Positions 1 through 63,265 of a DNA stretch of 63,265 bases are shown piece after piece. Every line of letters begins with the position of its first letter. Positions within the stretch are counted from its first letter, which is position 1. This DNA is from Candidatus Uhrbacteria bacterium (GTDB taxonomy: Bacteria > Patescibacteriota > Patescibacteriia > UBA9934 > UBA11717). The notes under the pieces were generated by a model. The model was not told the origin of the DNA. It did not search any database and saw only the letters and a list, made by a program, of their open reading frames with translations. The stretch lies in the NCBI GenBank assembly GCA_018701105.1, contig JABIWD010000062.1:1-63265 (forward strand), in the 5' to 3' direction. The translations under genes were made by a program, and so were the position numbers.

Positions 1-267
1 GAACTTCTCGTCCGAGAGTCCGTGACGCACCATGAAACCGCACCCCTCCTTCGGATCGCCCCACTGCTCATCGTCGGGCCCATCTTCGGGCGCGTCGCTG
101 GGCAGATCGTCGAACCGCTCGTCGAGTTCGTCGTCGAGCTCACCGAGGAGCTCGTCCGACATCTCGGGGCTCTGGGCGATGCTCCGAAGCGGAGTCTCTG
201 AGTTGCAACCCAGGCTGAAGATGAACAGGAGAACGGAAACAATCCGCGAAATAACGATAGGCTTCAT
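1..267 (-). CDS. putative secreted lipoprotein, C-terminus beyond window edge
   Basis: Reverse-strand ATG at 267 gives MKPIVISRIVSVLLFIFSLGCNSETP..., a signal peptide plus SLGC lipobox, followed by a D/E-rich linker. The frame stays open to nt 1 and G/C-ending codons dominate. The + ORF 32..403 is its low-complexity antisense shadow. Confidence 0.55.
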   Translation of the reverse strand, partial: MKPIVISRIVSVLLFIFSLGCNSETPLRSIAQSPEMSDELLGELDDELDERFDDLPSDAPEDGPDDEQWGDPKEGCGFMVRHGLSDEKF

Positions 268-505
268 ACCCACTCCAGTACTCGACTGCCTACATGGCAA
301 TCGGTCATTTTTGACTCGTCAATATAGCACAAAAATGCTCCCTTGTCAAGATAGTAATGTGCAAATCCTACTGAGATTAGCCAAAATTTACAACCGCTCA
401 TAGTCACACTACAACTCTGTCATTGTTCACAATCCACTACCATATGAACACCCTGGGCAAGGCTGTTTTATTAATAAAGCTACCTAGACAACTTGCTATT
501 CAGCA

Positions 506-2622
<2,117 letters not shown>

Positions 2623-2630
2623 AAAAATGC

Positions 2631-2656
2631 CCCTCCGCAGCCCGCGGAGGGTTTTC
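2631..2656. terminator. intrinsic terminator between convergent gyrB and 2671..3360
   Basis: CCCTCCGC (2631-2638) pairs with GCGGAGGG (2644-2651), followed by TTTTCGTTT. An A-run lies on the other side. Confidence 0.7.
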
Positions 2657-2670
2657 GTTTGTTCGGCGCG

Positions 2671-3360
2671 CTAGAGCGTGCCGATTGCTTCCAGGAAGCC
2701 GGGGCCAAACGCGTGGCCGTCGCTCGCCCAAACAGTCAACTCGTCACCCTCCCACCGGACGTGATACACGCCAGAGTCACCTTCGAGCTGGTAATCCATG
2801 CCTCGCAGATTGGCCGGCAAGGCAATCGCTGGCGATCGGAACGGGGTCACTTCCATACGACTGACCCTCATGCGCTTGCCTTCAAGCAGCAATTCGATCT
2901 CCCGAACGTTGTCCGTCTGGTGGTCGATGTTCTCGACCATGTCCGCACTCTCAGCTCCCAAGTACTGCCTGCACATACGATCAACCGGTACTTGCAAAGC
3001 GCTCATGCGCACACCCGCGATCTTGTCGTGACCAGAGAGGATCTTCAACAAGAATGCGATGCCGCTGCTGCCGGACCACTTGCCATCCCCACCCGCAGGT
3101 CCGCCTGTCATCAGCGGCTTGATCCTCAAGCGGCCCTGAAACCACGCGACTGTGTAGCAAGTTCCGTAGAACTTGAACATCACGTAGTCAGGAGTAACGA
3201 CGAAGTTGAACGACGCGCCGAAGTACACCTTTGCCGCCTCGATCCTTGCGGTCAGCCCGGTGATGTCGCCTCTTCCGCGATGCACCTGAAGCAGCTCCAG
3301 GATCGGGGGACTCTCCGCGACTTCTTCTTCCTCTTCGACAACCAGATCGGCTTGCGCCAT
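2671..3360 (-). CDS. hypothetical protein (GC-rich orphan)
   Basis: I chose ATG at 3360 (M44 of the track ORF), preceded by GGAGAG. The protein MAQADLVVEEEEEVAESPP... has balanced composition. The same-boundary + ORF 2659..3378 starts at a TTG inside the gyrB terminator tail and is R/H-rich, so it is a shadow. Confidence 0.55.
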   Translation of the reverse strand: MAQADLVVEEEEEVAESPPILELLQVHRGRGDITGLTARIEAAKVYFGASFNFVVTPDYVMFKFYGTCYTVAWFQGRLRIKPLMTGGPAGGDGKWSGSSGIAFLLKILSGHDKIAGVRMSALQVPVDRMCRQYLGAESADMVENIDHQTDNVREIELLLEGKRMRVSRMEVTPFRSPAIALPANLRGMDYQLEGDSGVYHVRWEGDELTVWASDGHAFGPGFLEAIGTL

Positions 3361-3470
3361 GGTCTCTCCAAAGTCTGAAATGTGTATGAGTTGCCACCAC
3401 GGCAAATCGATGTGAGGATAGCGGATCGGAGCGGAAAAGTCAATCATAACGAACAATCCACAACTTTTGT

Positions 3471-3501
3471 AAAAAAATAGCGCCCCCAAGATGGGGGTCG
3501 C
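3471..3501 (-). terminator. intrinsic terminator after 3504..4016
   Basis: GC-rich hairpin at 3480-3501 (GCGCCCCC...GGGGGTCGC) followed on the minus strand by a T7 run (plus-strand A-run 3471-3477). It starts 2 nt after the stop codon. Confidence 0.5.
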
Positions 3502-3503
3502 GT

Positions 3504-4016
3504 CTAGATGTCGGCGAGGTACCGGAACAACTCGGCGCTGATCGGTCCTCCGGGGTCGCTGAGATTCATGATGAGCAGGTTCTCGTTTCGATCGAGCGAG
3601 TACCGCACACCATCAATGCGAATGATCTGGGGACCGTTCGGCCGCTCCACCAGAACGTCTGGCGCATCTTCCGGCGCTTCCACACCGTAGATCATGATCT
3701 GCATCAAGAGCCGAAGATTCCTGTTGGACTCATCGCCGACCGGCTCGATCAACAGGCCGAGACCGATATTTCGCAGATGCCACTGGTAAACCTTCTGCAC
3801 AATCGTCAGCTTTGCACCGAACCTTGGCGGCCCAGCGTGATCATCTCCCGTAATCAACTCGGGCTTCCTAGCCAAGAACCCAAACGGCAGCTCCGACTCC
3901 GGATCTTCGTTCAAGGCAATGATCGCAGCACCAACTTCCTGCCGAACACCTTCGAGATCTGTAGCAGTGCCACCTGTCACCGTACGCCTGAGCGCATTCA
4001 CGATTCGCGATTCCAT
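3504..4016 (-). CDS. hypothetical protein (GC-rich orphan)
   Basis: I chose ATG at 4016 (M21 of the track ORF) with AAGGAG about 10 nt upstream. No recognisable family. Confidence 0.55.
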   Translation of the reverse strand: MESRIVNALRRTVTGGTATDLEGVRQEVGAAIIALNEDPESELPFGFLARKPELITGDDHAGPPRFGAKLTIVQKVYQWHLRNIGLGLLIEPVGDESNRNLRLLMQIMIYGVEAPEDAPDVLVERPNGPQIIRIDGVRYSLDRNENLLIMNLSDPGGPISAELFRYLADI

Positions 4017-4144
4017 CACGTGCGTTCTCCTTTTCATTGAACGCGACGAGAGTAACATAATCACGCTCATTGTCAACCATTTTAACTAAAATTGGCCGTA
4101 TTTTACCACTATTCCGAGAGCTTGACCTGATCCACCCCAAACAT

Positions 4145-4173
4145 TTGACATTTTCCCCTATTTATCCTAGTAT
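4145..4173 (+). promoter_or_regulatory. candidate promoter of secE-nusG
   Basis: TTGACA (4145-4150), 17 nt spacer, TAGTAT (4168-4173). Confidence 0.5.
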
Positions 4174-4224
4174 ATGCGCGAAAGCTCCCCATCCACGGCG
4201 GGGTTTTTAGATACAAAGAAAACT

Positions 4225-4416
4225 ATGGCAAACATCTTAAAAACGACCGCGGCGTATATCCGTGGATCAATCGAGGAGTCACGAAAAATCACCTGGCCAA
4301 CGCGCAAGGAGACTTTCCGTTATTCCGCACTCGTGATCATTATCACGATCCTTACAGCCGGCTTCTTCGGAGGCATGGACTACATTTTCGCGACGCTGCT
4401 TAAGCTCGTCGTCTAG
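4225..4416 (+). CDS. secE: preprotein translocase subunit SecE
   Basis: A 63 aa single-TM protein (KITWPTRKET..., C-terminal TM) directly upstream of nusG, which is the canonical context. Start taken at ATG 4225 rather than the track start 4174. Confidence 0.8.
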   Translation: MANILKTTAAYIRGSIEESRKITWPTRKETFRYSALVIIITILTAGFFGGMDYIFATLLKLVV

Positions 4417-4450
4417 CTAATTCTCATCGTTCTTTTCTAAACACCATTGT

Positions 4451-4999
4451 ATGGCAAAACAAACCGCCAACCTTGGACGTCGATGGTACGCTATTCACAC
4501 ATACTCCGGTTACGAGGAGAATGTGAAGAATAACCTTTTAACGCGTACAGATTCGATGGACATGGAGGAATTAATCTTCAACATCATTATTCCAAAGGAG
4601 AAGAAGATTAAGATTAGAAACGGAAAGCGCAAAGTCGTGGAAGAAAAGATCTACCCCGGCTACGTAATTATCGAAATGATAGTGAACGACGAGTCTTGGT
4701 ACGTTGTGCGTAACACACCAAACGTGACAGGATTCATTGGAACAGGAACAACCCCTTCCCCTCTTTCCGAAGAGGAGGTTGCAGCGTTGCAAAAACGCAT
4801 GGGAGTTCATGAGCCAGAGTTTACAATCGATGTCTCAGTGAATGACGCTGTGAAGATCATCGATGGTCCGTTTAAAAACTTTGAAGGAAAGGTCAGCGAG
4901 ATTGACGAAGCACGAGGTAAAGTTAAAGTGCTCGTTAACATGTTCGGCCGTGAGACTCCAGTGGAGCTCGACTTCCTTCAGGTAACACCAGCAGAATAA
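4451..4999 (+). CDS. nusG: transcription termination/antitermination factor NusG
   Basis: WYAIHTYSGYEENVK NGN motif, C-terminal KOW (VKIIDGPFKNFEGKV). Sits in secE-nusG-rplK-rplA synteny. Confidence 0.95.
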   Translation: MAKQTANLGRRWYAIHTYSGYEENVKNNLLTRTDSMDMEELIFNIIIPKEKKIKIRNGKRKVVEEKIYPGYVIIEMIVNDESWYVVRNTPNVTGFIGTGTTPSPLSEEEVAALQKRMGVHEPEFTIDVSVNDAVKIIDGPFKNFEGKVSEIDEARGKVKVLVNMFGRETPVELDFLQVTPAE

Positions 5000-5056
5000 A
5001 GTAATTAATCCAGTCGAAGTTGCCGCATCGCGGAATCTTCTATAAAGAAAAGACTT

Positions 5057-5488
5057 ATGGCAGAAAAGAAATTACTCACACAGATCAAGCTTCAGATTCC
5101 TGCAGGACAGGCAAACCCAGCTCCACCAGTTGGACCTGCGCTTGGACAGCACGGACTTAACATCCAAGACTTCTGTTTGCAGTTTAACAACGCATCAGCA
5201 GACCGCCGTGGAGACATTGTTCCAGTTGTGATCAATGTTTACGAAGATCGATCATTCGACTTCGTGATGAAGACACCACCTACGTCTTCCCTAATCAAGA
5301 AGGTATTGAACCTAAAGAAGGCTTCAAGCAACCCTCTCTTGAACAAGGTCGGTAAACTTACACGCGCTCAACTAGAAGAGATCGCGAACAAGAAAATGCC
5401 AGACCTTAACACCAATGACCTAGAGGCAGCTGTAAAGATTGTTGCGGGTACAGCGCGTCAGATGGGAATTGAGTCAGAACTCTCATAA
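5057..5488 (+). CDS. rplK: 50S ribosomal protein L11
   Basis: [24 protein letters not shown] hallmark sequence. 143 aa. Confidence 0.97.
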
Positions 5489-5556
5489 GAACACACACCT
5501 ATAATAATTCGTGGGAGTGCGGCATGATCGTACGTTTGAACCACTAACATATACAT

Positions 5557-6258
5557 ATGGCCAAGGCAGTTATAAAGAAAGGCGGAAAACGAATGAAGGA
5601 GCAGAACGCAAAGCTGGATGCTGGTCGCGTGTACACACAAGAGGAAGTTGTAGCGCTCGCACTTGATACATCAGCTGTGAAGTTTGATGCTTCTGTGGAG
5701 GTTCACTTCCGACTAGGGATCGACCCTAAAAAGGGAGATCAGCAGATTCGCGGAACAGTTACCCTTCCCCACGGTTCAGGAAAGACAAAGCGAGTTATTG
5801 CTTTCGTTGATGAGGGAAAGGAACAGGAAGCAAAGGATGCTGGAGCAGATATCGTTGGAGACGTGCAGATGATCGCCGAGATCGCACAGAAGAAGAACAT
5901 CGACTTTGACGTTGCTGTTTCAACTCCAACAATGATGCCAAAGCTTGGAAAGATCGCTCAGATCTTGGGGCCAAAGGGGCTAATGCCAAACCCAAAGACA
6001 GATACAGTTGGGAAAGATATTGCCGAGATGATTAACGAGCAGAAAGGTGGAAAGATCGCCTTCAAGAACGACGCCACTTCAAACGTGCATGTCGCAATCG
6101 GAAAAGTTAGCTTTGGAGCCGACAAGATCACAGAGCACCTTACTATCATAGTCGACGCTATCAAGAGAGCGAAGCCTGCGACTGCTAAGGGGATCTACGT
6201 AAAGTCAGCAACAATTACAACATCAATGGGACCTGGAATACGGTTCTCAGTAGAGTAA
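5557..6258 (+). CDS. rplA: 50S ribosomal protein L1
   Basis: 233 aa. FDASVEVHFRLGIDPKKGDQQIRGTVTLPHG is typical of L1. Confidence 0.97.
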   Translation: MAKAVIKKGGKRMKEQNAKLDAGRVYTQEEVVALALDTSAVKFDASVEVHFRLGIDPKKGDQQIRGTVTLPHGSGKTKRVIAFVDEGKEQEAKDAGADIVGDVQMIAEIAQKKNIDFDVAVSTPTMMPKLGKIAQILGPKGLMPNPKTDTVGKDIAEMINEQKGGKIAFKNDATSNVHVAIGKVSFGADKITEHLTIIVDAIKRAKPATAKGIYVKSATITTSMGPGIRFSVE

Positions 6259-6272
6259 GTTATCGAGTAAAC

Positions 6273-6361
6273 GTCATCCTGAGGAGGAACGACGTGAGGA
6301 TCTCATACTTCTAGAGAGTACCGCAGAACAATGAGATTCCTACGTTGCCACTCAGAATGAC
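6273..6361. repeat. MITE/REP-like inverted-repeat element, copy 1
   Basis: Arm GTCATCCTGAGGAGGAACGACGTGAGGATCTCAT (6273-6306), 24 nt spacer, arm ATGAGATTCCTACGTTGCCACTCAGAATGAC (6331-6361). The whole unit recurs in reverse orientation at 44120..44209 and, expanded, at 33566..33716. Confidence 0.8.
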
Positions 6362-6389
6362 GTCTACCTGAATTGTCCATTTGAAATTA

Positions 6390-6424
6390 ACACCCCCGGG
6401 TCTGTTGACCCTGGGGTGTTTTTG
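6390..6424 (+). terminator. intrinsic terminator after rplA and the repeat
   Basis: ACACCCC-C-GGG / CCC-T-GGGGTGT hairpin followed by TTTTTG. Confidence 0.7.
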
Positions 6425-6481
6425 ATTCCATCGATTGACACTCCCCTTAAGTTGGGCTAATGTCGAATCCTAGGAGGTAGC

Positions 6482-7201
6482 GTGAATACAGCACCAGAAC
6501 GATGGTTCCTGGTTGCTGATGGCACCGGGGCACCTATTAGTAGACTTGTTTGTAAGAGGATGGACCCAAGCTCGCTCCCGCGGGTTGGAGTGGTCCTGAA
6601 TCCGCTACAATCAGATGTAGGGGTTTGTGCGGGACTGATTAGCAAGGAAGCGTCGAGACTACTCGGAGCTATTGCCATGGAGTCAGAGGCCCTAGGCCTC
6701 AAGAGGCAGATGGCACGATACGGCAGCATGATGGTCATGGTCGCAATGGAGGGAGACACATTCCAGCAGAACGTCTTGAGTGCACGCAGTTGTACCGCGT
6801 TCCTCCCGAAGACAGATTCGGGGCTGATCTGGCTAATCACGTCGTCGAGCCTGTTCAGGAATCTGCCAGAGGAGACGACACGAGTCGCTCCCTTCGAGCG
6901 CGATGAGCTGCTGCACCACCAGATCCAGCTGTCGGCGCCAAAGCCAGAGGACCTGATCTCCATCGCATCTCCGAGCGGAATCGGATACACGATGCTTCGT
7001 AGACGCGAAGACGTTGAGTACATCGCAGCCGTCATGGGACCCATCGTGTCGGAACTGCTGACTGGATTCCACTTCTTGTCTATGGAGGCTGGCCAGCCCG
7101 TACCGACATTCGAGGCTCTGAAGTCCTTGCTGGAGGAGGTCTTCTTGCTCGGACGCAAATGGGCAATGCATGGCATAGTGGAACCAAGGATCAACAGATG
7201 A
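6482..7201 (+). CDS. hypothetical protein (GC-enriched orphan)
   Basis: GTG start with AGGAGG 6 nt upstream. TTGACA-N17-TAATGT lies upstream (about 6434-6462) and a + oriented terminator lies downstream. The competing minus ORF 6457..7314 is Ser/Arg-rich and runs through the dcd promoter. Confidence 0.6.
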   Translation: MNTAPERWFLVADGTGAPISRLVCKRMDPSSLPRVGVVLNPLQSDVGVCAGLISKEASRLLGAIAMESEALGLKRQMARYGSMMVMVAMEGDTFQQNVLSARSCTAFLPKTDSGLIWLITSSSLFRNLPEETTRVAPFERDELLHHQIQLSAPKPEDLISIASPSGIGYTMLRRREDVEYIAAVMGPIVSELLTGFHFLSMEAGQPVPTFEALKSLLEEVFLLGRKWAMHGIVEPRINR

Positions 7202-7225
7202 CCACACCCAACAACGCAACAAAAT

Positions 7226-7250
7226 CGCCCCTTCTCGGGGCGTGCTTTTT
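7226..7250 (+). terminator. intrinsic terminator after 6482..7201
   Basis: CGCCCC (7226-7231) pairs with GGGGCG (7237-7242), then TGCTTTTTT. Confidence 0.65.
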
Positions 7251-7254
7251 TATA

Positions 7255-7263
7255 TGGTAAAAT
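7255..7263 (+). promoter_or_regulatory. extended -10 element upstream of dcd
   Basis: TGGTAAAAT, 22 nt upstream of the dcd ATG. Confidence 0.4.
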
Positions 7264-7285
7264 GCTTTCATACTGTGGATAACTT

Positions 7286-7936
7286 ATGGCAATACTGACA
7301 CGAAACGACATCAAAAAAGAGATCTCGGAGGGAAGATTAGCCTTCTCTCCCCCACTGGATCAATTCCAAATGCAGCCCCACGCAATAGACCTGCGACTTG
7401 GGACAAAGTTTATGATTCCAAAGTCTTGGGAGATAACAGAAAAAGGTCGGGCCGCTATCAAGGTCGCGATCGATGCTGAAAGCTCAGATAGCGAATATAA
7501 CCAGATCGACCTTAAGCCAGGTCAATACTTTGAGATACTGCCAGACGAGTTCGTGATCGCTACGAGTCTAGAGAACATCACGCTCAAATCACCAAACCTC
7601 ATGGCGATCCTGTTCCCAAGAACAAGTACGAATCGCCGAGGACTGAACCTGTCGCTATCGGGAATCATCGACACTGGATACGAAGGAACGCTGATCTTCC
7701 CCATAAAGAACGAAACCAACCAGGTAATCCGCATCTACCCCGGTGAAAGAATCTGCCAGATCATCCTGCAAGAACTCTCTGGAGATCTTACGCCGGAAGA
7801 AGCGAACTTGCATGGAGCGCAGGAGGCAAAGTATACGGAAGGATCGAGCGGATCGTACAAGCTCGACAAACAAGAAGAACGCGACGCCATAATCGCCGGA
7901 AACCTAGATTCACTCAAACAAAGCCACCACATATGA
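7286..7936 (+). CDS. dcd: dCTP deaminase (dUTPase superfamily)
   Basis: N-terminus MAILTRNDIKKEI..G.L...P and the GIIDTGYEGTL motif are typical of Dcd. Heads the dTMP operon. Confidence 0.85.
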   Translation: MAILTRNDIKKEISEGRLAFSPPLDQFQMQPHAIDLRLGTKFMIPKSWEITEKGRAAIKVAIDAESSDSEYNQIDLKPGQYFEILPDEFVIATSLENITLKSPNLMAILFPRTSTNRRGLNLSLSGIIDTGYEGTLIFPIKNETNQVIRIYPGERICQIILQELSGDLTPEEANLHGAQEAKYTEGSSGSYKLDKQEERDAIIAGNLDSLKQSHHI

Positions 7937-8415
7937 ATCGACCAGACTGGGACACATACTTCATGAACATCGCGAAGGTCGTAGCAACTCGTGGAACATG
8001 TGATCGCGCGCACGTGGGTGCCGTAATCGTAAAAGACAATCGCATCATCACAACCGGCTACAACGGATCGCCCCCTGGTATGGAGCATTGCAGCGACATC
8101 GGGCACCAGATGGAAGATGGACATTGCATAAGAACACTGCACGGTGAAGAGAATGCAATCTTGCAAGCGGCGATCATCGGCGGGTCGAGCGCAAAAGGGG
8201 CAACTCTCTACACAACTCACAGCACTTGCTACCAATGTCTCAAAAAAGCGATCAGTGTCGGCGTGACCCGTATCGTTGCCGGAATGCTTTACCGAGATCC
8301 AACAGTTGGTGAGATCTGCAAGAAAGTCGGCATCGAACTCGTACTTCACGGAGCGCCAGCCGATCAACTCCTAGAGAACATGTCGGTCGTGCAGCCTAAC
8401 GAAGTCACGTCGTAG
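7933..8415 (+). CDS. dCMP deaminase (ComEB/cytidylate deaminase family)
   Basis: Zinc motifs H(G)EENAI and TCYQC. WDTYFMNIAKVVATRGTCDRAHVGAVIV. ATGA overlap with the dcd stop. Confidence 0.85.
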   Translation: MNRPDWDTYFMNIAKVVATRGTCDRAHVGAVIVKDNRIITTGYNGSPPGMEHCSDIGHQMEDGHCIRTLHGEENAILQAAIIGGSSAKGATLYTTHSTCYQCLKKAISVGVTRIVAGMLYRDPTVGEICKKVGIELVLHGAPADQLLENMSVVQPNEVTS

Positions 8416-8422
8416 AAAAAAG

Positions 8423-8468
8423 AACTTCCATAAATTGAAATTTGCCCAATTGCCCAGTTGAAATTGCC
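8423..8468. repeat. GGCAAATTTCAATTT-family intergenic repeat, copy A
   Basis: AACTTCCATAAATTGAAATTTGCCCAATTGCCCAGTTGAAATTGCC. Its reverse complement is about 90% identical to 45747..45791 and contains 30531..30564. Confidence 0.75.
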
Positions 8469-8487
8469 AGACATGGCCTAGAATCAT

Positions 8488-9306
8488 ATGAAACAATACC
8501 TTGAGCTTCTTCAAAACATCCTTGAGAACGGCGAGGAGAAAGGCGACCGCACAGGTACCGGTACGATCTCGATATTTGGAACACAGACAAAATACGATCT
8601 TCGCGACGGATTCCCGCTCGTAACCACAAAGAAAGTAAAGTTCGAGGCTATCGTGCGCGAGCTACTGTGGTTCATCCATGGCTGCACAAACATCAACGAC
8701 CAAGACCTCACAGACCACACGCCAATCTGGAACGCGTGGGCCGACGACGACGGTGAGCTTGGTCCTATTTATGGTTACCAGTGGCGAAACTGGGAGAGGT
8801 TCACTTGGAACGAGGAGACCAAGGGCTACGACAAAAGCCACGTCGATCAGTTGATGAACGTGATTGATACTTTGAAAACTAATCCGGAGTCACGTCGCAT
8901 CATCATTAGCGCATGGAACGTTGCGGATGTACCACGAATGAATCTGCCGCCATGTCACGCGTTCATGCAGTTCTATGTTGTAAACGGCCGACTCGACTGC
9001 CAGCTCTACCAACGGTCAGCTGACACAGCGCTTGGGGTTCCCTACAACATCGCGAGCTACGCCACGCTGATGCATATCATTGCAATGGAGTGCGATCTCG
9101 TACCCGGGATCTTCACACATACACTCGGTGACGCTCACATCTACTCAAACCACATCGAAGGTATCAACAAGCAGCTCGCGCGTACTCCACACAAGCTGCC
9201 AGAGCTCAAGATCGTCAAAAAACCAATACTCGACCTTACAATCGACGACTTCATGCTAGAAAACTACACACACGACAAATACATTAAATTCAAAGTTGCA
9301 GTCTAA
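8488..9306 (+). CDS. thyA: thymidylate synthase (ThyA, canonical)
   Basis: [13 protein letters not shown]...[12 protein letters not shown]...[20 protein letters not shown]...GDAHIYSNH. Confidence 0.97.
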
Positions 9307-9827
9307 TGGACAAAAATCTCTACATCATTGCAGCCGTCGATAACAACAATGGCATCGGCAAGGACGGAAAACTTCCGTGGCATTTCAAAACAGAGATGGC
9401 TCACTTTAAAAGTGTGACGACTAAGACAGAGGATCCAAACAAAAAGAACATGGTGATCATGGGTCGGACTACCTGGGAGTCGATCCCAGAGTCTTTCCGA
9501 CCATTACCGGAACGAGTAAACGTCGTGCTCACGAGACGAGCTGAATACGAGGCTGAAGGAGCGTTAGTGGCGAACTCGTTCGAGCAAGCTCTCGAGCTCG
9601 CAGATGACAACGTAGAGAATATATTCGCAATCGGTGGAATGGACATCTACTCAGAAGCCATGGAACGCAAAGACCTTTCCGGTATCTACCTCACTCGTAT
9701 CGACAATGTTTATGATGTGGATACGTACTTCCCTGGCATACCGGGAGATTTTTCAGACATGACGCCTCTGGGTGCCGATGAGGAGGACGGGGTGGATATG
9801 CTGTATATGTTGCTCAAACGAGCATAA
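9306..9827 (+). CDS. folA: dihydrofolate reductase
   Basis: IAAVDNNNGIGKDGKLPW, MGRTTWESIP and GG..IY motifs. Its start overlaps the thyA stop. Confidence 0.9.
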   Translation: MDKNLYIIAAVDNNNGIGKDGKLPWHFKTEMAHFKSVTTKTEDPNKKNMVIMGRTTWESIPESFRPLPERVNVVLTRRAEYEAEGALVANSFEQALELADDNVENIFAIGGMDIYSEAMERKDLSGIYLTRIDNVYDVDTYFPGIPGDFSDMTPLGADEEDGVDMLYMLLKRA

Positions 9828-9864
9828 GCTGTCCACAAGCTCAAAACGAATCTAACTGCTATAA

Positions 9865-10608
9865 TTGGTGCAGAACATGGATACTTCCATAACAACTGGA
9901 GCCTTTTTCGTTATCGATGGAACCGACGGAGCAGGTAAAGCAACACAGACGAGAAAGCTCGTCGAGCGTTTTGTTTCCGAGGGGCGTGCTGTGGAGACCA
10001 TCTCATTTCCCCAGTACGGCGCAAAGAGCGCAGGAATGGTTGAGGAATATCTTGGTGGAAAGTATGGAGAGAACGCGAAAGACGTGAATGCAAAAGCTGC
10101 GAGTATCTTTTACGCGGTGGACCGCTTCGATGCATCGTTCAAAATCAAGCAATGGGTAGCCGAAGGCAAGATCGTGATCTCTGACCGCTTCGTAGGATCG
10201 AACATGGGTCATCAAGGAGGCAAGATCACCGACCAAGACGAACGTAGCGCGTACCTTGCATGGAACGACGACATGGAGCACAACATTCTACGAATCCCTC
10301 GACCAACGCTAAATGTGATCCTGAGTGTGCCAGTAGAAGTCGCAATGAAGCTTGCAAAGCAAGGTGAAAAGGAAAAAACGAAGGTGAAGGGTGACATTCA
10401 CGAGAAAGATCCAGATCATCTACAAGCGTCGATTGAAACCTTCAAAGAGGTTGCCACGAACTTCCCTGGATATCACCTCATAGATTGTTCGCAAGAAGGT
10501 GGACTCAGAACCATAGAAGATATACACGAAGAAATTTGGCGCGCCGTGCAATTGCATGTACCAACGCCTCTGATACTGAATAACAAACATCAACAAGCCA
10601 CCGTATGA
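9865..10608 (+). CDS. tmk: thymidylate kinase
   Basis: P-loop FFVIDGTDGAGKATQ, DRF(V)GSN motif. Last gene of the dTMP operon. The start could instead be ATG 9877. Confidence 0.9.
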   Translation: MVQNMDTSITTGAFFVIDGTDGAGKATQTRKLVERFVSEGRAVETISFPQYGAKSAGMVEEYLGGKYGENAKDVNAKAASIFYAVDRFDASFKIKQWVAEGKIVISDRFVGSNMGHQGGKITDQDERSAYLAWNDDMEHNILRIPRPTLNVILSVPVEVAMKLAKQGEKEKTKVKGDIHEKDPDHLQASIETFKEVATNFPGYHLIDCSQEGGLRTIEDIHEEIWRAVQLHVPTPLILNNKHQQATV

Positions 10609-11459
10609 AAAAACTTCTAGGAATCGGCGCGCTGATAGACCAGTCATGGGATCAGTACAGGAAGCACTTCCCTATGCTGATAAAGATCAGTGCATGGGCC
10701 CTTGTGGTTACAGCGGTGAACGTTATCGCGATCAGCATGTATCCGATAAATGCATCGGAACTAACGCGCAGTTTGAATGGCTGGGAGATCACAGGATTAC
10801 TACTGTTCGTTCTCAATAACACCATCCTTGCGATCGTTGTTGGCGTATGGATCGTGAATGCGTTGATTACCGCGATACACAACTTCGACCACGGCAAGAA
10901 GATCAAGATGGTGCAGATACACAAAGTTGGTTGGAAGCTGTTCTGGCCACAGGTACTCGTCAGGATATACCTTGCCCTCGTATTCGGACTCACGTTCGCA
11001 ATACCAATGTTCGCGTTCTGGCTTGTAACAAACATTGCATCAACATTCCTACCGTCTGGAATATTGTTCTTGCTACTGTTCGCAGCACTGATCCTGTTCC
11101 TAGCTCCGCTTGCAGTACTCGTATACCTCGCATTTGCTGTCTTTGCACTTGTAGTGTCGGGACACCAAGGAACAAAAGCCCTTAAAGAAAGCATCAGACT
11201 CGTAAAAGGACGCTTCTGGCCCGTGGTTATGCGCCTGTTCATTCCAAAGCTACTTTACTTTGGTATATTCTTCCTAGCGCAGGTATTGCTAGTCATGATT
11301 CTAGAGGTCGCAGTCTTCGGGCTCCTCGGAGGTGCAGACGAGCTACTGGTTCAGCGAGTTAACTGGCTCATTCTTCCAACAAGTTACACAGTACTATTTA
11401 TATTCATAAATCCACTTCTCTTGATCACGGATCACAAGATCTATAGAGACCTAATATAA
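10605..11459 (+). CDS. polytopic membrane protein, hypothetical
   Basis: 284 aa with at least 6 hydrophobic helices. The N-terminal W..Y(R/T) motif is shared with the next ORF, so they look like tandem paralogues. Confidence 0.7.
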   Translation: MKKLLGIGALIDQSWDQYRKHFPMLIKISAWALVVTAVNVIAISMYPINASELTRSLNGWEITGLLLFVLNNTILAIVVGVWIVNALITAIHNFDHGKKIKMVQIHKVGWKLFWPQVLVRIYLALVFGLTFAIPMFAFWLVTNIASTFLPSGILFLLLFAALILFLAPLAVLVYLAFAVFALVVSGHQGTKALKESIRLVKGRFWPVVMRLFIPKLLYFGIFFLAQVLLVMILEVAVFGLLGGADELLVQRVNWLILPTSYTVLFIFINPLLLITDHKIYRDLI

Positions 11460-11463
11460 AAAT

Positions 11464-12183
11464 ATGGCAGAAGCAAAAACAGCAAAAAGCCTCCCGTCGT
11501 TTAGCGAGGTCCTCTCAACAACTTGGAACGGGTACACACAGAACCAGGCAATAATCTGGAAGATCGTTGCGCCTTACGTCGGACTATCCGCGCTGCAGGG
11601 ACTATTGATCGCTCTATACCCTTCACCACTGATCGGTAGCATCATAGGCATCGCGATCATGGTCGTAGCAATCTGGCTCTCCATTGTGCTCACACGCCTC
11701 ATGCACCAGATCACAATGAAGGGCAAAGTTGATGCAGAAAAGGCGCAGGCTAATATTGGAGAAGTACTTTGGCCATATATTGCAGTAAGCATCATCGTTG
11801 GAATCATCGTGATGCTTGGACTTGTAGCGTTCATCATACCTGGAATCATACTTGCACTCATGTACTTTGGTGCAACGTATTCAACGATTATCGATAAAAA
11901 GGGAGTGAGCGAAGCAATGCAGTTCAGTATCAAGATTACCAAGGGACGAAAGTGGGAATTATTCTCGTTACTGTTCATCCTCATGGTTGTAGTCGGATTG
12001 ATCTATCTCATAACGCTTGGAGTGGTTGGATTCGTGCTCGGCATGATAGGAGGTCTTGCAAGTGCCGAATGGGGCGCTGGTCTTGCCATAGTGGGTCAGA
12101 GTGTTTTGGACGGAATCCTTATCCCTGTTTCAAATGGAATTGGTGTGATGATCTTCGGACATTTGAAAAAACTAGCAAAATAA
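11464..12183 (+). CDS. polytopic membrane protein, hypothetical (paralogue of previous)
   Basis: 239 aa, multi-TM, same architecture as 10605..11459. Confidence 0.7.
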   Translation: MAEAKTAKSLPSFSEVLSTTWNGYTQNQAIIWKIVAPYVGLSALQGLLIALYPSPLIGSIIGIAIMVVAIWLSIVLTRLMHQITMKGKVDAEKAQANIGEVLWPYIAVSIIVGIIVMLGLVAFIIPGIILALMYFGATYSTIIDKKGVSEAMQFSIKITKGRKWELFSLLFILMVVVGLIYLITLGVVGFVLGMIGGLASAEWGAGLAIVGQSVLDGILIPVSNGIGVMIFGHLKKLAK

Positions 12184-12193
12184 TAACTACAAA

Positions 12194-12212
12194 GGGGCTT
12201 CGGCTCCTTTTT
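12194..12212 (+). terminator. intrinsic terminator
   Basis: GGGGC-UUCG-GCUCC tetraloop hairpin (12194-12207) followed by TTTTT. Confidence 0.6.
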
Positions 12213-12279
12213 AGTTTGCCGCCATGCACACAGCTGCAATAATCCACATCGCACTCTTTCCATGTTATACTTGGACATT

Positions 12280-13809
12280 ATGGAATATAAACACCTAGAA
12301 ACAGTTATAGGACTGGAAATCCATGTCCAACTGAAGACAAAAACCAAGCTATTTTCCTCTGTAAGCAACCACGCCGACGGAGCTGGAGCGAATACTTTAA
12401 TTTCTGCAATCGACGTCGGTCACCCTGGAACGCTGCCATCTTTGAATGCGCAGGCGCTACATTTTGCTGTACGGATCGGTTTGGCGCTGAACTGTAAGAT
12501 AAACTCGCCCACCTATTTCGATCGAAAGCACTACATCTACCCTGACCTTCCAAAGGGTTACCAGATTTCACAGTTCGATGTTCCGGTCGCTGAAGAAGGT
12601 TATCTATCGTTCGACGTACCCGATGGAAAGCGTGATGTCGCCAAGATACACATTGAGCGAGCTCACCTTGAGGAAGACGCAGCTAAGAACGTGCATCGTG
12701 ACGGAAAAACACTCGTTGACTTCAACCGCGCAGGAACACCGCTGGTCGAGATTGTGACCAAGCCTGATTTCCGCACGCCGCAAGAAGCAAAACTGTTCTT
12801 GTACGAGCTCCGCCGTATCATGAGATACATCGGGGTGTCTGACGCCGATATGGAAAAGGGTCATATGCGATGTGACGCAAACATCTCATTGAGGCCTGTA
12901 GATGAGGATGGAGTACCAACTGCACAACTTTTCTATCCAAAGACCGAGGTAAAGAACATGAACTCGTTCCGCTCTGTTGAACGTGCTTTGATATACGAGA
13001 TAAGTCGACAGCGTGATCTTTGGGAGACGAACTCGCCACCATCTGTAACAACTACTCGTGGCTGGAACGAAGATAAGCAGAAAACCGAAATGCAACGAAC
13101 CAAAGAGGAGGCTGCTGACTATCGCTTTATGCGTGAGCCAGACATCCCGCCAACGAGTCTTGAAGAGATCGTTGAGCTTGAGAAGAACCTTTTGCCTGAA
13201 TTGCCAGTTGCTCGACGTACTCGATTTGTTGACCAACTTGGATTTAAACGAGACGACACGCTCGTTCTCACAGACGATCCCGTTCTTGCAGATTTTGCAG
13301 AGGCAACGCTGAGTGAGTTGTACGCGTGGGTCTCTTCCCTTCCCGACGAAGGAACCGCTGAGGAAACTCGCACAAACAAAAAAGACGAGCTTGTACGGCT
13401 CGCGTCTTCTTGGATTGTGAACCGGCTCCTTGGAATCATGAGCTCGATGTCTATCGATATACGCACGATTCACATCACGCCGGAAAATATGGCCGAGTTC
13501 TTAACACTGGTTTACCAAAACAAGCTCAACAACAAAACGGGCTCAACTGTGCTCGAGAAAATGCTCGAAGACGGAAACTCACCCGCTCAAATCATGCATG
13601 ATCTGGGAATGAACCCAATTGATGATGCCGGGCAACTTGAGATGATCATTAACGATGTCTTAATGAAGTTCCCAGAGCAAGTCGAGGAATACAAGTCAGG
13701 AAAGGTGACTCTGCTTGGATTCTTTGTCGGAATGGTACAAAAACAAACCCAGGGCAACGCTGACCCTAGGCAAACAAAGGAACTACTTGAGAAACTTCTC
13801 GGCGAGTAG
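12280..13809 (+). CDS. gatB: Asp/Glu-tRNA(Asn/Gln) amidotransferase subunit B
   Basis: ETVIGLEIHVQL, DFNRAGTPLVEIV and MRCDANISL motifs, C-terminal GatB/YqeY domain. Start taken at M7 of the track ORF (12262). Confidence 0.95.
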   Translation: MEYKHLETVIGLEIHVQLKTKTKLFSSVSNHADGAGANTLISAIDVGHPGTLPSLNAQALHFAVRIGLALNCKINSPTYFDRKHYIYPDLPKGYQISQFDVPVAEEGYLSFDVPDGKRDVAKIHIERAHLEEDAAKNVHRDGKTLVDFNRAGTPLVEIVTKPDFRTPQEAKLFLYELRRIMRYIGVSDADMEKGHMRCDANISLRPVDEDGVPTAQLFYPKTEVKNMNSFRSVERALIYEISRQRDLWETNSPPSVTTTRGWNEDKQKTEMQRTKEEAADYRFMREPDIPPTSLEEIVELEKNLLPELPVARRTRFVDQLGFKRDDTLVLTDDPVLADFAEATLSELYAWVSSLPDEGTAEETRTNKKDELVRLASSWIVNRLLGIMSSMSIDIRTIHITPENMAEFLTLVYQNKLNNKTGSTVLEKMLEDGNSPAQIMHDLGMNPIDDAGQLEMIINDVLMKFPEQVEEYKSGKVTLLGFFVGMVQKQTQGNADPRQTKELLEKLLGE

Positions 13810-14709
13810 AAGCCCTTCGTCCCCCTCCCTCACCCACTTAATTGTTGCATCCCTTCGAAACCACGACAGCTGTCGCTTTGCGAGCCGTCGTGTGTTTTGT
13901 TGCAAGCGCTTAAGCAACTCCTCCTTGTTATATTCACCCTGCAAATAATCCACCACTTCTCTATACCCAATCCCGGACATAGCACTTCTTGTAACATTGG
14001 CACCTTCCTCGAGCAGGTTGTACACCTCATCGATCAATCCATCATAAACTAAATTCCGTGCACGATAATCAATGCGCATATACAAAGATTCTCGTGGGTG
14101 GTCGATAGCTAACTGTAGTGCCTGGTACTTGGGTTCATTCTTCAGCTGCATCTCGGAGAAAGGCTTCCTCGTAACCATACAAACCTCAATAGCACGAATC
14201 AACCTCCGCTTATTGTTATTGTCGATCGATGCCGCCCCAACAGGGTCGCAAGACTCGTATGTCTTGATCAGGTCCTCGATAGATTTCTTTTTGAGGCGAT
14301 TACGAATCTCCTCGTTAGGCGCTACGTTCGGAAACCCCAAGTTCTCCACAATCGACTGGATATACAAACCAGTACCCCCAACTAGAATCGGAAGTTTACC
14401 TCGACTTAAGATATCGTCTATCGCAACGAACGCCTTTTTTTGAAATTCGGCCGCGGTGAACTCCTCGTTGGGACCAAGTAAGTCAACCAGATGCTCACGA
14501 ATACCATCAACAATATAATGAGACTCATCGCCAACCTGCTCCCAGTCACCTTCATCCTTTGCACTACCGATGTCCAGTCCCTTGTATATCTGCCTAGAAT
14601 CTGCCACTACAATTTCTCCATTGTATTTTTGAGCTATGCTCAGAGCCAACCCACTCTTTCCTGATGCGGTAGGCCCAACAACGGCAACGATTTTTGGTTT
14701 ATCATTCAT
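13783..14709 (-). CDS. miaA: tRNA dimethylallyltransferase
   Basis: VGPTASGKS P-loop, VGGTGLY motif. 308 aa. Confidence 0.95.
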   Translation of the reverse strand: MNDKPKIVAVVGPTASGKSGLALSIAQKYNGEIVVADSRQIYKGLDIGSAKDEGDWEQVGDESHYIVDGIREHLVDLLGPNEEFTAAEFQKKAFVAIDDILSRGKLPILVGGTGLYIQSIVENLGFPNVAPNEEIRNRLKKKSIEDLIKTYESCDPVGAASIDNNNKRRLIRAIEVCMVTRKPFSEMQLKNEPKYQALQLAIDHPRESLYMRIDYRARNLVYDGLIDEVYNLLEEGANVTRSAMSGIGYREVVDYLQGEYNKEELLKRLQQNTRRLAKRQLSWFRRDATIKWVREGDEGLLLAEKFLK

Positions 14710-14723
14710 GGCTACATTATAAC

Positions 14724-14754
14724 AAAAAAATTCGGCCCCCGTGATCGAGGGACG
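14724..14754 (-). terminator. candidate intrinsic terminator after 14764..15333
   Basis: On the minus strand, hairpin CGTCCCTC/GGGGGCCG (one mismatch) followed by AATTTTTTT. A TATAAT for miaA follows immediately. Confidence 0.45.
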
Positions 14755-14763
14755 AAACGTCGT

Positions 14764-15333
14764 CTATCCAGTGCCTTCTTGGCCCGTTGGACCATGCTCG
14801 TCTTCCGCTGCCCATCGCAGCAGTGTCGCCAAGATCAGGCCGTCCGCAACTCGCAGCACCATGTCGCGTTCTTCGCGGCTGATGTTGTAAGTCGGAGGCA
14901 TCGTGCTCTTGGCACTGAGCCTGAGGGCGAACATCTCTTCACGAGATCGATTGACACTGGCCACAAACGCACTAGCGACATGCAGACCCTTGTCCCCCTG
15001 CAGATGCAAGAAGGTGGTCAAGGTGAGACCTGCCATCCGACTTTCATCCACGGTCAAGTCCTTGACCTTACGCAGATTCATGAACTGTCGGCGGGAAGCC
15101 ATGGCCTCGACCATCCGATTTACGAAGTTCACCGTAGCTCGCTGCTGCGCGCGTGAGAGACCCATGAAGGCAGCTTGCTGTTCCTCCGATGCGCCGTACC
15201 CGTCCAGGATCTCCTTGAGGAGGCACTGTCGTCGCGCTCCCTCGCCCGTCATGGGCGAGCTTGACCCGTCATCAGAACTGGAACCAGCTCGATAACGGCA
15301 TCGATTCAAAAAGTCAACTTCGATTACCATCAT
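14764..15333 (-). CDS. hypothetical protein (GC-enriched orphan)
   Basis: 189 aa. AAGGA about 8 nt upstream of the ATG, TTGACA-N17-TAAGTT further upstream, and its own terminator. No family recognised. Confidence 0.55.
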   Translation of the reverse strand: MMVIEVDFLNRCRYRAGSSSDDGSSSPMTGEGARRQCLLKEILDGYGASEEQQAAFMGLSRAQQRATVNFVNRMVEAMASRRQFMNLRKVKDLTVDESRMAGLTLTTFLHLQGDKGLHVASAFVASVNRSREEMFALRLSAKSTMPPTYNISREERDMVLRVADGLILATLLRWAAEDEHGPTGQEGTG

Positions 15334-15481
15334 TTCTACCGTCCTTTCCGAGAGAACCGTCTCCTTTATGGAGATTTCAACTTAACAGAATTATACACAA
15401 TTGTCAAGACTTCCCTAGCCTCTCTGAAAATGCTAGAATTCGAGTATCATTTAGGGAGAATTCCCAATACTTTTAGCTAAT

Positions 15482-17854
15482 ATGAGCGCAGAAAATGCCA
15501 ACGCCCAGAGGCACGAAGCACCAGGACAAGGTGCAGAGCCTCAAGAAGCCCGCGAGGCTGCTTCGGAGCAACATAGAGAAGAAGCCGCCATGGAGCCTAC
15601 CTGGCAAGTCGGTCAGGAGGTTTCTACGTTCCACGAGTACGGAAAAGACGAGAAACATACAGCCGGAAAGGTTGAGTCTATTGAGGACGGTATTTACACA
15701 ATCGACGTAGGCGGAGAAAAGGTTGCTAGGACAGAAGAGGGTCTACGACAAGATGAGTTGAAGAACTCGCTGCACGATTACGCCCTTATAGCTGCAAATG
15801 AGGTTGAGGGTGTATCCCAAGAAAAAATTGCAATGATTCAAGATGGTCTCACTCTTTTGGTCGATGAGCTTGTTCTTGGTGGTGAGTCTGAGAGCGTAGT
15901 ACAGGGTGAAGTAACCGCTGTAATGCGCGAGATGCTCTCTCGCCCAGAAGGTGAAGAGAATGCGCCAGCATGGATGAAGATTAAAGAACATTTCAGCGCA
16001 CGTGAAGCTGCTATTGAAGAGGACTTGAAGGGACTCGATTACGAGGATGAGGATGTATCAGACTTCTTGTTGCAGATGAGTGAAGGTGCGGACATGTTGG
16101 CTGATGCTCAGATCGCAGGAGACGACGCAGCCGCCGCAGAGCATGGAGCAGAGTTGTTTGAAACTGTGAGCGAAGTAGCTCAGCAGCTACACGAAGAACT
16201 TGGTGATGCACCCGGCCCTGCAAAGATGGGGCTCTCAAACGCTCTTGGAAGATTCATTTCCCCTCTTTCACTTGGTGCTCGGGGAGTTAAGAAGACAGAT
16301 GCCGATCTTTCCATGAGCATGAGCGACATCGCTCTTTCGTTCGCATCAAGGATGGCGGGAAGAATCAACATTGATAAAGTAAAAGCAGAAGTAATTTCTG
16401 TATCGAATAGAATCAGAAACGAATTGAACGCACAAATCGCAGATATAAGGGAAAGAGTGCGTGACGTTCAAAGACCAGACGAGTTCGCTGGTGAATTTGC
16501 TGCCGGTGACGATGAGGGTGAGGGTGATGTGTCGCTAGACGCTCGAGCTCGTCCAGTAGAAGACGCCGGTGTAATAATGCCGAACGCTGACGGTGAGGCG
16601 GTGCCTGACATGTCAACAACAGAGCAACCTAGAACTGCAAGAGGTCTTAGGGCTCGTGATGCACGAGAATACAGCCGACCTGGAGAGGTTACGATTAGCA
16701 GTGCTCATGGTCCGGCTCGCAACATGGAACGATCACGACCTGAAGCCGCAACGTTCTCACCCGACCAAAAGGCTGAAGCTAAACAGTTCGCTTTGTCAGA
16801 AAAAGGAATCGACGCGAGCATGAGCACAGTCTCGGATTTCCTGAACTCAGAATCCGGACGTCTAGCAATCTTGGGAGACCCGTCACTGGAAGGACTACGG
16901 GACTTCACTGCCAATGATTACAAAGCGCAGCAAGACCTAGCCGTTGCAGGTGGATTCTGGGCACGACGAAAGGCTCGAAAGGCCGTGAAGAATATGGACT
17001 CCCTAATCGCAAAGGCAGGACTCGTGATGGCAGATGCTGTTGGTAAAGCTCCGATCGGTGGATATGAGGCAGCGGGGCCAGTTGGAGCCGGATATAGTGC
17101 TAACATGGGCGGAATGCCAGCAGGTGGTGGACGAGAACCTGGATATCGAAATAGAGATAGAGCAAAATATGACAAAACTGACCTGCCTACTGGCGATCTT
17201 CTAGACGCAGATCAGACTTTTGCAGACGACCCAACCGGAGAACTCCTACCAGCTGATCCAAACGCTGGGCGCAGCAAACCACAGCGAGTCCGATCTGGAG
17301 TAGGACGCAGAGCTGGTGTATCAACTCCGTCAGCAGGATACGGAGTGAACATGGGCGGAATGCCAGCAGGTGGTGGACGAGAACCGTCATACCGAGATAG
17401 AGTACGTCCACAAGGAAAGGAAATTAATGGTGGAAAGCTATTTGACGCAGATCAAGAGTTCGCGGATGGTGAACAAGAAGAAGACGAGTCAACCGGAGAA
17501 CTTCTAGAAGCGACGGACAAGCCAGCGCCAACTCACCGAGCAAGACCAGGAAAGGGTCGACGTGAAAGTATTAAGAATGTAGGTGCAGGATACGGAGTGG
17601 ACGTCGGAGGAGTTCAGAACCCATCTGGTCTACCAAGTAGGTCACTTGGAGATGTATCACGACCAAAGAAAGGTGCACCTAAGCGAAGGAATGCTAGGCC
17701 AGCAGCAGCTAAGCCAGCAGCTGCGCCAAGACGAGCACCTATAAGCGGACCAGTTGGTTCGTCATCGAGACCTGGAGAGGGTCTAAAACCTCGACGACGA
17801 ACACGACGTAGACCACCCGCATCACCGGGCGGACAACCAAGAGCTGGAGTCTAA
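15482..17854 (+). CDS. large acidic/low-complexity protein with 82-aa internal repeats and a basic C-terminal tail
   Basis: 790 aa. A 38-nt identical DNA core occurs at 17102-17139 and 17348-17385 (NMGGMPAGGGREP). The C-terminus is Arg/Pro/Lys-rich. Confidence 0.7.
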   Translation: MSAENANAQRHEAPGQGAEPQEAREAASEQHREEAAMEPTWQVGQEVSTFHEYGKDEKHTAGKVESIEDGIYTIDVGGEKVARTEEGLRQDELKNSLHDYALIAANEVEGVSQEKIAMIQDGLTLLVDELVLGGESESVVQGEVTAVMREMLSRPEGEENAPAWMKIKEHFSAREAAIEEDLKGLDYEDEDVSDFLLQMSEGADMLADAQIAGDDAAAAEHGAELFETVSEVAQQLHEELGDAPGPAKMGLSNALGRFISPLSLGARGVKKTDADLSMSMSDIALSFASRMAGRINIDKVKAEVISVSNRIRNELNAQIADIRERVRDVQRPDEFAGEFAAGDDEGEGDVSLDARARPVEDAGVIMPNADGEAVPDMSTTEQPRTARGLRARDAREYSRPGEVTISSAHGPARNMERSRPEAATFSPDQKAEAKQFALSEKGIDASMSTVSDFLNSESGRLAILGDPSLEGLRDFTANDYKAQQDLAVAGGFWARRKARKAVKNMDSLIAKAGLVMADAVGKAPIGGYEAAGPVGAGYSANMGGMPAGGGREPGYRNRDRAKYDKTDLPTGDLLDADQTFADDPTGELLPADPNAGRSKPQRVRSGVGRRAGVSTPSAGYGVNMGGMPAGGGREPSYRDRVRPQGKEINGGKLFDADQEFADGEQEEDESTGELLEATDKPAPTHRARPGKGRRESIKNVGAGYGVDVGGVQNPSGLPSRSLGDVSRPKKGAPKRRNARPAAAKPAAAPRRAPISGPVGSSSRPGEGLKPRRRTRRRPPASPGGQPRAGV

Positions 17855-17875
17855 ACACTAGAAACCGTATCGCGT

Positions 17876-18139
17876 ATGTCTACACACGATAGAATTGAAA
17901 AGGAGGAGGCTATTCAGGAGGCAGCAGTACAAGAGGCCTTAGAAGAAATCTCTCGCGTAGAACATCAATCTACCGTGCAAAAGCAAGCGTATAATGAGCT
18001 TGAAGAGTTCATCCAGTTAATGGACAACAAAAGCATACTGTCTCGCCTACCGTTAACAAAGGACGGACGCGAGTATAGGAAAGCTAAGCAAACACTCGAG
18101 GCCCTGGACTTTGAAAACAGGAACGAGGAACTTGTTTAA
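17876..18139 (+). CDS. small hypothetical protein (predicted helical)
   Basis: 87 aa, starts 22 nt after the previous gene and is followed by a strong terminator. Confidence 0.5.
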   Translation: MSTHDRIEKEEAIQEAAVQEALEEISRVEHQSTVQKQAYNELEEFIQLMDNKSILSRLPLTKDGREYRKAKQTLEALDFENRNEELV

Positions 18140-18146
18140 AACAAAA

Positions 18147-18171
18147 CACCGAGCTCACGCTCGGTGTTTTT
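18147..18171. terminator. bidirectional intrinsic terminator
   Basis: CACCGAGC (18147-18154) pairs with GCTCGGTG (18159-18166), then TTTTT. An A-rich run precedes it, which would serve the convergent thrS. Confidence 0.75.
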
Positions 18172-18173
18172 GA

Positions 18174-19922
18174 TTACCCTTGTTGTTCCAGCACCTTCTC
18201 CTGAATGTGCTTCACGAGGTCACCTTGAGCGACCACGACCCCCTCTTCACTTCCAAATACTCGTATCTGAAAGTCCTCACCTTCTTTCTCCTTATCTCCA
18301 AAGATGATCGTATATGGAGTCTTGCTCTTCGCGGCATTCCGTATCTTTGCACCAACAGTAGCATCTGATACGTCGGCCTCAGCTCGTATACCCTGCATAC
18401 TCAGCTCGTTCACGAGCTTTAGAGTTGCGTCCGTGTGCGACTCTCCTACGCTCGCTATACGGACCTGCACTGGCGACATCCACAATGGAAACGCCCCAGC
18501 GTGGTGCTCAATGATAATCGACAGGAATCGCTCAATCGACCCCATGATCGCAGCATGGATCATTACGACACGCTCTTTCTCCCCATTCTCATCTATACAG
18601 TTCAAGTCGAACCGCTCGGGCATGTTCATATCCATCTGGATAGTAGCAACTTGCCAGGTTCGCCCAATAGCATCCTTAGCGATGAAGTCGATCTTGGGCC
18701 CATAGAATGCCGCCTCTCCTGGTTTTTCCTCTGCCTCAACGCCCTTACTCTTAACGATCTCGCGTAAAGCGTTCTCCGCCGTCTCCCAAACCTCCGGACC
18801 ACCAAGATACTTCTCAGACTCATTCGGATCATGGAAAGAAAGCTCGACTTTCAAATCCTCGAACCCAACCGCCTTATAAAAGATCTCTATAATCTCCCAG
18901 ATCTTGAGCATCTCCTCGCTCACCTGACTGTGCCGAACGAATGCATGTGCATCGTCCTGGGTTATACAGCGCACGCGTGATAAACCATGCAGCTCACCTG
19001 TCTGCTCGTCGCGATACACCATTGTCGAGTTGGCGTATCGTTGGGGCATGTCCCGGTAACTGTGTGGATGTCGATCGAAGATCTGCGTGTGGTGAGGGCA
19101 GTTCATTGGCTTCATCGCAAACTCGTGCCCTTCTCGCGTCTTGAATCGGAACAGGTCATCCTTAAACTTCTCCCAATGTCCGCTCGTCTCGTACAGATCC
19201 TTCTTTGTTACGTGAGGAATCTCAACCTTCTCATACCCACGTTGCTTTCTCAGCTTCCAAACAAAGTCATCGAGCACATTACGCAATGCAGTCCCCTTTG
19301 GAGTCCACAGCGGTAGGCCTGGACCAACCTTTTCTGAAAATAGGAACAGGTCGAGGTCTTTGCCGAGCTTACGATGGTCTCGTCTCTTAGCCTCTTCAAG
19401 CATCTTCAAGTGTGCCTTGAGGTCTTCCTTGTTAGCAAATGCTACCCCGTAAATTCGAGTCAACATCTTGTTCTTCTCGTCACCTCTCCAATACGCACCC
19501 GCGATCTTCGTGAGCTTGAAGGATACAACGTCGATCTCCTTTGTAGTGTCGACGTGAGGGCCCTTACACAAGTTCTCGAACCAGTCAGACTTGTAAAAGC
19601 TCAGACTCGCCTCACCCGCCGCCTTAAGGTCGGTAATAAGCTCCGTCTTGTACGGATCGTCCTTGTACTGATCCAGAGCCTTGTCAAAGTCCATCTCATA
19701 CTTCTTAAACTCTATCCCCTGCTTAATGATCTCGCGCATTCGCTTCTGGATCTTAGGCAGAAGCTCGTCAGAGATTGATTCTGGAAGATCATAATCCTGA
19801 TAAAACCCATTGTCGATCACTGGACCAACTCCGAGACCCGCATCTGGATACAGCTCAAGCACAGCCATCGTCATGATATGCGATAGCGAATGTCGGTTTT
19901 TAAATAGTTGTTCTTCGGTCAT
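18174..19922 (-). CDS. thrS: threonine--tRNA ligase
   Basis: 582 aa. Class II motifs (FRDEQTGELHGLSRVR, GAFYGPKID) and an anticodon-binding C-terminal domain. It lacks the long N-terminal TGS/editing extension. Confidence 0.96.
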   Translation of the reverse strand: MTEEQLFKNRHSLSHIMTMAVLELYPDAGLGVGPVIDNGFYQDYDLPESISDELLPKIQKRMREIIKQGIEFKKYEMDFDKALDQYKDDPYKTELITDLKAAGEASLSFYKSDWFENLCKGPHVDTTKEIDVVSFKLTKIAGAYWRGDEKNKMLTRIYGVAFANKEDLKAHLKMLEEAKRRDHRKLGKDLDLFLFSEKVGPGLPLWTPKGTALRNVLDDFVWKLRKQRGYEKVEIPHVTKKDLYETSGHWEKFKDDLFRFKTREGHEFAMKPMNCPHHTQIFDRHPHSYRDMPQRYANSTMVYRDEQTGELHGLSRVRCITQDDAHAFVRHSQVSEEMLKIWEIIEIFYKAVGFEDLKVELSFHDPNESEKYLGGPEVWETAENALREIVKSKGVEAEEKPGEAAFYGPKIDFIAKDAIGRTWQVATIQMDMNMPERFDLNCIDENGEKERVVMIHAAIMGSIERFLSIIIEHHAGAFPLWMSPVQVRIASVGESHTDATLKLVNELSMQGIRAEADVSDATVGAKIRNAAKSKTPYTIIFGDKEKEGEDFQIRVFGSEEGVVVAQGDLVKHIQEKVLEQQG

Positions 19923-20200
19923 AGTCGCGCCTTAATAACAAAAAACTACACATAAAGTGTAGTTTCGGGACCAACAAGTACGTCGGCGGTTCCACCCGAA
20001 TTGCCACAGTCGCTCACGAGCGACGTGGCATGCCAGGTCGCTCGTGAGAGACTTGGCGTGCCACGGAGCTGTGAGGTATGGGCCTCTTTCTTTTTGTTGA
20101 CTCAAACGGTAGTACTAATTCGTCGTGCGTTTGAAAGCTTTCAATCAGAGTAAACTCTGGCTTTCATTCCCTAAAACGCCGTCTCAAAAAAGTGTGTCCG
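19923..20200 (-). promoter_or_regulatory. T-box-like leader of thrS (5' boundary uncertain)
   Basis: The minus strand reads AATTCGGGTGGAACCGCCGACG (plus-strand 19985-20002 is the core). It folds as GGG-[UGGAACC bulge]-GCCGAC-GUACUU-GUUGGU-CCC, a canonical antiterminator. A 12-bp stem (20013-20024 / 20038-20049) precedes it. A terminator hairpin AAACUACAC-UUUAU-GUGUAGUUU plus U-run (19937-19965) follows, about 15 nt before the ATG. Confidence 0.55.
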
Positions 20201-20234
20201 TTCTCAATCGTCGTAATATGAGAGTAACACAGGG

Positions 20235-21404
20235 TTACTGAGTCTGCAAGATGTTTATCGTTATATGATCCAATAGCTTTGGAACGCGCTTGACCCAGAA
20301 GGGCTTCAACCAGATGTCTACATTCTTGATAGTGTCATTCGCCTCAAGAAACTCTTCCGCTTCCGGAGCTGTAAGTCCCACTAAGTTCGCCTTATCCAGA
20401 ATCTCGGACGTTGTCTTCAACATCGCGATACCACCTACGGTTACATCAAAATGAGCTACAGCATTCTCAATATCATGCCTGTTATACGTTACGATCATTT
20501 CATCGAATGACACCGAGTTTAAGACTTGTCCGCTTGGTACGTGTTCGCGCAACTTAAGCTCCGCGATCTGCCTCATCCGTGCATCGTCGTAGTATATACC
20601 TGTAATGCGAGCTATCGTGGTGATCTCGAATGTCCCGGTCTCAGTACCAGGCTCAGTATCTGAGCGCTTCTCTACAGTCTCCTTGAGTATCGTCGCACCA
20701 GCCAGTTGCCCTGAAATTTCAGAACGCCATAGCTCATCCATCTCAGCCTCGATCTCAATGAGGAGTTCGTCTTGAGCTACATCCAAGTCCTCTACTGTGA
20801 GAGACTTCTTCGTGATAGACCCTCCAACCATAACCTCGGTCGATGTTCCATAGATTACCTTCTGCTTTGTTTCATTCAATCCAGGGATCGTAAAAGTGGT
20901 TGGCTCAATCTCCCCTTGCTCACCCTCCTCATCAGCTGCGACCACGACCTGAATATCACCATTCGCAGGTACCGTCACTCCATCCACGAGCCTGAACAGT
21001 ACGCCCGACTCACTCAGGAAACGAGTAGTTGCTATCAATGGCTGCGACACATTGGACTCATTGGTAACAGTAACCGTTCCCCTTGCCTTCGCAGGTATCT
21101 TTTCTCCGTCTCCGTTTACTTCGAATGTCTTTGAACGCTCAACAAGCTCCGAGAAGATGCGAGCTGGAATATCCTCGCTCCCTTGTGGTTCCTCCATCAC
21201 GCGCGCGATAAACTCACGCTCAACTCCCTCTTCCTGTGTCTCAACAGAAATAACCGCCTGCACCGTTGCAAGGTAAAGAACAACCGCCAACATGACCATC
21301 GTCAACGTCAAAAATGCCGCCGCTATCCTTCTGTATAGTCGAACGGAAGGAAGTATTGGTACTTTCTTCTTTTTCTTTGCTGGTTTTCGCTTTTTTACTG
21401 CCAT
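20235..21404 (-). CDS. membrane-anchored hypothetical protein
   Basis: 389 aa. Lys-rich N-terminus (MAVKKRKPAKKKKKV), one TM helix, then an extracytoplasmic domain. Lies 11 nt downstream of dnaE. Confidence 0.7.
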   Translation of the reverse strand: MAVKKRKPAKKKKKVPILPSVRLYRRIAAAFLTLTMVMLAVVLYLATVQAVISVETQEEGVEREFIARVMEEPQGSEDIPARIFSELVERSKTFEVNGDGEKIPAKARGTVTVTNESNVSQPLIATTRFLSESGVLFRLVDGVTVPANGDIQVVVAADEEGEQGEIEPTTFTIPGLNETKQKVIYGTSTEVMVGGSITKKSLTVEDLDVAQDELLIEIEAEMDELWRSEISGQLAGATILKETVEKRSDTEPGTETGTFEITTIARITGIYYDDARMRQIAELKLREHVPSGQVLNSVSFDEMIVTYNRHDIENAVAHFDVTVGGIAMLKTTSEILDKANLVGLTAPEAEEFLEANDTIKNVDIWLKPFWVKRVPKLLDHITINILQTQ

Positions 21405-21415
21405 ATTTCCTTATT

Positions 21416-24400
21416 CTACACAATCTCCGTATTTTCCACCACTTGCACGTGCGGACCCCCGATAATGTCCCGAATGGAGTCTACTACCGCATTTGTAGGT
21501 GAAATCGAAAACTGCGTCTTAATATATTTCTTTCTTCCCCCCGAATCCACTACAAACTGTACCAAATGATCACCAGGCTTAGTTCTGAAGATGTCTCGTA
21601 GACCAGAAATCTGCTCCTGAGACGGCGCGCCACGAAGATCGATCACGATCCGCTTTCCAGGAACCGCGTTATCACCCTTCGCTTTCATCGCATCTTTGTG
21701 AACCTCCTCCGCAACCCACATACCATCTTTCAGCATCGTCGCTATCTGTTCCACTGAGTCCTCGTCAAAGCATGCGATGCTATCAACCAAGATTGACTTT
21801 GGCTGCCCTTCTCTTACGGACACCTTACCAGTCAAACACATCAAACGTCCATCAACGAGCTCAGCCTTGTACTGCGCGTAAGTTCTTGGAAAGAAAACGA
21901 GCTCAACACTGGTATCGGCATCTTCAATGCGTACGAATGCCATTGGATCCCCTTTCTTTGTTACGATAGCGCGGATAGATGTGATAACGCCCGCAACACG
22001 AGCTGGAGTTTTATCTTCCTTGGTCTGCACATCTTTCAATGCCATCACGTGATCCTTGAGTACGTCGATAAACACAGTGTACGGATGTTCACTCACGTAG
22101 ATACCAAGCAACTCACGCTCCCAGGACAATCTATCGGATCGCTTTGACTCTGGTGCAGCCACAATCTTCAAATCATTCACGCCCATAGTTGGCGCCAATG
22201 CGAAGAGACTTCCCTGGTTACTCAGCGCATCTGATGTAATCTGCTTATTGAACCGCAGTATCTGGTCTACATTAGCCATCATCGTTCCGCGCTCTTCCAT
22301 GGAATCAAAAGTACCTGCCATCACCATGGACTCAAGAGATTTACGGTTGAAGTGCTTCGTGTTGATGCGCTTCACAAAGTCGCTCACATCCGCAAAAGGA
22401 CCACCTTCTTTACGCTCACGCACGATCTCGAGAGCAATCTCTGTTCCAACATTCTTAATAGCGACAAGCCCCCAACGAATCTGCTTCTTCCCAGGCACAA
22501 CACCGAATCCTTTGAACGACTCATTGATATCAGGTGGCAGAACCTCAATCCCCATCCGCGTACATTCCTGCACCTCAATCGTCATACGGTCGATATTCCC
22601 GGCGTCAGAGTTCATCACGGCAGCCATGTACTCTGGAGGGTAATGCGACTTTAAGTACGCTGTCCTATACGCAATCATTCCATAACACGCCGAATGCGAC
22701 TTGTTAAAGGCATAGTCAGCGAACCCTTCCCAGTCCACCCAGATTTTCTTTGCAACCTTCTCCGAGATTCCGTTCCCTTTGCAACCAGAAATAAACTGGC
22801 TTTTCATTTTAGCCAAAACATCACGCTTCTTTTTTCCCATCGCTTTTCTCAACGTGTCCGCCTCACCACCAGTAAACCCAGCAAGCTCACGGGAAATTCT
22901 CATGATCTGCTCCTGATAGATCGTTACTCCGTATGTATCTTTCAAAATCTCCTCCATTTTCGGATCGTCATACTTAACCTTCTCCCGACCATTCTTTCGA
23001 TTGATGTACTGAGGCACCATTCCAGCGGACAACGGTCCTGGTCGATACAGCGCACACATTGCAACGATATCGTTAAACTCAGTCGGCTTAAGGTCGACGA
23101 GGTAACGCTGCATTCCCTCCGACTCCAGCTGGAACACTCCAACCGTCTCTCCGCGTCCGAGGAGCTCGAATGTAAGCTTGTCGTCGAGTTCGAGCGAGTC
23201 AACGTCGATCTTGTCCCCGTGCACCGCGTCGATAATCTCGAGAGCTGATTCAATTATTGCAAGGTTAGACAGTCCCAAGAAGTCCATCTTCACAAGTCCC
23301 GCAGCTTCCACTGGTCCCAGCGAATACTGGCTCACATAATCCAAGTCATCATGCTGCGACTCTTGGATCGGCACATAGTGAGTCAAAGGTTTGTCAGAGA
23401 TCACGATTCCACAAGCGTGCTGTGACGTATGCCGTGGCGTTCCCTCGAGCTTCGACGCCAGATCGACGACACGCTTTGTCATCTGATTCGATTGGTAGTC
23501 ATTACGCAATTCAACGTGCTCAACCTTTGCAATCTCAAGCGGAGTGTGGCGGCCCTGAACTGGAAGTGGCACGAGCTTGGAGATGCGATCGGATTCTGTA
23601 AAATCTAAACCAAGGACCCGAGCTGCATCTCGCACAGCAGCACGAGGCATCATGGTTCCGAAGGTGATAATTCCCGCTACATGGTCCGCTCCATACTTGT
23701 TGCGAACGTAGTCGAGTACCTCTGCACGTCGAGAGTCGGCAAAGTCCATGTCGATATCAGGCATCGAGATACGATCTGGGTTCAAGAATCGCTCAAAGAG
23801 AAGATCGTACTCCAACGGATCAATATCTGTAATCTGCAATGCATAAGACAAGATTGATCCCGCAGCTGATCCACGTCCGGGACCAACCAAAATCTTCTTC
23901 TCTCTCGCAAAGTTCAAAAAGTCCTGAACGATCAAAAAGTAAGAGGCGAACCCCATCTTGGAAATCGTCTCAAATTCAAACTCAAATCGATCTCGTATCT
24001 CCTTCGTCTCAACAGGATATCGTTTCTTGAGTCCGATCTCACACAGCTCACGCAAATAGTCAGCATCCTTTTTCTCTGGAGGCATCTCGAACACTGGCAA
24101 GTAGTTATTGCCAAGATCAATCTCCACATTACACATATCGGCGATCTTTCGCGTATTTTCCAACGCCTCGCCCACAGCCTCAAACTCCTTTGCAATAACA
24201 TCGGGGTGCGACATTGAAAGATCAATGTCGATTCCTGACATGCGTCGATAATCCTCAAGAGTCTTTCCTCCTTGGATACAACGGAGCGATTCCCACGCTT
24301 CATGATCGTCGGGATCTAGATAGACAGAGTTCGAAGTGGCGACGAGCGGGATTCCAGTTTCTTTAGACAATGCAATCAACTCAGTATTCACCTGAACCTG

Positions 24401-24952
24401 CTCTGCAGAGTCCGGACGGCAAACGATCTCCAGGTAAAAGTTCCCTGGTCCGAATAGTTTCTGATACATCTCAGCGAGCGCCTGCGCCTTCTTCCTGTCT
24501 CCCAACAGTAGAAGTCCCGGAATCTCCCCTCCAATACCCCCAGACATACCAATCAGCCCCTCGCTCAACTCTCCCAAGATCTCGTTGTCGATCCTGGCTG
24601 TATAGTAAAAACCTTCCAGATAACCTGTGCTCGAGAGTTTTAGAAGATTCTTGTAACCAGCGTTGTTCTTCGCGAGAACAACCAACCTCCAAGACTTCTT
24701 GTCCACCATTCCACGCTTCAAACTCCTGTGCTCAGGGGCGATATGGAAATCCACTCCGATGATAGGCTTTATGTCATTTTTTCGGCATTCTTCATAAAAA
24801 GGCACGATGCCATACATTGCATCGTTATCCGTTATCGCCATAGCAGTTGATCCATACTCCTTAGCCCTAGCAACAAGTGCTTTTGGGCTAGGAAGAGCAT
24901 TCAGGAGGCTGTAATGCGAGTGAACGTGTAGTTGAACGAAATCCTTGCTCAT
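21416..24952 (-). CDS. dnaE: DNA polymerase III alpha subunit
   Basis: 1178 aa. PHP domain (FVQLHVHSHYSLL), PDIDMDF, GLVKMDFLGL and FNKSHSACY motifs. No intein-like insertion noticed. Confidence 0.97.
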   Translation of the reverse strand: MSKDFVQLHVHSHYSLLNALPSPKALVARAKEYGSTAMAITDNDAMYGIVPFYEECRKNDIKPIIGVDFHIAPEHRSLKRGMVDKKSWRLVVLAKNNAGYKNLLKLSSTGYLEGFYYTARIDNEILGELSEGLIGMSGGIGGEIPGLLLLGDRKKAQALAEMYQKLFGPGNFYLEIVCRPDSAEQVQVNTELIALSKETGIPLVATSNSVYLDPDDHEAWESLRCIQGGKTLEDYRRMSGIDIDLSMSHPDVIAKEFEAVGEALENTRKIADMCNVEIDLGNNYLPVFEMPPEKKDADYLRELCEIGLKKRYPVETKEIRDRFEFEFETISKMGFASYFLIVQDFLNFAREKKILVGPGRGSAAGSILSYALQITDIDPLEYDLLFERFLNPDRISMPDIDMDFADSRRAEVLDYVRNKYGADHVAGIITFGTMMPRAAVRDAARVLGLDFTESDRISKLVPLPVQGRHTPLEIAKVEHVELRNDYQSNQMTKRVVDLASKLEGTPRHTSQHACGIVISDKPLTHYVPIQESQHDDLDYVSQYSLGPVEAAGLVKMDFLGLSNLAIIESALEIIDAVHGDKIDVDSLELDDKLTFELLGRGETVGVFQLESEGMQRYLVDLKPTEFNDIVAMCALYRPGPLSAGMVPQYINRKNGREKVKYDDPKMEEILKDTYGVTIYQEQIMRISRELAGFTGGEADTLRKAMGKKKRDVLAKMKSQFISGCKGNGISEKVAKKIWVDWEGFADYAFNKSHSACYGMIAYRTAYLKSHYPPEYMAAVMNSDAGNIDRMTIEVQECTRMGIEVLPPDINESFKGFGVVPGKKQIRWGLVAIKNVGTEIALEIVRERKEGGPFADVSDFVKRINTKHFNRKSLESMVMAGTFDSMEERGTMMANVDQILRFNKQITSDALSNQGSLFALAPTMGVNDLKIVAAPESKRSDRLSWERELLGIYVSEHPYTVFIDVLKDHVMALKDVQTKEDKTPARVAGVITSIRAIVTKKGDPMAFVRIEDADTSVELVFFPRTYAQYKAELVDGRLMCLTGKVSVREGQPKSILVDSIACFDEDSVEQIATMLKDGMWVAEEVHKDAMKAKGDNAVPGKRIVIDLRGAPSQEQISGLRDIFRTKPGDHLVQFVVDSGGRKKYIKTQFSISPTNAVVDSIRDIIGGPHVQVVENTEIV

Positions 24953-25055
24953 GGCAAGATTTTACCAGAGATTCCAAGTATAAGAAATATTGACGGCTCA
25001 AACCTTTTGTGGGACAAATAAAGGGCTGAAACTAAAAAGTAAGCAGAGGGACAGT

Positions 25056-25583
25056 ATGAGAACTCAACAAAAGCTGATCGTGATATCAGGAGCCCCGGCA
25101 ACAGGCAAGACAACTCTGTCCGCAGAACTGTCTGCACTATTGAACATTGCCTGTCTGAATAAGGACGCAATAAAAGAGCGTCTTTACGAGCTCATGGAGC
25201 TCTCTACGCTCGAAGACAGTAGGCGCGTTGGTCTTATGGCATTCAAGCTCTTCCTGCACCTGATCGAGATCCAGCTGCAGCGCGGCGTAGACCTGATCAT
25301 CGAGTCGCCCTTCGCGGTTCCCGGTGACAACGAGATGCTGGCTGCATGGCAGGAGCAGTACGGACTGAGACTGATCTGCATCGAGTGCACTGTGGATCCG
25401 AAAATCCGCGCTACGCGCTTTGAAACAAGACCGCGCCATGCAAGTCACCACGATACGGATCGTATGCTCGTAGACCAGCCTATGGATACAAGCACGCTTC
25501 TGTCACTTCCCGGCGAGGTCATCCGGGTCGACACGAATCGTCCAAATAACGAGGTTGTAAGCGAAGTACTCGCCGCAATCTAA
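25056..25583 (+). CDS. P-loop kinase-like protein (AAA_33-type)
   Basis: Walker A ISGAPATGKTT. Start taken at ATG 25056 (AGAGGGA upstream) rather than 24990. Moderately GC-rich. Confidence 0.7.
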   Translation: MRTQQKLIVISGAPATGKTTLSAELSALLNIACLNKDAIKERLYELMELSTLEDSRRVGLMAFKLFLHLIEIQLQRGVDLIIESPFAVPGDNEMLAAWQEQYGLRLICIECTVDPKIRATRFETRPRHASHHDTDRMLVDQPMDTSTLLSLPGEVIRVDTNRPNNEVVSEVLAAI

Positions 25584-25584
25584 A

Positions 25585-25613
25585 ACTCGAGCCTGAGCTC
25601 GAGTCTTTTTTTT
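25585..25613. terminator. bidirectional intrinsic terminator
   Basis: ACTCGAGC pairs with GCTCGAGT, followed by CTTTTTTTT. Confidence 0.7.
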
Positions 25614-25614
25614 A

Positions 25615-25920
25615 CTATTCTTTTTCTTCCCTATCTTCTTTGTCGTCCCACTTCTTCTTCACCGACCGGAACGCGGTACCTGCAGCGGCTCCTGCCATGT
25701 TTGCAATCGTGTTCACCATCTTGCCGTGATGGTCTATCTTATCTTTCACGCCGTTGATTGCAGACTCGATCTTTACAAGAACATGCCGCGCTTCGTCGAG
25801 CGCAAGGTGCACTCTGCGCATCACCATTGCAACATGGTAAATCGCCCAACATAGAAACGCTGTAAACCACAACGCGCAAAATGCAAGCACGATCCAAAGT
25901 ATGTCTAGTGAGTTGATCAT
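25615..25920 (-). CDS. small membrane protein, hypothetical
   Basis: 101 aa with an N-terminal TM (ILWIVLAFCALWFTAFLCWAIY). Lies downstream of pheT. Confidence 0.55.
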   Translation of the reverse strand: MINSLDILWIVLAFCALWFTAFLCWAIYHVAMVMRRVHLALDEARHVLVKIESAINGVKDKIDHHGKMVNTIANMAGAAAGTAFRSVKKKWDDKEDREEKE

Positions 25921-25943
25921 AGTTCCTCCATTATATCAGAAAA

Positions 25944-28349
25944 CTAGTCTCTGATGACAACGCCATGTGTTGATATCAATTCGTCGGTAATCTTTTTTAT
26001 ATCTACGTCCACTTCCTCTGACGTCAACGTGTGGTCATCGGCAAGTGTGAGATGAACTGCGAGCGACTTCTTTCCTTTCTCAATCTGCGATCCTCTGTAA
26101 AGATCAAACAGTTCAATGCTCTTCAACAGCTTTGAGCTATCCATCATCGTTTCGGTGAGCTCTCTGTACGCAACTTTCTCGTCTACGAGCAAAGCGAGGT
26201 CTCGAAGCGCCGCTGGGAACTCTGTTGGCTCGTCGTAACTTGGGTCGAGCTTCATGTGCTTTTGCAGCATCGGAAGGTCAATTTCCATCATTGCAACTTT
26301 GTACTCAACTCCGAACGCTTGAACAACTATTGGGTGCACTTCTCCGAGCGTTCCAACAGCCTCCCCGTCCACCAACACACGTGCTGATCGACCCGGATGC
26401 CACTGACTACTCAAGCCTTCACGCGACAACTCAAACTCGGCGTGATACTTGCTCATGATGATCTCGAGCGACCCCTTCATGTGACGGAACAAATCCTCGC
26501 CACCAACCTCGTCCACGATCGCAACCAACAACATCGAGCGCTCCTCAGGCAAGTCTCCTTCCCGTTTCAAGTACACGCGTTGCAACTCGAAGAGCCTTTC
26601 AACACCTTCGCGCTGCTCGTTCTCTGCGATGGTACGCATCATGTTAGGAATCAACGAGGGTCGCATCAAAGCCTGGTCTTGCGCGAGCGGATTCATGACA
26701 ATGAGGCCCAGCGCAGGATCAATCCCAGCTCGAACGGCATCCTCTGGATCTATAAACGAGTTCGCATACACCTCGGTCCATCCAGATCCTGCAAGTAAGT
26801 CTTTGATCTCATTTTCACGATCCAACAATGTGTCGCGTTCTCTTCTAGGAATAACTCCAGAAGGAATCGTACTTGGAAGATTCTCGTAGCCGTAAAGACG
26901 AGCGATCTCTTCCGTAAGATCAACGTCGGACTCAATGTCCATATCACGCCAAAACGGTACCTTCACCTCATATACTCCATCTTGATCTGTGTCAGAAACC
27001 TCGAACCCTAGCCTAGAAAGCATTCCGATCTGAGTATTTGTATCAATTTCTATTCCAATCAATTTATTCACCTTTTTAGGATCTAGTGAGAACGCGCGAT
27101 GAACATAATCGCCCTTTCTATCATCCTGAACCTTACCTACAACCTGACCGTGCGCAAGCACTCTCAAAAGCTCAATGGCCCGCGCCATTCCGTGTGGTGC
27201 TAACTCCGTAGACAAGCCTTTCTCGTACAGCGCCTGTGAGTCCGACTGCAAGTTAAGTGCACGCCAAGTCTCGCGGATCGAAAGAGGGTCGAAAGTCGCC
27301 GATTCCAAGATGATCGTCTTTGTTAATCCAGACACTCCTGAATCGAGCCCTCCCATGACACCACCAACCGCAACTGGCTTTGACTCGTCCGCGATAACAA
27401 GCATGCCCTCTGAGAGCTCGTATTCTTCTTCGTTGAGCGCAAGAAACTTCTCACCCTGCTTTGCAGAACGCACCACGATCTTTCCGCCATCAATTTTGTT
27501 GTAATCAAACGCGTGCATTGGTTGACCAAGCTCAAGACGTACGTAGTTCGTAATATCAACCACGTTGTTGATCGGTTTTGCACCCGCCAATATCAACCTC
27601 TTTTGTAGCCACCATGGCGATGGACCAACCTTCACATCCATCACAACCCCCATGTATCTTGGACACAAATCGTGTTCATCTACCTGAAGGTTGAATACAT
27701 ATTTATCGTCACCTTCATGCACGGGAATCTTTGGCACTTTCTTGAGCGGATCATCCATGTCTCCCAAAGCCGCCGCACACGCCTCTCGTGCCTGACCAAC
27801 AACCGCCATTCCATCTGGTCGGTTTGTAGTCATTTCAATATCAAAAACTGTATCATCAAGATCCAGAACTTCGGCCAGGTCTCGCCCAACATCCGAGTCT
27901 TTTGCTACTCCACTCAGATCCCAAATGTTTGTGCCACCTCCCAATCCAGGAAATCCTAGCTCTTCCGCCGCGCAAATCATACCAAAGCTCTCTTGCCCAC
28001 GAATCTTGGTTTCCTCCAAAGTAAGCTCGTTGTCCCCATGCCACGAGACGAGGGCTCCAGGCAATGCAACTGCAACCAACTGCCCACCTTCAAGATTAGT
28101 ACCTCCACACACGATCTGCACTGTCTTTCCGCCGTTTATCTCAGTCGTAACAAGTTGTAGCTTGTCAGCATCCGGATGCGGGTTGATCTCTTTCACGCGT
28201 CCAACAAGAACTCTTGCAAGGTACTTGTCTGGTCGAATCGTTCGTTCGATCTCATTACCAACCAAAGATAAACGCTTTATAAACGTCTTCAAATCCACGT
28301 CGGTCTTACAATATTCTTTTAACCAGTTGAATGGGATCAATGTATTCAT
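25944..28349 (-). CDS. pheT: phenylalanine--tRNA ligase beta subunit
   Basis: 801 aa. N-terminal tRNA-binding domain, B3/4, B5 and a C-terminal FDX-ACB-like domain. Immediately follows pheS. Confidence 0.96.
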   Translation of the reverse strand: MNTLIPFNWLKEYCKTDVDLKTFIKRLSLVGNEIERTIRPDKYLARVLVGRVKEINPHPDADKLQLVTTEINGGKTVQIVCGGTNLEGGQLVAVALPGALVSWHGDNELTLEETKIRGQESFGMICAAEELGFPGLGGGTNIWDLSGVAKDSDVGRDLAEVLDLDDTVFDIEMTTNRPDGMAVVGQAREACAAALGDMDDPLKKVPKIPVHEGDDKYVFNLQVDEHDLCPRYMGVVMDVKVGPSPWWLQKRLILAGAKPINNVVDITNYVRLELGQPMHAFDYNKIDGGKIVVRSAKQGEKFLALNEEEYELSEGMLVIADESKPVAVGGVMGGLDSGVSGLTKTIILESATFDPLSIRETWRALNLQSDSQALYEKGLSTELAPHGMARAIELLRVLAHGQVVGKVQDDRKGDYVHRAFSLDPKKVNKLIGIEIDTNTQIGMLSRLGFEVSDTDQDGVYEVKVPFWRDMDIESDVDLTEEIARLYGYENLPSTIPSGVIPRRERDTLLDRENEIKDLLAGSGWTEVYANSFIDPEDAVRAGIDPALGLIVMNPLAQDQALMRPSLIPNMMRTIAENEQREGVERLFELQRVYLKREGDLPEERSMLLVAIVDEVGGEDLFRHMKGSLEIIMSKYHAEFELSREGLSSQWHPGRSARVLVDGEAVGTLGEVHPIVVQAFGVEYKVAMMEIDLPMLQKHMKLDPSYDEPTEFPAALRDLALLVDEKVAYRELTETMMDSSKLLKSIELFDLYRGSQIEKGKKSLAVHLTLADDHTLTSEEVDVDIKKITDELISTHGVVIRD

Positions 28350-28350
28350 A

Positions 28351-29397
28351 TTAGAATTGCTGCAAGAATCGAACGTCGTTGCTGTACATAGTACGCAAAT
28401 CGGAGATATTTAGGCCCGCTCGCATAGAAACCGTGCGCTCTAGACCCCAACCAAAGGCAAGTCCACCGTACTTCTCAGGATCAACTCCGCCAGCCTTCAG
28501 CACGTCTGGGTGTAGCATTCCTGCTCCTCCAAGCTCTACCCATCCATCCTTACACATCCTGCAACCCTTTCCATGACAAAGCCCGCAGGAAATATCGACC
28601 TCAAATGAAGGTTCCGTGAATCTAAAGTGGTGAGGACGAAGTCGGATCTCACGATCTGCTCCAAAATATTCTTTTGCAAAGTGTTCAAATAAACCTTTCA
28701 AGTCTGTAATCGTAACACCTTCGTCAATCAGCAAACCTTCGAACTGATGAAACATCGGAACGTGACTAACATCGGACTGTCGTCGGTATGTCTTGTTGAT
28801 GTTCATCATTCGTATTGGAAGATCTCCGCGCTCCATCTCACGCACATCTCCATTGGTCGTGTGCGGTGTCAAAACCATCTTCCCCTTCTTGTCGTCCGCC
28901 GGTGCGTCTATAAAGAAAGTTTCCCAGTTGTCTCGGGCTGGATGATCCGGCCCAACACGCAACGTCTCAAAGGCGTACCACTCCCACTCAACCTCTGGAT
29001 GGCGAACGCGCGTAAATCCAAGACGAGCAAAAATACCCTCGATCTCTCGGATCGCGGTAGTCGTCATATGTAAATGTCCAACAGGTGGCGCAATGCCTGG
29101 AAGCGAAATATCGATAGCTTCCTCGGTCGCCAAATTCTCTAAGCGAGCCCTCTCAAGCTCGGTCGTCGTCAGATCAAAAGCCGACTCAATAGCCTTCTTT
29201 ACCTCGTTCGCGGCCTGACCAGCGTCCTTTCGCTCGTCGTTTGTCATGTCCTTGAGCAACCGCATTAAGTCCTGAAGACCACTTTTACGCCCTAAATACT
29301 TAACCCGAAGCACCTCGAGCTCATCATCGCCCGACACGGTAGCAAGGTCAGTATCAAACGATGCCCTTAATTTTTGTAATTCATCCTTGAAGCTCAT
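28351..29397 (-). CDS. pheS: phenylalanine--tRNA ligase alpha subunit
   Basis: 348 aa. HP.R...D.F, FRFTEPS and GAGM.HP..L motifs. Confidence 0.97.
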   Translation of the reverse strand: MSFKDELQKLRASFDTDLATVSGDDELEVLRVKYLGRKSGLQDLMRLLKDMTNDERKDAGQAANEVKKAIESAFDLTTTELERARLENLATEEAIDISLPGIAPPVGHLHMTTTAIREIEGIFARLGFTRVRHPEVEWEWYAFETLRVGPDHPARDNWETFFIDAPADDKKGKMVLTPHTTNGDVREMERGDLPIRMMNINKTYRRQSDVSHVPMFHQFEGLLIDEGVTITDLKGLFEHFAKEYFGADREIRLRPHHFRFTEPSFEVDISCGLCHGKGCRMCKDGWVELGGAGMLHPDVLKAGGVDPEKYGGLAFGWGLERTVSMRAGLNISDLRTMYSNDVRFLQQF

Positions 29398-29404
29398 ATC
29401 TACC

Positions 29405-30484
29405 TTAACCTGCTATTAAGTTCATTATGTCCTTATACGTTATCAAAACTACGAGAATCATCAATAGCGCGAACCCTAGCGCATGCGTCATACCCTCAAG
29501 CTTTGGAGTAACCGGCTTTCGTCGAATAGTCTCTAATGCAAGGAAGAATATGCGTCCTCCATCGAGCGCTGGGAAAGGAATCACGTTCAGTATAGCAAGG
29601 TTTATGCTCAATAACGCTGCAAAGTGGATCAAATACACGAATCCAAGGTCTGCGATCTCTCCAGTCAACACAGCGATTCCAACAGGACCCGCCACAGCCT
29701 CGCCGGCTCCTTTACCTGTAAAGATCCCCTTAATCAGGTCTCCAAACCCCACAACCGTTGCAGAAGTTAGAGCCACGGTAGCCTCAGCCCCCTTCCAAAC
29801 GGATACAAACGGATTATATTGAACCGTTCCAACTGTCGCCAACTGGGTTCCGATTGCAATAAGGTCGTTGTCTATCTTCTCTGGAGACACATGAATCTCG
29901 ACCGACTCTCCCTGACGATCCACCATCAACGTAGCTTCCGTACCTTCTGGGATCAACCCGATCTGTTCACGAGCCTGCTCGGCATCGATCACCGAAACGC
30001 CATCGATTATGGAAAGGTGATCACCTAGCTCAACACCTGCTCTGTCGGCCGATGAATCCGGCAACACGTAAAGCACCTCCACATGAGCGCCCTCAACATT
30101 CGCACTCGACACATCGGCACCATCCAAGATCGCAGGCATTCCCGCCATGAATCCTGCAGACAAGAGCACCCAGGCAAGAACGATGTTCATTGCAACGCCG
30201 GCTATCAGCACAAGAAAACGTTTCCACTTCGGCTTACTGGCAAAACTCCCTGGATCATCCGCCTCCTCCCCGCTCTCTCCGTGAATCTTCACAAAGCCGC
30301 CGAGCGGAATAAGATTGATCGTATACTCAGTACCTCCCTTTTTATATGCAAACAGTCGTGGAGGAAAGCCGAATCCAAACTCGTCTACCCTCATTCCGGA
30401 CCACTTAGCAACGGCAAAGTGCCCAAGCTCGTGAACAAAAACAAGAACAGATAAAACAATTAGAAAAATCAATATAGTTGTCAT
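29405..30484 (-). CDS. rseP: RIP metalloprotease RseP (M50 site-2 protease)
   Basis: HELGHF zinc motif in TM1, an internal PDZ-like segment, and C-terminal NL.PFPALDGG. Confidence 0.9.
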   Translation of the reverse strand: MTTILIFLIVLSVLVFVHELGHFAVAKWSGMRVDEFGFGFPPRLFAYKKGGTEYTINLIPLGGFVKIHGESGEEADDPGSFASKPKWKRFLVLIAGVAMNIVLAWVLLSAGFMAGMPAILDGADVSSANVEGAHVEVLYVLPDSSADRAGVELGDHLSIIDGVSVIDAEQAREQIGLIPEGTEATLMVDRQGESVEIHVSPEKIDNDLIAIGTQLATVGTVQYNPFVSVWKGAEATVALTSATVVGFGDLIKGIFTGKGAGEAVAGPVGIAVLTGEIADLGFVYLIHFAALLSINLAILNVIPFPALDGGRIFFLALETIRRKPVTPKLEGMTHALGFALLMILVVLITYKDIMNLIAG

Positions 30485-30530
30485 AAGTAAGAAGAGTATA
30501 TCAGAAAGAGAGCAAGAACCACATACTGTA

Positions 30531-30564
30531 ATTTCAATTGGGCAAATTTCAATTTATGGAAGTT
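30531..30564. repeat. GGCAAATTTCAATTT-family intergenic repeat, copy B
   Basis: ATTTCAATTGGGCAAATTTCAATTTATGGAAGTT. Its last 30 nt are the exact reverse complement of 8423-8452. Confidence 0.75.
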
Positions 30565-30581
30565 TGTTCATTTCAACAAAT

Positions 30582-30617
30582 AAACAAACCGCCCCCGACA
30601 CCAGGTGGTGCGGGGGC
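30582..30617 (-). terminator. intrinsic terminator after 30638..31036
   Basis: GCCCCCG (30591-30597) pairs with CGGGGGC (30611-30617). On the minus strand it is followed by GGTTTGTTTATTTG. Confidence 0.55.
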
Positions 30618-30637
30618 TTGAGGTTTTGCTCTGTGTG

Positions 30638-31036
30638 CTAGCACGGAGCGAGGTAGATGCGGAACTCGAACGGTTCGGACGTGTCGAACTCGCCGTGCGG
30701 GTCCAGGAAGTCTTCTATTCCCACGGAACATCCTTCGATGCTGTGGTGGAAGAAGACGTCGGACCCTCTGCTCGAGGTGTCGCTCGGCCGGATCGGGTTG
30801 GTGTCGACCGTGATCCGCTCAACGGTAGAGCATGGGACCACCTCGACGCTCGGACCGATGCCATAGGTAATCGTCACAATGCGCAAACTTGGCACATGTA
30901 CGTTTCGGAAATCGAGCCTCCCGAGCTCCGCTCCCTCCACGATGTCCTCTTCGCGAACAAGGCACCAGCGACTTCCGCCCAGAACCAGCTCACGCGAATC
31001 CAACCACAGCAAACGCCTGTCGAATTTCTTGAGCAT
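30638..31036 (-). CDS. hypothetical protein (GC-rich orphan)
   Basis: 132 aa. TTGACA-N17-TAAGTT upstream and a terminator downstream in the minus orientation. The + ORF 30605..31105 starts inside the terminator hairpin. The strand call is not certain. Confidence 0.45.
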   Translation of the reverse strand: MLKKFDRRLLWLDSRELVLGGSRWCLVREEDIVEGAELGRLDFRNVHVPSLRIVTITYGIGPSVEVVPCSTVERITVDTNPIRPSDTSSRGSDVFFHHSIEGCSVGIEDFLDPHGEFDTSEPFEFRIYLAPC

Positions 31037-31188
31037 ATCTCCCTCTCATCTCAGCCATCCACTTTGGACGACCGGCCTATGAAGACCCTGGAACTTAGCT
31101 CATAGAGAAGGCTCTGTCAAGGTTAAGTCGATTCAATCGCAATACAAAACACGCATTTTCTTATATAATGCGTGCATAAACTTCAAAT

Positions 31189-31440
31189 ATGTCTGATATA
31201 GAAAAAAGACTCAAAGCAATAGAGAAACGGAACACAAGTGTAGAGCTCGACAAAGCGTGGGAAACGAGCCTTGCTCGCAAACTGTTGATCGCCCTACTTA
31301 CTTACATTATCATCGTACTCTTCTTCAAAGCAGCTGATCTACCAAAGCCCTACGTAAACTCAATAGTTCCGACTACAGGGTTTGTACTATCGACGCTGAC
31401 GCTTAACTTATTTAAGAAAATTTGGACGAAAAGAAAATGA
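31189..31440 (+). CDS. small membrane protein, hypothetical
   Basis: 83 aa with two hydrophobic helices. Confidence 0.5.
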   Translation: MSDIEKRLKAIEKRNTSVELDKAWETSLARKLLIALLTYIIIVLFFKAADLPKPYVNSIVPTTGFVLSTLTLNLFKKIWTKRK

Positions 31441-31442
31441 GG

Positions 31443-31478
31443 ATAACCAAAAACGGACAATTGTCCGTTTTTGGTTAT
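31443..31478. terminator. perfect 36-nt palindrome, bidirectional terminator
   Basis: ATAACCAAAAACGGACAA|TTGTCCGTTTTTGGTTAT. Lies between two convergent genes and provides U-runs in both orientations. Confidence 0.75.
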
Positions 31479-31497
31479 GTGCAATAAATTACAATAG

Positions 31498-32865
31498 TTA
31501 CTCCAACTCCCCTCCGTCACTCTCGATCATCGCAATGATCTCGTCACGCTTTATCTCCATCTCCTCAGCTGTCTCAGATTCCACATTGAGCCTGAGCACC
31601 GGATCGTTTGCAGACGGACGTATGTTAAACCACCATGTATCAAACGAAACGGTATAACCATCAAGGTCGCTAACTTTCCCCCCTTTCTCTGCGTGATAAT
31701 CCCTCAGCGACTTCATCGTCGCATCTTTATCGCGCACCACATAGTTAATCTCCCCTGACTGTTCATGTGTCCTGATCTCGGAAACAAGTTCAGAAAGTTT
31801 CTTGCCCGTCTCATTCATCAACTTAACAATCAACATCGTGGACAACAACGTTGATTCCACCATAAACATCTCCGCGTAATAAAAGTGGCCTGACAACTCA
31901 CCTGCAAACAATGCACCTTCTTTGCGCATCTGTTGCTTAATGTAAGCGTGCCCCACAGGTGACATCGCGTACTCCCCGCCATTCTTCTCAACAACTCGCT
32001 TCACATCACGAGTACACCTGACATCACACAAGATCTTTGCACCCGGGTTCTTTTTCAACATCTCTAGCGCAATCATCGTCGCTACGATATCACTGGGGAC
32101 ATACTTAGCATTTTCATCAACGAACCCAACTCGGTCACCATCCGCATCGTATGCAACACCAAACGCTGCACCATTCTCCAGAACCGACTTCTGCATATCT
32201 ACCAATGTATCGAGCTTGAGAGGGTTTGCTTCGTGATTTGGAAATGAACCATCTGGTTTCCAGTACATGTCTACCGTGTTCGATCCCAGTCGTTCGAAAA
32301 ACTTTGGCAAGATAACCGGAGTCACTCCGTTGCCAGCGTCAGCGACAATCGTCATCTTCGATGCATCAATCTCACCAGTGTACGCAAAAAGCTTATCTAG
32401 AAAATCTTTCTTAATATCGCGCTCAGAGACTGAGCCTGGAGTGTCCGATAAATTAAACTCCCCAGCCTGCGCCAACTCTTTCAACTCCTCCATCCCAGAA
32501 CCTTTTCCGATAGGACTCAAATCCCCTCGTGTCATCTTAATTCCGTTCCACTCTGCAGTTGAATGAGACGCGGTAACCATTACCCCACCATCAATGTCGT
32601 CATACATTCCTACGGAGTAGTAAATCATTGGGGTTGTACACATTCCAATCTTTATAACTTCAGCCCCCATAGAAGTCACTCCCTTAATAAATCCCTCAAC
32701 TAATCCTGGAGATGTCTCGCGCATATCCCAACCAAGTGAAATGCGTTTAGCGCCCGTTAGAGCAATGTATGCGCGCCCTAGCACCTCTGCGACCTCCGGA
32801 ACTAAGTTAGTCGCGTGGTAGCCTCGAATGTCGTAGGCACGGAAGATAAAGTCATCAATTTTCAT
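31498..32865 (-). CDS. phosphoglucomutase/phosphomannomutase family protein
   Basis: 455 aa. FRAYDIRG, active-site loop TASHS..EWNGIK, DADGDR metal loop, GE.SGH. Confidence 0.9.
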   Translation of the reverse strand: MKIDDFIFRAYDIRGYHATNLVPEVAEVLGRAYIALTGAKRISLGWDMRETSPGLVEGFIKGVTSMGAEVIKIGMCTTPMIYYSVGMYDDIDGGVMVTASHSTAEWNGIKMTRGDLSPIGKGSGMEELKELAQAGEFNLSDTPGSVSERDIKKDFLDKLFAYTGEIDASKMTIVADAGNGVTPVILPKFFERLGSNTVDMYWKPDGSFPNHEANPLKLDTLVDMQKSVLENGAAFGVAYDADGDRVGFVDENAKYVPSDIVATMIALEMLKKNPGAKILCDVRCTRDVKRVVEKNGGEYAMSPVGHAYIKQQMRKEGALFAGELSGHFYYAEMFMVESTLLSTMLIVKLMNETGKKLSELVSEIRTHEQSGEINYVVRDKDATMKSLRDYHAEKGGKVSDLDGYTVSFDTWWFNIRPSANDPVLRLNVESETAEEMEIKRDEIIAMIESDGGELE

Positions 32866-32957
32866 ATCTAGTTGAATTCATAGCCTTATTGAGGTAAAAA
32901 GTATACAATTAATCCACAAGCGGCACAAAAAACCGCAGAATTCATTGAATTTCTATT

Positions 32958-33521
32958 ATGCCAATACTTATCGGATTTCTCGGCCTACTGATAGTAGTCG
33001 CCGTATTCATTCTCTTCCTATATAACTCACTCGTTGCAAAGCGCACGCACGTTAATGAAGGTTGGTCCGACATCGACGTTCAGCTAAAGCGACGATACGA
33101 TTTGATTCCAAACTTGATCGAGACAGTCAAAGGAGCCGCTTCACATGAGCGCGAGACGCTTGAGAGTGTTACCAATGCTCGAGCCAATGCAATGAACGCA
33201 GAGAAGACTGGTGACCCTAAGAAGATGGCCGCCGCAGAGAACATGTTGAGTGGAACATTGAAGACTTTGTTTGCCGTGTCAGAGAACTACCCCGCCCTTC
33301 GCGCAAACGAAAACTTTTTGAACCTACAAAATACACTTACAGATACTGAGAACAAGATTCAGGCAGCACGCCGATTCTACAACTCACTTGTACGCGACCT
33401 GAATATCGCAGTACAGAAGTTCCCAGCAGTGTTGATCGCCAACATGCTTGGATTTAAGAAGCGCGACTTCTTTGAGATCGAAAACACCGTGGAGCGAGAA
33501 AACGTAGAGGTAAAGTTCTAG
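32958..33521 (+). CDS. lemA: LemA family protein
   Basis: N-terminal TM, W..IDVQLKRR.DLIPNL, ENYP.L.A...F..LQ..L...EN.I..AR..YN. Confidence 0.92.
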   Translation: MPILIGFLGLLIVVAVFILFLYNSLVAKRTHVNEGWSDIDVQLKRRYDLIPNLIETVKGAASHERETLESVTNARANAMNAEKTGDPKKMAAAENMLSGTLKTLFAVSENYPALRANENFLNLQNTLTDTENKIQAARRFYNSLVRDLNIAVQKFPAVLIANMLGFKKRDFFEIENTVERENVEVKF

Positions 33522-33565
33522 TATAGTGTCGTACCTACGTCGGTATTAATGAATCCCAAGCCAGT

Positions 33566-33716
33566 GTCATCCTGAGCGGCAGCGTAGGGATCTCATTGTG
33601 CTAGACTTTCCAGAACCATGAGATCCTCACGTCGTACCTCCTCAGGATGACGACGGAGCCATGAGATCCTCACGTCGTACCTCCTCAGGATGACGACGGA
33701 ACCATGATATCCTCAC
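33566..33716. repeat. MITE/REP-like element, copy 2, with tandemly duplicated right arm
   Basis: Left arm 33566-33596. The right arm ATGAGATCCTCACGTCGTACCTCCTCAGGATGAC plus 9 nt forms a 43-nt unit at 33618-33660 and 33661-33703. A partial third unit lies at 33704-33716. Confidence 0.8.
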
Positions 33717-33781
33717 TTTATTATCCATCCAGGGGCATCGCTCGCGAGCGACATACTGACTGACAAAATAAACTTCAAAAA

Positions 33782-34648
33782 ATGTACAACGAAATAGCTT
33801 CCAACAAACGAAAGACCGTTGGGCTGATGATCATCTTTGTGTTGGTCGTCCTGGCTTTCGGTTTTGGTTTCGGTGCGTATTACGGTGACTACTACGCCGG
33901 ATTGGCGATAGCATCGATCGTGTCAATTGGAATGACGAGCATCAGCTTTTTCAAAAGCGACAAGATCGCGCTCGCTGCATCCGGCGCGAAGGTGATCAAG
34001 AAGAGCGATAATCCGATGCTGTGGAACACCGTCGAGAACCTGGCAATCACAGCCGGACTCCCAATGCCACGAGTCGCCATCATGAACGATCCTGCTCTAA
34101 ACGCATTTGCAACTGGACGTAACTACGATCATGCGGTCGTCGCGGTGACAACAGGATTGCTCGATAAACTGACACAAGTCGAGCTCGAAGGTGTGATCGC
34201 GCACGAGATGTCACACGTGAAAAACTACGACATCTTGCTGATGACAGTTGTAGTCGTACTCGTTGGAACCATCGCCCTACTCGCAGACATGATGCGCTTT
34301 GGATTCTACGGTGGCCGAGGTAGCAAGAAAGGTGGAAATGCTATCGCCATCATCGCTCTCGTACTCGTGATCCTCTCGCCTATCATTGGGCAGTTGATCA
34401 AACTCGCAGTGTCTAGACAACGAGAATATCTTGCCGATGCATCGGGAGCGCTACTTACACGATATCCAGAAGGACTCGCATCTGCGCTCGAGAAAATCTC
34501 GCAGGACTCGCATCAGTTCCGAAAAGCGAACCACGCGACCGCACACATGTTTATCAGCAACCCATTCAAGGGTAAGGGGATCAAGAACGCATTCTCCACT
34601 CACCCACCGGCTGAAAAACGTATCGAAAGACTAAGAAACATGATGTAA
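33782..34648 (+). CDS. htpX: zinc metalloprotease HtpX (M48)
   Basis: HEMSHV zinc motif, four TM segments, REYLADA. Forms the classic lemA-htpX pair. Confidence 0.92.
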   Translation: MYNEIASNKRKTVGLMIIFVLVVLAFGFGFGAYYGDYYAGLAIASIVSIGMTSISFFKSDKIALAASGAKVIKKSDNPMLWNTVENLAITAGLPMPRVAIMNDPALNAFATGRNYDHAVVAVTTGLLDKLTQVELEGVIAHEMSHVKNYDILLMTVVVVLVGTIALLADMMRFGFYGGRGSKKGGNAIAIIALVLVILSPIIGQLIKLAVSRQREYLADASGALLTRYPEGLASALEKISQDSHQFRKANHATAHMFISNPFKGKGIKNAFSTHPPAEKRIERLRNMM

Positions 34649-34649
34649 T

Positions 34650-37145
34650 GTGAACATGCCAGGAGATATAGTCGAAAAGTTTTCAACACACTTGAAAAAC
34701 GTGCTAACAAGCGCGTTGTGTTCTGTTGTTGAAACCGGAACGGACCAGATCACACCCGAGCATCTACTGCTGGGCATCGCCACGGAAAAAGGCTCGGTCG
34801 GCGCAGAAATCTTGCGTAAAGCCGGCTTGAAGTCTGATGTGCTCAAAGAACACATCGGAATCTCTTCGCTGACCTCAGACATCACGCTCCCCAAAGCTGA
34901 TGCGCTACCTCAACTTTCGGAACATGCAAAGCGCGTAATCGAGAAAGCCGTTCTCACTGCGACCGTCTACGAGCATCGCCACATTGGAACGGAACACCTC
35001 ATTGCAGGAATACTTCAGGTTAGCAGCAAAGAGTTGAGCGCATTTTTGAAAACATCAGACGTGAACATCGACATAATCAGAAAGCAGTTGTCGATAATCA
35101 TGAAGAGCACGCAGCAATTTCCAAACATACAAATTCATACAGTCGACAAGTCCGCCGCGCCACAGAAGCCTGAGATCGAACCGATGTCAGATATAGAGGT
35201 CGCTGATGTCGAACCTACGAGCGATCTGCAGACTCTCGAGTTCTTTGCGACCGAACTCACCTCTTCAGAGTCGTTGAAGTCTCTCGATCCGGTGATTGGC
35301 CGCGACAAAGAGATCGTACGCATGATGGAGATACTCTCGCGAAGAACAAAGAACAATCCAATACTCGTCGGTGAGCCTGGAGTAGGTAAAACCGCTATCG
35401 TAGAAGGGCTCGCGCGCAACATCATCGAAGGAAACGTGCCTGGCGCGCTTTTGAACAAAAGAATATTCTCGCTCGACCTAGGAAGCCTCATTGCAGGTAC
35501 GGTTTATCGTGGAGAGTTTGGGGGGAGGCTCAAACAAATTATCGACGAGGTAAAAGACAACAACCAGATCATCCTATTCATCGACGAGGTGCACATGATC
35601 ATAGGCGCCGGCTCAGCATCTGGTTCACTCGACGCAGCCAACATGTTGAAGCCCGCACTCGCGCGTGGTTGGATTCGGTGTATTGGCGCGACTACTCCTA
35701 GTGAGTTCAAGAAACATATCGAACCCGACGGCGCGTTAGAGAGACGCTTCCAGATGGTGGACATTGTGGAGCCTTCCGTTGCTGACACTGTCGAGATTTT
35801 GCACGGGCTCGCACCGATCTATGAGAAGTATCACTGTATTACGATCGACAAAGACGCGCTCGACTACGCAGCAGAAGCGGCTGATCGTTATATTCAGAGC
35901 GCATTCCTACCAGACAAAGCGATCGACCTCATTGACGAGGCCGCCGCTGCGATTCGTGTAAAGCACTCATCACCGGAAGATCTTGCAGCAAAGCACCTTA
36001 CGCGTGATTTGCGAGAAACACGTGCGCAGAAACGAGCGGCTATCGTAGAGGAACGGTTCATGGACGCGAGTTTGCACAAGAGCAAGGAAGCCGAGATCGA
36101 AGACGAGCTGATTACAACTGAAAACAAACAGAAAGAAACCATCATTGGAAACATCGGCATTAACGATATCGCGCGCGTGATTGAACGCAGAACCGGAATC
36201 CGTGTCGTCGATATGATGGATAATGAGCGCAAGCATCTTGCTAGGATCGAGAAAGGCCTTGGCGAGCATATCTTTGGTCAGAAGAAAGTTATCAAACAAG
36301 TCGCAACTCACGTTAAGCGAGCTAAGGTTGGAATCAACCGCCAAGCGCGCCCACTAGCGAGCTTCCTGTTTGTTGGACCAAGTGGAACCGGAAAGAGTGA
36401 GCTCGCAAAACAGCTCGCAAAGTATGTTTTCCACGACAAGAAAGCTTTAATCCGACTCGACATGAGTGAGTTCGTTGAAAGTTTCTCTATCTCGAAACTC
36501 GTTGGCTCCCCCGCTGGATACGTTGGGTATCGAGATACGGCACTACTAACCGACCAAGTAAAGCAAAAGCCACATAGCGTGGTGCTCTTTGACGAGATCG
36601 AGAAAGCACATCCAGATGTACACAACTTGCTACTCCAGATTTTAGAACATGGTGAGCTTAAGGATGCTACTGGACGCACAATATCGTTCAAGAACACTAT
36701 TGTTATCCTAACGTCTAACATTGGAGCAGAGAAATTCCTGAACGGCTCCATCGGATTCACGCAAGACGGCGAGATTAGCCAGTCCGATGTCGAGAAAACT
36801 TTGCGAGATCAGATGCGACCGGAGCTCATAAACCGCATTGATCAGATCTGCGCCTTCAAACCGCTCGTAGCCAAAGACCTCGTGTCAGTTGCAAAACGCG
36901 AGCTCGCGATCCTGAAAAATAGCATGGAGGTCGACAACAAAGAGCTGGACTGGGCACCTGAAGTGCACGATCACATTGTAGCCTTCAGCCAATCGGACAT
37001 CGCAGGAGCCAGAAACATACGGCAAAAGGTTAACGAGTTGATTGCAAGTTTGATTGCAGACCAGCTTCTCAAACAACCAAAGCACGATTCCTTCTACATT
37101 TCTATCAACAAGGACAAGATCGACCTTGAAGCGAAAACACGGTAA
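34650..37145 (+). CDS. clpC: Clp/Hsp100 ATPase, ClpC-like
   Basis: 831 aa. Two Clp_N repeats ([10 protein letters not shown] / [10 protein letters not shown]), two AAA+ modules ([16 protein letters not shown]), no long ClpB-type middle domain. Confidence 0.85.
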
Positions 37146-37172
37146 AATACACATGATTTACCGTGTTTTTTT
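37135..37172 (+). terminator. hairpin plus U-run spanning the clpC stop codon
   Basis: AAACACGGTAAA (37135-37146) pairs with TTTACCGTGTTT (57-68 of the 371xx block), then TTTT. The next ATG (37173) follows directly. Confidence 0.5.
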
Positions 37173-38132
37173 ATGGCGGAACCAGATAAAAAGTTTGATC
37201 CCCAAGCCAAAGCCGGTCAGTTCAACACCAATAGAATCGCAGATGCGGTTCGTAAACGAGCGGGACGAGCGATCGAGTCCAAGATACAGACAGGGAGAGA
37301 AAAAGTTCAAGGACTTGGACAGCAGGCAGAGTCTCGTCTACGGGAGTTCGCGGGTGGCGGAGATCAAGAAGAATCAGAAGATGGTGAATCACCTTCAGAA
37401 CGAGGTGATTATTCTGCTAGGCTAAAGAGTCTGCGCCAAGGAAATTATCGTGATGCTAGTCCTGAATACGCAAAACTAAGGGGTGGCTTAGACACTTTCG
37501 AAAGAGAGAATCCAGAGTTTTCAAAATACGCCCGCAAGAAAATTCTACAGGCTCAAGAAGACGGTGATCTAAGAAAGACCGCCGAAGGCATAGGAGAAGA
37601 TGCTGAAGCTCTGAAAGCTGTAATTGAAGGTAAGTCCTTACTTGGAAAAACTAAGCTTTACTTAAAAGCCTTCGAGTACGGCTGGAAAGTTGCTGCGAAG
37701 CTAGACAAAAATATAAAAAAAGGAGGTCAAGCGTGGTGGATACTAGTGGTTGTAGTAGCGGTATTCAAGGACGTGTTCGACATGTTGATAACGTTTTTAA
37801 GCATACCGCCGCTACCAACTGCCCTGTTTGGTCCAACGACGGATACCGTGATCTCGATACTGTTCTTCGCATTCTTTTTAAGATTCCTCTGGGGAAAAGG
37901 CACCTTTATTTTCAGAATGATCCTGAAACGAATTGGACCGTCTTTCTTGATCGAAGCAATACCGGGAATGGCTTTTATTCCATTCTTCACCATCACTATC
38001 ATATATGCTTGGTGGAAAACCAATAAAATCCAAAAACAGTTACGCTCGGCTCGTGCCAAGCTTGGAAAGGAACTGAATGAGCTTGAAGAAAACAAACCAA
38101 AGATGATAGGCAAGAAAATGTCTAGATACTAG
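37173..38132 (+). CDS. hypothetical membrane protein
   Basis: 319 aa. The N-terminal half is charged and soluble. The C-terminal half has 3-4 TM helices. Confidence 0.6.
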   Translation: MAEPDKKFDPQAKAGQFNTNRIADAVRKRAGRAIESKIQTGREKVQGLGQQAESRLREFAGGGDQEESEDGESPSERGDYSARLKSLRQGNYRDASPEYAKLRGGLDTFERENPEFSKYARKKILQAQEDGDLRKTAEGIGEDAEALKAVIEGKSLLGKTKLYLKAFEYGWKVAAKLDKNIKKGGQAWWILVVVVAVFKDVFDMLITFLSIPPLPTALFGPTTDTVISILFFAFFLRFLWGKGTFIFRMILKRIGPSFLIEAIPGMAFIPFFTITIIYAWWKTNKIQKQLRSARAKLGKELNELEENKPKMIGKKMSRY

Positions 38133-38246
38133 CGTTGCGTGAATAGCGTCTCGATAGCGCCGTAAACTGTGATATTATTGATGTAATAAACAGAACATGA
38201 GCATATAAGCTGCTCGTATATTTGATAGTCGCAAAAACAAACACAT

Positions 38247-39476
38247 ATGACATTCCGAATGCAGAAAATATTGGTCGTGACAGGATTTATTCTTGTCGTC
38301 GTAGCGTTCGCACTCGGGCTATACTTTGTGTTCTTTAAGGCTCCAACTGGACCTGAAGAAGTGTCACCAACGATCACGGAAGAAGGAACGGAACCTGGCG
38401 CGCTTCCTGGAACAACGGAAGCAGGCGACAGAACTCTGATAACTCCAGGAGAAGGCGAGCTTCCAACTCCAGAGCCCTCCCCTGTCGCAATAGGAGGACC
38501 TACAGAAGTTGGAGCACTTACCCTAACCGGTGTCACCAATCCATCTCTCGGAGCCGATGGCCGGTCACTCAACTTTTATGACCCAGCGGATGGAAAGTTT
38601 TACGCGGTGGACAAAGATGGTAACCGATTCGCATTGCTCCCAACAGAATATCCTGATGTAGACAACGTGGTTTGGAGCCCAGATGGCAGGAATGCTGTCG
38701 TGGAGTTTCCTGATGGCGCCAACATCGTGGTCGATTTTGCAACCGGCGACACTCACACGCTTCCACAACATTGGGAGGACTTTGATTTTTCACCAACCGG
38801 AGAGCAATTGATATCAAAGAGTATCGGAGTCGACCCTGGAAACCGCTGGCTCGTGATCTCGAATCCTGATGGATCGGGTGCAGATACGATCGCAGCACTT
38901 GGACGTAACGCGGACAAGGTACAAGTAAGTTGGTCACCAAACGACCAAGTTGTCGCCTTTTCAGACACCGGTGCGCTTACAAGTGGCTTTGGGCGCAAGC
39001 AGATGCTGGCGATCGGAAAGAACCAAGAAAACTTCCCAGGTATTGTAGTCGAAGGGTTTTCTTTTGAACCAAAGTGGAGCGAAGATGGATCACGCCTCCT
39101 ATACAGCACCCACGGACCCTCAAGCAACTACCAACCACAACTATGGCTTGTAGATGCACAGTCCGACACTCTTGGAGAAAATCGTCGTAGCGTAGCACTG
39201 AACACCTGGGCAGATAAATGCACATACTCAAACGCGACGATAGTATATTGCGCAGTTCCCCAGAGTCTTCCAGAAGGGTCAGGACTGCAAAGAGCGCTTG
39301 CGTTTGGAAAGCCCGACACGATCTACCGGGTCGATACCGATACAGGTATGACCGTGGTCGTCGGAACGCCAGAAAACCCAACGAGCATGTCCAACCTCAA
39401 CGTGAGTGATGACGGACGTACATTGTTCTATCAAAACGTATTGACCGGCACCCTACAACAAATTCAGGTGAAATAG
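38247..39476 (+). CDS. membrane-anchored TolB-like beta-propeller (PD40 repeats)
   Basis: N-terminal TM, Pro/Glu/Thr linker, then repeated WSPDG/FSPTG/WSPND/WSEDG motifs typical of PD40/TolB blades. Confidence 0.75.
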   Translation: MTFRMQKILVVTGFILVVVAFALGLYFVFFKAPTGPEEVSPTITEEGTEPGALPGTTEAGDRTLITPGEGELPTPEPSPVAIGGPTEVGALTLTGVTNPSLGADGRSLNFYDPADGKFYAVDKDGNRFALLPTEYPDVDNVVWSPDGRNAVVEFPDGANIVVDFATGDTHTLPQHWEDFDFSPTGEQLISKSIGVDPGNRWLVISNPDGSGADTIAALGRNADKVQVSWSPNDQVVAFSDTGALTSGFGRKQMLAIGKNQENFPGIVVEGFSFEPKWSEDGSRLLYSTHGPSSNYQPQLWLVDAQSDTLGENRRSVALNTWADKCTYSNATIVYCAVPQSLPEGSGLQRALAFGKPDTIYRVDTDTGMTVVVGTPENPTSMSNLNVSDDGRTLFYQNVLTGTLQQIQVK

Positions 39477-39479
39477 GAT

Positions 39480-40118
39480 ATGCATAATAAATTGCTATTA
39501 CTGATACTCGGAGCGCTCGCAGGAACAATCTTGTTGGTGTTCATTATCGTTGTCATCCCTGAAAAGTCACTGCAAACGCAAGAAATAGAGAGTGTCCCTG
39601 AAAAGCTCACGGAACCTCCGATTAGTTTTATAGACCCAATGCGAGGCAACCCTAAGGCAAACGTCACTATCATCGAATATGGGGACTTTGATTGCCCACT
39701 TTGTAAAACTGTTGAACCAGAACTCGTAGCCCTAATTGCCGAAGAGCCCAATAAGCGACGACTGGTTTGGAAAGATGCACCAAACGAAACAGCTCACCCC
39801 AACTCGTTTGTAGCCGCCATGGCAGCACGCTGTGCACAAAATCAAGGCCTTTTCTGGGATATGCACGACAAGATGATGCAGCAAGGCGTCGGGCTTGGTG
39901 CAGAGAACATAAAGAATATGGCAACCGAAGTTGGTTTGAATATTTCTGCTTTCGACAACTGTATGTCTTCGGAAATCACCCGGCCAGTCGTAGAGCACAC
40001 GCTGGACGAAGCAGTTGCTCTAGACCTAACAGGGACACCGACGATCTTCATCAACGGAGTTGAATATACAGGACCACTGACAAAGGATGGACTAACACTT
40101 GCGATTGAGGCTCTATGA
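39480..40118 (+). CDS. DsbA-family thiol:disulfide oxidoreductase
   Basis: N-terminal TM anchor, CPLC active site in IIEYGDFDCPLCK, C-terminal GTPT(I)FING cis-Pro loop. Confidence 0.85.
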   Translation: MHNKLLLLILGALAGTILLVFIIVVIPEKSLQTQEIESVPEKLTEPPISFIDPMRGNPKANVTIIEYGDFDCPLCKTVEPELVALIAEEPNKRRLVWKDAPNETAHPNSFVAAMAARCAQNQGLFWDMHDKMMQQGVGLGAENIKNMATEVGLNISAFDNCMSSEITRPVVEHTLDEAVALDLTGTPTIFINGVEYTGPLTKDGLTLAIEAL

Positions 40119-41467
40119 TGAGACGAGCGTTGATAATATCTTCCCTGCTAATCTTTTGTACCCTTTTAGCGGCCCCAGTTGCCATGGCGCAGGAAGAGAG
40201 CAAGAAGAAGAAAGTGGACGCGATTCCAATAGAGTATCAAGTTAATATTCCAGGGCTTGGTGACGAGGCGCAAATCGTATATGGTCCAACAGGTGGCTGC
40301 CCAGTTGACCATGTTTGCGTACGCACCATATCCTCCTACATAAACGCGTTTTATAAGTGGAGTGCGTCTGCTGCGATTATAATGGCCATCATTATAATAA
40401 TGATCGGTGGTATCGAATATATGATCGGATCGGCAGTTGGTACTATAGAAAAAGCAAAGGACCATATAAAAAATGGAGTGATTGGTCTTCTATTGGTCTT
40501 TTCAACGTCCGCAGTCCTGTCATTCGTGAACCCAAATATCACTCAAATAAGCGCAATGGAGCTACCCGCTATTGAAACGGTGTTCGTTACATCAGAGAAT
40601 ACAGATCAAGATAACGCCGATCCCGATCCTGGTAACCCTGGGCAAGTTGGCCTTCCACCGGTCACGACATCAAGTAACCCTCAAAAATTAGCCCTTCAGC
40701 CTTCAGGGTCTAATGTAACAGTGCCGAGCGCTCGACCGGCAAAGCAAGTTCCCGTGAATGAAGTGGTTACAGCGCCCACGGTCCCCTATTACAACCAAAG
40801 AAGCTACAGCGATGTTTACGGCGGGTGCGGCACTATCAAATCTTCTGGGTGTGGCCCAACATCCGCAGCAATGGTGCTCAGCTATCTGGAAGTCAATGCA
40901 GATCCACCAAAGGTTGCAAGCGCCTTCGCTGCTGACGGATTTAGAGCATGCCCCAAAGACGATGAGGGGAAGCCAATCTGTGACAAATGCAACGGTACAA
41001 ACTGGGGAGCGTTCACCTCCTCAAGTATTGTCACAGACAACAATCTAGTTGGCAGACAAATACAGGCAATCAACAGAAAAGAGATTCTATCACTCCTCTC
41101 AGCAGGAAAACCGCTTATTGCGTCAATGGGTTGTAGTCGTTTTACTAGGTATGGTCACTTCGTAGTGCTTACCGGAATGAATGCTGATGGTACAATTGCC
41201 GTGAACGACCCTAATAGCACATCACGGAATCAAACCACGGCAAGTGAATTATGGGAGGAAGTGTACGTGACCGCAGATGGAAAGCGTGACTGTACCCAGA
41301 GGGGTAACAGAGCAGCCCTTAAATCGGTCTGGCTAATTGAGTCAAAAGACGCAACGTCTAGAAATACGGAACTCGACGAAGAAGACATCTGGCCGAACGA
41401 CCACCTTCAACTAGCAAGTTCCTTCTTACTCGACTCGGTGAAGAACTTTGTACCTAAACCGCTATGA
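40115..41467 (+). CDS. T4SS-pilin-like (VirB2/TrbC-type) N-terminal module fused to a C39-like cysteine peptidase domain
   Basis: Signal peptide, then the pilin-like two-helix segment AAIIMAIIIIMIGGIEYMIGSAVGTIEKAKDHIKNGVIGLLLVFS. The C-terminal domain has YYNQ...SGCGPTSAAMVLSYL and GHFVVLTGMNADGTIAVNDPN, a papain-like Cys/His pair. ATGA overlap with dsbA. Confidence 0.7.
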   Translation: MMRRALIISSLLIFCTLLAAPVAMAQEESKKKKVDAIPIEYQVNIPGLGDEAQIVYGPTGGCPVDHVCVRTISSYINAFYKWSASAAIIMAIIIIMIGGIEYMIGSAVGTIEKAKDHIKNGVIGLLLVFSTSAVLSFVNPNITQISAMELPAIETVFVTSENTDQDNADPDPGNPGQVGLPPVTTSSNPQKLALQPSGSNVTVPSARPAKQVPVNEVVTAPTVPYYNQRSYSDVYGGCGTIKSSGCGPTSAAMVLSYLEVNADPPKVASAFAADGFRACPKDDEGKPICDKCNGTNWGAFTSSSIVTDNNLVGRQIQAINRKEILSLLSAGKPLIASMGCSRFTRYGHFVVLTGMNADGTIAVNDPNSTSRNQTTASELWEEVYVTADGKRDCTQRGNRAALKSVWLIESKDATSRNTELDEEDIWPNDHLQLASSFLLDSVKNFVPKPL

Positions 41468-42813
41468 GAATACGAAGCATAATCCTAGCGCTACTGATCG
41501 CCCTCCCCCTAATCACACCAGGGGCAGTCTTTGCTGCTGCATCCACTCAACCAGAAGTAATCGCACCACAACTCCAAGTTAACATCCCAGGATTAGGAGA
41601 GGATGATTTTAAAGGTAGCGTGATTGTTGGAACAAACCAAACACGCGAGCAGTGTACTCCTGGAAAAGTTTGCGTTGGTACAATATCAGTTTATCTGAAT
41701 GCGGTTTTCAAGTTCATGGTTACTGCGGGAATAATCTTCAGTATCGTGATCATAATGATCGGCGGAATTGAGTACATGGTGGGGTCGGCCTCTGGCTCTA
41801 TCGAAAAAGCAAAAAAGCACATAACCGGTGCGGTAACTGGACTCGCGCTACTTCTTGCCGCGACTTCGATAGTGACATTTATTAATCCAGATATATCCGG
41901 ACTTCGGTCACTAGAACTTACTATACTAAAAAATGTCCCGTACGCTCCAAAAACCGACGTGAAAGAGACCGCGTTTGGTACAGCTGTAAAAACCGACTTA
42001 CTTGGAGCTGACGGAGAAATGTTTAAAGGCGGGCTGCCAGTCAAAGACGCTGAAGGTAACATCGTAGATGACATCATGCTAGGAAATGGGTCAGATAACA
42101 TTTGGATGCACGAAAAAGCAATCATCCGTTTACAGGCGGCAGCTGGCCAGCTGAACTCCCAGAATACTGGCGATGTGAAGCCACATAAACTGGAATTACT
42201 TCAGACATATATATCGCCTCAAAAGGCAGCGATCAAATTTATTGAAAAATGTGTATACGACAACTGTTCACAAGACCCTTACTGCAACCCATTCCCTGAT
42301 GGTCAGGTAGTCGAAGGAAGTTACACTGATGGATTCACGCTCACATCTGCTATCAAGGAGGAGAGCAAGGACATGAAGAACGAGGAGTTCTATGCCCTAG
42401 TTGGCCAACAAGCACTCTTAAACGACACTCCCAGGTGCCCTTTCCAAACCGGATTCGCCGTCGCCGCAGTTTGCTATGGTGACTCTGTCAACAAAGCAGA
42501 CGCTGAATGCCAGAAAAAGCTTGAGAAGGTCATGAAAACTAACAACTTTTGCAGATCTGTAATGCATCCGTGGCTTTACGAATTCGAAGGCAAGCAAGTA
42601 CTTGATTCTACAAAGGGCTGTGAGGCTCCACCTGGAATCATGCTTATGCCAGAAGCAAACGAGACCTTCTGGAATAAATGCAACTCTTCACATACTTTTT
42701 CCTATACAGGCGACGGTACAGTGCTCTGTGCTAGAGAGTATGGTGATGCTTGTTCTGACGCAGGAGTGCGAACAAAGGATAATGTTGACTTAACTACAGG
42801 AAGATGCGACTAG
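41464..42813 (+). CDS. T4SS-pilin-like N-terminal module fused to a Cys-rich extracellular domain (possible degenerate M15/VanY-like fold)
   Basis: The N-terminal about 130 aa are clearly paralogous to 40115..41467 (IIMIGGIEYMVGSASGSIEKAKKHI). The C-terminal about 260 aa contain about 14 Cys. ATGA overlap with the previous gene. Confidence 0.65.
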   Translation: MRIRSIILALLIALPLITPGAVFAAASTQPEVIAPQLQVNIPGLGEDDFKGSVIVGTNQTREQCTPGKVCVGTISVYLNAVFKFMVTAGIIFSIVIIMIGGIEYMVGSASGSIEKAKKHITGAVTGLALLLAATSIVTFINPDISGLRSLELTILKNVPYAPKTDVKETAFGTAVKTDLLGADGEMFKGGLPVKDAEGNIVDDIMLGNGSDNIWMHEKAIIRLQAAAGQLNSQNTGDVKPHKLELLQTYISPQKAAIKFIEKCVYDNCSQDPYCNPFPDGQVVEGSYTDGFTLTSAIKEESKDMKNEEFYALVGQQALLNDTPRCPFQTGFAVAAVCYGDSVNKADAECQKKLEKVMKTNNFCRSVMHPWLYEFEGKQVLDSTKGCEAPPGIMLMPEANETFWNKCNSSHTFSYTGDGTVLCAREYGDACSDAGVRTKDNVDLTTGRCD

Positions 42814-42830
42814 TGTGCTAAAATAACCCC

Positions 42831-44108
42831 ATGTTCAGCTGTAGCTATTGTGATACGCAGCACCTAAAGTGGTCTGGGCGATGTACCGAATGCGGTAAAT
42901 GGGGGACGCTGGGCGAGGGTGAAAGCGTGAAATCCAAAAAAGCAACAACAGCTGCCAAACCGGCAGCTGTTTTGACGTTCAAAGATATTAAGACATCGGA
43001 GGTCAATAAACGGGTAACTGGGATATCCGAGCTCGATAGAGTGCTCGGAGGCGGACTCGTTCCCGGACAAGTGATCTTGCTTTCTGGTGAGCCAGGCGTT
43101 GGAAAGTCTACCCTACTCGCAAACCTTGCAGGAACGATGGACGGCACCATCATGTACGTCGCGGGTGAAGAGTCCCCCGCTCAACTTAAGATGCGGTTCG
43201 ACAGACTTGGATCTGAAACAAAGAACGTTAAGATCATCACAAAAACGCAGGTCGAGCCTGTCATATCTGCCGTGTCCAAAGAAAAGCCGCATCTCGTGAT
43301 CGTAGACTCAATACAGACAATGACCACGAGCGAGCACGAAGGTTCCGCTGGAGCGCCGACGCATTTGCGAGCCTCCACAGCGCAACTCGTAGCCTTGGCC
43401 AAGACGAGCAACATCCCAGTAATACTCGTCGGCCAGATCACCAAGGACGGCAACGTCGCGGGGCCTAAGATGCTCGAGCACATGGTAGACACTGTTCTAC
43501 ACTTCGGAGGTGACCCAAGACACGCATATCGCCTGCTACGCGCGTCCAAGCACCGTTTCGGAGGGATTGATGAGGTTGGGGTGTTCGAGATGACGGAGAA
43601 AGGCCTGCTCGGTGTAGAATCGCCCTCTTCCCTGTTCATAAACGACGGACCAGCCGCGCCAGGAACTGCAATGGTGTGTACAATAGAAGGGTCACGAGCT
43701 TTCCTCGTGGAGATTCAAGCGCTCGTGAACACGTCGAGCTACGGAACACCTGTTAGACGAGGCTCCGGCTTCAACTCGAACAGAATGCAGATGTTGCTCG
43801 CTATCATCGAGAAACATGGCAAAGTCTCGTTTTCCGGAGAAGACGTTTATGTAAACGTGGTTGGAGGCATGAATGTGAAGGAGCCAGCGGTCGATCTTGC
43901 GGTATGTGCCGCGCTCATAAGCTCGAAACTCGACAAAGCAATACCAAAGGATACAGTTATATTTGGAGAAGTCGGACTCGGAGGTGAAGTGAGATCGGTG
44001 CCTATGCACGATAGACGCGGCAAAGAGTCCAAGAGACTCGGTATGACCAAGACGATGTCGGCGGAGGATATTAAAACGATACGAGATCTAGTAGCTCGAA
44101 TTAAGTAA
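42831..44108 (+). CDS. radA: DNA repair protein RadA
   Basis: N-terminal C4 zinc finger (CSYCDTQHLKWSGRCTECGKW), Walker A GEPGVGKST, KNRFG-type motif (KHRFGG), Lon-like C-terminal domain. Confidence 0.95.
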   Translation: MFSCSYCDTQHLKWSGRCTECGKWGTLGEGESVKSKKATTAAKPAAVLTFKDIKTSEVNKRVTGISELDRVLGGGLVPGQVILLSGEPGVGKSTLLANLAGTMDGTIMYVAGEESPAQLKMRFDRLGSETKNVKIITKTQVEPVISAVSKEKPHLVIVDSIQTMTTSEHEGSAGAPTHLRASTAQLVALAKTSNIPVILVGQITKDGNVAGPKMLEHMVDTVLHFGGDPRHAYRLLRASKHRFGGIDEVGVFEMTEKGLLGVESPSSLFINDGPAAPGTAMVCTIEGSRAFLVEIQALVNTSSYGTPVRRGSGFNSNRMQMLLAIIEKHGKVSFSGEDVYVNVVGGMNVKEPAVDLAVCAALISSKLDKAIPKDTVIFGEVGLGGEVRSVPMHDRRGKESKRLGMTKTMSAEDIKTIRDLVARIK

Positions 44109-44119
44109 CTCGCGCAATT

Positions 44120-44209
44120 GTCATTCTGAGTGGCAACGTAAGAATCTCATCGTTCTAGAGCGCGCTCCTGGCATTATGAGATCCTCACGTCGTTCCTCCT
44201 CAGGATGAC
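44120..44209. repeat. MITE/REP-like element, copy 3 (reverse orientation of copy 1)
   Basis: GTCATTCTGAGTGGCAACGTAAGAATCTCAT (44120-44150), 25-nt spacer, ATGAGATCCTCACGTCGTTCCTCCTCAGGATGAC (44176-44209). The right arm is the exact reverse complement of 6273-6306. Confidence 0.85.
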
Positions 44210-45746
44210 AAAGAACACTGAAACTAATCTTACTATGAATATCTTTCAAGAAAACAAATATCCAGTGATACAAGGAAACGAGAAGGCTTCGACCGGTTTT
44301 TGTACCGTTTGGAATCAGGCCGATGTTGCCATAAAAGCGTCGCCAGAGCTTCTTGAGAAGGCTGCCATTGTAGGAACTCTGTATTCGCGTCAGGGAGTGA
44401 ACGTGGTTTTACGGAACCTCGCACTCAATCCGCATATACGGACCCTCGCACTCTGGGGGCACGGTCCTCTTTCAAATACTCCTTTTGGCACGAGTGGGAC
44501 CGATATCTTGAAAGCTCTCTGGAAAGACGGGGTGAACGACGACTCGACCGTGATCGGAACCTCGTTCCAATTGGAACAAGAGATCGATATTGAGGTCGTT
44601 CGGAAGATGATCACGAAAGTTGAACTTTTCGATCTGTCTGAACACGATTTGTGTACAGCCGTTTCAAAGATCGAGGCGACATCGTCTATGCCATACATGG
44701 ATTCAGTAGACTTCCCTCCTCCTGTCCCGCAAGAAATCTCTACGCTGCCATCAGAGAAGATCGGCTTCACAGTTCACGGCAACACCGTACTCGAAGCTTG
44801 GCGCAAACTCGTTTTTCACATTATGCGATACGGAACTGTTAAAGGTTCGCAGTACGGAATGGAACAAAAGGAATTATTGTCGGCACAATGGGTGATTCAC
44901 AATGAGCCATGCTTGTTCCCGCAAGACATACCCGAGGACTGGCCAGATCAACTCAAGGAAACTATCGGCGCTACGAGTGCAGCTATCGAGCAGTATCACG
45001 ATGTGTTCCTGAGTGCGAAAACAAAGGAGGGCGTGGCGTACACTTACGGCTCACGACTTCGCGACTGGAAGCTCGGCGATCATGTGGTCGACCAGGTCAA
45101 AGATGGACTCATCGCAAACCTAACATCGAGCCCAGACTCACGTCGTGCAATTGCAACTACACTGATCCCAGCGCAAGATGCATCTTCCAAGTCTCCTCCT
45201 TGCCTGATATCTGTACAGTGCATACAGAGCGAAGGTAAGCTAAATATGATAGCTTCTTTCCGTAGTCACGACATTTTCAAGGCAGCGATCCCGAATGCGT
45301 TCGGATTAATCGCCATGCACCAGGAGGTCTCGGACGCCACAGGATTCGAGCGCGGCTCACTCTGCATTCAGTCACATAGCGCGCACGTGTACGAAGGTGA
45401 CTTTGAACATGCAGAGAAGTTGATCAACTGCTCATACCTTGAACGTGATCCTGCGAAGGTATTTGATGCAATGTTCAGTGACAAGCGCGGAAGTATCGTC
45501 ATCCGAGTTGAGGATCGCGAGATCGTAGCCGAGCATCACACCGGTGACGGCGCGTTGATTGCAGAATACCGAGGAAGCTCGGCGCGTGATCTGACGTTAA
45601 AGCTCGGACATCTCAATATAATCTCACAAGTTTCCCATGCTCTCGACATTGGTATGGAGTTACAAAAAGCCGAGCATGCGATGAAGCTCGGACTTACATA
45701 CAATCAAGATAGACCGCTGCAGATTCAAATAAAAGAGGTGGTGTAG
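44205..45746 (+). CDS. thymidylate-synthase-fold protein (archaeal-type ThyA-like core) with extra N- and C-terminal domains
   Basis: The core SRRAIATTLIP...SPPCLISVQC...FRSHDIFKAAIPNAFGL...SHSAHVYE aligns by eye to ThyA motifs RR.I / PPC / (Y)QRS.D / P.N / H.Y. ATG 44205 lies inside the repeat arm, so ATG 44235 is an alternative start. Confidence 0.7.
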   Translation: MTKNTETNLTMNIFQENKYPVIQGNEKASTGFCTVWNQADVAIKASPELLEKAAIVGTLYSRQGVNVVLRNLALNPHIRTLALWGHGPLSNTPFGTSGTDILKALWKDGVNDDSTVIGTSFQLEQEIDIEVVRKMITKVELFDLSEHDLCTAVSKIEATSSMPYMDSVDFPPPVPQEISTLPSEKIGFTVHGNTVLEAWRKLVFHIMRYGTVKGSQYGMEQKELLSAQWVIHNEPCLFPQDIPEDWPDQLKETIGATSAAIEQYHDVFLSAKTKEGVAYTYGSRLRDWKLGDHVVDQVKDGLIANLTSSPDSRRAIATTLIPAQDASSKSPPCLISVQCIQSEGKLNMIASFRSHDIFKAAIPNAFGLIAMHQEVSDATGFERGSLCIQSHSAHVYEGDFEHAEKLINCSYLERDPAKVFDAMFSDKRGSIVIRVEDREIVAEHHTGDGALIAEYRGSSARDLTLKLGHLNIISQVSHALDIGMELQKAEHAMKLGLTYNQDRPLQIQIKEVV

Positions 45747-45791
45747 GGCAATTCAAATGGGCAATTGGGCAAATTTCAATTTATTGAAGTT
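45747..45791. repeat. GGCAAATTTCAATTT-family intergenic repeat, copy C
   Basis: GGCAATTCAAATGGGCAATTGGGCAAATTTCAATTTATTGAAGTT fills almost the entire gap between the convergent 44205..45746 and recG. Confidence 0.75.
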
Positions 45792-45798
45792 TGTCTTT

Positions 45799-47853
45799 TT
45801 ACTCTGGTGAGTTGCGACTGAGGAACCGTTCGAGTTCGTCTGCTAGTTTTTTATTGTGTTCAAGCTCTGGATCGGTGTCTAGAATCTGTTCGGCTACGTC
45901 GCGTGCTTGTGATATCAGGGTGTGATCAGATAAGCTCGCGAACTGGAATTCAGGCAATCCTGACTGTCGGGTTCCAAAGCGATCTCCTGAACCTCTGAGC
46001 TTGAGGTCGATCTCGGCTAACATGAACCCACTATCGTGTTTAACCATGGCTTCGAGCCTCTCTTTTGTTGACCCGCTCATACTCGTTGGATGCAAGAAAC
46101 ACGTTGCCCTGTCTGACGATCTGCGCACTCGACCCCTCAATTGGTGCAATTGAGCGAGTCCAAACCTCTCTGCCCCCTCAATAAAGATAGTAGTAGCATT
46201 TGGAACGTTCACTCCGACCTCGATAACGGTCGTGGAGACCAATACGTCAATCTCTCCATTGCGGAATTTTGTCATTATCTCGTCCTTCTCCTTTGCCTTC
46301 ATCTTGCCATGAAGCTCCTGAATACTAAATGATCTCAGGTGATTTTTACTCAGTTTCATCTTCAGCTCTTTCACAGAGTCTGCCTCAGATCCTTCACTGA
46401 CATCAATAAACGGACAAACTACATACGCCTGAAATCCCTGTTTAAGTTTCTCGCCGATGATCCCGTAAGCTTCTTTGTCCTGAGACGGTCGCAAAAGAAC
46501 TGTCTCGATCTCGCCACGCCCCGGTGGCAGCTCGTCCAGTATCGAAATGTTCATGTCACCATACAACGCCATAGCAAGTGTGCGCGGAATCGGAGTAGCT
46601 GTCATCGACAAGAAATGTGGCACGATATCGCCGCGCCCTGCTACGAGCTTCTTACGCTGTTCAACACCAAAGCGATGTTGCTCGTCTACGATAACAAGAG
46701 CAAGTTTAGGGATCGCAAGCTCGTCTGATAGCAACGCATGAGTGCCAACCACGATTGCGATCCTGCCATCTACGAGTGCTTCGAGTATTAGCTTCCTCGT
46801 TGACGACTCACCATTAATCTCCTGATATGAGCTCGTCAAAAGCGCAATCTGAACCTCGGGTCCGAGCGTTTCCTGAAGTCCGGATGCTTGTTGCACCGCA
46901 AGTATCTCTGTTGGGGCTAGGTATGCGCTCTGAAAGCCCTGGAACGCCGTATTTCCGGCCGCTAACGCTGCAACAACCGTTTTTCCCGACCCCACGTCAC
47001 CTTCGAGCAAACGATGCATAGGAGTAGCATTTTCCATGTCCTGCATAATCGCAAAAGTAGCCTTCCTTTGCGCATCTGTCAGTGCAAATGGCAACTTCGA
47101 TATCGTCTCTTTTACAAACGGTAAATCCATCTCAATCGCATGCGCCTTGGACAGCTCAATATGCTGTCGGGCTCGGACGTGCGCGATCTGGTGAATCAAC
47201 AACTCGGCGAACTTCATCCTACGCATCGCCTTCTCCCAAGACTCCTGCTCCTCCGGAAAATGTAAAGCCGCAATCGAACTCGCAATCGAAGCAAGATCAT
47301 AATCCGCCACAACATTCTCCGGTATCCACTCCTCCATCTCATCAACCGCCTTCATCGCATTCTTAACAGCATTACGCCTCCCCTTCTGCGCCATCTTTCC
47401 TGACACCGAATAGATCGGCACGAGTCTTCCTGTGTGCTGTGTTGGCCCACTGTCCTTAATTGTCTCGAACTGCGGGTTCACGATGCTCAGACCAAACTTG
47501 TCATCGATCTTTCCTGACAGCGAAACTTTGTCCCCCACCTTCAACGTCTTTGCAATATACGGCTGATGAAACCAAACAGCAGTAATCGTCCCCGTAGCAT
47601 CTTCGATAGTGGCCTCGGTCAGAGTCATTTTCTTCCTAGGACTCCGCCGTGATCGGATACTCGTAATCGATCCTTGGACGGTCGTGGTCTCACCTGGCGA
47701 CAAATCGGCGATCCCTCGAATTGTCCGGTAATCCTCGTATCGAAATGGAAATGCCAAAAGAAGGTCGCGAACAGTATCTATTCCCAACTTTCGATAATTG
47801 ACAGACAGCTTGGGTCCAATCCCGGGCAATGCAGTTATCGGATGATTGATCAT
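45799..47853 (-). CDS. recG: ATP-dependent DNA helicase RecG
   Basis: 684 aa. Wedge/OB N-terminus, GDVGSGKT, DEQHRFG, TATPIPRT, QLRGRVGR-type motif (QLRGRVRR). Confidence 0.95.
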   Translation of the reverse strand: MINHPITALPGIGPKLSVNYRKLGIDTVRDLLLAFPFRYEDYRTIRGIADLSPGETTTVQGSITSIRSRRSPRKKMTLTEATIEDATGTITAVWFHQPYIAKTLKVGDKVSLSGKIDDKFGLSIVNPQFETIKDSGPTQHTGRLVPIYSVSGKMAQKGRRNAVKNAMKAVDEMEEWIPENVVADYDLASIASSIAALHFPEEQESWEKAMRRMKFAELLIHQIAHVRARQHIELSKAHAIEMDLPFVKETISKLPFALTDAQRKATFAIMQDMENATPMHRLLEGDVGSGKTVVAALAAGNTAFQGFQSAYLAPTEILAVQQASGLQETLGPEVQIALLTSSYQEINGESSTRKLILEALVDGRIAIVVGTHALLSDELAIPKLALVIVDEQHRFGVEQRKKLVAGRGDIVPHFLSMTATPIPRTLAMALYGDMNISILDELPPGRGEIETVLLRPSQDKEAYGIIGEKLKQGFQAYVVCPFIDVSEGSEADSVKELKMKLSKNHLRSFSIQELHGKMKAKEKDEIMTKFRNGEIDVLVSTTVIEVGVNVPNATTIFIEGAERFGLAQLHQLRGRVRRSSDRATCFLHPTSMSGSTKERLEAMVKHDSGFMLAEIDLKLRGSGDRFGTRQSGLPEFQFASLSDHTLISQARDVAEQILDTDPELEHNKKLADELERFLSRNSPE

Positions 47854-47873
47854 GGATATATCTTACTAAACTA

Positions 47874-47902
47874 TTGACAAAAGCGATAATTTAGTGTACG
47901 TT
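47874..47902 (+). promoter_or_regulatory. candidate promoter of 47949..48563
   Basis: TTGACA (47874-47879), 17 nt spacer, TACGTT (47897-47902). The 22-nt CTATTGACAAAAGCGATAATTT is repeated at 48650 with 21/22 identity. Confidence 0.45.
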
Positions 47903-47948
47903 CCGGTCAGAAAACACGGCTCACAAACAAAGCCGTGGGAGGAGACAA

Positions 47949-48563
47949 ATGAAAAACCCCATGATCCCGATGCTCGCTGCCCTGCAGCTGGTGCTCGTCG
48001 CCACGGCGGTCACTTATTGCATCCCGGCTACGAGTTCCGATGACGAGGCGACGGAAGATGAGCAGGCCACCGTGACCCTGCAGATCGGCTACCGCACCGA
48101 CGTCGGCGTGGTGATCGACAAGCACGGAACGGTGTGGGACGGCCACATCGAGGTCACTCACTCGCACGACCCGAGCGTGACGCCAGTGGTGACGATCCGC
48201 ACTCCCAGCCTCGGTGGCGATCCCAAAGGGCTCTGCGAGCTCGAGATCGAGAGCACGGACGACAGCGTCGGCCCCACGGACCTCGTGCACACCACGAAGT
48301 ACGTGCCGTTCGGCGTCTGCGGAACCGACCTCTGGATGGCCCACTTCATCATCAGCGGCCGCGGTGATTGGCTCAAGATGCACCTTCACGTCGAAGGAGA
48401 AGAGGACTTCGTGAGCCAGGCCTACCTGGTCCCGGAGACTTCGTTCGCCGTCGGCGCGAACACGGCGACGATCTACAAGGCGTCCACCGGGCTCAACTCG
48501 GAAGCTGACGGCACCTTCGCGTTCCCCGCGTGCGAGCGCCTCATGGACGCAAACGATCTCTGA
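47949..48563 (+). CDS. secreted hypothetical protein (strongly GC3-rich orphan)
   Basis: GGAGGAG SD, signal peptide MKNPMIPMLAALQLVLVATAV, acidic linker SSDDEATEDEQ. Almost exclusively G/C-ending codons. The minus ORF 47907..48611 is its shadow. Confidence 0.65.
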   Translation: MKNPMIPMLAALQLVLVATAVTYCIPATSSDDEATEDEQATVTLQIGYRTDVGVVIDKHGTVWDGHIEVTHSHDPSVTPVVTIRTPSLGGDPKGLCELEIESTDDSVGPTDLVHTTKYVPFGVCGTDLWMAHFIISGRGDWLKMHLHVEGEEDFVSQAYLVPETSFAVGANTATIYKASTGLNSEADGTFAFPACERLMDANDL

Positions 48564-48574
48564 TCGTCTACCAA

Positions 48575-48632
48575 GAACCACCCCCACCAATACCGGTGCG
48601 GATACGGTCACTTGGTGGGCGGTTCTTTTTTT
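48575..48632 (+). terminator. intrinsic terminator
   Basis: Long imperfect hairpin (GAACC...CCCACCAA / TTGGTGGG...GGTTC) followed by TTTTTTT. Confidence 0.65.
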
Positions 48633-48652
48633 CGATTATCTACCTATCGCTA

Positions 48653-48681
48653 TTGACAAAAGCAATAATTTCTACTATAAA
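48653..48681 (+). promoter_or_regulatory. candidate promoter of 48707..48904
   Basis: TTGACA (48653-48658), 17 nt spacer, TATAAA (48676-48681). Confidence 0.5.
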
Positions 48682-48706
48682 GAAACTAAACCCAGGAGAC
48701 AGAAAG

Positions 48707-48904
48707 ATGACTGAACCCGATACCAAGGGTCAAGAAACAGATCGAGATCAACCGGATAACAAGGCGGAGACCGGTTTCATCCGGACCTTCCCCAAGTGCC
48801 CGTTCTGCGGCAATGATTCCCAAGTTGGCGAGAACGAGACGACGTTCGTCTTCCTGTTCATGAACAGGTACCACTGCCACGCATGCGACAGACGTTTTGC
48901 GTAG
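48707..48904 (+). CDS. small zinc-ribbon protein, hypothetical
   Basis: 65 aa from ATG 48707, with AGGAG 8 nt upstream. Has CPFC...(24 aa)...CHAC. The track ORF 48530 start runs through the upstream terminator. Confidence 0.5.
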   Translation: MTEPDTKGQETDRDQPDNKAETGFIRTFPKCPFCGNDSQVGENETTFVFLFMNRYHCHACDRRFA

Positions 48905-48914
48905 AGCGCTACTG

Positions 48915-48947
48915 CACCCCCGGCCTAGCCGGGGGTGTCGCTTTTTT
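48915..48947 (+). terminator. intrinsic terminator
   Basis: CACCCCCGG (48915-48923) pairs with CCGGGGGTG (48929-48937), then TCGCTTTTTT. Confidence 0.75.
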
Positions 48948-48983
48948 ATAAAAGAAAAACACCCACGAACGTGAGTGATTTTC

Positions 48984-49060
48984 TGGTGTACCCGGCACGA
49001 TTCGAACGTGCGGCCTTTGGCTCCGCAAGCCAACGCTCTATCCAACTGAGCTACGGGTAC
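48984..49060 (-). tRNA. tRNA-Arg (anticodon GCG)
   Basis: Hand-folded cloverleaf: GTACCCG/CGGGTAC acceptor, GCTC/GAGC D stem, TTGGC/GCCAA anticodon stem, loop TTGCGGA, GCACG/CGTGC T stem with TTCGAAT. Encoded CCA end. Confidence 0.9.
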
Positions 49061-49156
49061 ATATTGAGTCCTGCGAAGTTGGCCTCTAGCCAACTGCCGT
49101 GCCCCTCGTAGCTGGTAAGCGAAGTGGGGAGCTACGAGTACGTGTAGCCTAGGAAC

Positions 49157-49678
49157 TTAGAGTTTATACAACCTTTTTATGTAGTCTGTCAAGCTCTCTT
49201 CCTTACGGTCGTCGTTCTCATAAACGAAATCTAACATCGTCTCTCGAAGCTCGATTGGGTCCAAATTTTCAGGTAGGTCTATACTTACGTACGGGTGAAT
49301 GTTTCTCGCAAAGTCTATGTACAACTTCTGCACATCTGGCGGTTCATATGCAATCCAAAAGTTCTTTATCTCATCCCATGGGTGATAATGGTTTCCAATC
49401 ACAAGCCCAGTCGTCAGAATAACTACAGGAACATCCTCGGGATCATGAAAGTGCTGCATGATCATAAATGTGCCAAACAAGATCAGCAACACCGCGAAAA
49501 TGTAGTTACTCGTCAAGATCGCGTAGAGTATCAATGCAATCCCAAAGACCAAGAAGGTTACATACCAAGCTGTACCCCTCTCATGTTGGTGAAATTCCTT
49601 CATTGTCCAGTACAACAAAAGGTCACCGTACTTTGGGTCGATCTGCTCCTCGATTGATTGTTCTTGTTTCTCATCCAT
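49157..49678 (-). CDS. hypothetical membrane protein
   Basis: Start taken at MDEKQEQ (M28 of the track ORF). Two central TM helices then a soluble C-terminal domain. Confidence 0.6.
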   Translation of the reverse strand: MDEKQEQSIEEQIDPKYGDLLLYWTMKEFHQHERGTAWYVTFLVFGIALILYAILTSNYIFAVLLILFGTFMIMQHFHDPEDVPVVILTTGLVIGNHYHPWDEIKNFWIAYEPPDVQKLYIDFARNIHPYVSIDLPENLDPIELRETMLDFVYENDDRKEESLTDYIKRLYKL

Positions 49679-49759
49679 CTGCCAACAGTATACCAAACTG
49701 CGGCAATAGAAAGAACACTTGATTTTCTGGCCGTAATATAGTACTGTTGCCCTGCTCAT

Positions 49760-49852
49760 GGAGAGGTACCCAAGAGGCTTAAGGGGACGGATTGCTAATC
49801 CGTTAGGTCGGGTTTACCCGGTGCGAGGGTTCGAATCCCTCTCTCTCCGCCA
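49760..49852 (+). tRNA. tRNA-Ser (anticodon GCU)
   Basis: Type II tRNA with a long variable arm. Anticodon stem ACGGA/TCCGT, loop TTGCTAA, T loop TTCGAAT, encoded CCA. Confidence 0.92.
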
Positions 49853-49902
49853 GGGAGTGTTGATCATCAGTGGTCAATAGCCTCTGGCCGAGAATTTTAT
49901 AC

Positions 49903-49993
49903 GGAGAGATGGCTGAGCGGTTGAAGGCACTGGTCTTGAAAACCAGCAAGGGTTTATAGCCCTTCAAGGGTTCGAATCCCTTTCTCTCCGCCA
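49903..49993 (+). tRNA. tRNA-Ser (anticodon UGA)
   Basis: Type II tRNA. Anticodon stem CTGGT/ACCAG, loop CTTGAAA, long variable arm, encoded CCA. Confidence 0.92.
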
Positions 49994-50109
49994 CGTAAAA
50001 ACAGCAGCTAGTCTGGTGTTTTTTCGTATCCGTACGACTATCCAACGGTTTCAGAGTTGATTTCATACGGCACTTCGAGTGAACGCTACTGTTCACGTGG
50101 CACGCCAAA

Positions 50110-51129
50110 CTATCTCGCGGACTCAATCAACTTGCCTACGAGCTCCTCATATGACACGCCGCTCACCTCCCATAGCTTGGGGTACATGCTTGATTTTGTG
50201 AAACCGGGGATTGTGTTGATTTCGTTTACCATGATGTCACCGTTCGCTTTCAAGAAGACGTCTACTCGCCCCATGCCCCTGCACTCCAGGGTCTTGAATG
50301 TCCTGAGTGCGATTTCTTTAATCTGCTTAGTTGCCTCGTCCGAGATCTCTGCGGGGATCACTAGGTTCGCTTCACTGACGTCTGAGTACTTCTCGTCGTA
50401 TGTATAAAACCCGTCGTCCATGATTACCTCTCCCGCTACGGATGCGACCGGATTCTCGTTGCCTAACACCGCGCACTCCAACTCACGCCCTTCGATCATT
50501 TCTTCAATCAGAACCTTGTCATCAAACCTGAAGGCTTCTTTTACCGCAGCCTCGTACTCCTGAGCATCACGAGCCTTACTTACACCAACTGACGACCCCA
50601 TGTTCGCCGGCTTTATGAATACTGGTGATCCTAGCTGCGACTCGATCTCCTGAAAACTCGGAATCTTGTCCCCGGATCGAACCGCGACAAACTTCCCTAT
50701 CGGAATATCCGCATCACGCAATAGACGCTTCATGACATCCTTATCAAGACCCACTGCCGATCCCAAAACTCCCGCACCAACAAAAGGCACGCCAGTAAGC
50801 TTAAGTAGCCCTTGGATCGTCCCGTCTTCTCCGAAAGGACCGTGTAGAACTGGGAATACGACATCGATCACGAGATCGACATCAGGATTTGTCATGTTGT
50901 AAATCTTCCCTCCGCCACCAGGAACCAAAACAACCTCGTCCCCTTTCGGGTCGACTTTCACGATCTCAGCATCCGATCCTAGTAACCAACGTCCGCTTTT
51001 ATCGATCCCGATCAGTACCGGATTATATTTTTCTTTATCCAACGCATCATAAACACTCTGCGCGGACATCAAAGAAACATCATGCTCAGCAGACTGCCCT
51101 CCAAATAAGATTGCAACATTTTTTTTCAC
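50110..51129 (-). CDS. ddl: D-alanine--D-alanine ligase
   Basis: 339 aa. FGGQSAEHDVS, HGPFGEDGTIQGLL, ATP-grasp motifs, EINTIPG. Confidence 0.95.
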   Translation of the reverse strand: MKKNVAILFGGQSAEHDVSLMSAQSVYDALDKEKYNPVLIGIDKSGRWLLGSDAEIVKVDPKGDEVVLVPGGGGKIYNMTNPDVDLVIDVVFPVLHGPFGEDGTIQGLLKLTGVPFVGAGVLGSAVGLDKDVMKRLLRDADIPIGKFVAVRSGDKIPSFQEIESQLGSPVFIKPANMGSSVGVSKARDAQEYEAAVKEAFRFDDKVLIEEMIEGRELECAVLGNENPVASVAGEVIMDDGFYTYDEKYSDVSEANLVIPAEISDEATKQIKEIALRTFKTLECRGMGRVDVFLKANGDIMVNEINTIPGFTKSSMYPKLWEVSGVSYEELVGKLIESAR

Positions 51130-51135
51130 AAATCC

Positions 51136-51420
51136 TTACCTCAGAGTAAAAAACGTAAGCCCCAAAACCAGAAGCACTGCCAATACGACGATTCCAACAA
51201 TCTTTGTTCTCCTGCGCTCTGGACTCAGCTCGCACCACGCCTTGCGACCGTTCAGATTCGCGGCACCCAGTACAAACAGATATATACCTAACCCACGAAT
51301 AATATCGTGAATGATTGGTCTCTCAGAATCAGACATCAACCAAATAAATAAACCTGCAGCAAACATCGATACTGCCAAGACTTTAGTCTGACTATTTGAA
51401 TCGCACTTTTTCATGTTCAT
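51136..51420 (-). CDS. small membrane protein, hypothetical
   Basis: 94 aa with three hydrophobic helices. Lies 6 nt upstream of ddl. Confidence 0.5.
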   Translation of the reverse strand: MNMKKCDSNSQTKVLAVSMFAAGLFIWLMSDSERPIIHDIIRGLGIYLFVLGAANLNGRKAWCELSPERRRTKIVGIVVLAVLLVLGLTFFTLR

Positions 51421-51441
51421 ATTTCGCGTTAACGATAATGA

Positions 51442-51750
51442 TTATTTTGTTTCATCCAATACAATTCTCTCACTAAACCCTCCTCGTTTCTCTTTCTTTT
51501 CCAACCGAATCTTCTCTACCTCTTCAAACGATATCTCTCTGTATTCCAACATCGAGTGAATAACCTCCAAAAGATCTGCAAGCTCTTCTTTGACGTTCGT
51601 ATCTTCCAAAACCTCATTCGTCTCTTCCAACAACTTCGCCTTCAAACGCTCCCAATGTTCCTAACCATCCGCAATGTGAGTGATAGCAGTGTCGCCATTA
51701 TCTGTAATGATCTGCGGGATCTTGTCTCGCACTAGTTTGTTGTGTTTCAT
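51442..51750 (-). pseudogene. MazG/PRA-PH-like nucleoside triphosphate pyrophosphohydrolase interrupted by one in-frame TAG
   Basis: Reverse strand from ATG 51750: MKHNKLVRDKIPQIITDNGDTAITHIADG-TAG(51661-51663)-EHWERLKAKLLEETNEVLED...KRGGFSERIVLDE. Both halves are in the same frame and together match the about 100-aa family layout (KLVRDKIP...E..ADL.EV...KR GGF). Confidence 0.7.
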
Positions 51751-51821
51751 AGGAGAGATTGCAAAGAATTCACCTCATGTTTCAACCTCATCCTAGCACT
51801 CCGGGGCCCTATTTTCAAGGG

Positions 51822-51850
51822 TTGACAAAGCGGCTATTTCGCGATACGTT
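51822..51850 (+). promoter_or_regulatory. candidate promoter of 51949..52395
   Basis: TTGACA (51822-51827), 17 nt spacer, TACGTT (51845-51850). This is the same -35/-10 pair as at 47874. Confidence 0.4.
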
Positions 51851-51948
51851 TACCACCGACCACAGGATAATCGCCATGTTTGCGCGTGCTATGACGGCGC
51901 GTGTGTCCTGGCAAATACCGGCCGTCACGTGACGGCGGAGACTCAGTT

Positions 51949-52395
51949 ATGGGTGCAAAGCCCGCTACACCGCGACAGACCTTCGAGAAAGACACGTTGG
52001 CACTCAAGGAAGACGGAACGGTGCGCTTTTTTGGCGCAACGGGACGTGACCTGGGTATCGCCTGGGACGTATTCCCTGTTTCAGGTAAGGCATTCGAGTG
52101 CGCCAAGACTCAGGTCGGCCTGGAAATCCAGAGTGCCCTCGAGAAGGAGTTCAAAGATGACGAAGACGACAGGGTCAGTCACATACTGGTCCATCCCGAG
52201 ACTGCTGTCCTACTCTTCCTGGAGGGATACATCTCTACAGATCACATGCTCAGGAGCGAGCAAGAGACCGGTCAGACCTTGCTCGGAATGGTCCCGTTCA
52301 ACGTCAACGGCGAGGTAGAGCATATCTATGTCGCCGTCCACCCCTACAGCAGCCAGCCCTACGCCATCATCGGGTACGACGGCATGAAGCTCTGA
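51949..52395 (+). CDS. hypothetical protein (GC-enriched orphan)
   Basis: 148 aa from ATG 51949, with GGAG 8 nt upstream. No family recognised. Confidence 0.55.
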   Translation: MGAKPATPRQTFEKDTLALKEDGTVRFFGATGRDLGIAWDVFPVSGKAFECAKTQVGLEIQSALEKEFKDDEDDRVSHILVHPETAVLLFLEGYISTDHMLRSEQETGQTLLGMVPFNVNGEVEHIYVAVHPYSSQPYAIIGYDGMKL

Positions 52396-52416
52396 GCGGC
52401 AACAACTTCGACGCGA

Positions 52417-52452
52417 GGCGCGGCCCCCTGGGACCGCGCCCTCTTTTTTTTT
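52417..52452 (+). terminator. intrinsic terminator
   Basis: GGCGCGG (52417-52423) pairs with CCGCGCC (52434-52440), then CTCTTTTTTTTT. Confidence 0.7.
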
Positions 52453-52467
52453 AAAAAAAATCGAGCC

Positions 52468-53037
52468 CTAGGAGGGCCCATTGTTGAAGTTCTCTTCGAA
52501 TCTGCTCAGTACGACGTCTGCGGGCAGGTTCCCGTCTAGCACAACGTCGCTGAATCCCAGAAGGTCTGGAATCTCTCTCTCGGTCTCCAGATTGTTCTGG
52601 GCATCGAACGCCTCGCGCGAGAAGTCTGGACCGTCTTCCGGCCGTCCTCTTTCAACCCAGCGATCAAAGCGGAGATCGCTTTGCGCACGAAGGAACACGA
52701 CCTTGAGGTCAATATCCGAATGTGCGCTCATGCGTTCCGCCTGAGCAATACGCCGCCAGCCGTCCAGCACGTACACCTCTGCTGGGTTTGCACGCATGTG
52801 CTCCAGCATCAGGTCGACAAGGAACGTCTCTCCGTGCTCTGCAGCCATGTGCCCATAGAACGCAGACATGTGCTTACGTTCCGTGGACAGACCCAAGTCC
52901 TCCATCCTCTCTCGTAGCAGGTCAGAAATGAGCAATGTACGCGCGCCAGAGTGACGCGCGCAATACGCTTCTGCCAATGTTGACTTGCCAGCACAGATGT
53001 AGCCAGCAAGTGCGATCACTCGTTGTTCTTTACACAC
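52468..53037 (-). CDS. P-loop NTPase/kinase-like protein (GC-enriched)
   Basis: GTG start with GGAGG upstream. Walker A AGYICAGKST. Size and layout of small nucleotide/nucleoside kinases. Confidence 0.65.
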   Translation of the reverse strand: MCKEQRVIALAGYICAGKSTLAEAYCARHSGARTLLISDLLRERMEDLGLSTERKHMSAFYGHMAAEHGETFLVDLMLEHMRANPAEVYVLDGWRRIAQAERMSAHSDIDLKVVFLRAQSDLRFDRWVERGRPEDGPDFSREAFDAQNNLETEREIPDLLGFSDVVLDGNLPADVVLSRFEENFNNGPS

Positions 53038-53094
53038 GACAAGCCCCTCCTCTAGCGCTACCTTCTCACGCTATGATTTCAAGGTCAAGCGCAC

Positions 53095-53796
53095 TCAATT
53101 CCCTCTGGCAAAAGTAACGCCCCAAACAACCTCAACACCGGACCTCTTAAGCTCGCGTGCCACCGCCGACATGGTCTTCCCTGTCGTATAGACGTCATCG
53201 ACGAGAATGACGTTCGGCGGAACGATAATATTTGTGTTCACCTCAAACACCCCATCAAAAGATCGCTCAGCTCTTTTTTTATCACTCAAGCTAGCCTGAG
53301 GCTTCTGAAAATGCCGAGCCCGCTTTACAAGATTCAGTTCAAGATCGATCCCAAGCTCCATCGCTATTATACGAGCTAGCACAATGCTCTGGTCAAACCC
53401 ACGCGCTCGAGCTCGCATCGGATGTAGCGGCACGGGCACGATCACCCAGTTCTTACTCGGAACTTGCTGCGTCGCATTGAGCCACTGAGACAAGATCGAG
53501 CTTATGTGGGGCTCGGCCTCGCGTACAAAGCGATACTTCCATAGTCTGACTAGTTTTTTTGAAAGAATATTCGCATACCACGTCGCACTAACAACGCCAT
53601 CGAGCGAATGGTCGTAATGCTCCGAACATCGCGCGCCATAAGTCGTGATCGCGTCGCACCCGGGACAGTGCTGAGGATACCTGCAAACAAAAACAGCGCG
53701 ACATTCTACACACAAGAGGAATCCGTCGCGCTGGCATTTTATGCACTGCTGGGGGAAAATTGCATTGCGTAGTCTATGTATCCACTTTAATTCCAT
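53095..53796 (-). CDS. comF: ComF family protein (phosphoribosyltransferase-type)
   Basis: N-terminal Cys clusters (C.KC...C.EC, CPGC), C-terminal PRT motif VILVDDVYTTGKT. Overlaps the upstream gene by 10 nt. Confidence 0.85.
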   Translation of the reverse strand: MELKWIHRLRNAIFPQQCIKCQRDGFLLCVECRAVFVCRYPQHCPGCDAITTYGARCSEHYDHSLDGVVSATWYANILSKKLVRLWKYRFVREAEPHISSILSQWLNATQQVPSKNWVIVPVPLHPMRARARGFDQSIVLARIIAMELGIDLELNLVKRARHFQKPQASLSDKKRAERSFDGVFEVNTNIIVPPNVILVDDVYTTGKTMSAVARELKRSGVEVVWGVTFARGN

Positions 53797-54350
53797 TGAA
53801 AATTAGCTACTAACCACAATTCTCCACGCTTTTCCAGAGAAATCGTTGCTGTTTTGTACTCTATAGTAGTATTGGTTCGCGTACCCAGCTCAATCTCGTT
53901 CTGCACGGCTACTGCGTATACAACGCTTCCAGACTCCTCGCTCCCTGAGCTCAATGCAGCCGACAAAGCTCTTGTGCTCACACCGCGAAACGACTCTGCA
54001 TCAACATCTGTAACGCCACTTTGAAGAGTCGCGTGATACTCAGGCGTACTCAATTCCTTTACCTCGTTCACGTTCTCAAAAGGAACATCTGTCGAATATG
54101 TTCCAAATCTCTCAGCAAAGTTCATGGCTACAACTCGAGCCGATGCCGCGTCTGCGGTAACCGGAATAACTTCTGAAGCCGACGGTGTGGTATCTCGAAT
54201 CACAGCCTCTGGAGCCACGGGCTCTGGCACGGGCTCTGGGACTACTTCGCCTCCTCTAAACAAGAAGAACCATAGCAAGAATAACATCACCAATATCAAC
54301 ACTATAAGTGCCGCTACTATTGACCGCCTTTGTCCTGGGGTAATTTGCAT
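53787..54350 (-). CDS. bitopic membrane protein (VirB8-like role is only a guess)
   Basis: 187 aa. N-terminal TM, Pro/Glu linker, about 120-aa extracytoplasmic domain ending ...RGELWLVANFQWN (looks NTF2-like). Starts 1 nt after the VirB4 gene. Confidence 0.6.
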   Translation of the reverse strand: MQITPGQRRSIVAALIVLILVMLFLLWFFLFRGGEVVPEPVPEPVAPEAVIRDTTPSASEVIPVTADAASARVVAMNFAERFGTYSTDVPFENVNEVKELSTPEYHATLQSGVTDVDAESFRGVSTRALSAALSSGSEESGSVVYAVAVQNEIELGTRTNTTIEYKTATISLEKRGELWLVANFQWN

Positions 54351-54351
54351 A

Positions 54352-56418
54352 TTAATTGTCTAGTGATTGTTCTAATGCTGCCCCCTCTTCTGCTATTCCT
54401 GACTCGATTTTAGACTTCTCTGCATCCTTATCAACTACTCCCGCCTCCGTAGCCTCTTTATCTTCTAATTCTCCCTCGAACTCACGCCGCTCACCCTCCA
54501 TCTCAAGCAACTGCTCTGGGTTCGTGGTCACAATCTTGTCTTCCAAATAACTCGCCACCACCTGAATAGCGGCGTGCTTGTTTCCTGCAAAGAAGATTCC
54601 CTGTCCAATACCCGCCTCAAGCAAGAGATATTTCTCTGCATCTGTGAGGTTAAACGTCTTCTGAACCAAGTCAACAGCAGCAGGCGACTGCTTCATGAGC
54701 AACTGCATGCTCGAGTTCGTCACGATCGCCTGTCCATACTGGTTCCTAAGGAAGTCATTCACATCCTGTGTAATCGTCTGAACTCCCAAGAAGTACTTAC
54801 GTCCACGCTTCACAATCGCAAAGATAAATCGCGCCGAATCCTCGTGTTGCATCAACCACCACGCCTCGTCGACTACTAGCAGCCGCTTCTTTCGAGTTGA
54901 TCGAACAACGTTCCAAATGTAGGTAATAATGTTATAAATTGCCATCGGTCGCAGCTCATCCTCCAAATCTCGCACAGAGAAGATCACCAACTGGTTGCTG
55001 GTCTCCACCGTCGTAGGCGAGCTAAAGAGCCCTGCGAATGTTCCTTCCGTGTATTTCTTGATACGCGCAACTAGACTGTCTGCACCGGTCATTCCCTCTA
55101 GAACCTCCTGCAAGTCTTGCATCGTAGGTGGCTCAACCTTAGCGAGGTCACTTTGCGGTGTAATGTCCTTTTTTGCATATGACTCCAAAATCGCACGATC
55201 CAGCACAGCGTCGTCTTCAGGCGAGAATCCAAGAGCCCCCGTTGAACCCTGCGGAGTTCCCATCATGATTCGCATCAAACCTTTGATTGTGATAACAGCA
55301 GATCGGATTATATCCTCAACGCTCGCGTCCGATGTAGTGGCACGCGGAAGATCGAATGGGTTGATCTTACTATCAGACGCCAGTGAGACGTTCACGTATG
55401 TTCCACCAACAGCATCTGAAAGCGCCTTGTACTCCATTTCTGGGTCGATAACGATGACGTCAACGCCAAGCATCATCGATCGGATGATCTCAAGCTTCAC
55501 AGCGTAACTTTTTCCAGCTCCAGATGTAGCAAACACAACTCCGTTCGCGTTTTGCAAACTGAACCTATCAAACAATATCAAACTGTTGTTGTGTCGATTT
55601 ATTCCGTACAAGATTCCGTTATCACTCGTGAGCTCTGACGAGATGAATGGGAAACTCGACGCAATCGGACTTGTACTCATGTTGAATGTGATCTGCAACT
55701 CGTCGTTTCCAAGTGGTAACGTTGAGTTGAATCCCTGCTCGGACTGATACAGTCCACGCTTTGTCATGATCAACTTCGCTCCAAACGAAGAATCAATATC
55801 ATCACAAACACGATCAAGCTCTTCCTTATCCTTTGCGTACACCGTTACATAGAAAGCAAACTGGAAGAAATGCTCAATACCTTGCGTGAGCTGGTCTCGC
55901 AGCCCCTCAATGTCTCGCAACGCAGTCTCGCGTAGTGGGTCTCGTGGTTTTCCTTTCTGACGATCCAGTGAAAGCTGAGCTTCCACCTCTCCAGCCTTTT
56001 TCTTGAGTTGCTTCAAAATGATAGCAGCCTCAATTGGATAGAAGTACATTGAAATATCTATCGTCCAGTTGAAGTTGATGATACCTGCGGCCCAACCGAC
56101 TCCAACATAACGAGGGTATCCAACAATGAACAACGTGCGCGCATATTGATCTCCGAGCTTAAGAAAACTCGATGTAACTTCAAAAGACGCCGGAGCAATC
56201 AGGTCGCGAATTGAAACAATTCCACGCTGATAAATCCGCTCTTCTTCAAGAAGGGAGCGAACACTCTCCTGCTCTTTCTTGTCAGCAATCTGCTCCTTCT
56301 GCTTCGCTGAGAGCTTCTTAGGAGCCTGCGGCTTTCCAGGTGTAGCAGGCTTTTTGCTCTTGCCCTTCTTTCCTTTGCCGTCTTGTTCGTATTGCTCAAT
56401 TTGTTTCTCAAAAGCCAT
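54352..56418 (-). CDS. VirB4/TrbE-type type IV secretion ATPase
   Basis: 688 aa. Walker A FATSGAGKSY, Walker B RLLVVDEAWWLM, ITQD motif. Lys-rich N-terminal tail. Confidence 0.9.
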   Translation of the reverse strand: MAFEKQIEQYEQDGKGKKGKSKKPATPGKPQAPKKLSAKQKEQIADKKEQESVRSLLEEERIYQRGIVSIRDLIAPASFEVTSSFLKLGDQYARTLFIVGYPRYVGVGWAAGIINFNWTIDISMYFYPIEAAIILKQLKKKAGEVEAQLSLDRQKGKPRDPLRETALRDIEGLRDQLTQGIEHFFQFAFYVTVYAKDKEELDRVCDDIDSSFGAKLIMTKRGLYQSEQGFNSTLPLGNDELQITFNMSTSPIASSFPFISSELTSDNGILYGINRHNNSLILFDRFSLQNANGVVFATSGAGKSYAVKLEIIRSMMLGVDVIVIDPEMEYKALSDAVGGTYVNVSLASDSKINPFDLPRATTSDASVEDIIRSAVITIKGLMRIMMGTPQGSTGALGFSPEDDAVLDRAILESYAKKDITPQSDLAKVEPPTMQDLQEVLEGMTGADSLVARIKKYTEGTFAGLFSSPTTVETSNQLVIFSVRDLEDELRPMAIYNIITYIWNVVRSTRKKRLLVVDEAWWLMQHEDSARFIFAIVKRGRKYFLGVQTITQDVNDFLRNQYGQAIVTNSSMQLLMKQSPAAVDLVQKTFNLTDAEKYLLLEAGIGQGIFFAGNKHAAIQVVASYLEDKIVTTNPEQLLEMEGERREFEGELEDKEATEAGVVDKDAEKSKIESGIAEEGAALEQSLDN

Positions 56419-57103
56419 ATGATGTATCCAAATCTAACTCTCCCGCATTTTTTAAAGGCTGTGCCTCGGAAACTATCGGGTTGTAAGCGTTGTAATAAAG
56501 CTCAATCAAGCCCTGAGTGTCCAAGCGAGCTCCAGAGAGGCCCATGCTATTCAAGCTACCAAGAGCCTGCGCCATGCGCTGTTCTAGTTCCTGCTGCCGT
56601 ATCTTGAACTGTTTTTCCGAAAGTTTAATACGCGAGCCGGGAGTCAGTACTGCGCCAAGTCGTGTAAAGAAACCTTTCTTGTCGCTCGCCAAGGGATCGA
56701 AAGGCACCACGATGAAGAAGCGCTTACTCATAATCTCACTGTCAGACACAAGGTCTTTTATGAAATCGATGTAATCCGTCATCTGATTCCGCAGCAACTC
56801 GTTCTCCAATTCCGAGCTTGCCTGCCTCATCCTTCCAATGTAATCCTCGATTCGCATTCTTCGTGAATGAATCACAACCTGCAACGGGTAATCGAGACCA
56901 TTCAAAAACTGCATGTACGCCTGAATCACCGCCTGCTGCTCGTCGTTAGACTTCAGTGCAAAGTTGATACTCGAAACAATCGCGACTCCACGTACTGATC
57001 CATCTTTCAGAATCACCATGTCGTCACGAATTTCTGAGATATCCAAATACTTCTGCGTCGCAGGTCGTTTGGCTTGAACTAGTTTTTGTTTTTTCTTTGC
57101 CAT
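56408..57103 (-). CDS. VirB4 N-terminal-domain-like protein (separate ORF)
   Basis: 231 aa from ATG 57103. YLDISEIRDDMVILKDGSVRGVAIVSSINFALKSNDEQQAVI resembles the extreme N-terminal region of Gram-positive-type VirB4 ATPases. 11-nt ATGGCTTTTGA overlap with the ATPase gene. Confidence 0.6.
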   Translation of the reverse strand: MAKKKQKLVQAKRPATQKYLDISEIRDDMVILKDGSVRGVAIVSSINFALKSNDEQQAVIQAYMQFLNGLDYPLQVVIHSRRMRIEDYIGRMRQASSELENELLRNQMTDYIDFIKDLVSDSEIMSKRFFIVVPFDPLASDKKGFFTRLGAVLTPGSRIKLSEKQFKIRQQELEQRMAQALGSLNSMGLSGARLDTQGLIELYYNAYNPIVSEAQPLKNAGELDLDTSYGF

Positions 57104-57104
57104 A

Positions 57105-57545
57105 TTATTTTTCCGCCTCATCGGGCATATACACTCCACCGGTGTTCACGACTAGAGATAGGTCTCTTAAGTGCGAACCGCTCAGTGGTGGCTTTCTATA
57201 CGGAGGAGGTGGAGGAGGTGGTTCTTTTCTGTTCATCATTGCTTTGATCTCTGCATCTGATCGATTCTTACTCCAAACCCTGATAGAAGGGCGGCGTAAT
57301 GTCTGCAGATAGTTCAACATTATGTAGTGAAATGGCTGTCCATGAATTCTTACAAAAGCAATCACTAAGGAAATTGCAGCGGTTGGGATAGCGAAGACCA
57401 GGAACAGAGAAAAATCGAAAAGTCGATTCTGAATAACGATTATTAGCCCCGCAACCATGATAGTCACAAACTGTCGCACCGTGATTGGTCCGATAATCTT
57501 ACTCTCCACGTCTAGAAATTGTGGGATAACAAATTGATCTGCCAT
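57105..57545 (-). CDS. PrgI-family (VirB3-like) membrane protein
   Basis: IPQFLDVESKIIGPITVRQF followed by two TM helices. Poly-Pro in the C-terminal tail. Confidence 0.7.
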   Translation of the reverse strand: MADQFVIPQFLDVESKIIGPITVRQFVTIMVAGLIIVIQNRLFDFSLFLVFAIPTAAISLVIAFVRIHGQPFHYIMLNYLQTLRRPSIRVWSKNRSDAEIKAMMNRKEPPPPPPPYRKPPLSGSHLRDLSLVVNTGGVYMPDEAEK

Positions 57546-57562
57546 AAACCTATTTTATCACA

Positions 57563-59476
57563 CTAGTAGCGCAGGGTACTGTTAATTCTACGCACAACGT
57601 CAATCTCCTCTTTAGTCATTCCCTTAGGATTTCTCTTTGCATCCTTAAGCACCGATTCTATTGCGATACCTTCTTGCAAAGCCATCCCCATGAGCTTCTG
57701 GTACATCATGACCAATGGGCTCTCTCTCCACGCCTCAATAGCGCGGATCCGCAATCCAGGATCCCCTTCTCCTAACATGTTAATGTCCTCCATCAAGTTC
57801 TCTTGAACAACGCTAATGTCTCCCGGCAATCGTCGGAAGTCGTCGATGTTCATTCTTCGAAACTCTTCAATCGGTCCAACAAGTCTCTTCTTGTACCTAA
57901 CATCTGTAACTGGCTTTTTTCCTGATGGAGTAACTCGTGGCGCCATCGATGGAGTGGACAATACAGTTTTCGCCGTAGACTTCTTTTGTGAGACAGACTT
58001 TGATGCACTGGCACCTAACGCCGGACTCGAGCTCGACTTTGGATCTTTCGATGAAGGTGCACCGTACTTCTCCTGTTTCTTCTTAACCATCTCCTCCTTG
58101 CCCGCCTTGTGTTTTGCAACGGCATCACCATGCTCTCCCGATATTGATGTCTCAACCTCTTCAACAACACGATTCACCGCATGCTCAGACAGAGCAAGTC
58201 CACCTTTCTCAATAGGTTGTTCGAGAGCCTTCTTGAAATCCGCAGCCGACCTTACACCGGAATATCGCGCGCCCAAAACCACTCGAAACCTCTTATTGAG
58301 CTCGGACGATGGAAACGATAGTGATAGCTTTCGCTGCACCTCGTCAATTTTCTTATTCTCTAAACTCTCAGGAGCCTTTTGCCCTGTTTTCTTAAGATCC
58401 TGCATTGTAGACGCAGCGGCAGCCTCATTGGCGACATTCGGGAACAGCTCTTTCTTCACTGCAACGGGCGCCCTTTTCTTTGGCTTCACAACGACCTCGC
58501 TCTTTCGTCTCAATGATTTCTTTGCCTTAGGCTGAGCTGGCGTAGGCTTAACATCAGTTTCCACCTCAACGTGACTTGTTACCATTGGACCAACGTCCTT
58601 CTTTGTTGCTGGAGGTTCCGCATCGACGATCATCGGTGGTGGCGGAGCGAGCTCACGCTTTTCACCTTTTGACGCCGGGTGCATTTTGTCCAACTTATCA
58701 TCGTACCGCCTAACAACCTTCACAACCTTCGGCTCTTGTCTTTTTGGCAAAGACGGCGGCACTAGCGGCTTCTTTGCCGGTACCGGCTTTACGGCAGGCT
58801 TCACCGGCGGTGTCTTTTGTACAGGCACCGATGGCGGCGCAACTGCAGCCTTTGGCTTCACAGGAGCTTCAACAACTCGAGCTACTGGAGCTGGAGGTGC
58901 TACTTTAGGCTCTGGCGTTGGAGCGGGTGGTGGTTTGGGTGCAGGCTCAGCTTTCACCGGCGCCTCAACCTCAATCTCCTCGTCAATCTTTTCCACGACC
59001 TCGGGCTCGTTAACCTTTTCCCTCTCCCGAGACGCCGCCTGCGCTCTCTTAACCTTAACCTCGGCAACAGCAATATCGTTCGCCTTTCTAATATCCTTCA
59101 CAGTTCCACCCGTTGCATCGATTCTCTTTACAGTCGAAACAGATACGTCTCCACCTAAATTCGCATATGTACGGAAAGCCGATGACATCATGTACGAGTC
59201 GATTGGCAGGAACCTCGTACGCAAAAGATCCAGTGACACTTTGCGTGCCAACGGAGCTTCTAGGCCAAGTTTAACTCGAATCAAATTCTCGACTGAATCT
59301 AACGCAGCGTAACCAAACAATAATTCTTGTTGAATGTCATCGAGTCCGTCCACCACTGTAGTGGAAAGACCGTACGCCTCACCAATCTGATCCAGATCTT
59401 TAAGCCCGGAGTCCAAGAAGAACTCACGAATCTCATCGGGCAATATACTGTAAATATATATATTTTCCTCCGCCAT
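57563..59476 (-). CDS. hypothetical protein with long Pro/Lys/Val-rich central region
   Basis: 637 aa, no TM noticed. Sits between the polytopic membrane gene and the prgI-like gene. Confidence 0.7.
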   Translation of the reverse strand: MAEENIYIYSILPDEIREFFLDSGLKDLDQIGEAYGLSTTVVDGLDDIQQELLFGYAALDSVENLIRVKLGLEAPLARKVSLDLLRTRFLPIDSYMMSSAFRTYANLGGDVSVSTVKRIDATGGTVKDIRKANDIAVAEVKVKRAQAASREREKVNEPEVVEKIDEEIEVEAPVKAEPAPKPPPAPTPEPKVAPPAPVARVVEAPVKPKAAVAPPSVPVQKTPPVKPAVKPVPAKKPLVPPSLPKRQEPKVVKVVRRYDDKLDKMHPASKGEKRELAPPPPMIVDAEPPATKKDVGPMVTSHVEVETDVKPTPAQPKAKKSLRRKSEVVVKPKKRAPVAVKKELFPNVANEAAAASTMQDLKKTGQKAPESLENKKIDEVQRKLSLSFPSSELNKRFRVVLGARYSGVRSAADFKKALEQPIEKGGLALSEHAVNRVVEEVETSISGEHGDAVAKHKAGKEEMVKKKQEKYGAPSSKDPKSSSSPALGASASKSVSQKKSTAKTVLSTPSMAPRVTPSGKKPVTDVRYKKRLVGPIEEFRRMNIDDFRRLPGDISVVQENLMEDINMLGEGDPGLRIRAIEAWRESPLVMMYQKLMGMALQEGIAIESVLKDAKRNPKGMTKEEIDVVRRINSTLRY

Positions 59477-59505
59477 ATCAACAATACAATCCGGAATTAA
59501 ATTTT

Positions 59506-62256
59506 TTAGACTTCAGCCTGAGCTACGACTCGTCGCTTCATGTGACGGATAGATCCATCAAGCTGCTTGATCATAGCCTTTGATCCTCCTGAACGCTTCA
59601 ACTCTGCCCTGTAGTTCTTAAGAAGCTTCTCCGATGCCTTGATAGTAGATTTCCATGTCTCCTCATTTGGAGATCCCTTCGCCTGGTTCATGGATGCAAG
59701 CATCGCATCAAGAGACTTAGGTGTAAGACTTTCCGCGGCAACAGCCGCCATGTCTCCGCTCATATTCTCCATCTCAGCACTAAGATTAACAATCATGGTT
59801 GGGTTCTTAGCAAAATCTCCTGCGAAAACTCGTGCATCCTTTGGCGATGCAAACTCGTTACGCATAGCCGTCCCAGAACTGTCGTAGTTGTATGAGGAGT
59901 CTGGATTTCTTGTCATCACCGTTCTAGCAGCCTTATTGATACTCGTATCAGTTCCTCCGGCCGCTGCATCTGCACTATGAATAGCACTCTCCACTTCTCT
60001 CAGCATCTGGTTTGCTCTTGCCTTCTCTTCCTTATTACCGGAAGTAGCCGTCTGCTCCAACGCCTGTATCATCTGAGCGCTACCCTTCTCTTTCAATGCC
60101 GAAACGATAGCCCGCCGTACCTCGTTAACGGTGTCACCAGCAGCACCAGCACCGGCGCCACCAGACATGCTCTTACGAATAAGCTCCGGCATGTCAATAT
60201 CTCCCATGGGCATTCCTCCTCCAATAATGGAGCCCATAGTTCCGGAAATATTGGCGTTAACTAGACCGTGAATAGCAGCATCACTATTCGCACCATCTTT
60301 ATTCGCTGCCAGATTCATGTCCAGCCCACGTTGACCGTCCACCGCATCCTGATAACGATCCTGTTCTTGCTTGTCTCGCCGCTTCACATCCGGTGTAGCA
60401 TTGATATGCTTTTGAGCCGCATCAATAAAGTCTTTCTTAGCTCCCTTACGCGCAGAATTCCTGGTTTCCTTATCAGTATCAAACATCTCATCATACACCC
60501 CGGAGTCACGAGCAGCCTGCCTGAAGTGCGAGGAACCCCATGCGCGCTTATCAATGCCCGCTCGCTCTTGCTGCGTCATGCCTTCAAGAGCCTTTTGCAT
60601 ACTCGCCGCATCCGTATTCTCCCACTGAGGGTTACTTGCCAACATCTTCTTTATCTTATCCTGCCCCTTATCATCATCTGTATCCTTCTGATGTTTCTGA
60701 ACATCCGCAAGCATCTTCATGGCCCTAGCCTTAGTGCTTGGGTTTTCCATCATGCCAGCAAACGCGCCCTCATCTCCAACTGTTGCAGACTGAAGAGCCA
60801 TAGCTTGAGCACGCTGCTCTTCCGTTGCCTTTGGTCCTGAATATTTTTCTATAAAGTCTAACTTCTGCTGATCACCAAGCTTGCTACCAAACCCAGCATA
60901 TTTCTTCGCGAGATCGCCCTGGATTGAGTTCTCCTTGCGCTCTTCCTCAGCAACCTTAGCAAGCTGGCCACGTCCAAACATTCCGCGGACTCCGCCAGCT
61001 GCGATATTCTGTTCCGCTCTCTTTTTCTGCTTCTCTCGTGCAGCCAAACGCCTCTCCTGCGTTCTTCCACGGTAAAGGCTCGAAACTCCTCCGGCCACTG
61101 CAGCACCAGCTGCTCGCCCTTTCTGAACTCCCTTACGCCCAACTGCCATCGCTCCCGCTCCTGCCAACGCAATAGGTGCTCCTGCAATCTTCTTTCCAGC
61201 AGACAATCCAGCGCCAGCAATGCTCTGCGCCGCTCCACCCAAGCTTCCCGCAGTAGACACAGCCATCTCCAAACCAGCCAACAACAGTGCGATACCGATA
61301 ATGAATCCTGTGAAGTTGTCATTTGTGACAATAGAGTTGTTGATCACAGCTCCTGAAGGAGGTGGGTTTCTGTTTGTATCGAAACCTTGAGTCATTCCAC
61401 TCACGGACGCCAACGCCAACCAAAGGAAGAAAGTCAGAATAGGGCCAATCATGATAGCGGCGGTCAACTTCCCCCACCACTGACTATACATATCACCCGC
61501 TTTAGACAAAATCCCCTGCGCGGCTCCTGCCAAGAAAGCGGCAGGCGACAAGATGATAAGCACCCATAGAACAACGATTCTATATACGAGCACCCCGGCC
61601 AGTGTAGCTATCACAACCAAAACTATGGCCGACATTACCGCGGCCATCATCGCTGAACCCAAGTTGGACGCTCCATCAATCGTAAGACTTCCGTCCACTT
61701 GAGTCTGAAGATCGCTCAACTTAAGCAATTGCAAAAAATTTCCAACACCAACCTGCTGCAGAGCGTTCACGAAGCCAATCATTACCACCTGCCCGATATC
61801 AATGAGCAGTCCCGTAATAAGACGAGAAAAATTGATAGCAATAGCTGCAACAACTAGTCGTGGAATTTGCTGCGTCCAGTTGATTCTTTGAATGCCGAAC
61901 ATTGTCCCGAAAGCAATCACGAGCATCAATACAATGAACCCTGTGTTCACAAGGTCGCGGACAATTGACCATCCATTCAGCACAACCGGGTGGCCAATAA
62001 AGTCAGAGTACTGAACAATAGGAAGTAAGATCAGCTCAAGGAGAACCAGAATCATAGTCCCCAAGAAGTTCGCTACCACGAGTATAACTCTCGCGAGAAG
62101 ATTCAGGATAACGTTTCCAGAAGCCGCTAGTCCATCCGCCAAGCCTTCAGTCACAAAGTTCGCGCTAACAGGATCCGCAGCGAATACCAAAATGAGCACG
62201 GACAACCCTGCTATTGCAACTTTGAAGAAACGCTTGTAGTTTTGCCAAGCTTTCAT
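59506..62256 (-). CDS. large polytopic membrane protein (VirB6/TrbL-like candidate) with about 550-aa hydrophilic C-terminal region
   Basis: The N-terminal about 370 aa hold at least 8 hydrophobic helices. The rest is Ala/Gly/Lys/Asp/Met-rich. ATG 62256 is preferred over the track TTG at 62268. First gene of the operon. Confidence 0.75.
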   Translation of the reverse strand: MKAWQNYKRFFKVAIAGLSVLILVFAADPVSANFVTEGLADGLAASGNVILNLLARVILVVANFLGTMILVLLELILLPIVQYSDFIGHPVVLNGWSIVRDLVNTGFIVLMLVIAFGTMFGIQRINWTQQIPRLVVAAIAINFSRLITGLLIDIGQVVMIGFVNALQQVGVGNFLQLLKLSDLQTQVDGSLTIDGASNLGSAMMAAVMSAIVLVVIATLAGVLVYRIVVLWVLIILSPAAFLAGAAQGILSKAGDMYSQWWGKLTAAIMIGPILTFFLWLALASVSGMTQGFDTNRNPPPSGAVINNSIVTNDNFTGFIIGIALLLAGLEMAVSTAGSLGGAAQSIAGAGLSAGKKIAGAPIALAGAGAMAVGRKGVQKGRAAGAAVAGGVSSLYRGRTQERRLAAREKQKKRAEQNIAAGGVRGMFGRGQLAKVAEEERKENSIQGDLAKKYAGFGSKLGDQQKLDFIEKYSGPKATEEQRAQAMALQSATVGDEGAFAGMMENPSTKARAMKMLADVQKHQKDTDDDKGQDKIKKMLASNPQWENTDAASMQKALEGMTQQERAGIDKRAWGSSHFRQAARDSGVYDEMFDTDKETRNSARKGAKKDFIDAAQKHINATPDVKRRDKQEQDRYQDAVDGQRGLDMNLAANKDGANSDAAIHGLVNANISGTMGSIIGGGMPMGDIDMPELIRKSMSGGAGAGAAGDTVNEVRRAIVSALKEKGSAQMIQALEQTATSGNKEEKARANQMLREVESAIHSADAAAGGTDTSINKAARTVMTRNPDSSYNYDSSGTAMRNEFASPKDARVFAGDFAKNPTMIVNLSAEMENMSGDMAAVAAESLTPKSLDAMLASMNQAKGSPNEETWKSTIKASEKLLKNYRAELKRSGGSKAMIKQLDGSIRHMKRRVVAQAEV

Positions 62257-62272
62257 GAGATATTTCAAAGGT

Positions 62273-62281
62273 ATTATACCA
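62273..62281 (-). promoter_or_regulatory. extended -10 element for the T4SS-like operon
   Basis: The minus strand reads TGGTATAAT, ending 16 nt upstream of ATG 62256. Confidence 0.4.
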
Positions 62282-62326
62282 TGGTATAAAAGATGCGATA
62301 TTAGTAGATGTGGATTGAAATAGAAA

Positions 62327-62364
62327 CATTTTCAATTTTGCAATTCGGCAATTTTCAATTGATT
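62327..62364. repeat. left 38-bp inverted repeat flanking the four-helix-bundle gene
   Basis: CATTTTCAATTTTGCAATTCGGCAATTTTCAATTGATT. It is the perfect reverse complement of 62804-62841. Confidence 0.9.
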
Positions 62365-62379
62365 ATTCGATTGGTTAAT

Positions 62380-62769
62380 TCATCGATTATCAATTTGACG
62401 AGGCGCTCTGCGCTTGGCCTTTTTGTTCCTCATGGTTTGTATTACTTTGCCAAATATCCTGGATAACTCGAGCGCTTCCTGTATAAGCTCCACCTGAATC
62501 TGCGCATTATCAACCTCCGCCACAATACACTTCAACCAGTATCTAGACTCCTTCGCTTCCTTTCTGCATATATTTATTCTGTAAAGAAAATCCTTTCCGC
62601 TAAACGATTCATTGGCCTCAATATAGTTCGCGCCAACCGATCCCGACGATCTGACCAACTGCTTAATATCTTCTTGATAAATCGAATGTCTCGGAATCAA
62701 CTTAACAAACTCTCTCACCTTCCGACTAAATGCCAAAGCCCTCTCCTCAAGCCCCTCTTGTTTTGTCAT
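62380..62769 (-). CDS. four-helix-bundle protein (23S rRNA intervening-sequence protein family)
   Basis: SSGSVGANYIEA, KDFLYRINICRKEAKESRYWL hallmark motifs. Start taken at ATG 62769, because the track TTG start at 62805 lies inside the inverted repeat. Confidence 0.85.
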   Translation of the reverse strand: MTKQEGLEERALAFSRKVREFVKLIPRHSIYQEDIKQLVRSSGSVGANYIEANESFSGKDFLYRINICRKEAKESRYWLKCIVAEVDNAQIQVELIQEALELSRIFGKVIQTMRNKKAKRRAPRQIDNR

Positions 62770-62803
62770 AGTTCTCGTTAATTGATCAATTGGTAAATTT
62801 CCC

Positions 62804-62841
62804 AATCAATTGAAAATTGCCGAATTGCAAAATTGAAAATG
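62804..62841. repeat. right 38-bp inverted repeat flanking the four-helix-bundle gene
   Basis: AATCAATTGAAAATTGCCGAATTGCAAAATTGAAAATG. Perfect partner of 62327-62364. Confidence 0.9.
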
Positions 62842-62890
62842 TGAATAAAGCTATGCGACACCCTGGAGCTTCCAGGATGTCGCATATCGT

Positions 62891-63265
62891 CTAGGGTATC
62901 GTCAGCCTCACGTCACACCCGCCTCCCCAGTCCTGCACGGTTGGCGCTCTCTGGATTCCGTTGATCCAGAACGAGCCGTAGACGTGCGAGGTGTCCGAGC
63001 CTGTGTGGGCGCAGATCCACCAGGGCGAGCCGGGGGTGTTGTTGGCTTCGTATTCGCCGTTCACGATGATCGACGTTCCTGAGCCTCCGGCGATTGTTCC
63101 GCAGAGCTGCGTGAACGATCCGCTGGAAGACGCAACGGTTTCCCAGCTGCCCTCTTGCACCCAGAGCTCGCCGTTGCGAGTACCGTTCAGGCCCTGCGTC
63201 GTCCAGCAGAGCTCGGCGAGGCCGTTCCCCACCGGATCATCATCATCGTCGTCGTCATCATCACC
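62891..63265 (-). CDS. GC-rich hypothetical protein, N-terminus beyond window edge (probably secreted)
   Basis: The frame is open from the window edge: GDDDDDDDDDPVGNGLAELCWTT...CGT...WWICAH...GGGCDVRLTIP-stop. It has a poly-Asp linker followed by a small Cys-containing domain. Confidence 0.55.
   Translation of the reverse strand, partial: GDDDDDDDDDPVGNGLAELCWTTQGLNGTRNGELWVQEGSWETVASSSGSFTQLCGTIAGGSGTSIIVNGEYEANNTPGSPWWICAHTGSDTSHVYGSFWINGIQRAPTVQDWGGGCDVRLTIP

Follow-up and report, generated by a model that had tools for sequence, protein, structure and literature searches.

A probable T4SS-linked envelope module encoded directly upstream of radA in Candidatus Uhrbacteria

A run of five co-oriented genes ending in radA was detected in a 63,265-nucleotide stretch of DNA, referred to here as the window, from Candidatus Uhrbacteria (Patescibacteria, ABY1; genome size, 0.89 Mb). 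Judged solely from their spacing and conservation, these genes apparently form a tight, co-transcribed unit. The first four encode exported envelope proteins, namely an anchored propeller, an anchored DsbA and two proteins in which a signal peptide is followed by a VirB2/TrbC-type hairpin. The best explanation of the findings as a whole, with a probability of about 0.6, is that the hairpin-hydrolase, propeller and DsbA genes specify a T4SS-linked envelope module with which radA is co-expressed. Patescibacteria account for a large part of bacterial diversity, and their T4SS, which is essential in the only genetically tractable member, has no known relaxase or coupling protein. Co-localization of T4SS genes, radA, recG and comF in ABY1, including the idea of a link to DNA handling, is already published (2025; PMC12102498); the anatomy of the operon, the pilin-hydrolase fusions and the spread of the arrangement beyond ABY1 appear to be new.

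Layout of the operon and its surroundings

The ORFs and successive gaps given in the initial annotation (3, −4, −4 and 17 nt, the last separating gene 4 from radA) were all recovered in the sequence (Table 1). Its statement that it saw no terminator ahead of the MITE-like element agrees with a consensus scan, in which no terminator-like sites were detected in the intergenic gaps of the run; plus-strand matches were only intragenic (38306, 38760 and 43828). The total number of terminator-like matches was not above that in shuffled sequences (13 versus 8.7 ± 2.9), and promoter-like matches were at chance level (14 versus 10.6 ± 3.5), with one 9/12 match (42755 to 42783) falling within the 3′ end of gene 4. 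As both scans were at chance level, they were left out of the evidence.

Table 1. Features of the window around the radA-terminated operon
Feature	Coordinates	Strand	Basis
clpC (Clp_N + two AAA modules)	34650..37145	+	Pfam, synteny
Hypervariable gene X	37173..38132	+	no family match; topology only
Gene 1, membrane-anchored 7-bladed beta-propeller	38247..39476	+	PD40 23.5 bits; model pLDDT 89.3; fold matches; alignments
Gene 2, membrane-anchored DsbA-type thiol oxidase	39480..40118	+	Thioredoxin_4 97.4 bits; DSBA 57.9 bits
Gene 3, hairpin + Peptidase_C39_2 fusion	40115..41467	+	C39_2 58 bits; T4SS_pilin 32.7 bits
Gene 4, hairpin + VanY/M15-like fusion	41464..42813	+	T4SS_pilin 30.6 bits; alignment; fold matches
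radA/sms	42831..44108	+	TIGR00416 461 bits vs cutoff 403
MITE-like dispersed repeat, ∼86 nt	44109..44204		terminal inverted repeats GTCATTCTGAG/CTCAGGATGAC
Thymidylate-synthase-like gene with DUF4346	44205..45746	+	profile matches, synteny
recG, convergent	45799..47853	-	Pfam; synteny
T4SS core operon with unassigned large genes	53095..62268	-	comF-like 53095..53796; VirB4 ATPase 54352..56418

The radA gene is single copy in the genome, and its product carries all of the features by which RadA/Sms is recognized: the KNRFG motif (here KHRFG), Walker A (GEPGVGKS), a C4 zinc finger (Cys 4, 7, 18 and 21), a Lon-like C-terminal domain (ChlI/Lon-type match at residues 325 to 391) and an equivalog score. 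The MITE-like element reported downstream of radA proved to be a real dispersed repeat, with at least 10 near-full copies at 84 to 93% identity and many half copies in the genome, and folds into a long hairpin (−37.2 kcal/mol; z = −3.6). In the genus of the window, the insertion of this repeat separates radA from the gene that follows. That gene, which is thymidylate-synthase-like, is found 3′ of radA within the family only and comes after 1 to 6 nt in other genera; the operon probably once ended with it.

On the other side, clpC is the conserved upstream neighbor of the module in ABY1, being present in nearly all ABY1 loci, with four to six envelope genes separating it from radA. HtpX and LemA are encoded upstream of clpC in the window, giving this side a proteostasis flavor. 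The product of gene X has a charged N-terminal half and three C-terminal hydrophobic segments. An ORF occupies the same position in 67 related loci, 58 of which encode at least two TM-like segments, and topology alone is common to them: a jackhmmer search against these 67 ORFs detected only the same-genus orthologue (35% identity), the sequences being unalignable beyond the genus. The T4SS core operon is encoded on the opposite strand, past recG and ∼10 kb away from radA, and no pilin (PF18895) or hydrolase domain was recognized within it. The module of this ABY1 window is physically outside the virB4 operon.

The encoded envelope proteins

Gene 1 had been described as TolB-like, which holds at the level of the fold but not at that of the family. 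TolB is recognized by an equivalog score, an N-terminal TolB alpha/beta domain and its nature as a soluble periplasmic protein of a diderm. The TIGR02800 score was 23.1 bits against a cutoff of 343, and a TM helix (residues 3 to 30) and a disordered Pro/Glu/Thr linker (39 to 71) replace the TolB N-domain in front of the propeller (∼75 to 409); identity with the TolB of Tol-Pal was rejected on these grounds. The gene is single copy in the genome, and Cys325 and Cys335 are invariant in alignments. A fold search returned only generic propellers of the WD40, PD40, tricorn and TolB types, without a functional clue.

The product of gene 2 has a hydrophobic N terminus and CPLC at residues 72 to 75, and exhibits the thioredoxin fold, CxxC motif and exported or anchored state of DsbA-type oxidoreductases; the equivalog models of E. 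coli-type DsbA were not reached. The claim that a thiol oxidase adjoins Cys-rich exported proteins was upheld by composition, as cysteine accounts for 3.1% of the gene 4 product and 2.2% of the gene 3 product versus 0.75% genome-wide, and the median in the C-terminal domains of the fusions of relatives is 4.6%. DsbA fits such Cys-rich cargo.

Genes 3 and 4 had been annotated as two pilin-enzyme fusions. Both do encode hairpin::domain fusions of ∼450 aa, with a Sec signal peptide, a VirB2-like two-helix hairpin and a C-terminal globular domain of 250 to 300 aa, unlike a stand-alone pilin subunit of ∼100 to 180 aa of the kind that polymerizes into pili. The hairpins (residues 69 to 137 in gene 3 and 72 to 140 in gene 4) matched PF18895 (T4SS_pilin) above the Pfam cutoff of 26.6 bits. 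Hydrophobic segments, corresponding to the signal peptide and two TM segments, start at residues 1, 78 and 120 in gene 3 and at residues 1, 74 and 119 in gene 4; modeled hairpin helices span residues 71 to 107 and 113 to 140, where pLDDT is only 55 to 67. Membership of the T4SS_pilin family also calls for an accompanying VirB4-type ATPase gene, and here a virB4-like gene is situated ∼10 kb off on the opposite strand.

The word pilin is therefore apt as to the hairpin family, but the type is that of VirB2/TrbC T4SS pilins with ordinary Sec signal peptides. Type IV pilins are marked by a prepilin leader with G/FTLxE, an N-terminal hydrophobic helix and PilD processing; the N termini observed were of the Sec type (…APVAMA/QEE and …AVFA/AAS) and matched no pilin/N_methyl family, and this identity was rejected. 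A surface module of the type IV or competence pilus kind, with a Tol-Pal-type TolB and DNA fed to RadA, would fit the part that RadA is well known to play in the natural transformation of other bacteria. T4P-dependent competence also exists in Saccharibacteria (PMC10633639). Such a module is nevertheless extremely improbable here and was rejected, as the pilin family is the wrong one, prepilin signals and type IV pilin domains are absent from both fusions and the propeller scores far below the TolB family cutoff.

In gene 3, a linker connects the hairpin to a papain-like Peptidase_C39_2 domain of the C39_2/C70 type (223 to 367), with putative catalytic residues, read from the sequence, in GCGPTS (Cys) and GHFVVL (His). 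C39_2 domains as a class are not proven peptidoglycan hydrolases. The corresponding part of gene 4 is a Cys-rich (14 Cys) VanY/M15-like domain that is probably inactive. Active M15/VanY enzymes have His, Asp and His as zinc ligands in H-x(3-6)-D and E-x-x-H motifs, and these motifs are retained by three orthologues (L022, L023 and L047) as CPHxTGxxVD and EPWHFE; the window copy reads CPFQTGFAVA and HPWLYE, in which the three ligands are replaced by F, A and L, so that the enzyme part of the earlier description probably does not hold for gene 4. Relatives of this domain were taken from syntenic loci. A word-based homologue search detected only the domain itself and its same-genus orthologue, the window copy had no Pfam match, orthologue L023 scored 19.1 bits for VanY, below the cutoff of 25, and an orthologue profile gave no meaningful match to PDB sequences. 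The top PDB folds were VanX (1r44; E, 0.024; probability, 0.96) and the M15 endolysin LysECD7, which are supportive only, as the model is poor (mean pLDDT of only 56).

Relatives exhibit a wide range of domains at this position. T4SS_pilin was detected in 84 of 88 orthologous-position proteins, a few of which also match TrbC (PF04956), and every main class of peptidoglycan hydrolase is represented among the 88: VanY (16), M23 (13), M15 (9), NlpC/P60 (7), C39_2 (5), Amidase_2 (4), M15_4 (4), SLT (4) and glucosaminidase (2). The first fusion is only 46% identical within the genus, and over its N-terminal part only, the C-terminal domain having been replaced, whereas its neighbors are 83 to 88% identical. 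Such swaps at one conserved position, even within a genus, would be a marker of host-wall specificity.

The same domains are, however, ordinary cell-wall enzymes, and the operon might be a housekeeping one, in which the hairpin is a mere anchor and the fusions, DsbA and propeller, unconnected with any secretion system, reshape the wall of the cell that makes them as it grows and divides. The hairpin also heads unrelated proteins of 598 aa and 3600 aa on contig C12 and, because of this, may be a general anchor instead of a T4SS-specific part; the position of the ABY1 module outside the virB4 operon points the same way. We nonetheless consider an autolysin role quite unlikely. Outside ABY1, pilin and propeller genes, including a pilin::amidase fusion, are found inside PrgI/VirB4 arrays, and the extreme turnover of the first fusion together with the presumably dead second fusion fits a role in interaction or conflict better than one in core growth. 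An array of five short PF18895/TrbC-type pilins is present elsewhere in the genome, on contig C43.

Linkage of the module to radA and its possible roles

The initial annotation had proposed conservation of the pilin-radA linkage in relatives as a check, and the linkage proved to be strongly conserved there. A pilin fusion is encoded directly upstream of radA in 19 of the 19 informative order-level loci (median gap, 2 nt) and in 58 of the 60 class-level loci containing radA (median gap, 5 nt). Recurrence of one gene order throughout these sets is far beyond chance. Gaps of 1 to 6 nt between pilin gene and radA persist at class-level divergence (RadA identity, ∼50%), while the intervening pilin genes swap domains and vary from one to three in number.

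Across the phylum, propeller and VirB2-like genes co-travel beside radA. One layout, present in 17 non-ABY1 genomes of 10 families, has virB4, the pilin/propeller genes and radA on one strand, where radA closes a PrgI/VirB4 array, and recG convergent. All 14 testable non-ABY1 genomes with the module 5′ of radA had virB4 2.4 to 17 kb upstream on the same strand, and three further non-ABY1 genomes with such an array were present in the phylum draw. The order at one locus (L129) is PrgI - x - VirB4 - x - propeller - RadA with recG convergent, and the pilin::Amidase_2 fusion lies inside the virB4 array of another (L107). Among the matches to RadA from these lineages, a single one was informatively named, as Candidatus Doudnabacteria (65% identity). 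At all loci with the pilin/propeller module 5′ of radA, recG is conserved. That the T4SS/pilin arrays of many families end in a recombination helicase gene offers a concrete, conserved genetic hint of DNA involvement.

In a second layout, seen for example in Saccharimonadia, radA directly follows clpC and virB4 is far off. Direct clpC-radA adjacency was present at 10 of the 35 loci from other classes, one of them in a Saccharimonadales genome, and the history of gene order alone could therefore explain the place of radA: an envelope cassette would have been inserted, in the ABY1 ancestor, into an ancient clpC-radA stress operon like that of Firmicutes, and tight packing in a 0.9-Mb genome would keep the order without a functional tie. 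The finding would then reduce to a well-documented operon insertion into clpC-radA. The presence of clpC 5′ of the module at almost every ABY1 locus is consistent with this, as are HtpX and LemA before clpC in the window. In Southlakia epibionticum, the single Patescibacterium studied genetically, RadA (SEML1_0510) is moreover dispensable and encoded apart from the essential T4SS. We regard this account as unlikely, given the same-strand arrays outside ABY1, where none of the 14 loci inspected had a recognized clpC separating virB4 from radA, the short pilin-radA gaps that outlast RadA divergence and domain swaps, and the fact that recG accompanies the module, not clpC.

The initial annotation also tied the module to the processing of incoming DNA, a tie that we infer with comparative support. 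It gains support because radA ends virB4-containing arrays in other classes and is weakened because the module may be no more than an insertion into an old clpC-radA operon; the idea had, moreover, been put forward for ABY1 before (PMC12102498).

For the preferred reading, that of a T4SS-linked envelope module with radA co-expressed, the following roles are proposed. The hairpin would put both protein ends outside the membrane, where DsbA would oxidize the Cys-rich C-terminal domains. The fusions would take the hydrolase role that VirB1, PrgK or CwlT have in other T4SSs, local peptidoglycan cutting letting the apparatus or pilus through the wall, and may in addition open the wall of the host cell where the two cells touch. 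The dead M15 copy may be a wall-binding module, and the propeller may be the partner with which the hairpin proteins assemble or dock. An old clpC-radA unit may have captured, or been captured by, T4SS accessory genes, leading to co-expression of radA, and the pairing may have been kept because recombination capacity (RadA, with RecG and ComF nearby) is wanted during T4SS activity.

A bolder version, which we consider unlikely, would make the relaxase-less T4SS of much of the Patescibacteria (ABY1, a Doudnabacteria-like lineage and eight or more other families) a DNA-traffic machine that hands its products to RadA, RecG and ComF. Hairpins with interchangeable wall-cutting domains would breach the wall of a partner, matched to its chemistry and perhaps as an enzyme-decorated pilus of the conjugative type, and co-transcribed RadA would drive recombination or salvage of the incoming DNA.

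Comparison with known systems

The clpC operon of Bacillus subtilis has the order ctsR-mcsA-mcsB-clpC-radA-disA. As in that operon, clpC is 5′ of radA on the same strand; unlike there, ctsR, mcsA/B and disA were not seen, and the ABY1 loci have their envelope genes in between. The ComB system of Helicobacter pylori is a relaxase-less DNA-uptake T4SS with a VirB2-like component that works with recombination proteins in transformation, and provides a precedent for a functional link from a T4SS to RadA. It differs in belonging to a diderm and in not being known to have pilin-enzyme fusions or radA linkage.

In the Saccharibacterium S. epibionticum ML1, a T4SS and a VirB2-like pilin array are essential (Wang et al. 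2023, PMC10633639). Both organisms have several divergent PF18895/TrbC-type pilin paralogues of a monoderm T4SS; those of S. epibionticum are short and within the T4SS cluster, away from radA, whereas the pair in the window are 450-aa enzyme fusions.

A close match is the Patescibacteria-clade T4SS of ABY1, which is chromosomal, relaxase-less and MPF-FATA-like with PF18895 pilins, and the window has exactly that neighborhood. These loci commonly include comF, recG and radA, for which functional coordination was suggested (Quinonero-Coronel et al. 2025, PMC12102498). Families were counted there within ±20 genes of virB4, and the radA/recG link was given for ABY1 only; the same-strand virB4 … radA arrays described here add 10 further families. 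The propeller, the propeller-DsbA-pilin::hydrolase-radA operon and the 1- to 6-nt coupling of radA are not described in that study, and the portions of its supplementary files available to us contain no radA, recG or PD40 entries.

The same study found most VirB2-bearing genomes to be without a recognizable VirB1 and concluded that biogenesis of the VirB2 pilus is VirB1 independent (PMC12102498). At the loci described here, it is the VirB2-like hairpins that carry fused hydrolase domains. The VirB1-type hydrolases of monoderms (PrgK of pCF10, TraG of pIP501, CwlT of ICEBs1 and TcpG of pCW3) are likewise membrane anchored, extracytoplasmic and T4SS encoded, and draw on SLT, glucosaminidase and NlpC/P60/CHAP domains, types that recur at this locus in relatives. 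They have a single N-terminal TM anchor and two catalytic domains per protein, SLT/CHAP, whereas each fusion in the window has a signal peptide, a VirB2/TrbC-like two-helix hairpin and one domain, predicted to be C39_2-like in one copy and a dead M15 in the other. The "missing VirB1" of these systems may thus be fused onto VirB2-like hairpins.

Domain content of the genes upstream of radA

The five co-oriented open reading frames of the initial annotation were confirmed exactly in the sequence, with successive gaps of 3, −4, −4 and 17 nt (see table). A consensus scan detected no terminator-like sites in any gap between genes 1 to 5; the few plus-strand matches were all intragenic, and neither promoter-like nor terminator-like matches exceeded shuffled controls. 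The neighbours are an unassignable membrane protein upstream and a thymidylate-synthase-like gene and convergent recG downstream, followed by a type IV secretion system (T4SS) operon with VirB4 and comF. Upstream of the module (genes 1 to 4) lie genes for LemA, an HtpX-type M48 protease and ClpC; as these are co-directional with the module, the run at 32958-45746 mixes proteostasis, envelope and DNA-repair genes. The position between clpC and the propeller gene (gene X) was occupied in 67 related loci; alignment failed beyond the genus (35% identity within it), and 58 of the 67 proteins had a charged N-terminal half and at least two C-terminal hydrophobic segments. A short ORF (~226 to 243 amino acids) abuts the VirB4 ATPase gene upstream in the window, and a short ORF likewise directly precedes VirB4 in L129, a locus from a distant class.

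Coordinates of features in the window, in other contigs of the same genome (C-numbers) and in the related locus L129
Feature	Position	Strand	Remark
LemA, HtpX-type protease, ClpC	32958-37145	+	
Gene X	37173-38132		between clpC and propeller
Gene 1	38247-39476	+	propeller
Gene 2	39480-40118	+	DsbA
Gene 3	40115-41467	+	hairpin fusion
Gene 4	41464-42813	+	hairpin fusion
Gene 5	42831-44108	+	radA
Repeat copies	44109-44204, 6278-6361, 33618-33689		also on C3, C5, C23, C47, C48, C50 and others
Thymidylate-synthase-like/DUF4346 gene	44205-45746		
T4SS operon with VirB4 and comF	~10 kb further on	opposite	
VirB4; abutting short ORF	54352-56418; 56408-57139		
L129 short ORF; VirB4	4098-4778; 4781-6625		
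PF18895 pilin array	C43:24862-27181		five genes, 135-180 aa
Hairpin-domain genes	C12:17505-19301; C12:19305-30107		598 aa; 3600 aa

Gene 1 is single-copy in its genome; in its product, a disordered Pro/Glu/Thr linker connects a membrane helix at the N terminus to a seven-bladed beta-propeller (PD40 repeat). The structure model of this protein (pLDDT 89) matched generic propellers only, and the TolB family score was 23 bits against a cut-off of 343; the label "TolB-like" was, therefore, correct for the fold but not for the family. Gene 5 encodes a complete RadA/Sms (TIGR00416, 461 bits versus 403), as annotated. The gene 2 product is a DsbA that is anchored in the membrane and carries a CPLC motif. 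Cysteine makes up 3.1% of gene 4, 2.2% of gene 3 and a median of 4.6% of the relatives' C-terminal domains, versus 0.75% genome-wide, and an alignment of relatives showed an invariant Cys pair in the propeller. Given these Cys-rich domains and the Cys pair, an adjacent DsbA makes sense, in agreement with the earlier argument for a thiol-oxidase beside Cys-rich exported proteins.

The products of genes 3 and 4 each have a Sec-type signal peptide followed by a T4SS_pilin domain (PF18895; 32.7 and 30.6 bits, cut-off 26.6) with two hydrophobic helices. By this domain assignment, the hairpin is of the VirB2/TrbC type of T4SSs and not a type IV pilin; of the initial "pilin-enzyme fusions", the fusion of a pilin domain stands and the pilin type does not. 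A type IV pilus or Tol-Pal reading was contradicted by the domain tests (PF18895 pilins, TolB score). The C-terminal part of gene 3 is a papain-like Peptidase_C39_2 domain (58 bits) with the Cys in GCGPTS and the His in GHFVVL present. That of gene 4 is a Cys-rich, VanY/M15-like domain, as detected by alignment with syntenic orthologues, in which all three zinc ligands are replaced (CPFQTGFAVA and HPWLYE versus CPHxTGxxVD and EPWHFE in the orthologues). A profile search gave a below-threshold VanY match in one orthologue, and VanX and an M15 endolysin were the top structural matches to a gene 4 model of low confidence.

T4SS_pilin matched 84 of 88 proteins in orthologous positions. Their C-terminal domains comprised VanY/M15 (16, 9 and 4), M23 (13), NlpC/P60 (7), C39_2 (5), Amidase_2 (4), SLT (4) and glucosaminidase (2), indicating that a constant hairpin anchor carries a rotating panel of peptidoglycan hydrolases. 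Such a panel might also belong to a housekeeping autolysin operon with the hairpin as a generic anchor, a second alternative that we consider improbable. Relative to a same-genus genome, ClpC, the propeller, RadA and RecG had 83 to 88% identity and gene 4 had 60%; gene 3 aligned over its N-terminal 194 residues only (46%), its C-terminal domain being unrelated. Judged from these identities, fusion turnover is fast. The genome contains nine PF18895 genes, namely, genes 3 and 4, five on contig C43 and two on contig C12. Those on C43 form a tandem array of short pilins away from the virB4 operon, and both C12 proteins begin with a VirB2-like hairpin domain.

Gene order and a repeat insertion in ABY1 relatives

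The organism is a Candidatus Uhrbacteria (Patescibacteria/CPR, ABY1-type). In its relatives, radA was found in 57 of 61, and 20 neighbourhoods were retrieved. All 19 informative neighbourhoods had the order clpC, gene X, propeller, dsbA, one to three PF18895 fusions, radA and convergent recG. Public genomes yielded 458 loci with a propeller profile; the top 80, from Uhr-, Magasanik- and Falkowbacteria and other Patescibacteria, had the same gene order. A pilin fusion immediately preceded radA in 19/19 and 58/60 loci (median gaps of 2 and 5 nt), these two samples sharing some genomes and being phylogenetically non-independent; the pilin-radA linkage, whose conservation had been proposed as a check, is thus kept in relatives. 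In two class-level relatives (L052 and L070), recG directly followed the pilin fusion and radA was absent from the locus; in a Falkowbacteria locus (L095), radA directly followed the propeller, the intervening DsbA and pilin being absent.

The 96-nt spacer 3′ of radA contains a dispersed repeat, which folds as an extended hairpin (−37.2 kcal/mol, z = −3.6). This 86-nt, MITE-like element has terminal inverted repeats (GTCATTCTGAG ... CTCAGGATGAC) and occurs in at least 10 near-full and many half copies in the 0.89-Mb, 63-contig genome, end pieces of 29 to 30 nt being much commoner. As half copies lie between LemA and HtpX, repeats bracket the HtpX-to-radA gene run. In other genera of the family (L002, L003 and L004), the thymidylate-synthase-like gene starts 1 to 6 nt after radA or overlaps it, indicating that the repeat separating the two in the window genus is a later insertion; outside the family this gene is absent from the site. 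These arrangements suggest that the operon was probably once longer, reaching the thymidylate-synthase-like gene.

Two radA layouts across the phylum

Of 151 Patescibacteria genomes drawn evenly, 108 contained radA, and 40 radA neighbourhoods were retrieved from these. No radA match (E ≤ 1e-30) was detected in the other 43, many of them >95% complete, and absence from whole families (e.g., f18, f30, f31 and f44 of the draw) suggests lineage-wide loss. The module was present in 5/5 same-class loci. Among the 35 loci from other classes, a propeller, pilin or DsbA gene was directly upstream of radA in 14, usually with convergent recG downstream, and one more had a pilin 2 kb upstream; clpC was directly upstream in 10, and about ten had neither arrangement. 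The clpC-radA pairing, also found in Bacillus, lends some weight to the main alternative, in which the module simply sits within an old clpC-radA operon and the order is inherited; we regard this explanation as rather unlikely.

The two layouts contrast sharply in the position of virB4. In 14/14 testable module-type genomes, virB4 shared the strand of radA and lay 2.4 to 17 kb upstream of it; in 10/10 clpC-radA genomes, the two genes were separated by >100 kb or located on different contigs. Both genes were on one contig in 36 genomes of the draw and at most 17 kb apart in 21 of these, on opposite strands in the four ABY1 pairs and on the same strand in the 17 others, which span ten families. 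In L129 the array reads PrgI, x, VirB4, x, propeller and RadA, with convergent recG; in a second (L107), VirB4, x, x, pilin, propeller, pilin::Amidase_2, propeller and RadA. The RadA of one module-type genome had its closest named match in a Candidatus Doudnabacteria MAG (65% identity). One clpC-radA genome belongs to the Saccharimonadales; the RadA of S. epibionticum is non-essential and distant from its essential T4SS.

Proposed function and relation to known systems

The data directly establish the domain content, the topology class, the gene order with its conservation and the physical association with virB4 arrays; the steps proposed below are inferred. Our preferred reading, to which we assign a probability of about 0.6, combines wall-cutting T4SS fusions, a propeller partner and co-expression of radA, the functional meaning of the radA coupling being its weakest part. 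After Sec export, the hairpin would be embedded in the membrane, its two ends facing the exterior, where DsbA would oxidise the C-terminal domain. The fusions would then cut the wall locally, as VirB1, PrgK or CwlT do in other T4SSs; domain swapping suggests that they may also target the host wall, and the dead M15 copy in gene 4 could be a binding module. The propeller, which travels with the hairpin proteins, may for this reason be their partner, and radA would be co-expressed as the last gene of the unit.

In the literature searched, we found no propeller-DsbA-pilin::hydrolase-radA operon with 1- to 6-nt coupling, no hydrolase panel on VirB2-like hairpins, no propeller as a conserved partner, no same-strand virB4 ... 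radA arrays beyond ABY1 and no contrast with clpC-radA lineages. The T4SS and its pilin array are essential in a Saccharibacterium (PMC10633639). A 2025 study described the T4SS of Patescibacteria together with VirB2-like pilins (PMC12102498); in that study, VirB1 homologues were detected in few genomes, most VirB2-bearing genomes being without VirB1, and comF, recG and radA were commonly located in ABY1 T4SS loci, for which coordination was suggested.

Follow-up and report, generated by a model that had tools for sequence, protein, structure and literature searches.

Two overlapping genes of an ultra-small CPR bacterium, Candidatus Uhrbacteria, designated ORF A and ORF B, encode paralogous proteins in which a VirB2-like pilin module is followed by a domain of the cell-wall peptidase type. 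The best explanation, in which we have moderate confidence, is that the two form a translationally coupled, exported pair of wall peptidases that are tethered by a VirB2 module and serve a CPR type IV secretion system (T4SS), with a function equivalent to that of VirB1 or PrgK built into the pilin. Only ORF A of the pair is likely to be an enzyme since the domain of ORF B is a degenerate LAS homologue. The genes lie within a contig of 63,265 nucleotides that is called the window below.

Organization of the gene pair

Both reading frames have the boundaries given in the initial annotation and may be considered in terms of the following parts.

40115..41467, + strand: ORF A (450 aa), composed of a signal peptide, a VirB2-like pilin hairpin, a disordered linker, a Peptidase_C39_2 domain and a short C-terminal tail
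41464..42813, + strand: ORF B (449 aa), composed of a signal peptide, a VirB2-like pilin hairpin, a linker, a degenerate VanY/M15 (LAS)-type domain and a Cys-rich tail
40115..40186, + strand: ORF A signal peptide (aa 1–24, ...PVAMA/QEE), from hydrophobicity
40319..40525, + strand: ORF A T4SS_pilin domain (aa 69–137), with TM1, a Lys-rich loop, TM2 and the ending FVNPNIT
41677..41883, + strand: ORF B T4SS_pilin domain (aa 72–140)
40544..40780, + strand: ORF A linker (aa ~144–222), Pro/Ser/Thr-rich and predicted to be disordered, starting with a conserved F-V-T-S-E-N-T motif identified by alignment

An ATGA start/stop overlap is present at both junctions, the one between ORF A and ORF B and the one between ORF A and the DsbA-like gene that precedes it. 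NCBI models ORF A from Met24 onward, as a protein of 427 aa that leaves out the signal peptide. The start at 40115 appears better supported; it has a GAGG upstream, its ATG overlaps the DsbA stop codon, and a homologue (P0002) begins at the equivalent methionine.

The N-terminal modules match the Pfam family T4SS_pilin (PF18895) with scores of 32.7 bits in ORF A (aa 69–137) and 30.6 bits in ORF B (aa 72–140), both above the curated cutoff of 26.6 bits, and a BLASTP comparison of the two (A35–181 / B31–192) gave 41% identity with an E of 2e-26. These results bear out the initial description of the modules as pilin-like paralogues. The signal peptide and two-helix hairpin that had been proposed for both proteins are also seen, as hydrophobicity segments and loop charge define a signal peptide and two hydrophobic helices with a Lys-rich loop, and the helices of the predicted models span aa 70–104 and 110–138 in ORF A and aa 78–110 and 113–140 in ORF B. 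An HMM built from the fused modules also picks up short free pilins that are encoded in a T4SS array of Saccharibacteria. From this match and the T4SS_pilin scores, the module of ORF A and ORF B is taken to be a true homologue of the free pilins encoded in T4SS arrays.

The modules are not free pilins themselves, as had been suspected. A small pilin ends soon after its second helix, and the free pilins of loci L027–L030 stop 2–8 residues past the module, whereas about 300 more residues follow in both ORF A and ORF B. In ORF A, these begin with the linker, for which the pLDDT is below 50 at aa 151–161 and 167–219.

The peptidase domain of ORF A

40781..41344, + strand: papain-fold C39_2 domain of ORF A (aa 223–410), from Pfam, model, Foldseek and alignment
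40796–40798, 40850–40852, 41156–41158 and 41207–41209, + strand: codons of the putative catalytic residues Gln228, Cys246, His348 and Asp365, respectively

Peptidase_C39_2 (PF13529) matches aa 223–367 of ORF A with 58 bits against a cutoff of 24. Q228, C246 (within SGCGPTSAAM), H348 (within GHFVVLTG) and D365 are invariant across an alignment of 19 homologues and line up with the structures 3erv and 6mpz in a profile alignment. The domain is modeled with a pLDDT of 85–95, and a Foldseek search placed 3erv first (E 1e-4) and also returned PCAT1, SpeB, cathepsins and papain-like toxins; by both measures the model has a papain-like fold. The cysteine peptidase of ORF A thus appears to be active, and the C39-like fold with its catalytic-looking Cys and His was correctly recognized at the outset. 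Two outcomes had been named beforehand as fatal to the initial annotation, namely modules that fail to score with pilin HMMs and a C39 dyad that is absent from a structural alignment, and neither was observed.

The ORF A model also resembles the papain-like interbacterial toxins CdiA-CT (8ssk/8ssm) and 9l5u, and in BFVD it is best matched, over 357 columns and with an E of 2e-9, by a tape measure protein of a phage tail. Weak Pfam matches to Peptidase_C39 and Peptidase_C70 were recorded, with Peptidase_C39 (PF03412) at 17.6 bits and under its cutoff of 22. No ABC transporter was found in the ORF A protein or its gene cassette, and no double-glycine site in the linker sequence.

Neither ORF A nor ORF B has a Pfam match to a glycosidase domain of the SLT or lysozyme kind. 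Such a domain is present in relatives of ORF A (P0024–P0035); the nearest non-pilin relatives of the ORF A domain are C39_2 domains fused to Lysozyme_like, SLT, 3D or DPBB domains. The gene of one of these relatives, P0030, belongs to a conjugative cluster of the monoderm type, where the genes of a VirD4-like coupling protein and of VirB4 flank it. Judged by gene position, the non-pilin relatives occupy the VirB1/PrgK slot of Gram-positive conjugation clusters. C39_2 is also listed among the catalytic domains of endolysins (PMC8223927).

The degenerate domain of ORF B

42079..42732, + strand: LAS-type (VanY/M15-like) domain of ORF B (aa 206–423), degenerate
42436–42465, + strand: CPFQTGFAVA, at the site of the family motif CPHxxGxxVD
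42565–42576, + strand: HPWL, at the site of the family motif ExWH

The C-terminal region of ORF B had been described as a domain of about 14 cysteines. There are 14 in the protein, but only 12 lie past the pilin module, and profile comparisons indicate that the domain is a VanY/M15 (LAS) zinc-peptidase homologue. While the domain had no direct Pfam match, a profile built from 123 distant family members gave ORF B a score of 96 bits (E 1e-31), and 35 of the 99 members of its family match VanY (best 8e-12) and 28 match Peptidase_M15. The ORF B model is of low confidence (mean pLDDT 55.6, core 70–88). In Foldseek, its top matches were LysB4, LysECD7, ChiX and the RB49 peptidase; each of them belongs to the M15 wall peptidases, but the E values are weak (0.28–3.2).

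A LAS zinc peptidase is defined by a His-Asp-His triad (SxHxxGxAxD ... ExxH), a catalytic Glu and an Arg. The ligand columns read H/D/H in 137 of 153 ORF B relatives and F/A/L in ORF B itself (F327, A334, L371), where H368 stands in for the catalytic Glu and an Ile for the Arg. Since all of the catalytic residues are replaced, ORF B is a predicted pseudoenzyme; with its zinc ligands, Glu and Arg lost, it would most likely bind or position substrate, or regulate its active partner. EnvC, NlpD and DipM are degenerate LytM/LAS factors of this sort, catalytically dead regulators of wall hydrolases, of which EnvC and NlpD act on division hydrolases. ORF B is like them in having a LAS-superfamily domain with replaced metal ligands and a gene that lies beside that of a putatively active hydrolase. 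Unlike theirs, its domain is of the VanY/M15 and not the M23 type and is preceded by a pilin module, and a regulatory role may be suggested by analogy.

Cargo variation and the conserved cassette

Elsewhere in CPR, the same pilin module carries M23 (Peptidase_M23), M15_4 (Peptidase_M15_4), Amidase_2 and active-type VanY-like domains. One further cargo type has a sub-threshold NlpC/P60 match and is probably NlpC/P60-like. By domain assignment, every cargo that could be identified on the module is a peptidoglycan hydrolase. At the locus described here, three genomes differ from one another in the type of enzyme encoded at the first position, while all three have a degenerate LAS domain at the second. 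Close relatives have swapped C39_2, a probable NlpC/P60-like domain and a predicted-active LAS domain at the same locus, and the degenerate LAS gene always adjoins the gene of a putatively active hydrolase.

The surrounding genes of the window are as follows.

37173..38132, + strand: multi-pass membrane protein of unknown type, encoded ahead of the cassette and evolving fast (35% identity in L001), without a Pfam match
38247..39476, + strand: membrane-anchored PD40/TolB-like beta-propeller protein (PD40 repeat match), first conserved gene of the cassette
39480..40118, + strand: membrane-anchored DsbA-like thiol oxidoreductase with a CPLC motif (Thioredoxin_4 97 bits, DSBA 58 bits), coupled to ORF A
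42831..44108, + strand: radA, conserved downstream neighbour (synteny in PMC12102498)
45799..47853, − strand: recG, conserved neighbour (synteny in PMC12102498)
53095..53796, − strand: comF-like phosphoribosyltransferase, adjoining the T4SS genes
54352..56418, − strand: VirB4-like T4SS ATPase (P-loop_TraG 82 bits, AAA_10, DUF87), with an orthologue of 84% identity in L003
56408..57139, − strand: unknown T4SS-associated ORF, with a homologue of 46% identity beside the short-pilin array of Saccharibacteria locus L030
57105..57545, − strand: PrgI/VirB3-like T4SS protein (PrgI 34.1 bits, cutoff 27)
59506..62268, − strand: unknown 920-aa ORF of the T4SS cluster, with a weak homologue (23% identity) next to the L030 pilin array

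The order PD40 propeller, DsbA, pilin fusion(s), RadA and RecG constitutes a conserved cassette that is syntenic over deep divergence. The PD40 protein is 83% identical in L001 and 74% in L003 and keeps its position in more than 12 loci, and a DsbA-like gene lies directly upstream of the pilin fusions in most related loci. The fusions diverge much faster than their neighbours, with 62% identity for the pilin module and 60% for the ORF B orthologue compared to 83–88% for PD40, RadA, RecG and ClpB. No immunity-like gene adjoins ORF A or ORF B.

Some 11.5 kb with roughly a dozen genes lie between the pair and virB4, and virB4, prgI and comF are all within about 12 kb, a layout shared with L003. 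This places ORF A and ORF B within the ±20 coding sequences that a published survey used for proximity to virB4. Synteny of radA, recG and comF with virB4 has been published as T4SS-linked (PMC12102498). The cassette itself is kept together with ClpB, RadA, RecG and a thymidylate-synthase-like gene, not strictly with T4SS genes.

Comparison with known systems

The searched literature, including papers on Patescibacteria T4SS pilins, yielded no description of pilin-hydrolase fusions, in keeping with the initial annotation, for which no described function was known. The fusion combines known parts. The closest relatives of its first part are the VirB2-like pilin arrays (PF18895) of the Southlakia epibionticum SEML1 T4SS locus and the TM7x 'Sec secreted array' (Quinonero-Coronel 2025, Wang 2023). 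Like these, ORF A and ORF B belong to the same Pfam family, have a signal peptide and two-helix hairpin, and are tandem divergent paralogues on a CPR chromosome with virB4 and prgI nearby and radA/recG/comF synteny. The described pilins, however, are small (~100–190 aa) and end a few residues past helix 2, while ORF A and ORF B continue for some 300 aa with a linker and a wall-hydrolase-type domain. Southlakia requires its T4SS and pilins in order to grow as an epibiont. A VirB1 is missing from most of the CPR genomes that encode VirB2 (PMC12102498).

With respect to its second part, ORF A invites comparison with the VirB1-type hydrolases of monoderm T4SSs. It is likewise predicted to be a membrane-anchored, extracytoplasmic Cys/His peptidase of a papain-like clan, and its relative P0030 has the corresponding gene position. 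Members of this group are PrgK of pCF10, TraG of pIP501, CwlT of ICEBs1 and TcpG. ORF A differs from them in the lack of an SLT/lysozyme domain, in being C39_2 and not CHAP or NlpC/P60, in having a pilin hairpin instead of a single helix as its anchor, and in being encoded about 12 kb from virB4. It shares an above-cutoff HMM score, fold and catalytic residues with other Peptidase_C39_2 proteins (3erv of Bacillus anthracis, endolysins of Gram-positive phages); those are soluble single-domain proteins or endolysins, and none is reported with a pilin module. As in tail tape measure proteins and virion-associated lysins, a helical or polymerising membrane-active module is joined in ORF A to a lytic-type domain for wall crossing. 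Phage tail proteins belong to other machinery, and the likeness is a structural one from the overall model match.

Proposed function and alternatives

Under the preferred explanation, the module, made up of the signal peptide and two membrane helices, would have its short Lys-rich loop in the cytoplasm and both termini outside, and would hold the peptidoglycan-peptidase-type domain outside the cell on a long flexible linker. The DsbA-like oxidoreductase would probably form the disulfides of the Cys-rich ectodomains. The pilin module would bring both proteins to the VirB3/VirB4 machinery, where they could either stay tethered to the membrane as subunits or enter the T4SS pilus as minor or terminal ones. 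In both cases, cutting of the wall, be it that of the cell itself or that of a host, would take place at the point through which the apparatus or pilus has to pass. The all-hydrolase cargo, the relatives in the VirB1 slot and VirB3/VirB4 genes about 12 kb away support the VirB1/PrgK-like wall role that had been proposed. Several observations run counter to it. Canonical C39 peptidases cut proteins, typically by removing leader peptides, and not peptidoglycan; a homopolymeric filament of the VirB2 type would not easily accommodate a cargo of about 300 aa on every subunit; the pair lies some 11.5 kb from virB4, in the midst of housekeeping genes; and the ORF B assignment involves a low-confidence model with a best Foldseek E of 0.28.

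A rather unlikely alternative has the same biochemistry directed at a different target. The fusions would be weapons that an epibiont displays on its T4SS pilus, or delivers with it, so as to cut the peptidoglycan of a host bacterium, for a conduit or for lysis, with the cargo matched to the chemistry of the host wall. The replacement of cargo among close relatives and the rapid divergence of the fusions, a pattern typical of host-interaction proteins, fit this explanation, as do the toxin and tape measure likenesses of ORF A and the requirement for T4SS and pilins in Southlakia. On the other hand, the pair has no adjoining immunity-like gene, the chromosomal cassette has kept its genes and their order over deep divergence, and the toxin likeness is generic to the papain fold.

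It is unlikely that the fusions are true pilus subunits of a 'lytic pilus', a T4SS filament that would drill through host peptidoglycan with interchangeable wall-cutters (cysteine peptidase, LAS peptidase, M23, amidase) and a dead substrate-binding partner on its surface or tip. If so, the type of cargo would set the host range and be swapped under selection.

The location of the pair among housekeeping genes bears on a further explanation. Since the conserved partners of the cassette are ClpB, RadA, RecG and the thymidylate-synthase-like gene and not the structural genes of a T4SS, the hairpin could be a mere membrane anchor, co-opted as a bitopic one, and the PD40-DsbA-hydrolase cassette could serve general remodelling of the cell's own wall in growth or division. 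The TolB-like propeller belongs to the cassette, and degenerate regulators of division hydrolases such as EnvC and NlpD are well known; fast swapping of cargo, however, would be unusual in core division enzymes. Against the absence of a T4SS tie are the nearby virB4, prgI and comF, here and in L003, in a synteny described as T4SS-linked (PMC12102498). The module, too, is truly homologous to the free pilins of T4SS arrays. This explanation is considered quite improbable.

That ORF A is instead a protease for pilin or substrate maturation, in the manner of TraF on TrbC or of a C39 double-glycine peptidase, is very improbable: the canonical C39 function, the weak Peptidase_C39 and Peptidase_C70 matches, the alignment with the double-glycine protease domain of 6mpz and the C-terminal processing of VirB2/TrbC pilins agree with it, but Peptidase_C39 is below its cutoff, the ABC transporter partner and double-glycine site are absent, sister genomes and other CPR have peptidoglycan hydrolases at the corresponding position, and the closest relatives of the domain combine it with a lysozyme-like or SLT domain and occupy the VirB1 slot.

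Significance

CPR/Patescibacteria are host-dependent, and the only species tested so far cannot do without its T4SS and pilins. Hydrolases that are carried by the pilin may be the means by which such bacteria get through cell walls when they have no classical VirB1. An exchangeable cargo, a dead partner domain and a DsbA of their own make the fusions relevant to both wall breaching and host specificity, and PF18895 followed by more than 200 residues provides a sequence signature for pilin-cargo fusions.

Organization of the gene pair

ORF A and ORF B are tandem genes whose products are identical to the database entries HOI83_04610 and HOI83_04615, both annotated as hypothetical proteins of a Candidatus Uhrbacteria bacterium, which assigns the window to the Patescibacteria/Parcubacteria group.

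40115..41467, same strand as ORF B: ORF A, 450 aa
41464..42813, same strand as ORF A: ORF B, 449 aa

The stop codon of a dsbA-like gene overlaps the start of ORF A in an ATGA at 40115–40118, and ORF A overlaps ORF B in the same manner at 41464–41467. NCBI's gene model shortens ORF A to 427 aa by taking Met24 (40184) as the start, which leaves out the signal peptide. The start at 40115, which has a GAGG motif upstream of its ATG, overlaps the DsbA stop and agrees with the start of the homologue P0002 (window 40115–40186). A scan for promoters and terminators gave a signal no higher than that of shuffled controls; the operon structure is therefore read solely from the overlaps and small gaps.

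The window is chromosomal and mostly occupied by housekeeping genes (gyrB, nusG, L1, thyA, folA, dnaE, pheST, thrS and ddl). A mobile-element or phage origin was rejected given the even composition and the housekeeping neighbours. Upstream of ORF A are genes for ClpB, a multi-pass membrane protein, a PD40/TolB-like propeller and a DsbA-like thioredoxin with a CPLC motif, the last two being membrane-anchored. Downstream of the pair are radA, a thymidylate-synthase-like fusion and recG, and about 11.5 kb beyond is a comF-like gene with VirB4-like and PrgI/VirB3-like genes and large ORFs. Synteny of virB4 with comF, recG and radA has been reported for Magasanikiibacteriota in a survey of CPR T4SSs (PMC12102498).

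Features surrounding the gene pair
15482–17854, +: large ORF, 790 aa, no Pfam match
37173–38132, +: multi-pass membrane protein upstream of the cassette, 35% identity in L001 (a comparison locus in another genome)
44205–45746, +: 513-aa protein, thymidylate-synthase-like and PterinBD-DUF4346, weak MtrA-like N-terminus
54352..56418: VirB4-like ATPase, P-loop_TraG 82 bits
57105..57545: PrgI/VirB3-like gene, 34 bits against a cutoff of 27
57563–59476, −: large ORF, 637 aa, no Pfam match, flanking the VirB3/VirB4 genes
59506–62268, −: large ORF, 920 aa, no Pfam match, flanking the VirB3/VirB4 genes
62380–62805, −: 23S rRNA intervening-sequence protein family (PF05635, 42.9 bits), at the edge of the T4SS cluster

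The genes flanking the membrane protein at 37173–38132 share 83–88% identity with their L001 counterparts. The gene for the 513-aa protein is the second ThyA-like one, the canonical thyA being at 8488–9306; its place behind radA is conserved in L001 and L002. Both the 920-aa ORF and an ORF at 56408–57139 have homologues beside a short-pilin array in the Saccharibacteria locus L030 (23% and 46% identity, respectively).

The pilin modules

The initial annotation had proposed that both proteins begin with T4SS pilin-like modules, and this is borne out: ORF A and ORF B match Pfam T4SS_pilin (PF18895) with 32.7 and 30.6 bits against a curated cutoff of 26.6, and AlphaFold2 models place a helical hairpin at residues 70–104/110–138 of ORF A and 78–110/113–140 of ORF B. 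Additional weak matches to TrbC/VirB2 and to the Mbov_0395 pilin-like NCBIfam model are supportive. By BLASTP, the N-terminal ~147 residues of the two proteins are 41% identical (E 2e-26), and beyond them the proteins are unrelated. Each module consists of a typical Sec signal peptide (ORF A ...VAMA|QEE, ORF B ...AVFA|AAS), a segment of ~45 residues with an invariant Cys pair, and two hydrophobic helices separated by a Lys-rich loop and followed by an F(V/I)NPxI(T/S) motif. No further pilin modules were found in the 63-kb window with a family HMM able to detect distant free pilins.

A short conserved motif directly follows the module at window 40559–40588 (ORF A aa ~149–158), with an equivalent in ORF B. 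Its sequence is F-[VI]-[ST]-[ST]-E-[ND]-T-x-x-D where the pilin module is fused to C39_2 and D-[IT]-S-[PK]-E-T where it is fused to a LAS domain, and it may serve as a packing strand or as a processing site.

The C39_2 domain of ORF A

Residues 223–367 of ORF A match Peptidase_C39_2 with 58 bits against a cutoff of 24; Peptidase_C70 also exceeds its own Pfam cutoff, and Peptidase_C39 falls below its cutoff. The domain is modeled at a pLDDT of 85–95 behind a linker of ~70 residues that is predicted to be disordered. Gln228, Cys246, His348 and Asp365 are invariant in 19 homologues, as is the pair Cys238/Cys279. A direct PDB sequence search returned nothing useful. The highest Foldseek match is a C39-like peptidase of Bacillus anthracis (3erv), followed by papain-like interbacterial toxins, SpeB and the PCAT1 C39 domain. 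In the domain profile, the Cys, His and Asp align with those of 3erv and with those of 6mpz, a true double-glycine protease domain. From the invariant residues, the fold match and the profile alignment, the Cys/His dyad of the C39-like domain, noted earlier from sequence, is real and correctly placed. ORF A is unlikely to be a protein-processing C39 enzyme. The linker contains no GG, which speaks against self-cleavage at a double-glycine site.

Among the viral structures in BFVD, the ORF A model is matched best by a tail tape measure protein from a myovirus (A0A8S5TG17, E 2e-9, 357 columns aligned), which suggests that some phage tape measures also join a helical segment of this kind to a C39-like lytic domain.

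The ORF B cargo

Taken alone, the C-terminal cargo of ORF B has no match in Pfam or PDB sequence searches. A PDB sequence search with the family profile gave nothing useful, and no further homologues were gained from a word-indexed search with the C-terminal profile. Relatives were collected by an exhaustive profile search, yielding 270 clusters at E <= 0.001. Most of a few aligned close relatives have the motifs CPHxxGxxVDxWC and ExWHFE, where ORF B has CPFQTGFAVAAVC and HPWLYEFE. A pilin module is present in 115 of the 149 listed family members, and His/Asp/His is kept at three motif positions in 137 of 153, accompanied by conserved Arg, Gln and Glu. These motifs agree with SxHxxGxAxD ... 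ExxH, the signature of LAS zinc peptidases of the VanX/VanY type. A Pfam scan of 99 members identified T4SS_pilin in 68, VanY in 35 (best 8e-12), Peptidase_M15 in 28 and Peptidase_M15_3 in 2.

With a profile made of only the 123 distant members outside the seed, ORF B reaches 96 bits (E 1e-31). Its ligand columns hold Phe, Ala and Leu, with His in place of the Glu and Ile in place of the Arg. The model has a low overall confidence (pLDDT = 55.6, core 70–88) and its best Foldseek matches are weak (E 0.28–3.2); ranks 1, 2, 4 and 5 are the M15 wall peptidases LysB4, LysECD7, ChiX and the RB49 L-Ala-D-Glu peptidase. Together, the family motifs, profile score, replaced ligands and Foldseek matches mark the ORF B cargo as a homologue of the LAS zinc peptidases that probably shares their fold and is predicted to be catalytically dead.

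The Cys-rich C-terminal tail (window 42619–42810, aa ~386–449) is modeled with very low confidence. In active relatives, this stretch shows the conserved pattern C..DYS.C...CC.D..G.CCDG...C, which may form a small module of the disulfide-knot kind.

Relation to T4SS wall hydrolases

Peptidase_C39_2 is counted as an endolysin catalytic domain in phages infecting Gram-positive bacteria (PMC8223927). The nearest non-pilin relatives of the ORF A domain are proteins of 570–690 aa that combine Lysozyme_like/SLT, 3D or DPBB domains with C39_2. The gene for one of these, P0030, is located between those of a VirD4-like coupling protein and a VirB4 ATPase and adjoins a thioester/SpaA adhesin, in what is a monoderm conjugative cluster. 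P0030 occupies the cluster position held by PrgK in pCF10, TraG in pIP501 and CwlT in ICEBs1, as is also summarized in the literature.

Comparison across genomes

Since a broad alignment of pilins proved too diverse to scan for loci, a narrower alignment was run against species-representative genomes, and the 27 loci obtained over-represent close relatives for this reason. Two other genomes share the gene order ClpB, membrane protein, PD40 propeller, DsbA, pilin fusion 1, pilin fusion 2, RadA ... RecG ... ComF, VirB4.

Cargo of the paired fusions (residues at the LAS ligand columns in brackets)
Window: fusion 1, C39_2; fusion 2, degenerate LAS (F/A/L)
L001: fusion 1, a different Cys/His-motif domain, sub-threshold NlpC/P60; fusion 2, degenerate LAS (F/V/L)
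L003: fusion 1, intact VanY-like domain; fusion 2, degenerate LAS (Y/A/L)

Between the window and L001, identity is 83–88% for neighbouring genes, 62% for the pilin module and 60% for the ORF B orthologue, and L001 has an entirely different cargo in place of that of ORF A. The fusion 1 cargo of sister genomes (P0016-type), tentatively NlpC/P60-like, had no PDB match and matched NlpC/P60 only below threshold (best E 0.027); its DCSG...GD..G...GHI motifs resemble those of that family. Where a LAS domain is degenerate, it is always in the second gene, behind a putatively active first enzyme, and the catalytic residues are kept in the single-fusion LAS loci checked (L006, L010 and L013).

Pilin modules with 200–480 extra residues are found in many Uhrbacteria, Parcubacteria and Patescibacteria MAGs, and short free pilins of 104–187 aa in Gracilibacteria and Saccharibacteria loci. 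Tandem arrays of small VirB2-like pilins are described in the CPR T4SS survey (PMC12102498). Other cargos are Peptidase_M23 (2 loci), Peptidase_M15_4 (1) and Amidase_2 (3, one with a weak NlpC/P60 match), and several more are unassigned; every identifiable cargo is, by its domain assignment, a putative peptidoglycan hydrolase. DsbA is immediately 5' of the fusion in most long-fusion loci, and the order PD40-DsbA-fusion-RadA-RecG is kept even where orthologues share only 35–50% identity.

Several GTDB representatives with the CPR-type cassette (L005, L006, L008–L010, L016, L020, L023 and L026) bear the title 'uncultured Gammaproteobacteria'. In gene content, and with a chromosome of ~1 Mb, they look Patescibacteria-like, and the titles are probably a labelling problem.

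Proposed function

The two ORFs are concluded to encode VirB2-module-tethered proteins of the wall-peptidase type, one predicted to be active and the other a predicted pseudoenzyme. All statements on function are drawn from sequence, predicted structure and gene context. The DsbA made alongside the fusions probably oxidises their many cysteines. The CPR T4SS, the PF18895 pilins and each hydrolase family are already known; the CPR T4SS literature searched describes only small pilins, and mentions neither the fusion of a pilin module to a wall hydrolase, nor the active/dead pairing, nor the DsbA/PD40 cassette.

The target could be the wall of the cell itself or that of a host. The rapid swapping of cargo and fast divergence of the fusions favor a role facing the host; the conserved chromosomal cassette and the absent immunity gene favor a self-directed or structural role. 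The hairpin could also be a mere anchor for general wall remodelling. The most economical function would be to cut the stem peptides of peptidoglycan locally, in the service of the CPR T4SS or of its pilus. The VirB1 function is missing from most CPR genomes with VirB2 homologues (PMC12102498), and it may be these fusions that supply it.

What the first reader, a model, noticed from the sequence alone, without database searches (positions are those of the whole stretch)
44205..45746. Second, archaeal-type thymidylate-synthase-like enzyme with MtrA-like N-terminal and DUF4346-like C-terminal domains
The window already encodes canonical ThyA plus FolA. This 513-aa protein has a divergent TS-fold core: RRAI, SPPCLISVQ with the nucleophile Cys, FRSHD in place of YQRS.D, and SHSAHVYE in place of GD.H.Y. 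As far as I recall, this is the pattern of methanogen/archaeal-type ThyA.

About 190 N-terminal residues flank the core (..IRTLALWGHGPLSNTPFGTSGTDILKALWKDGVND..), reminiscent of MtrA-like pterin/corrinoid-associated domains. About 110 C-terminal residues follow (..SARDLTLKLGHLNIISQVSHALDIGMELQKAEHAM..YNQD), resembling the DUF4346 module found with pterin-binding proteins.

A TS-fold enzyme with extra C1-carrier-related domains sits between radA and recG. It could use a non-folate C1 donor or make a modified pyrimidine (hydroxymethyl- or methyl-dCMP/dUMP) rather than dTMP.
Basis: partly seen in the sequence, partly recalled or inferred. Interest (0 to 1): 0.6.

Follow-up and report, generated by a model that had tools for sequence, protein, structure and literature searches.

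The report
Three-domain thymidylate synthase beside canonical ThyA
This gene encodes an uncharacterised three-part form of thymidylate synthase (the enzyme that makes the DNA base thymine), common in ultra-small bacteria and archaea, that usually occurs without the folate-recycling enzymes the textbook enzyme needs; this genome unusually carries the textbook version as well.

Summary
ORF 44205..45746 (+) encodes a 513-aa protein (probably 503 aa from the ATG at 44235). It has an MtrA-like N-domain, an archaeal-type thymidylate-synthase (TS) core and a C-terminal DUF4346. A canonical dcd-dCMP deaminase-thyA-folA-tmk operon lies at 7286..10608.

The gene belongs to a large family I found uncharacterised in print (221 clusters at 50% identity) in CPR bacteria, DPANN archaea and some Acidobacteria.

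- In 22 of 23 sampled CPR carriers it is the only ThyA-family gene. 19 of those 22 also lack ThyX, 21 lack FolA, and 13 lack SHMT and FolD too.
- Its commonest neighbours are dcd and tmk.
- The dUMP-site residues, including the uracil-specific Asn, are about 97-99% conserved.

It is therefore most likely the lineage's resident dTMP synthase. The canonical thyA-folA appears to be a later arrival, shared only with the closest relative.

The MtrA-like domain lacks MtrA's cobalt-ligand His84/Glu54 in every clade, which weakens a B12-dependent reading. DUF4346 carries an Asp and a His as invariant as the catalytic Cys, so the accessory module probably takes part in the chemistry. Its cofactor and C1 source remain unknown.

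The modified-base idea is not excluded but is disfavoured.

The parts
44205..45746 (+). Long three-domain TS gene. It is 513 aa from the first ATG. The likely true start is the ATG at 44235, giving 503 aa.
   Evidence: ORF listing. The 503-aa P0001 is 100% identical. Relatives start near M11. Sequence upstream of both ATGs was read.
44238..44684 (+). N-terminal MtrA-like Rossmann-type domain (residues ~12-160). It lacks MtrA's His84/Glu54 cobalt-ligand dyad.
   Evidence: PDB 5l8x E 1e-4. NF002126 30.9 bits and PF04208 16.2 bits, both below cut-off. Dyad positions were examined. pLDDT is about 90.
44685..44759 (+). Linker (residues ~161-185), low model confidence
   Evidence: pLDDT below 50 at residues 177-183.
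44760..45452 (+). Archaeal-type thymidylate-synthase core (residues ~186-416)
   Evidence: TIGR03283 150 bits over residues 190-402. PF00303 60 bits. Foldseek finds ThyA structures. hhalign against canonical ThyA gives 98.3% probability.
45201..45203 (+). Codon of the catalytic nucleophile Cys333 (equivalent to E. coli C146)
   Evidence: hhalign mapping. Conserved in 118 of 119 diverse representatives.
45477..45719 (+). C-terminal DUF4346 domain (residues ~425-505). Asp426, Gly429, His478 and Glu485 are near-invariant.
   Evidence: PF14251 54.8 bits. Genome search places it at 45480-45710. Domain model has pLDDT 86. Conservation: D426 119/119, G429 118/119, H478 118/119, E485 107/119 plus 12 Gln. 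No solved relative was found.
45767..45796 (+). Terminator-like hairpin between the convergent long TS and recG genes
   Evidence: Consensus scan only. This is weak evidence.
7286..10608 (+). Canonical dTMP operon: dcd (7286-7936), dCMP deaminase (7933-8415), thyA (8488-9306), folA (9306-9827), tmk (9865-10608). These are the genome's only dcd and tmk.
   Evidence: Pfam. tblastn of the whole genome. ThyA tree.
42831..44108 (+). radA, the upstream neighbour. Its position is syntenic in the same-family genome G045.
   Evidence: Pfam. Synteny.
45799..47853 (-). recG, the convergent downstream neighbour. Its position is syntenic in G045.
   Evidence: Pfam. Synteny.

Best explanation
The gene encodes the lineage's resident thymidylate synthase, of a widespread but biochemically uncharacterised three-domain type: MtrA-fold domain, archaeal-type TS core, DUF4346.

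Shown by sequence and profile comparison:
- The core has the ThyA fold.
- It keeps a complete dUMP site: the Cys333 nucleophile, Arg313/314, Arg353-Ser354-Asp356, the uracil-specific Asn364, and the deoxyribose-binding His394 and Tyr396.

Inferred from distribution and gene context:
- The enzyme makes dTMP from dUMP.
- In most carriers it is the only thymidylate synthase.
- It works without FolA, and often without SHMT and FolD.

Inferred more weakly:
- The MtrA-fold plus DUF4346 module is part of the catalytic cycle. It would bind or regenerate the C1 donor or reductant, so that no free dihydrofolate has to be recycled.
- This rests on DUF4346 carrying an Asp and a His as invariant as the catalytic Cys.
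- The cofactor and the C1 source are unknown.

In this genome and its closest relative, a canonical thyA-folA pair coexists with the long form. It was probably acquired later, and both are maintained.
For: Family size and spread:
- 221 clusters at 50% identity score E <= 1e-30, mostly 460-530 aa.
- Full-length relatives occur in many CPR classes, in DPANN and in Acidobacteriota.

Complementary distribution:
- Of 301 CPR genomes, 23 carry the long form and only G000 also has canonical ThyA. Among the other 278 genomes, 116 have canonical ThyA. Fisher p = 2e-4.
- ThyX is present in 3 of 22 long-form-only genomes and in 11 of 17 genomes with no ThyA-family hit.
- FolA: 1 of 22 (a weak hit) against 18 of 18 canonical-ThyA genomes, p = 2e-10.
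- RibD_C is no general substitute: 4 of 22 against 4 of 18.
- SHMT: 9 of 22 against 18 of 18. FolD: 7 of 22 against 18 of 18. 13 genomes lack all of these.
- Four Acidobacteria genomes of 4.8-6.2 Mb and three DPANN genomes have the long form as their only ThyA- or ThyX-family gene.

Gene context:
- dcd is in 24 and tmk in 23 of about 80 loci, mostly adjacent.
- An FNR-type oxidoreductase lies 3-5 bp downstream in 3 loci and within 400 bp in 2 more.

Residues:
- hhalign maps Y94, R126/R127, C146, R166, S167, D169, N177, H207 and Y209.
- Most are 97-99% conserved in 119 diverse representatives; R313 and R314 are lower at 104 and 95 of 119. DUF4346 D426 is 119/119 and H478 118/119.

Residency in this lineage:
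- radA - long TS - recG is syntenic in G045, which has no canonical ThyA or FolA.
- The canonical ThyA of G000 and G301 lies outside the main same-class clade.
- Against the 85%-identical ortholog, pN is 0.10 and pS 0.78 (saturated) in all three domains, showing purifying selection.
Against: - There is no biochemistry for this family. Even the archaeal-type ThyA it resembles is poorly characterised (PMC9012536, PMC9931769).
- TIGR03283 scores below its equivalog cut-off.
- TS is dispensable in some CPR bacteria: 6 of 17 genomes without a ThyA-family hit also lack ThyX. 'Sole TS candidate' therefore does not prove TS function.
- In G000 and G301 the gene persists under purifying selection beside a complete canonical operon. 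This hints at a non-redundant role.
- In the 13 genomes without SHMT or FolD, no source of a methylene-pterin is recognisable, so the real reaction could differ.
- In Acidobacteria the gene sits in a tight operon with HAD and ParB-CE proteins of unknown role.
- A true DHFR lies 1.7 kb away in one DPANN genome and a RibD_C reductase 1.6 kb away in one CPR genome. Both fit ordinary dihydropterin release.
- Genome counts are not phylogenetically independent (the long-form genomes span 12 families), and the genomes are MAGs.
Confidence: 0.6

Rival explanations
1. Plain ThyA chemistry with passive extra domains. The core uses a methylene-tetrahydropterin and releases a dihydropterin, like any ThyA. 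The MtrA-like and DUF4346 domains are structural, regulatory or oligomerisation modules. Dihydropterin reduction and C1 reloading are done by unrecognised enzymes or by the host.
For: - Asp356 (equivalent to D169, which contacts the pterin), Tyr281 and the whole dUMP site are conserved.
- A DHFR lies 1.7 kb from the gene in G308, and a RibD_C reductase 1.6 kb away in G001.
- 9 of 22 long-form-only genomes do have SHMT and 7 have FolD.
- CPR and DPANN organisms are symbionts that may import reduced folates (established knowledge).
Against: - 21 of 22 long-form-only CPR genomes and 4 of 4 free-living-size Acidobacteria genomes lack FolA.
- 13 genomes also lack SHMT and FolD. One folate would then be consumed per dTMP with no recognisable recycling.
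- DUF4346 D426 and H478 are as invariant as the catalytic Cys. In CPR, DUF4346 occurs only inside this protein. Both argue for a direct role.
Confidence: 0.2
2. Corrinoid-dependent methyl transfer. A cobamide held by the MtrA-fold domain, possibly together with DUF4346, donates a pre-formed methyl group to Cys-activated dUMP. No dihydrofolate is formed.
For: - The N-domain is a genuine MtrA homolog.
- A precedent exists for MtrA-type corrinoid proteins feeding a biosynthetic methyltransferase: MesA (PMC7857596).
- The family occurs independently of FolA, SHMT and FolD.
- An FNR-like reductase neighbours the gene in 5 loci and could reactivate Co(II).
- The invariant His478 and Glu485 on one DUF4346 helix could in principle supply an axial ligand in trans. 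This is speculation.
Against: - MtrA's cobalt ligand His84 and its partner Glu54 (PMC4915002) are replaced in all CPR, DPANN and Acidobacteria members. No conserved His or Glu occupies either position in 119 representatives.
- The MtrA models score below their cut-offs.
- No methyl source for the corrinoid is evident.
- An earlier scan note reports no enrichment of B12-pathway genes. I did not verify this.
Confidence: 0.1
3. Modified-pyrimidine synthase. In this genome at least, the long enzyme makes something other than dTMP, for example 5-hydroxymethyl-dUMP or another C5-substituted nucleotide, while canonical ThyA makes dTMP.
For: - It coexists with a complete canonical operon in G000 and G301 and is under purifying selection.
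- The TS superfamily includes hydroxymethylases. MilA is a strong Foldseek hit.
- HAD and ParB-CE helper genes accompany it in the Acidobacterial operons.
- Residues do not distinguish a methylase from a dUMP hydroxymethylase.
Against: - The family distribution is complementary to ThyA and ThyX.
- dcd and tmk are the commonest neighbours.
- The gene is orthologous and syntenic with that of G045, where it is the only TS candidate.
- Asn364 excludes cytosine specificity.
- G000 has no HAD, ParB-CE or FNR helper homologs.
Confidence: 0.1

Closest known systems
Methanogen/archaeal-type thymidylate synthase (NCBIfam TIGR03283, the M. jannaschii MJ0757 type)
   Same: It is the best-scoring family for the core (150 bits over nearly the full 201-position model). 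The core is similarly stripped down, and the host genomes likewise lack FolA.
   Different: - The score is below the equivalog cut-off (174.55).
- The archaeal enzyme is about 200 aa and standalone.
- Here the core sits between an MtrA-fold domain and DUF4346, and the hosts are CPR bacteria, DPANN archaea and Acidobacteria rather than methanogens.
Canonical ThyA (EC 2.1.1.45; PF00303), including the window's own copy at 8488..9306
   Same: Same fold. The Cys nucleophile, the Arg pair, the RSxD motif, the uracil-specific Asn and the His/Tyr deoxyribose contacts are shared (hhalign probability 98.3%).
   Different: - About 25% identity over only 138 aligned columns.
- The folate-contact positions differ: L172 becomes K/R, H147 becomes L/I, D205 becomes S.
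- It is not accompanied by FolA, and there are extra domains at both ends.
MtrA, the corrinoid subunit of methyl-H4MPT:coenzyme M methyltransferase (PDB 5L8X/5LAA; PMC4915002)
   Same: The N-domain is homologous (about 35% identity over the central ~95 residues) and has the Rossmann-like fold.
   Different: - The cobalt ligand His84 and its partner Glu54 are absent.
- The GAIPF(Y/F)xEN meander motif is not kept.
- There is no membrane anchor.
- It is fused to a TS rather than forming part of an Mtr complex.
NF002128-type MtrA-like + DUF4346 proteins, and TIGR00284 dihydropteroate-synthase-like + DUF4346 proteins
   Same: They share the DUF4346 module. NF002128 also shares the MtrA-like module directly upstream of DUF4346. 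All are linked to pterin-type C1 enzymes.
   Different: They have no TS core. In the present family the TS core is inserted between the two modules. Their functions are also uncharacterised, as far as I could find.
ThyX (flavin-dependent thymidylate synthase)
   Same: The phyletic behaviour is the same: it replaces ThyA and occurs without FolA.
   Different: The fold is unrelated and no flavin-binding ThyX motif is present. The resemblance is one of distribution only, not of homology.
Bifunctional DHFR-TS of protozoa
   Same: A TS fused on one chain to a cofactor-handling domain. These structures appear among the Foldseek hits through their TS half.
   Different: The fused partner here is not a DHFR, and no NADPH-site signature was identified.

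Membership tests
ThyA superfamily (PF00303) | Profile match above the curated cut-off, and the TS fold | tested here: met
   60.4 bits against a 24.3 cut-off. Foldseek to ThyA structures, E 6e-14. hhalign probability 98.3%.
ThyA superfamily (PF00303) | Catalytic Cys nucleophile and dUMP-binding residues (R126'/R127', R166, S167, D169, N177, H207, Y209; E. coli numbering) | tested here: met
   C333, R313/R314, R353, S354, D356, N364, H394 and Y396. Most are conserved in 115-118 of 119 representatives; R313 and R314 in 104 and 95.
Methanogen-type thymidylate synthase equivalog (TIGR03283) | Score at or above the equivalog cut-off (174.55 bits) | tested here: not met
   150.1 bits. DPANN, Acidobacteria and CPR standalone relatives score 78-127 bits. 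It is the closest family, but this protein is not an equivalog.
Bacterial ThyA equivalogs (TIGR03284, NF002497 and others) | Score at or above the equivalog cut-off | tested here: not met
   47.6 bits against 108.35, and 50 against 327. The window's canonical ThyA scores 351 and 375.
Thymidylate synthase in function (EC 2.1.1.45 activity) | Converts dUMP to dTMP | not testable with these tools
   Indirect support only: distribution complementary to ThyA and ThyX, and dcd/tmk neighbours.
MtrA corrinoid protein (PF04208 / TIGR01111) | Profile match above the curated cut-off | tested here: not met
   PF04208 16.2 bits against 25. TIGR01111 17.7 against 249. NF002126 30.9 against 161.
MtrA corrinoid protein (PF04208 / TIGR01111) | Cobalt axial ligand His84 hydrogen-bonded to Glu54 (PMC4915002) | tested here: not met
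   - The His84 column holds N/T/S/A/K.
- The Glu54 column holds R/K/P.
- Neither position has a conserved His or Glu in CPR, DPANN or Acidobacteria members.
MtrA corrinoid protein (PF04208 / TIGR01111) | Binds a cobamide | not testable with these tools
   His-off binding cannot be excluded by sequence.
DUF4346 (PF14251) | Profile match above the curated cut-off | tested here: met
   54.8 bits against 29.6. There is one copy per long-form genome, always inside this protein.
dCMP/CMP hydroxymethylases (T4 gp42 type, MilA) | Asp in place of the uracil-specific Asn177 | tested here: not met
   Asn364 is conserved in 117 of 119 representatives. That cytosine-specific enzymes carry Asp at this position is established knowledge, not something I tested.
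dUMP hydroxymethylase | The product is 5-hydroxymethyl-dUMP rather than dTMP | not testable with these tools
   I know of no reliable sequence discriminator. Distribution and context disfavour it.

The most novel reading that the evidence does not exclude
The MtrA-fold plus DUF4346 module, with its invariant Asp426 and His478, holds a tightly bound C1 or redox cofactor: a His-off corrinoid, a pterin or something else. This would make the fused enzyme a third mechanistic class of thymidylate synthase, one that needs none of FolA, SHMT or FolD. It would serve as the sole dTMP source in many CPR bacteria, DPANN archaea and some free-living Acidobacteria.
Probability: 0.3. Interest if true: 0.9.

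Novelty: new variant of a known kind. Interest (0 to 1): 0.6.

Why it matters
Only two ways of making thymidylate are established: ThyA, which depends on FolA, and flavin-dependent ThyX.

A ThyA-fold enzyme with two conserved accessory domains replaces both across three distant groups. It often occurs in genomes with no recognisable folate-cycle enzymes. Two consequences are possible.
- It could reveal a new cofactor logic for an essential step of DNA synthesis.
- It could change how the nucleotide and folate 'auxotrophies' of CPR and DPANN symbionts are read from genomes. Genomes scored as 'thyA present, folA missing' may not be THF auxotrophs at all.

This window is a useful test case. The same organism carries both forms, so the two enzymes can be compared from a single genetic background.

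Tried and rejected
- **Word-index homolog searches.** Searches with the N-domain alone and the TS core alone returned only members or fragments of the same family. No other architectures and no named archaeal ThyA came back.
- **DUF4346 structure.** There is no PDB sequence relative. A confident domain model (pLDDT 86) has no Foldseek PDB match at E <= 0.001.
- **RibD_C as a hidden DHFR substitute.** Rejected: 4 of 22 against 4 of 18.
- **Split MtrA-like or DUF4346 partner genes.** I looked beside the short TS-like genes I had in hand (G181, G079, G016, G128, G297) and found none. P0212 (204 aa) is an internal-deletion variant, not a split partner. The split form described in earlier scan notes was therefore not examined here.
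- **Helper genes in G000.** ParB-CE, HAD and FNR-like homologs are absent.
- **Literature.** 'DUF4346' returns no papers. No paper found describes this architecture.
Full report
**1. Observation**

- Pfam assigns a thymidylate-synthase core (PF00303, residues 273-408, 60.4 bits) and a C-terminal DUF4346 (PF14251, residues 426-502, 54.8 bits). The MtrA model matches only weakly (16.2 bits, below its cut-off).
- NCBIfam's best model is the methanogen-type TS TIGR03283 (150.1 bits, residues 190-402). That is below the 174.55 equivalog cut-off. Bacterial ThyA models score 50 bits or less.
- The N-domain matches the solved MtrA structures 5L8X and 5LAA (E about 1e-4).
- An AlphaFold model (pLDDT 81) has the ThyA fold over the central ~245 residues by Foldseek.
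- The window also holds a canonical operon: dcd, dCMP deaminase, thyA, folA and tmk at 7286..10608. The gene's neighbours are radA and recG.
- The likely true start is the ATG at 44235, giving 503 aa. The gene call on record in the protein collection is 503 aa (P0001), and relatives begin near M11. The sequence upstream of both ATGs was read.

The genome is 0.89 Mb, 96% complete and belongs to a CPR bacterium. Its closest named relative is a Candidatus Uhrbacteria MAG.

**2. The family**

- More than 280 proteins of about 500 aa share the full architecture.
- An exhaustive search of 1.84 billion representatives finds 221 clusters at 50% identity with E <= 1e-30. Most are 460-530 aa, with some larger variants of 613-837 aa.
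- Named loci place the family in many CPR classes, in DPANN archaea (Woesearchaeota and Nanoarchaeota, about 30% identity over the full length) and in Acidobacteriota (Bryobacteraceae and Terriglobia, about 27%).
- All of these, and some standalone CPR TS genes of 267-317 aa, have TIGR03283 as best hit, always below its cut-off.
- No paper I could find describes the architecture. 'DUF4346' occurs in none of the papers held.
- The literature describes archaeal-type ThyA itself as biochemically poorly known (PMC9012536, PMC9931769).

**3. Phyletic pattern**

I searched 301 CPR genomes for PF00303 and then compared three genome sets.

| Feature | Long-form-only genomes (n = 22) | Canonical-ThyA genomes (n = 18) |
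|---|---|---|
| ThyX | 3 | 0 |
| FolA (PF00186) | 1 (a weak hit) | 18 |
| RibD_C (PF01872) | 4 | 4 |
| SHMT (PF00464) | 9 | 18 |
| FolD (PF02882) | 7 | 18 |

- 23 genomes carry the long form, and in 22 of them it is the only ThyA-family hit. 116 of the other 278 genomes have canonical ThyA (Fisher p = 2e-4).
- Among 17 genomes with no ThyA-family hit, 11 have ThyX.
- The single weak FolA hit is actually a RibD_C protein.
- Thirteen near-complete genomes have the long TS and none of ThyA, ThyX, FolA, SHMT or FolD.
- In CPR, DUF4346 occurs exactly once per long-form genome, always inside this protein, and nowhere else.
- Outside CPR, three DPANN genomes and four Acidobacteria genomes of 4.8-6.2 Mb have the long form as their only ThyA- or ThyX-family gene. 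FolA is present in only one, a DPANN genome where it lies 1.7 kb from the long TS.
- In a 41-genome Bryobacteraceae sample, 34 genomes have no ThyA-family hit, 1 has canonical ThyA, 3 carry the long form and 3 have weak shorter TS-like frames of 339-386 aa.

Caveats: the genomes are MAGs, and the counts are not phylogenetically independent (the long-form CPR genomes span 12 families). Also, 6 of the 17 genomes without a ThyA-family hit lack ThyX too, so a TS is not strictly essential in CPR.

**4. Gene context**

I clustered the ORFs flanking the gene in 80 loci.

- The commonest neighbours are dCTP deaminase (24 loci) and thymidylate kinase (23 loci), usually adjacent.
- An FNR-type NAD-binding oxidoreductase follows 3-5 bp downstream in 3 CPR loci and within 400 bp in 2 more.
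- Standalone archaeal-type TS genes in CPR also sit beside tmk or dCMP deaminase.
- In Acidobacteria the gene heads a tightly overlapping operon with a HAD hydrolase, a ParB-CE protein and a 158-aa unknown protein.
- G000 has no homologs of these helper proteins. Its only dcd and tmk are in the canonical operon.

**5. Residues**

A profile-profile alignment with canonical ThyA (probability 98.3%) gives this mapping.

| This protein | E. coli ThyA equivalent |
|---|---|
| Y281 | Y94 |
| R313 / R314 | R126' / R127' |
| C333 | C146 |
| R353, S354, D356 | R166, S167, D169 |
| N364 | N177 |
| H394, Y396 | H207, Y209 |
| L334, K359, S392 | H147, L172, D205 (not conserved) |

- Across 119 full-length representatives that are at most 50% identical to one another, most dUMP-site residues are conserved in 115-118 sequences. 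R313 and R314 are lower, at 104 and 95.
- Asn at the N177 position indicates uracil rather than cytosine. This rests on established knowledge of the dCMP hydroxymethylases.

In the MtrA-like domain, the features that define MtrA's cobalamin site (PMC4915002) are His84, Glu54 and the GAIPF(Y/F)xEN meander.

- The columns equivalent to His84 hold N/T/S/A/K.
- The columns equivalent to Glu54 hold R/K/P.
- No conserved His or Glu occupies either position in any clade.

DUF4346 is the opposite case.

- D426 (119/119), G429 (118), H478 (118) and E485 (107, plus 12 Gln) are as conserved as the catalytic Cys.
- The domain has no solved relative by sequence or by fold.
- In NCBIfam NF002128 the MtrA-like region is followed directly by DUF4346. 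The TS core therefore appears to have been inserted into a pre-existing two-domain module.

**6. Why this genome has two TS genes**

- A same-family genome, G045, has the same radA - long TS - recG arrangement with the same flanks (long TS 59% identical). It has no canonical ThyA or FolA.
- The closest relative, G301 (long TS 85% identical), has both TS types.
- Four other Uhrbacteria genomes have only the long form.
- In a tree of canonical ThyAs, the G000/G301 pair sits on its own long branch, outside the well-supported clade of eight same-class genomes.
- Between G000 and the G301 ortholog, synonymous sites are saturated (pS 0.78) while pN is about 0.10 in each of the three domains.

The long form is thus the vertically inherited resident. 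The canonical thyA-folA was probably acquired by the G000/G301 ancestor, and the long form has stayed under purifying selection since.

**7. Interpretation**

The best-supported reading (0.6) is that this is a genuine dUMP-to-dTMP synthase of an uncharacterised three-domain type that does not depend on FolA. The accessory module probably takes part in C1 or reductant handling.

- Shown: the fold, the substrate-site residues, the distribution and the gene context.
- Inferred: the product, FolA-independence as an enzyme property, and any role for the accessory domains.

The rivals are:
- plain ThyA chemistry with passive extra domains (0.2);
- corrinoid-dependent methyl transfer (0.1), weakened by the missing His/Glu dyad;
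- a modified-pyrimidine synthase (0.1), disfavoured by distribution and context but kept alive by the coexistence with canonical ThyA here.

**8. Earlier scan notes**

These are AI notes and were treated as leads only.

- They report the same fused family.
- They report a split version, with an MtrA-like+DUF4346 gene between dcd and a short TS.
- They report the ParB/HAD helper operon.
- They repeatedly propose a B12-dependent mechanism.

My dyad test agrees with note e1-1029972 (a His-less MtrA-like domain) and argues against the B12 reading for the fused form. One later check states that half of the fused relatives stand beside an ordinary synthase. In my samples only 2 of 35 carriers do. 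I did not examine the split form.

Noticed in passing
L075:7956-11248 (Bryobacteraceae); the same arrangement occurs in L072, L074, L076-L079 and L082: In Acidobacteria the long TS heads a tightly overlapping operon with a HAD hydrolase, a ParB-CE (PF24392) protein and a 158-aa protein with no Pfam match. The four Acidobacteria genomes tested have no other ThyA, ThyX or FolA.
   Followed up: partly
L022, L032, L035, L036, L037 (downstream of the long TS; 3-5 bp in L032, L035 and L036): An FNR-type NAD-binding oxidoreductase of about 221 aa follows the long TS in five CPR loci. It is a candidate reductase partner.
   Followed up: partly
L085:4779-8064 (genome G016): dCMP deaminase is followed, after a single stop codon, by a standalone 317-aa archaeal-type TS-like gene. 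A long three-domain TS lies divergently next to it, so one locus holds two TS-fold genes.
   Followed up: partly
L089 (G297:C2:16000-26000): A tandem pair of short TS-like ORFs (258 and 236 aa) lies near a dCMP deaminase. The pair occurs twice on one contig, about 42.6 kb apart, with identical scores. This may be a duplicated or mobile block.
   Followed up: no
L088:2668-6075 (genome G128): A 209-aa TS-like ORF lies beside GTP cyclohydrolase II-like, PyrF-like and guanylate-kinase-like genes, in a genome that also has canonical ThyA. This nucleotide-related context is different and unexplained.
   Followed up: no
L063 / G308:C1:35029-37586 and L084:5873-9587 (genome G001): A true DHFR (DPANN) and a RibD_C-family reductase (CPR) lie 1.6-1.7 kb from the long TS. 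They are exceptions to the general absence of dihydrofolate reductases.
   Followed up: partly
P0212 (204 aa): A variant in which the MtrA-like domain is joined directly to the helical half of DUF4346, with no TS core. It may be an internal deletion or an assembly artefact.
   Followed up: partly
P0174, P0189, P0194, P0235, P0239, P0259, P0281: Larger family members of 613-837 aa, several with two or more matched stretches. This suggests extra or duplicated domains.
   Followed up: no
window 47907-48611: Two long ORFs overlap on opposite strands (204 aa on +, 234 aa on -). The + strand ORF has no Pfam match. They lie just upstream of tRNA-Arg (48984-49060).
   Followed up: no
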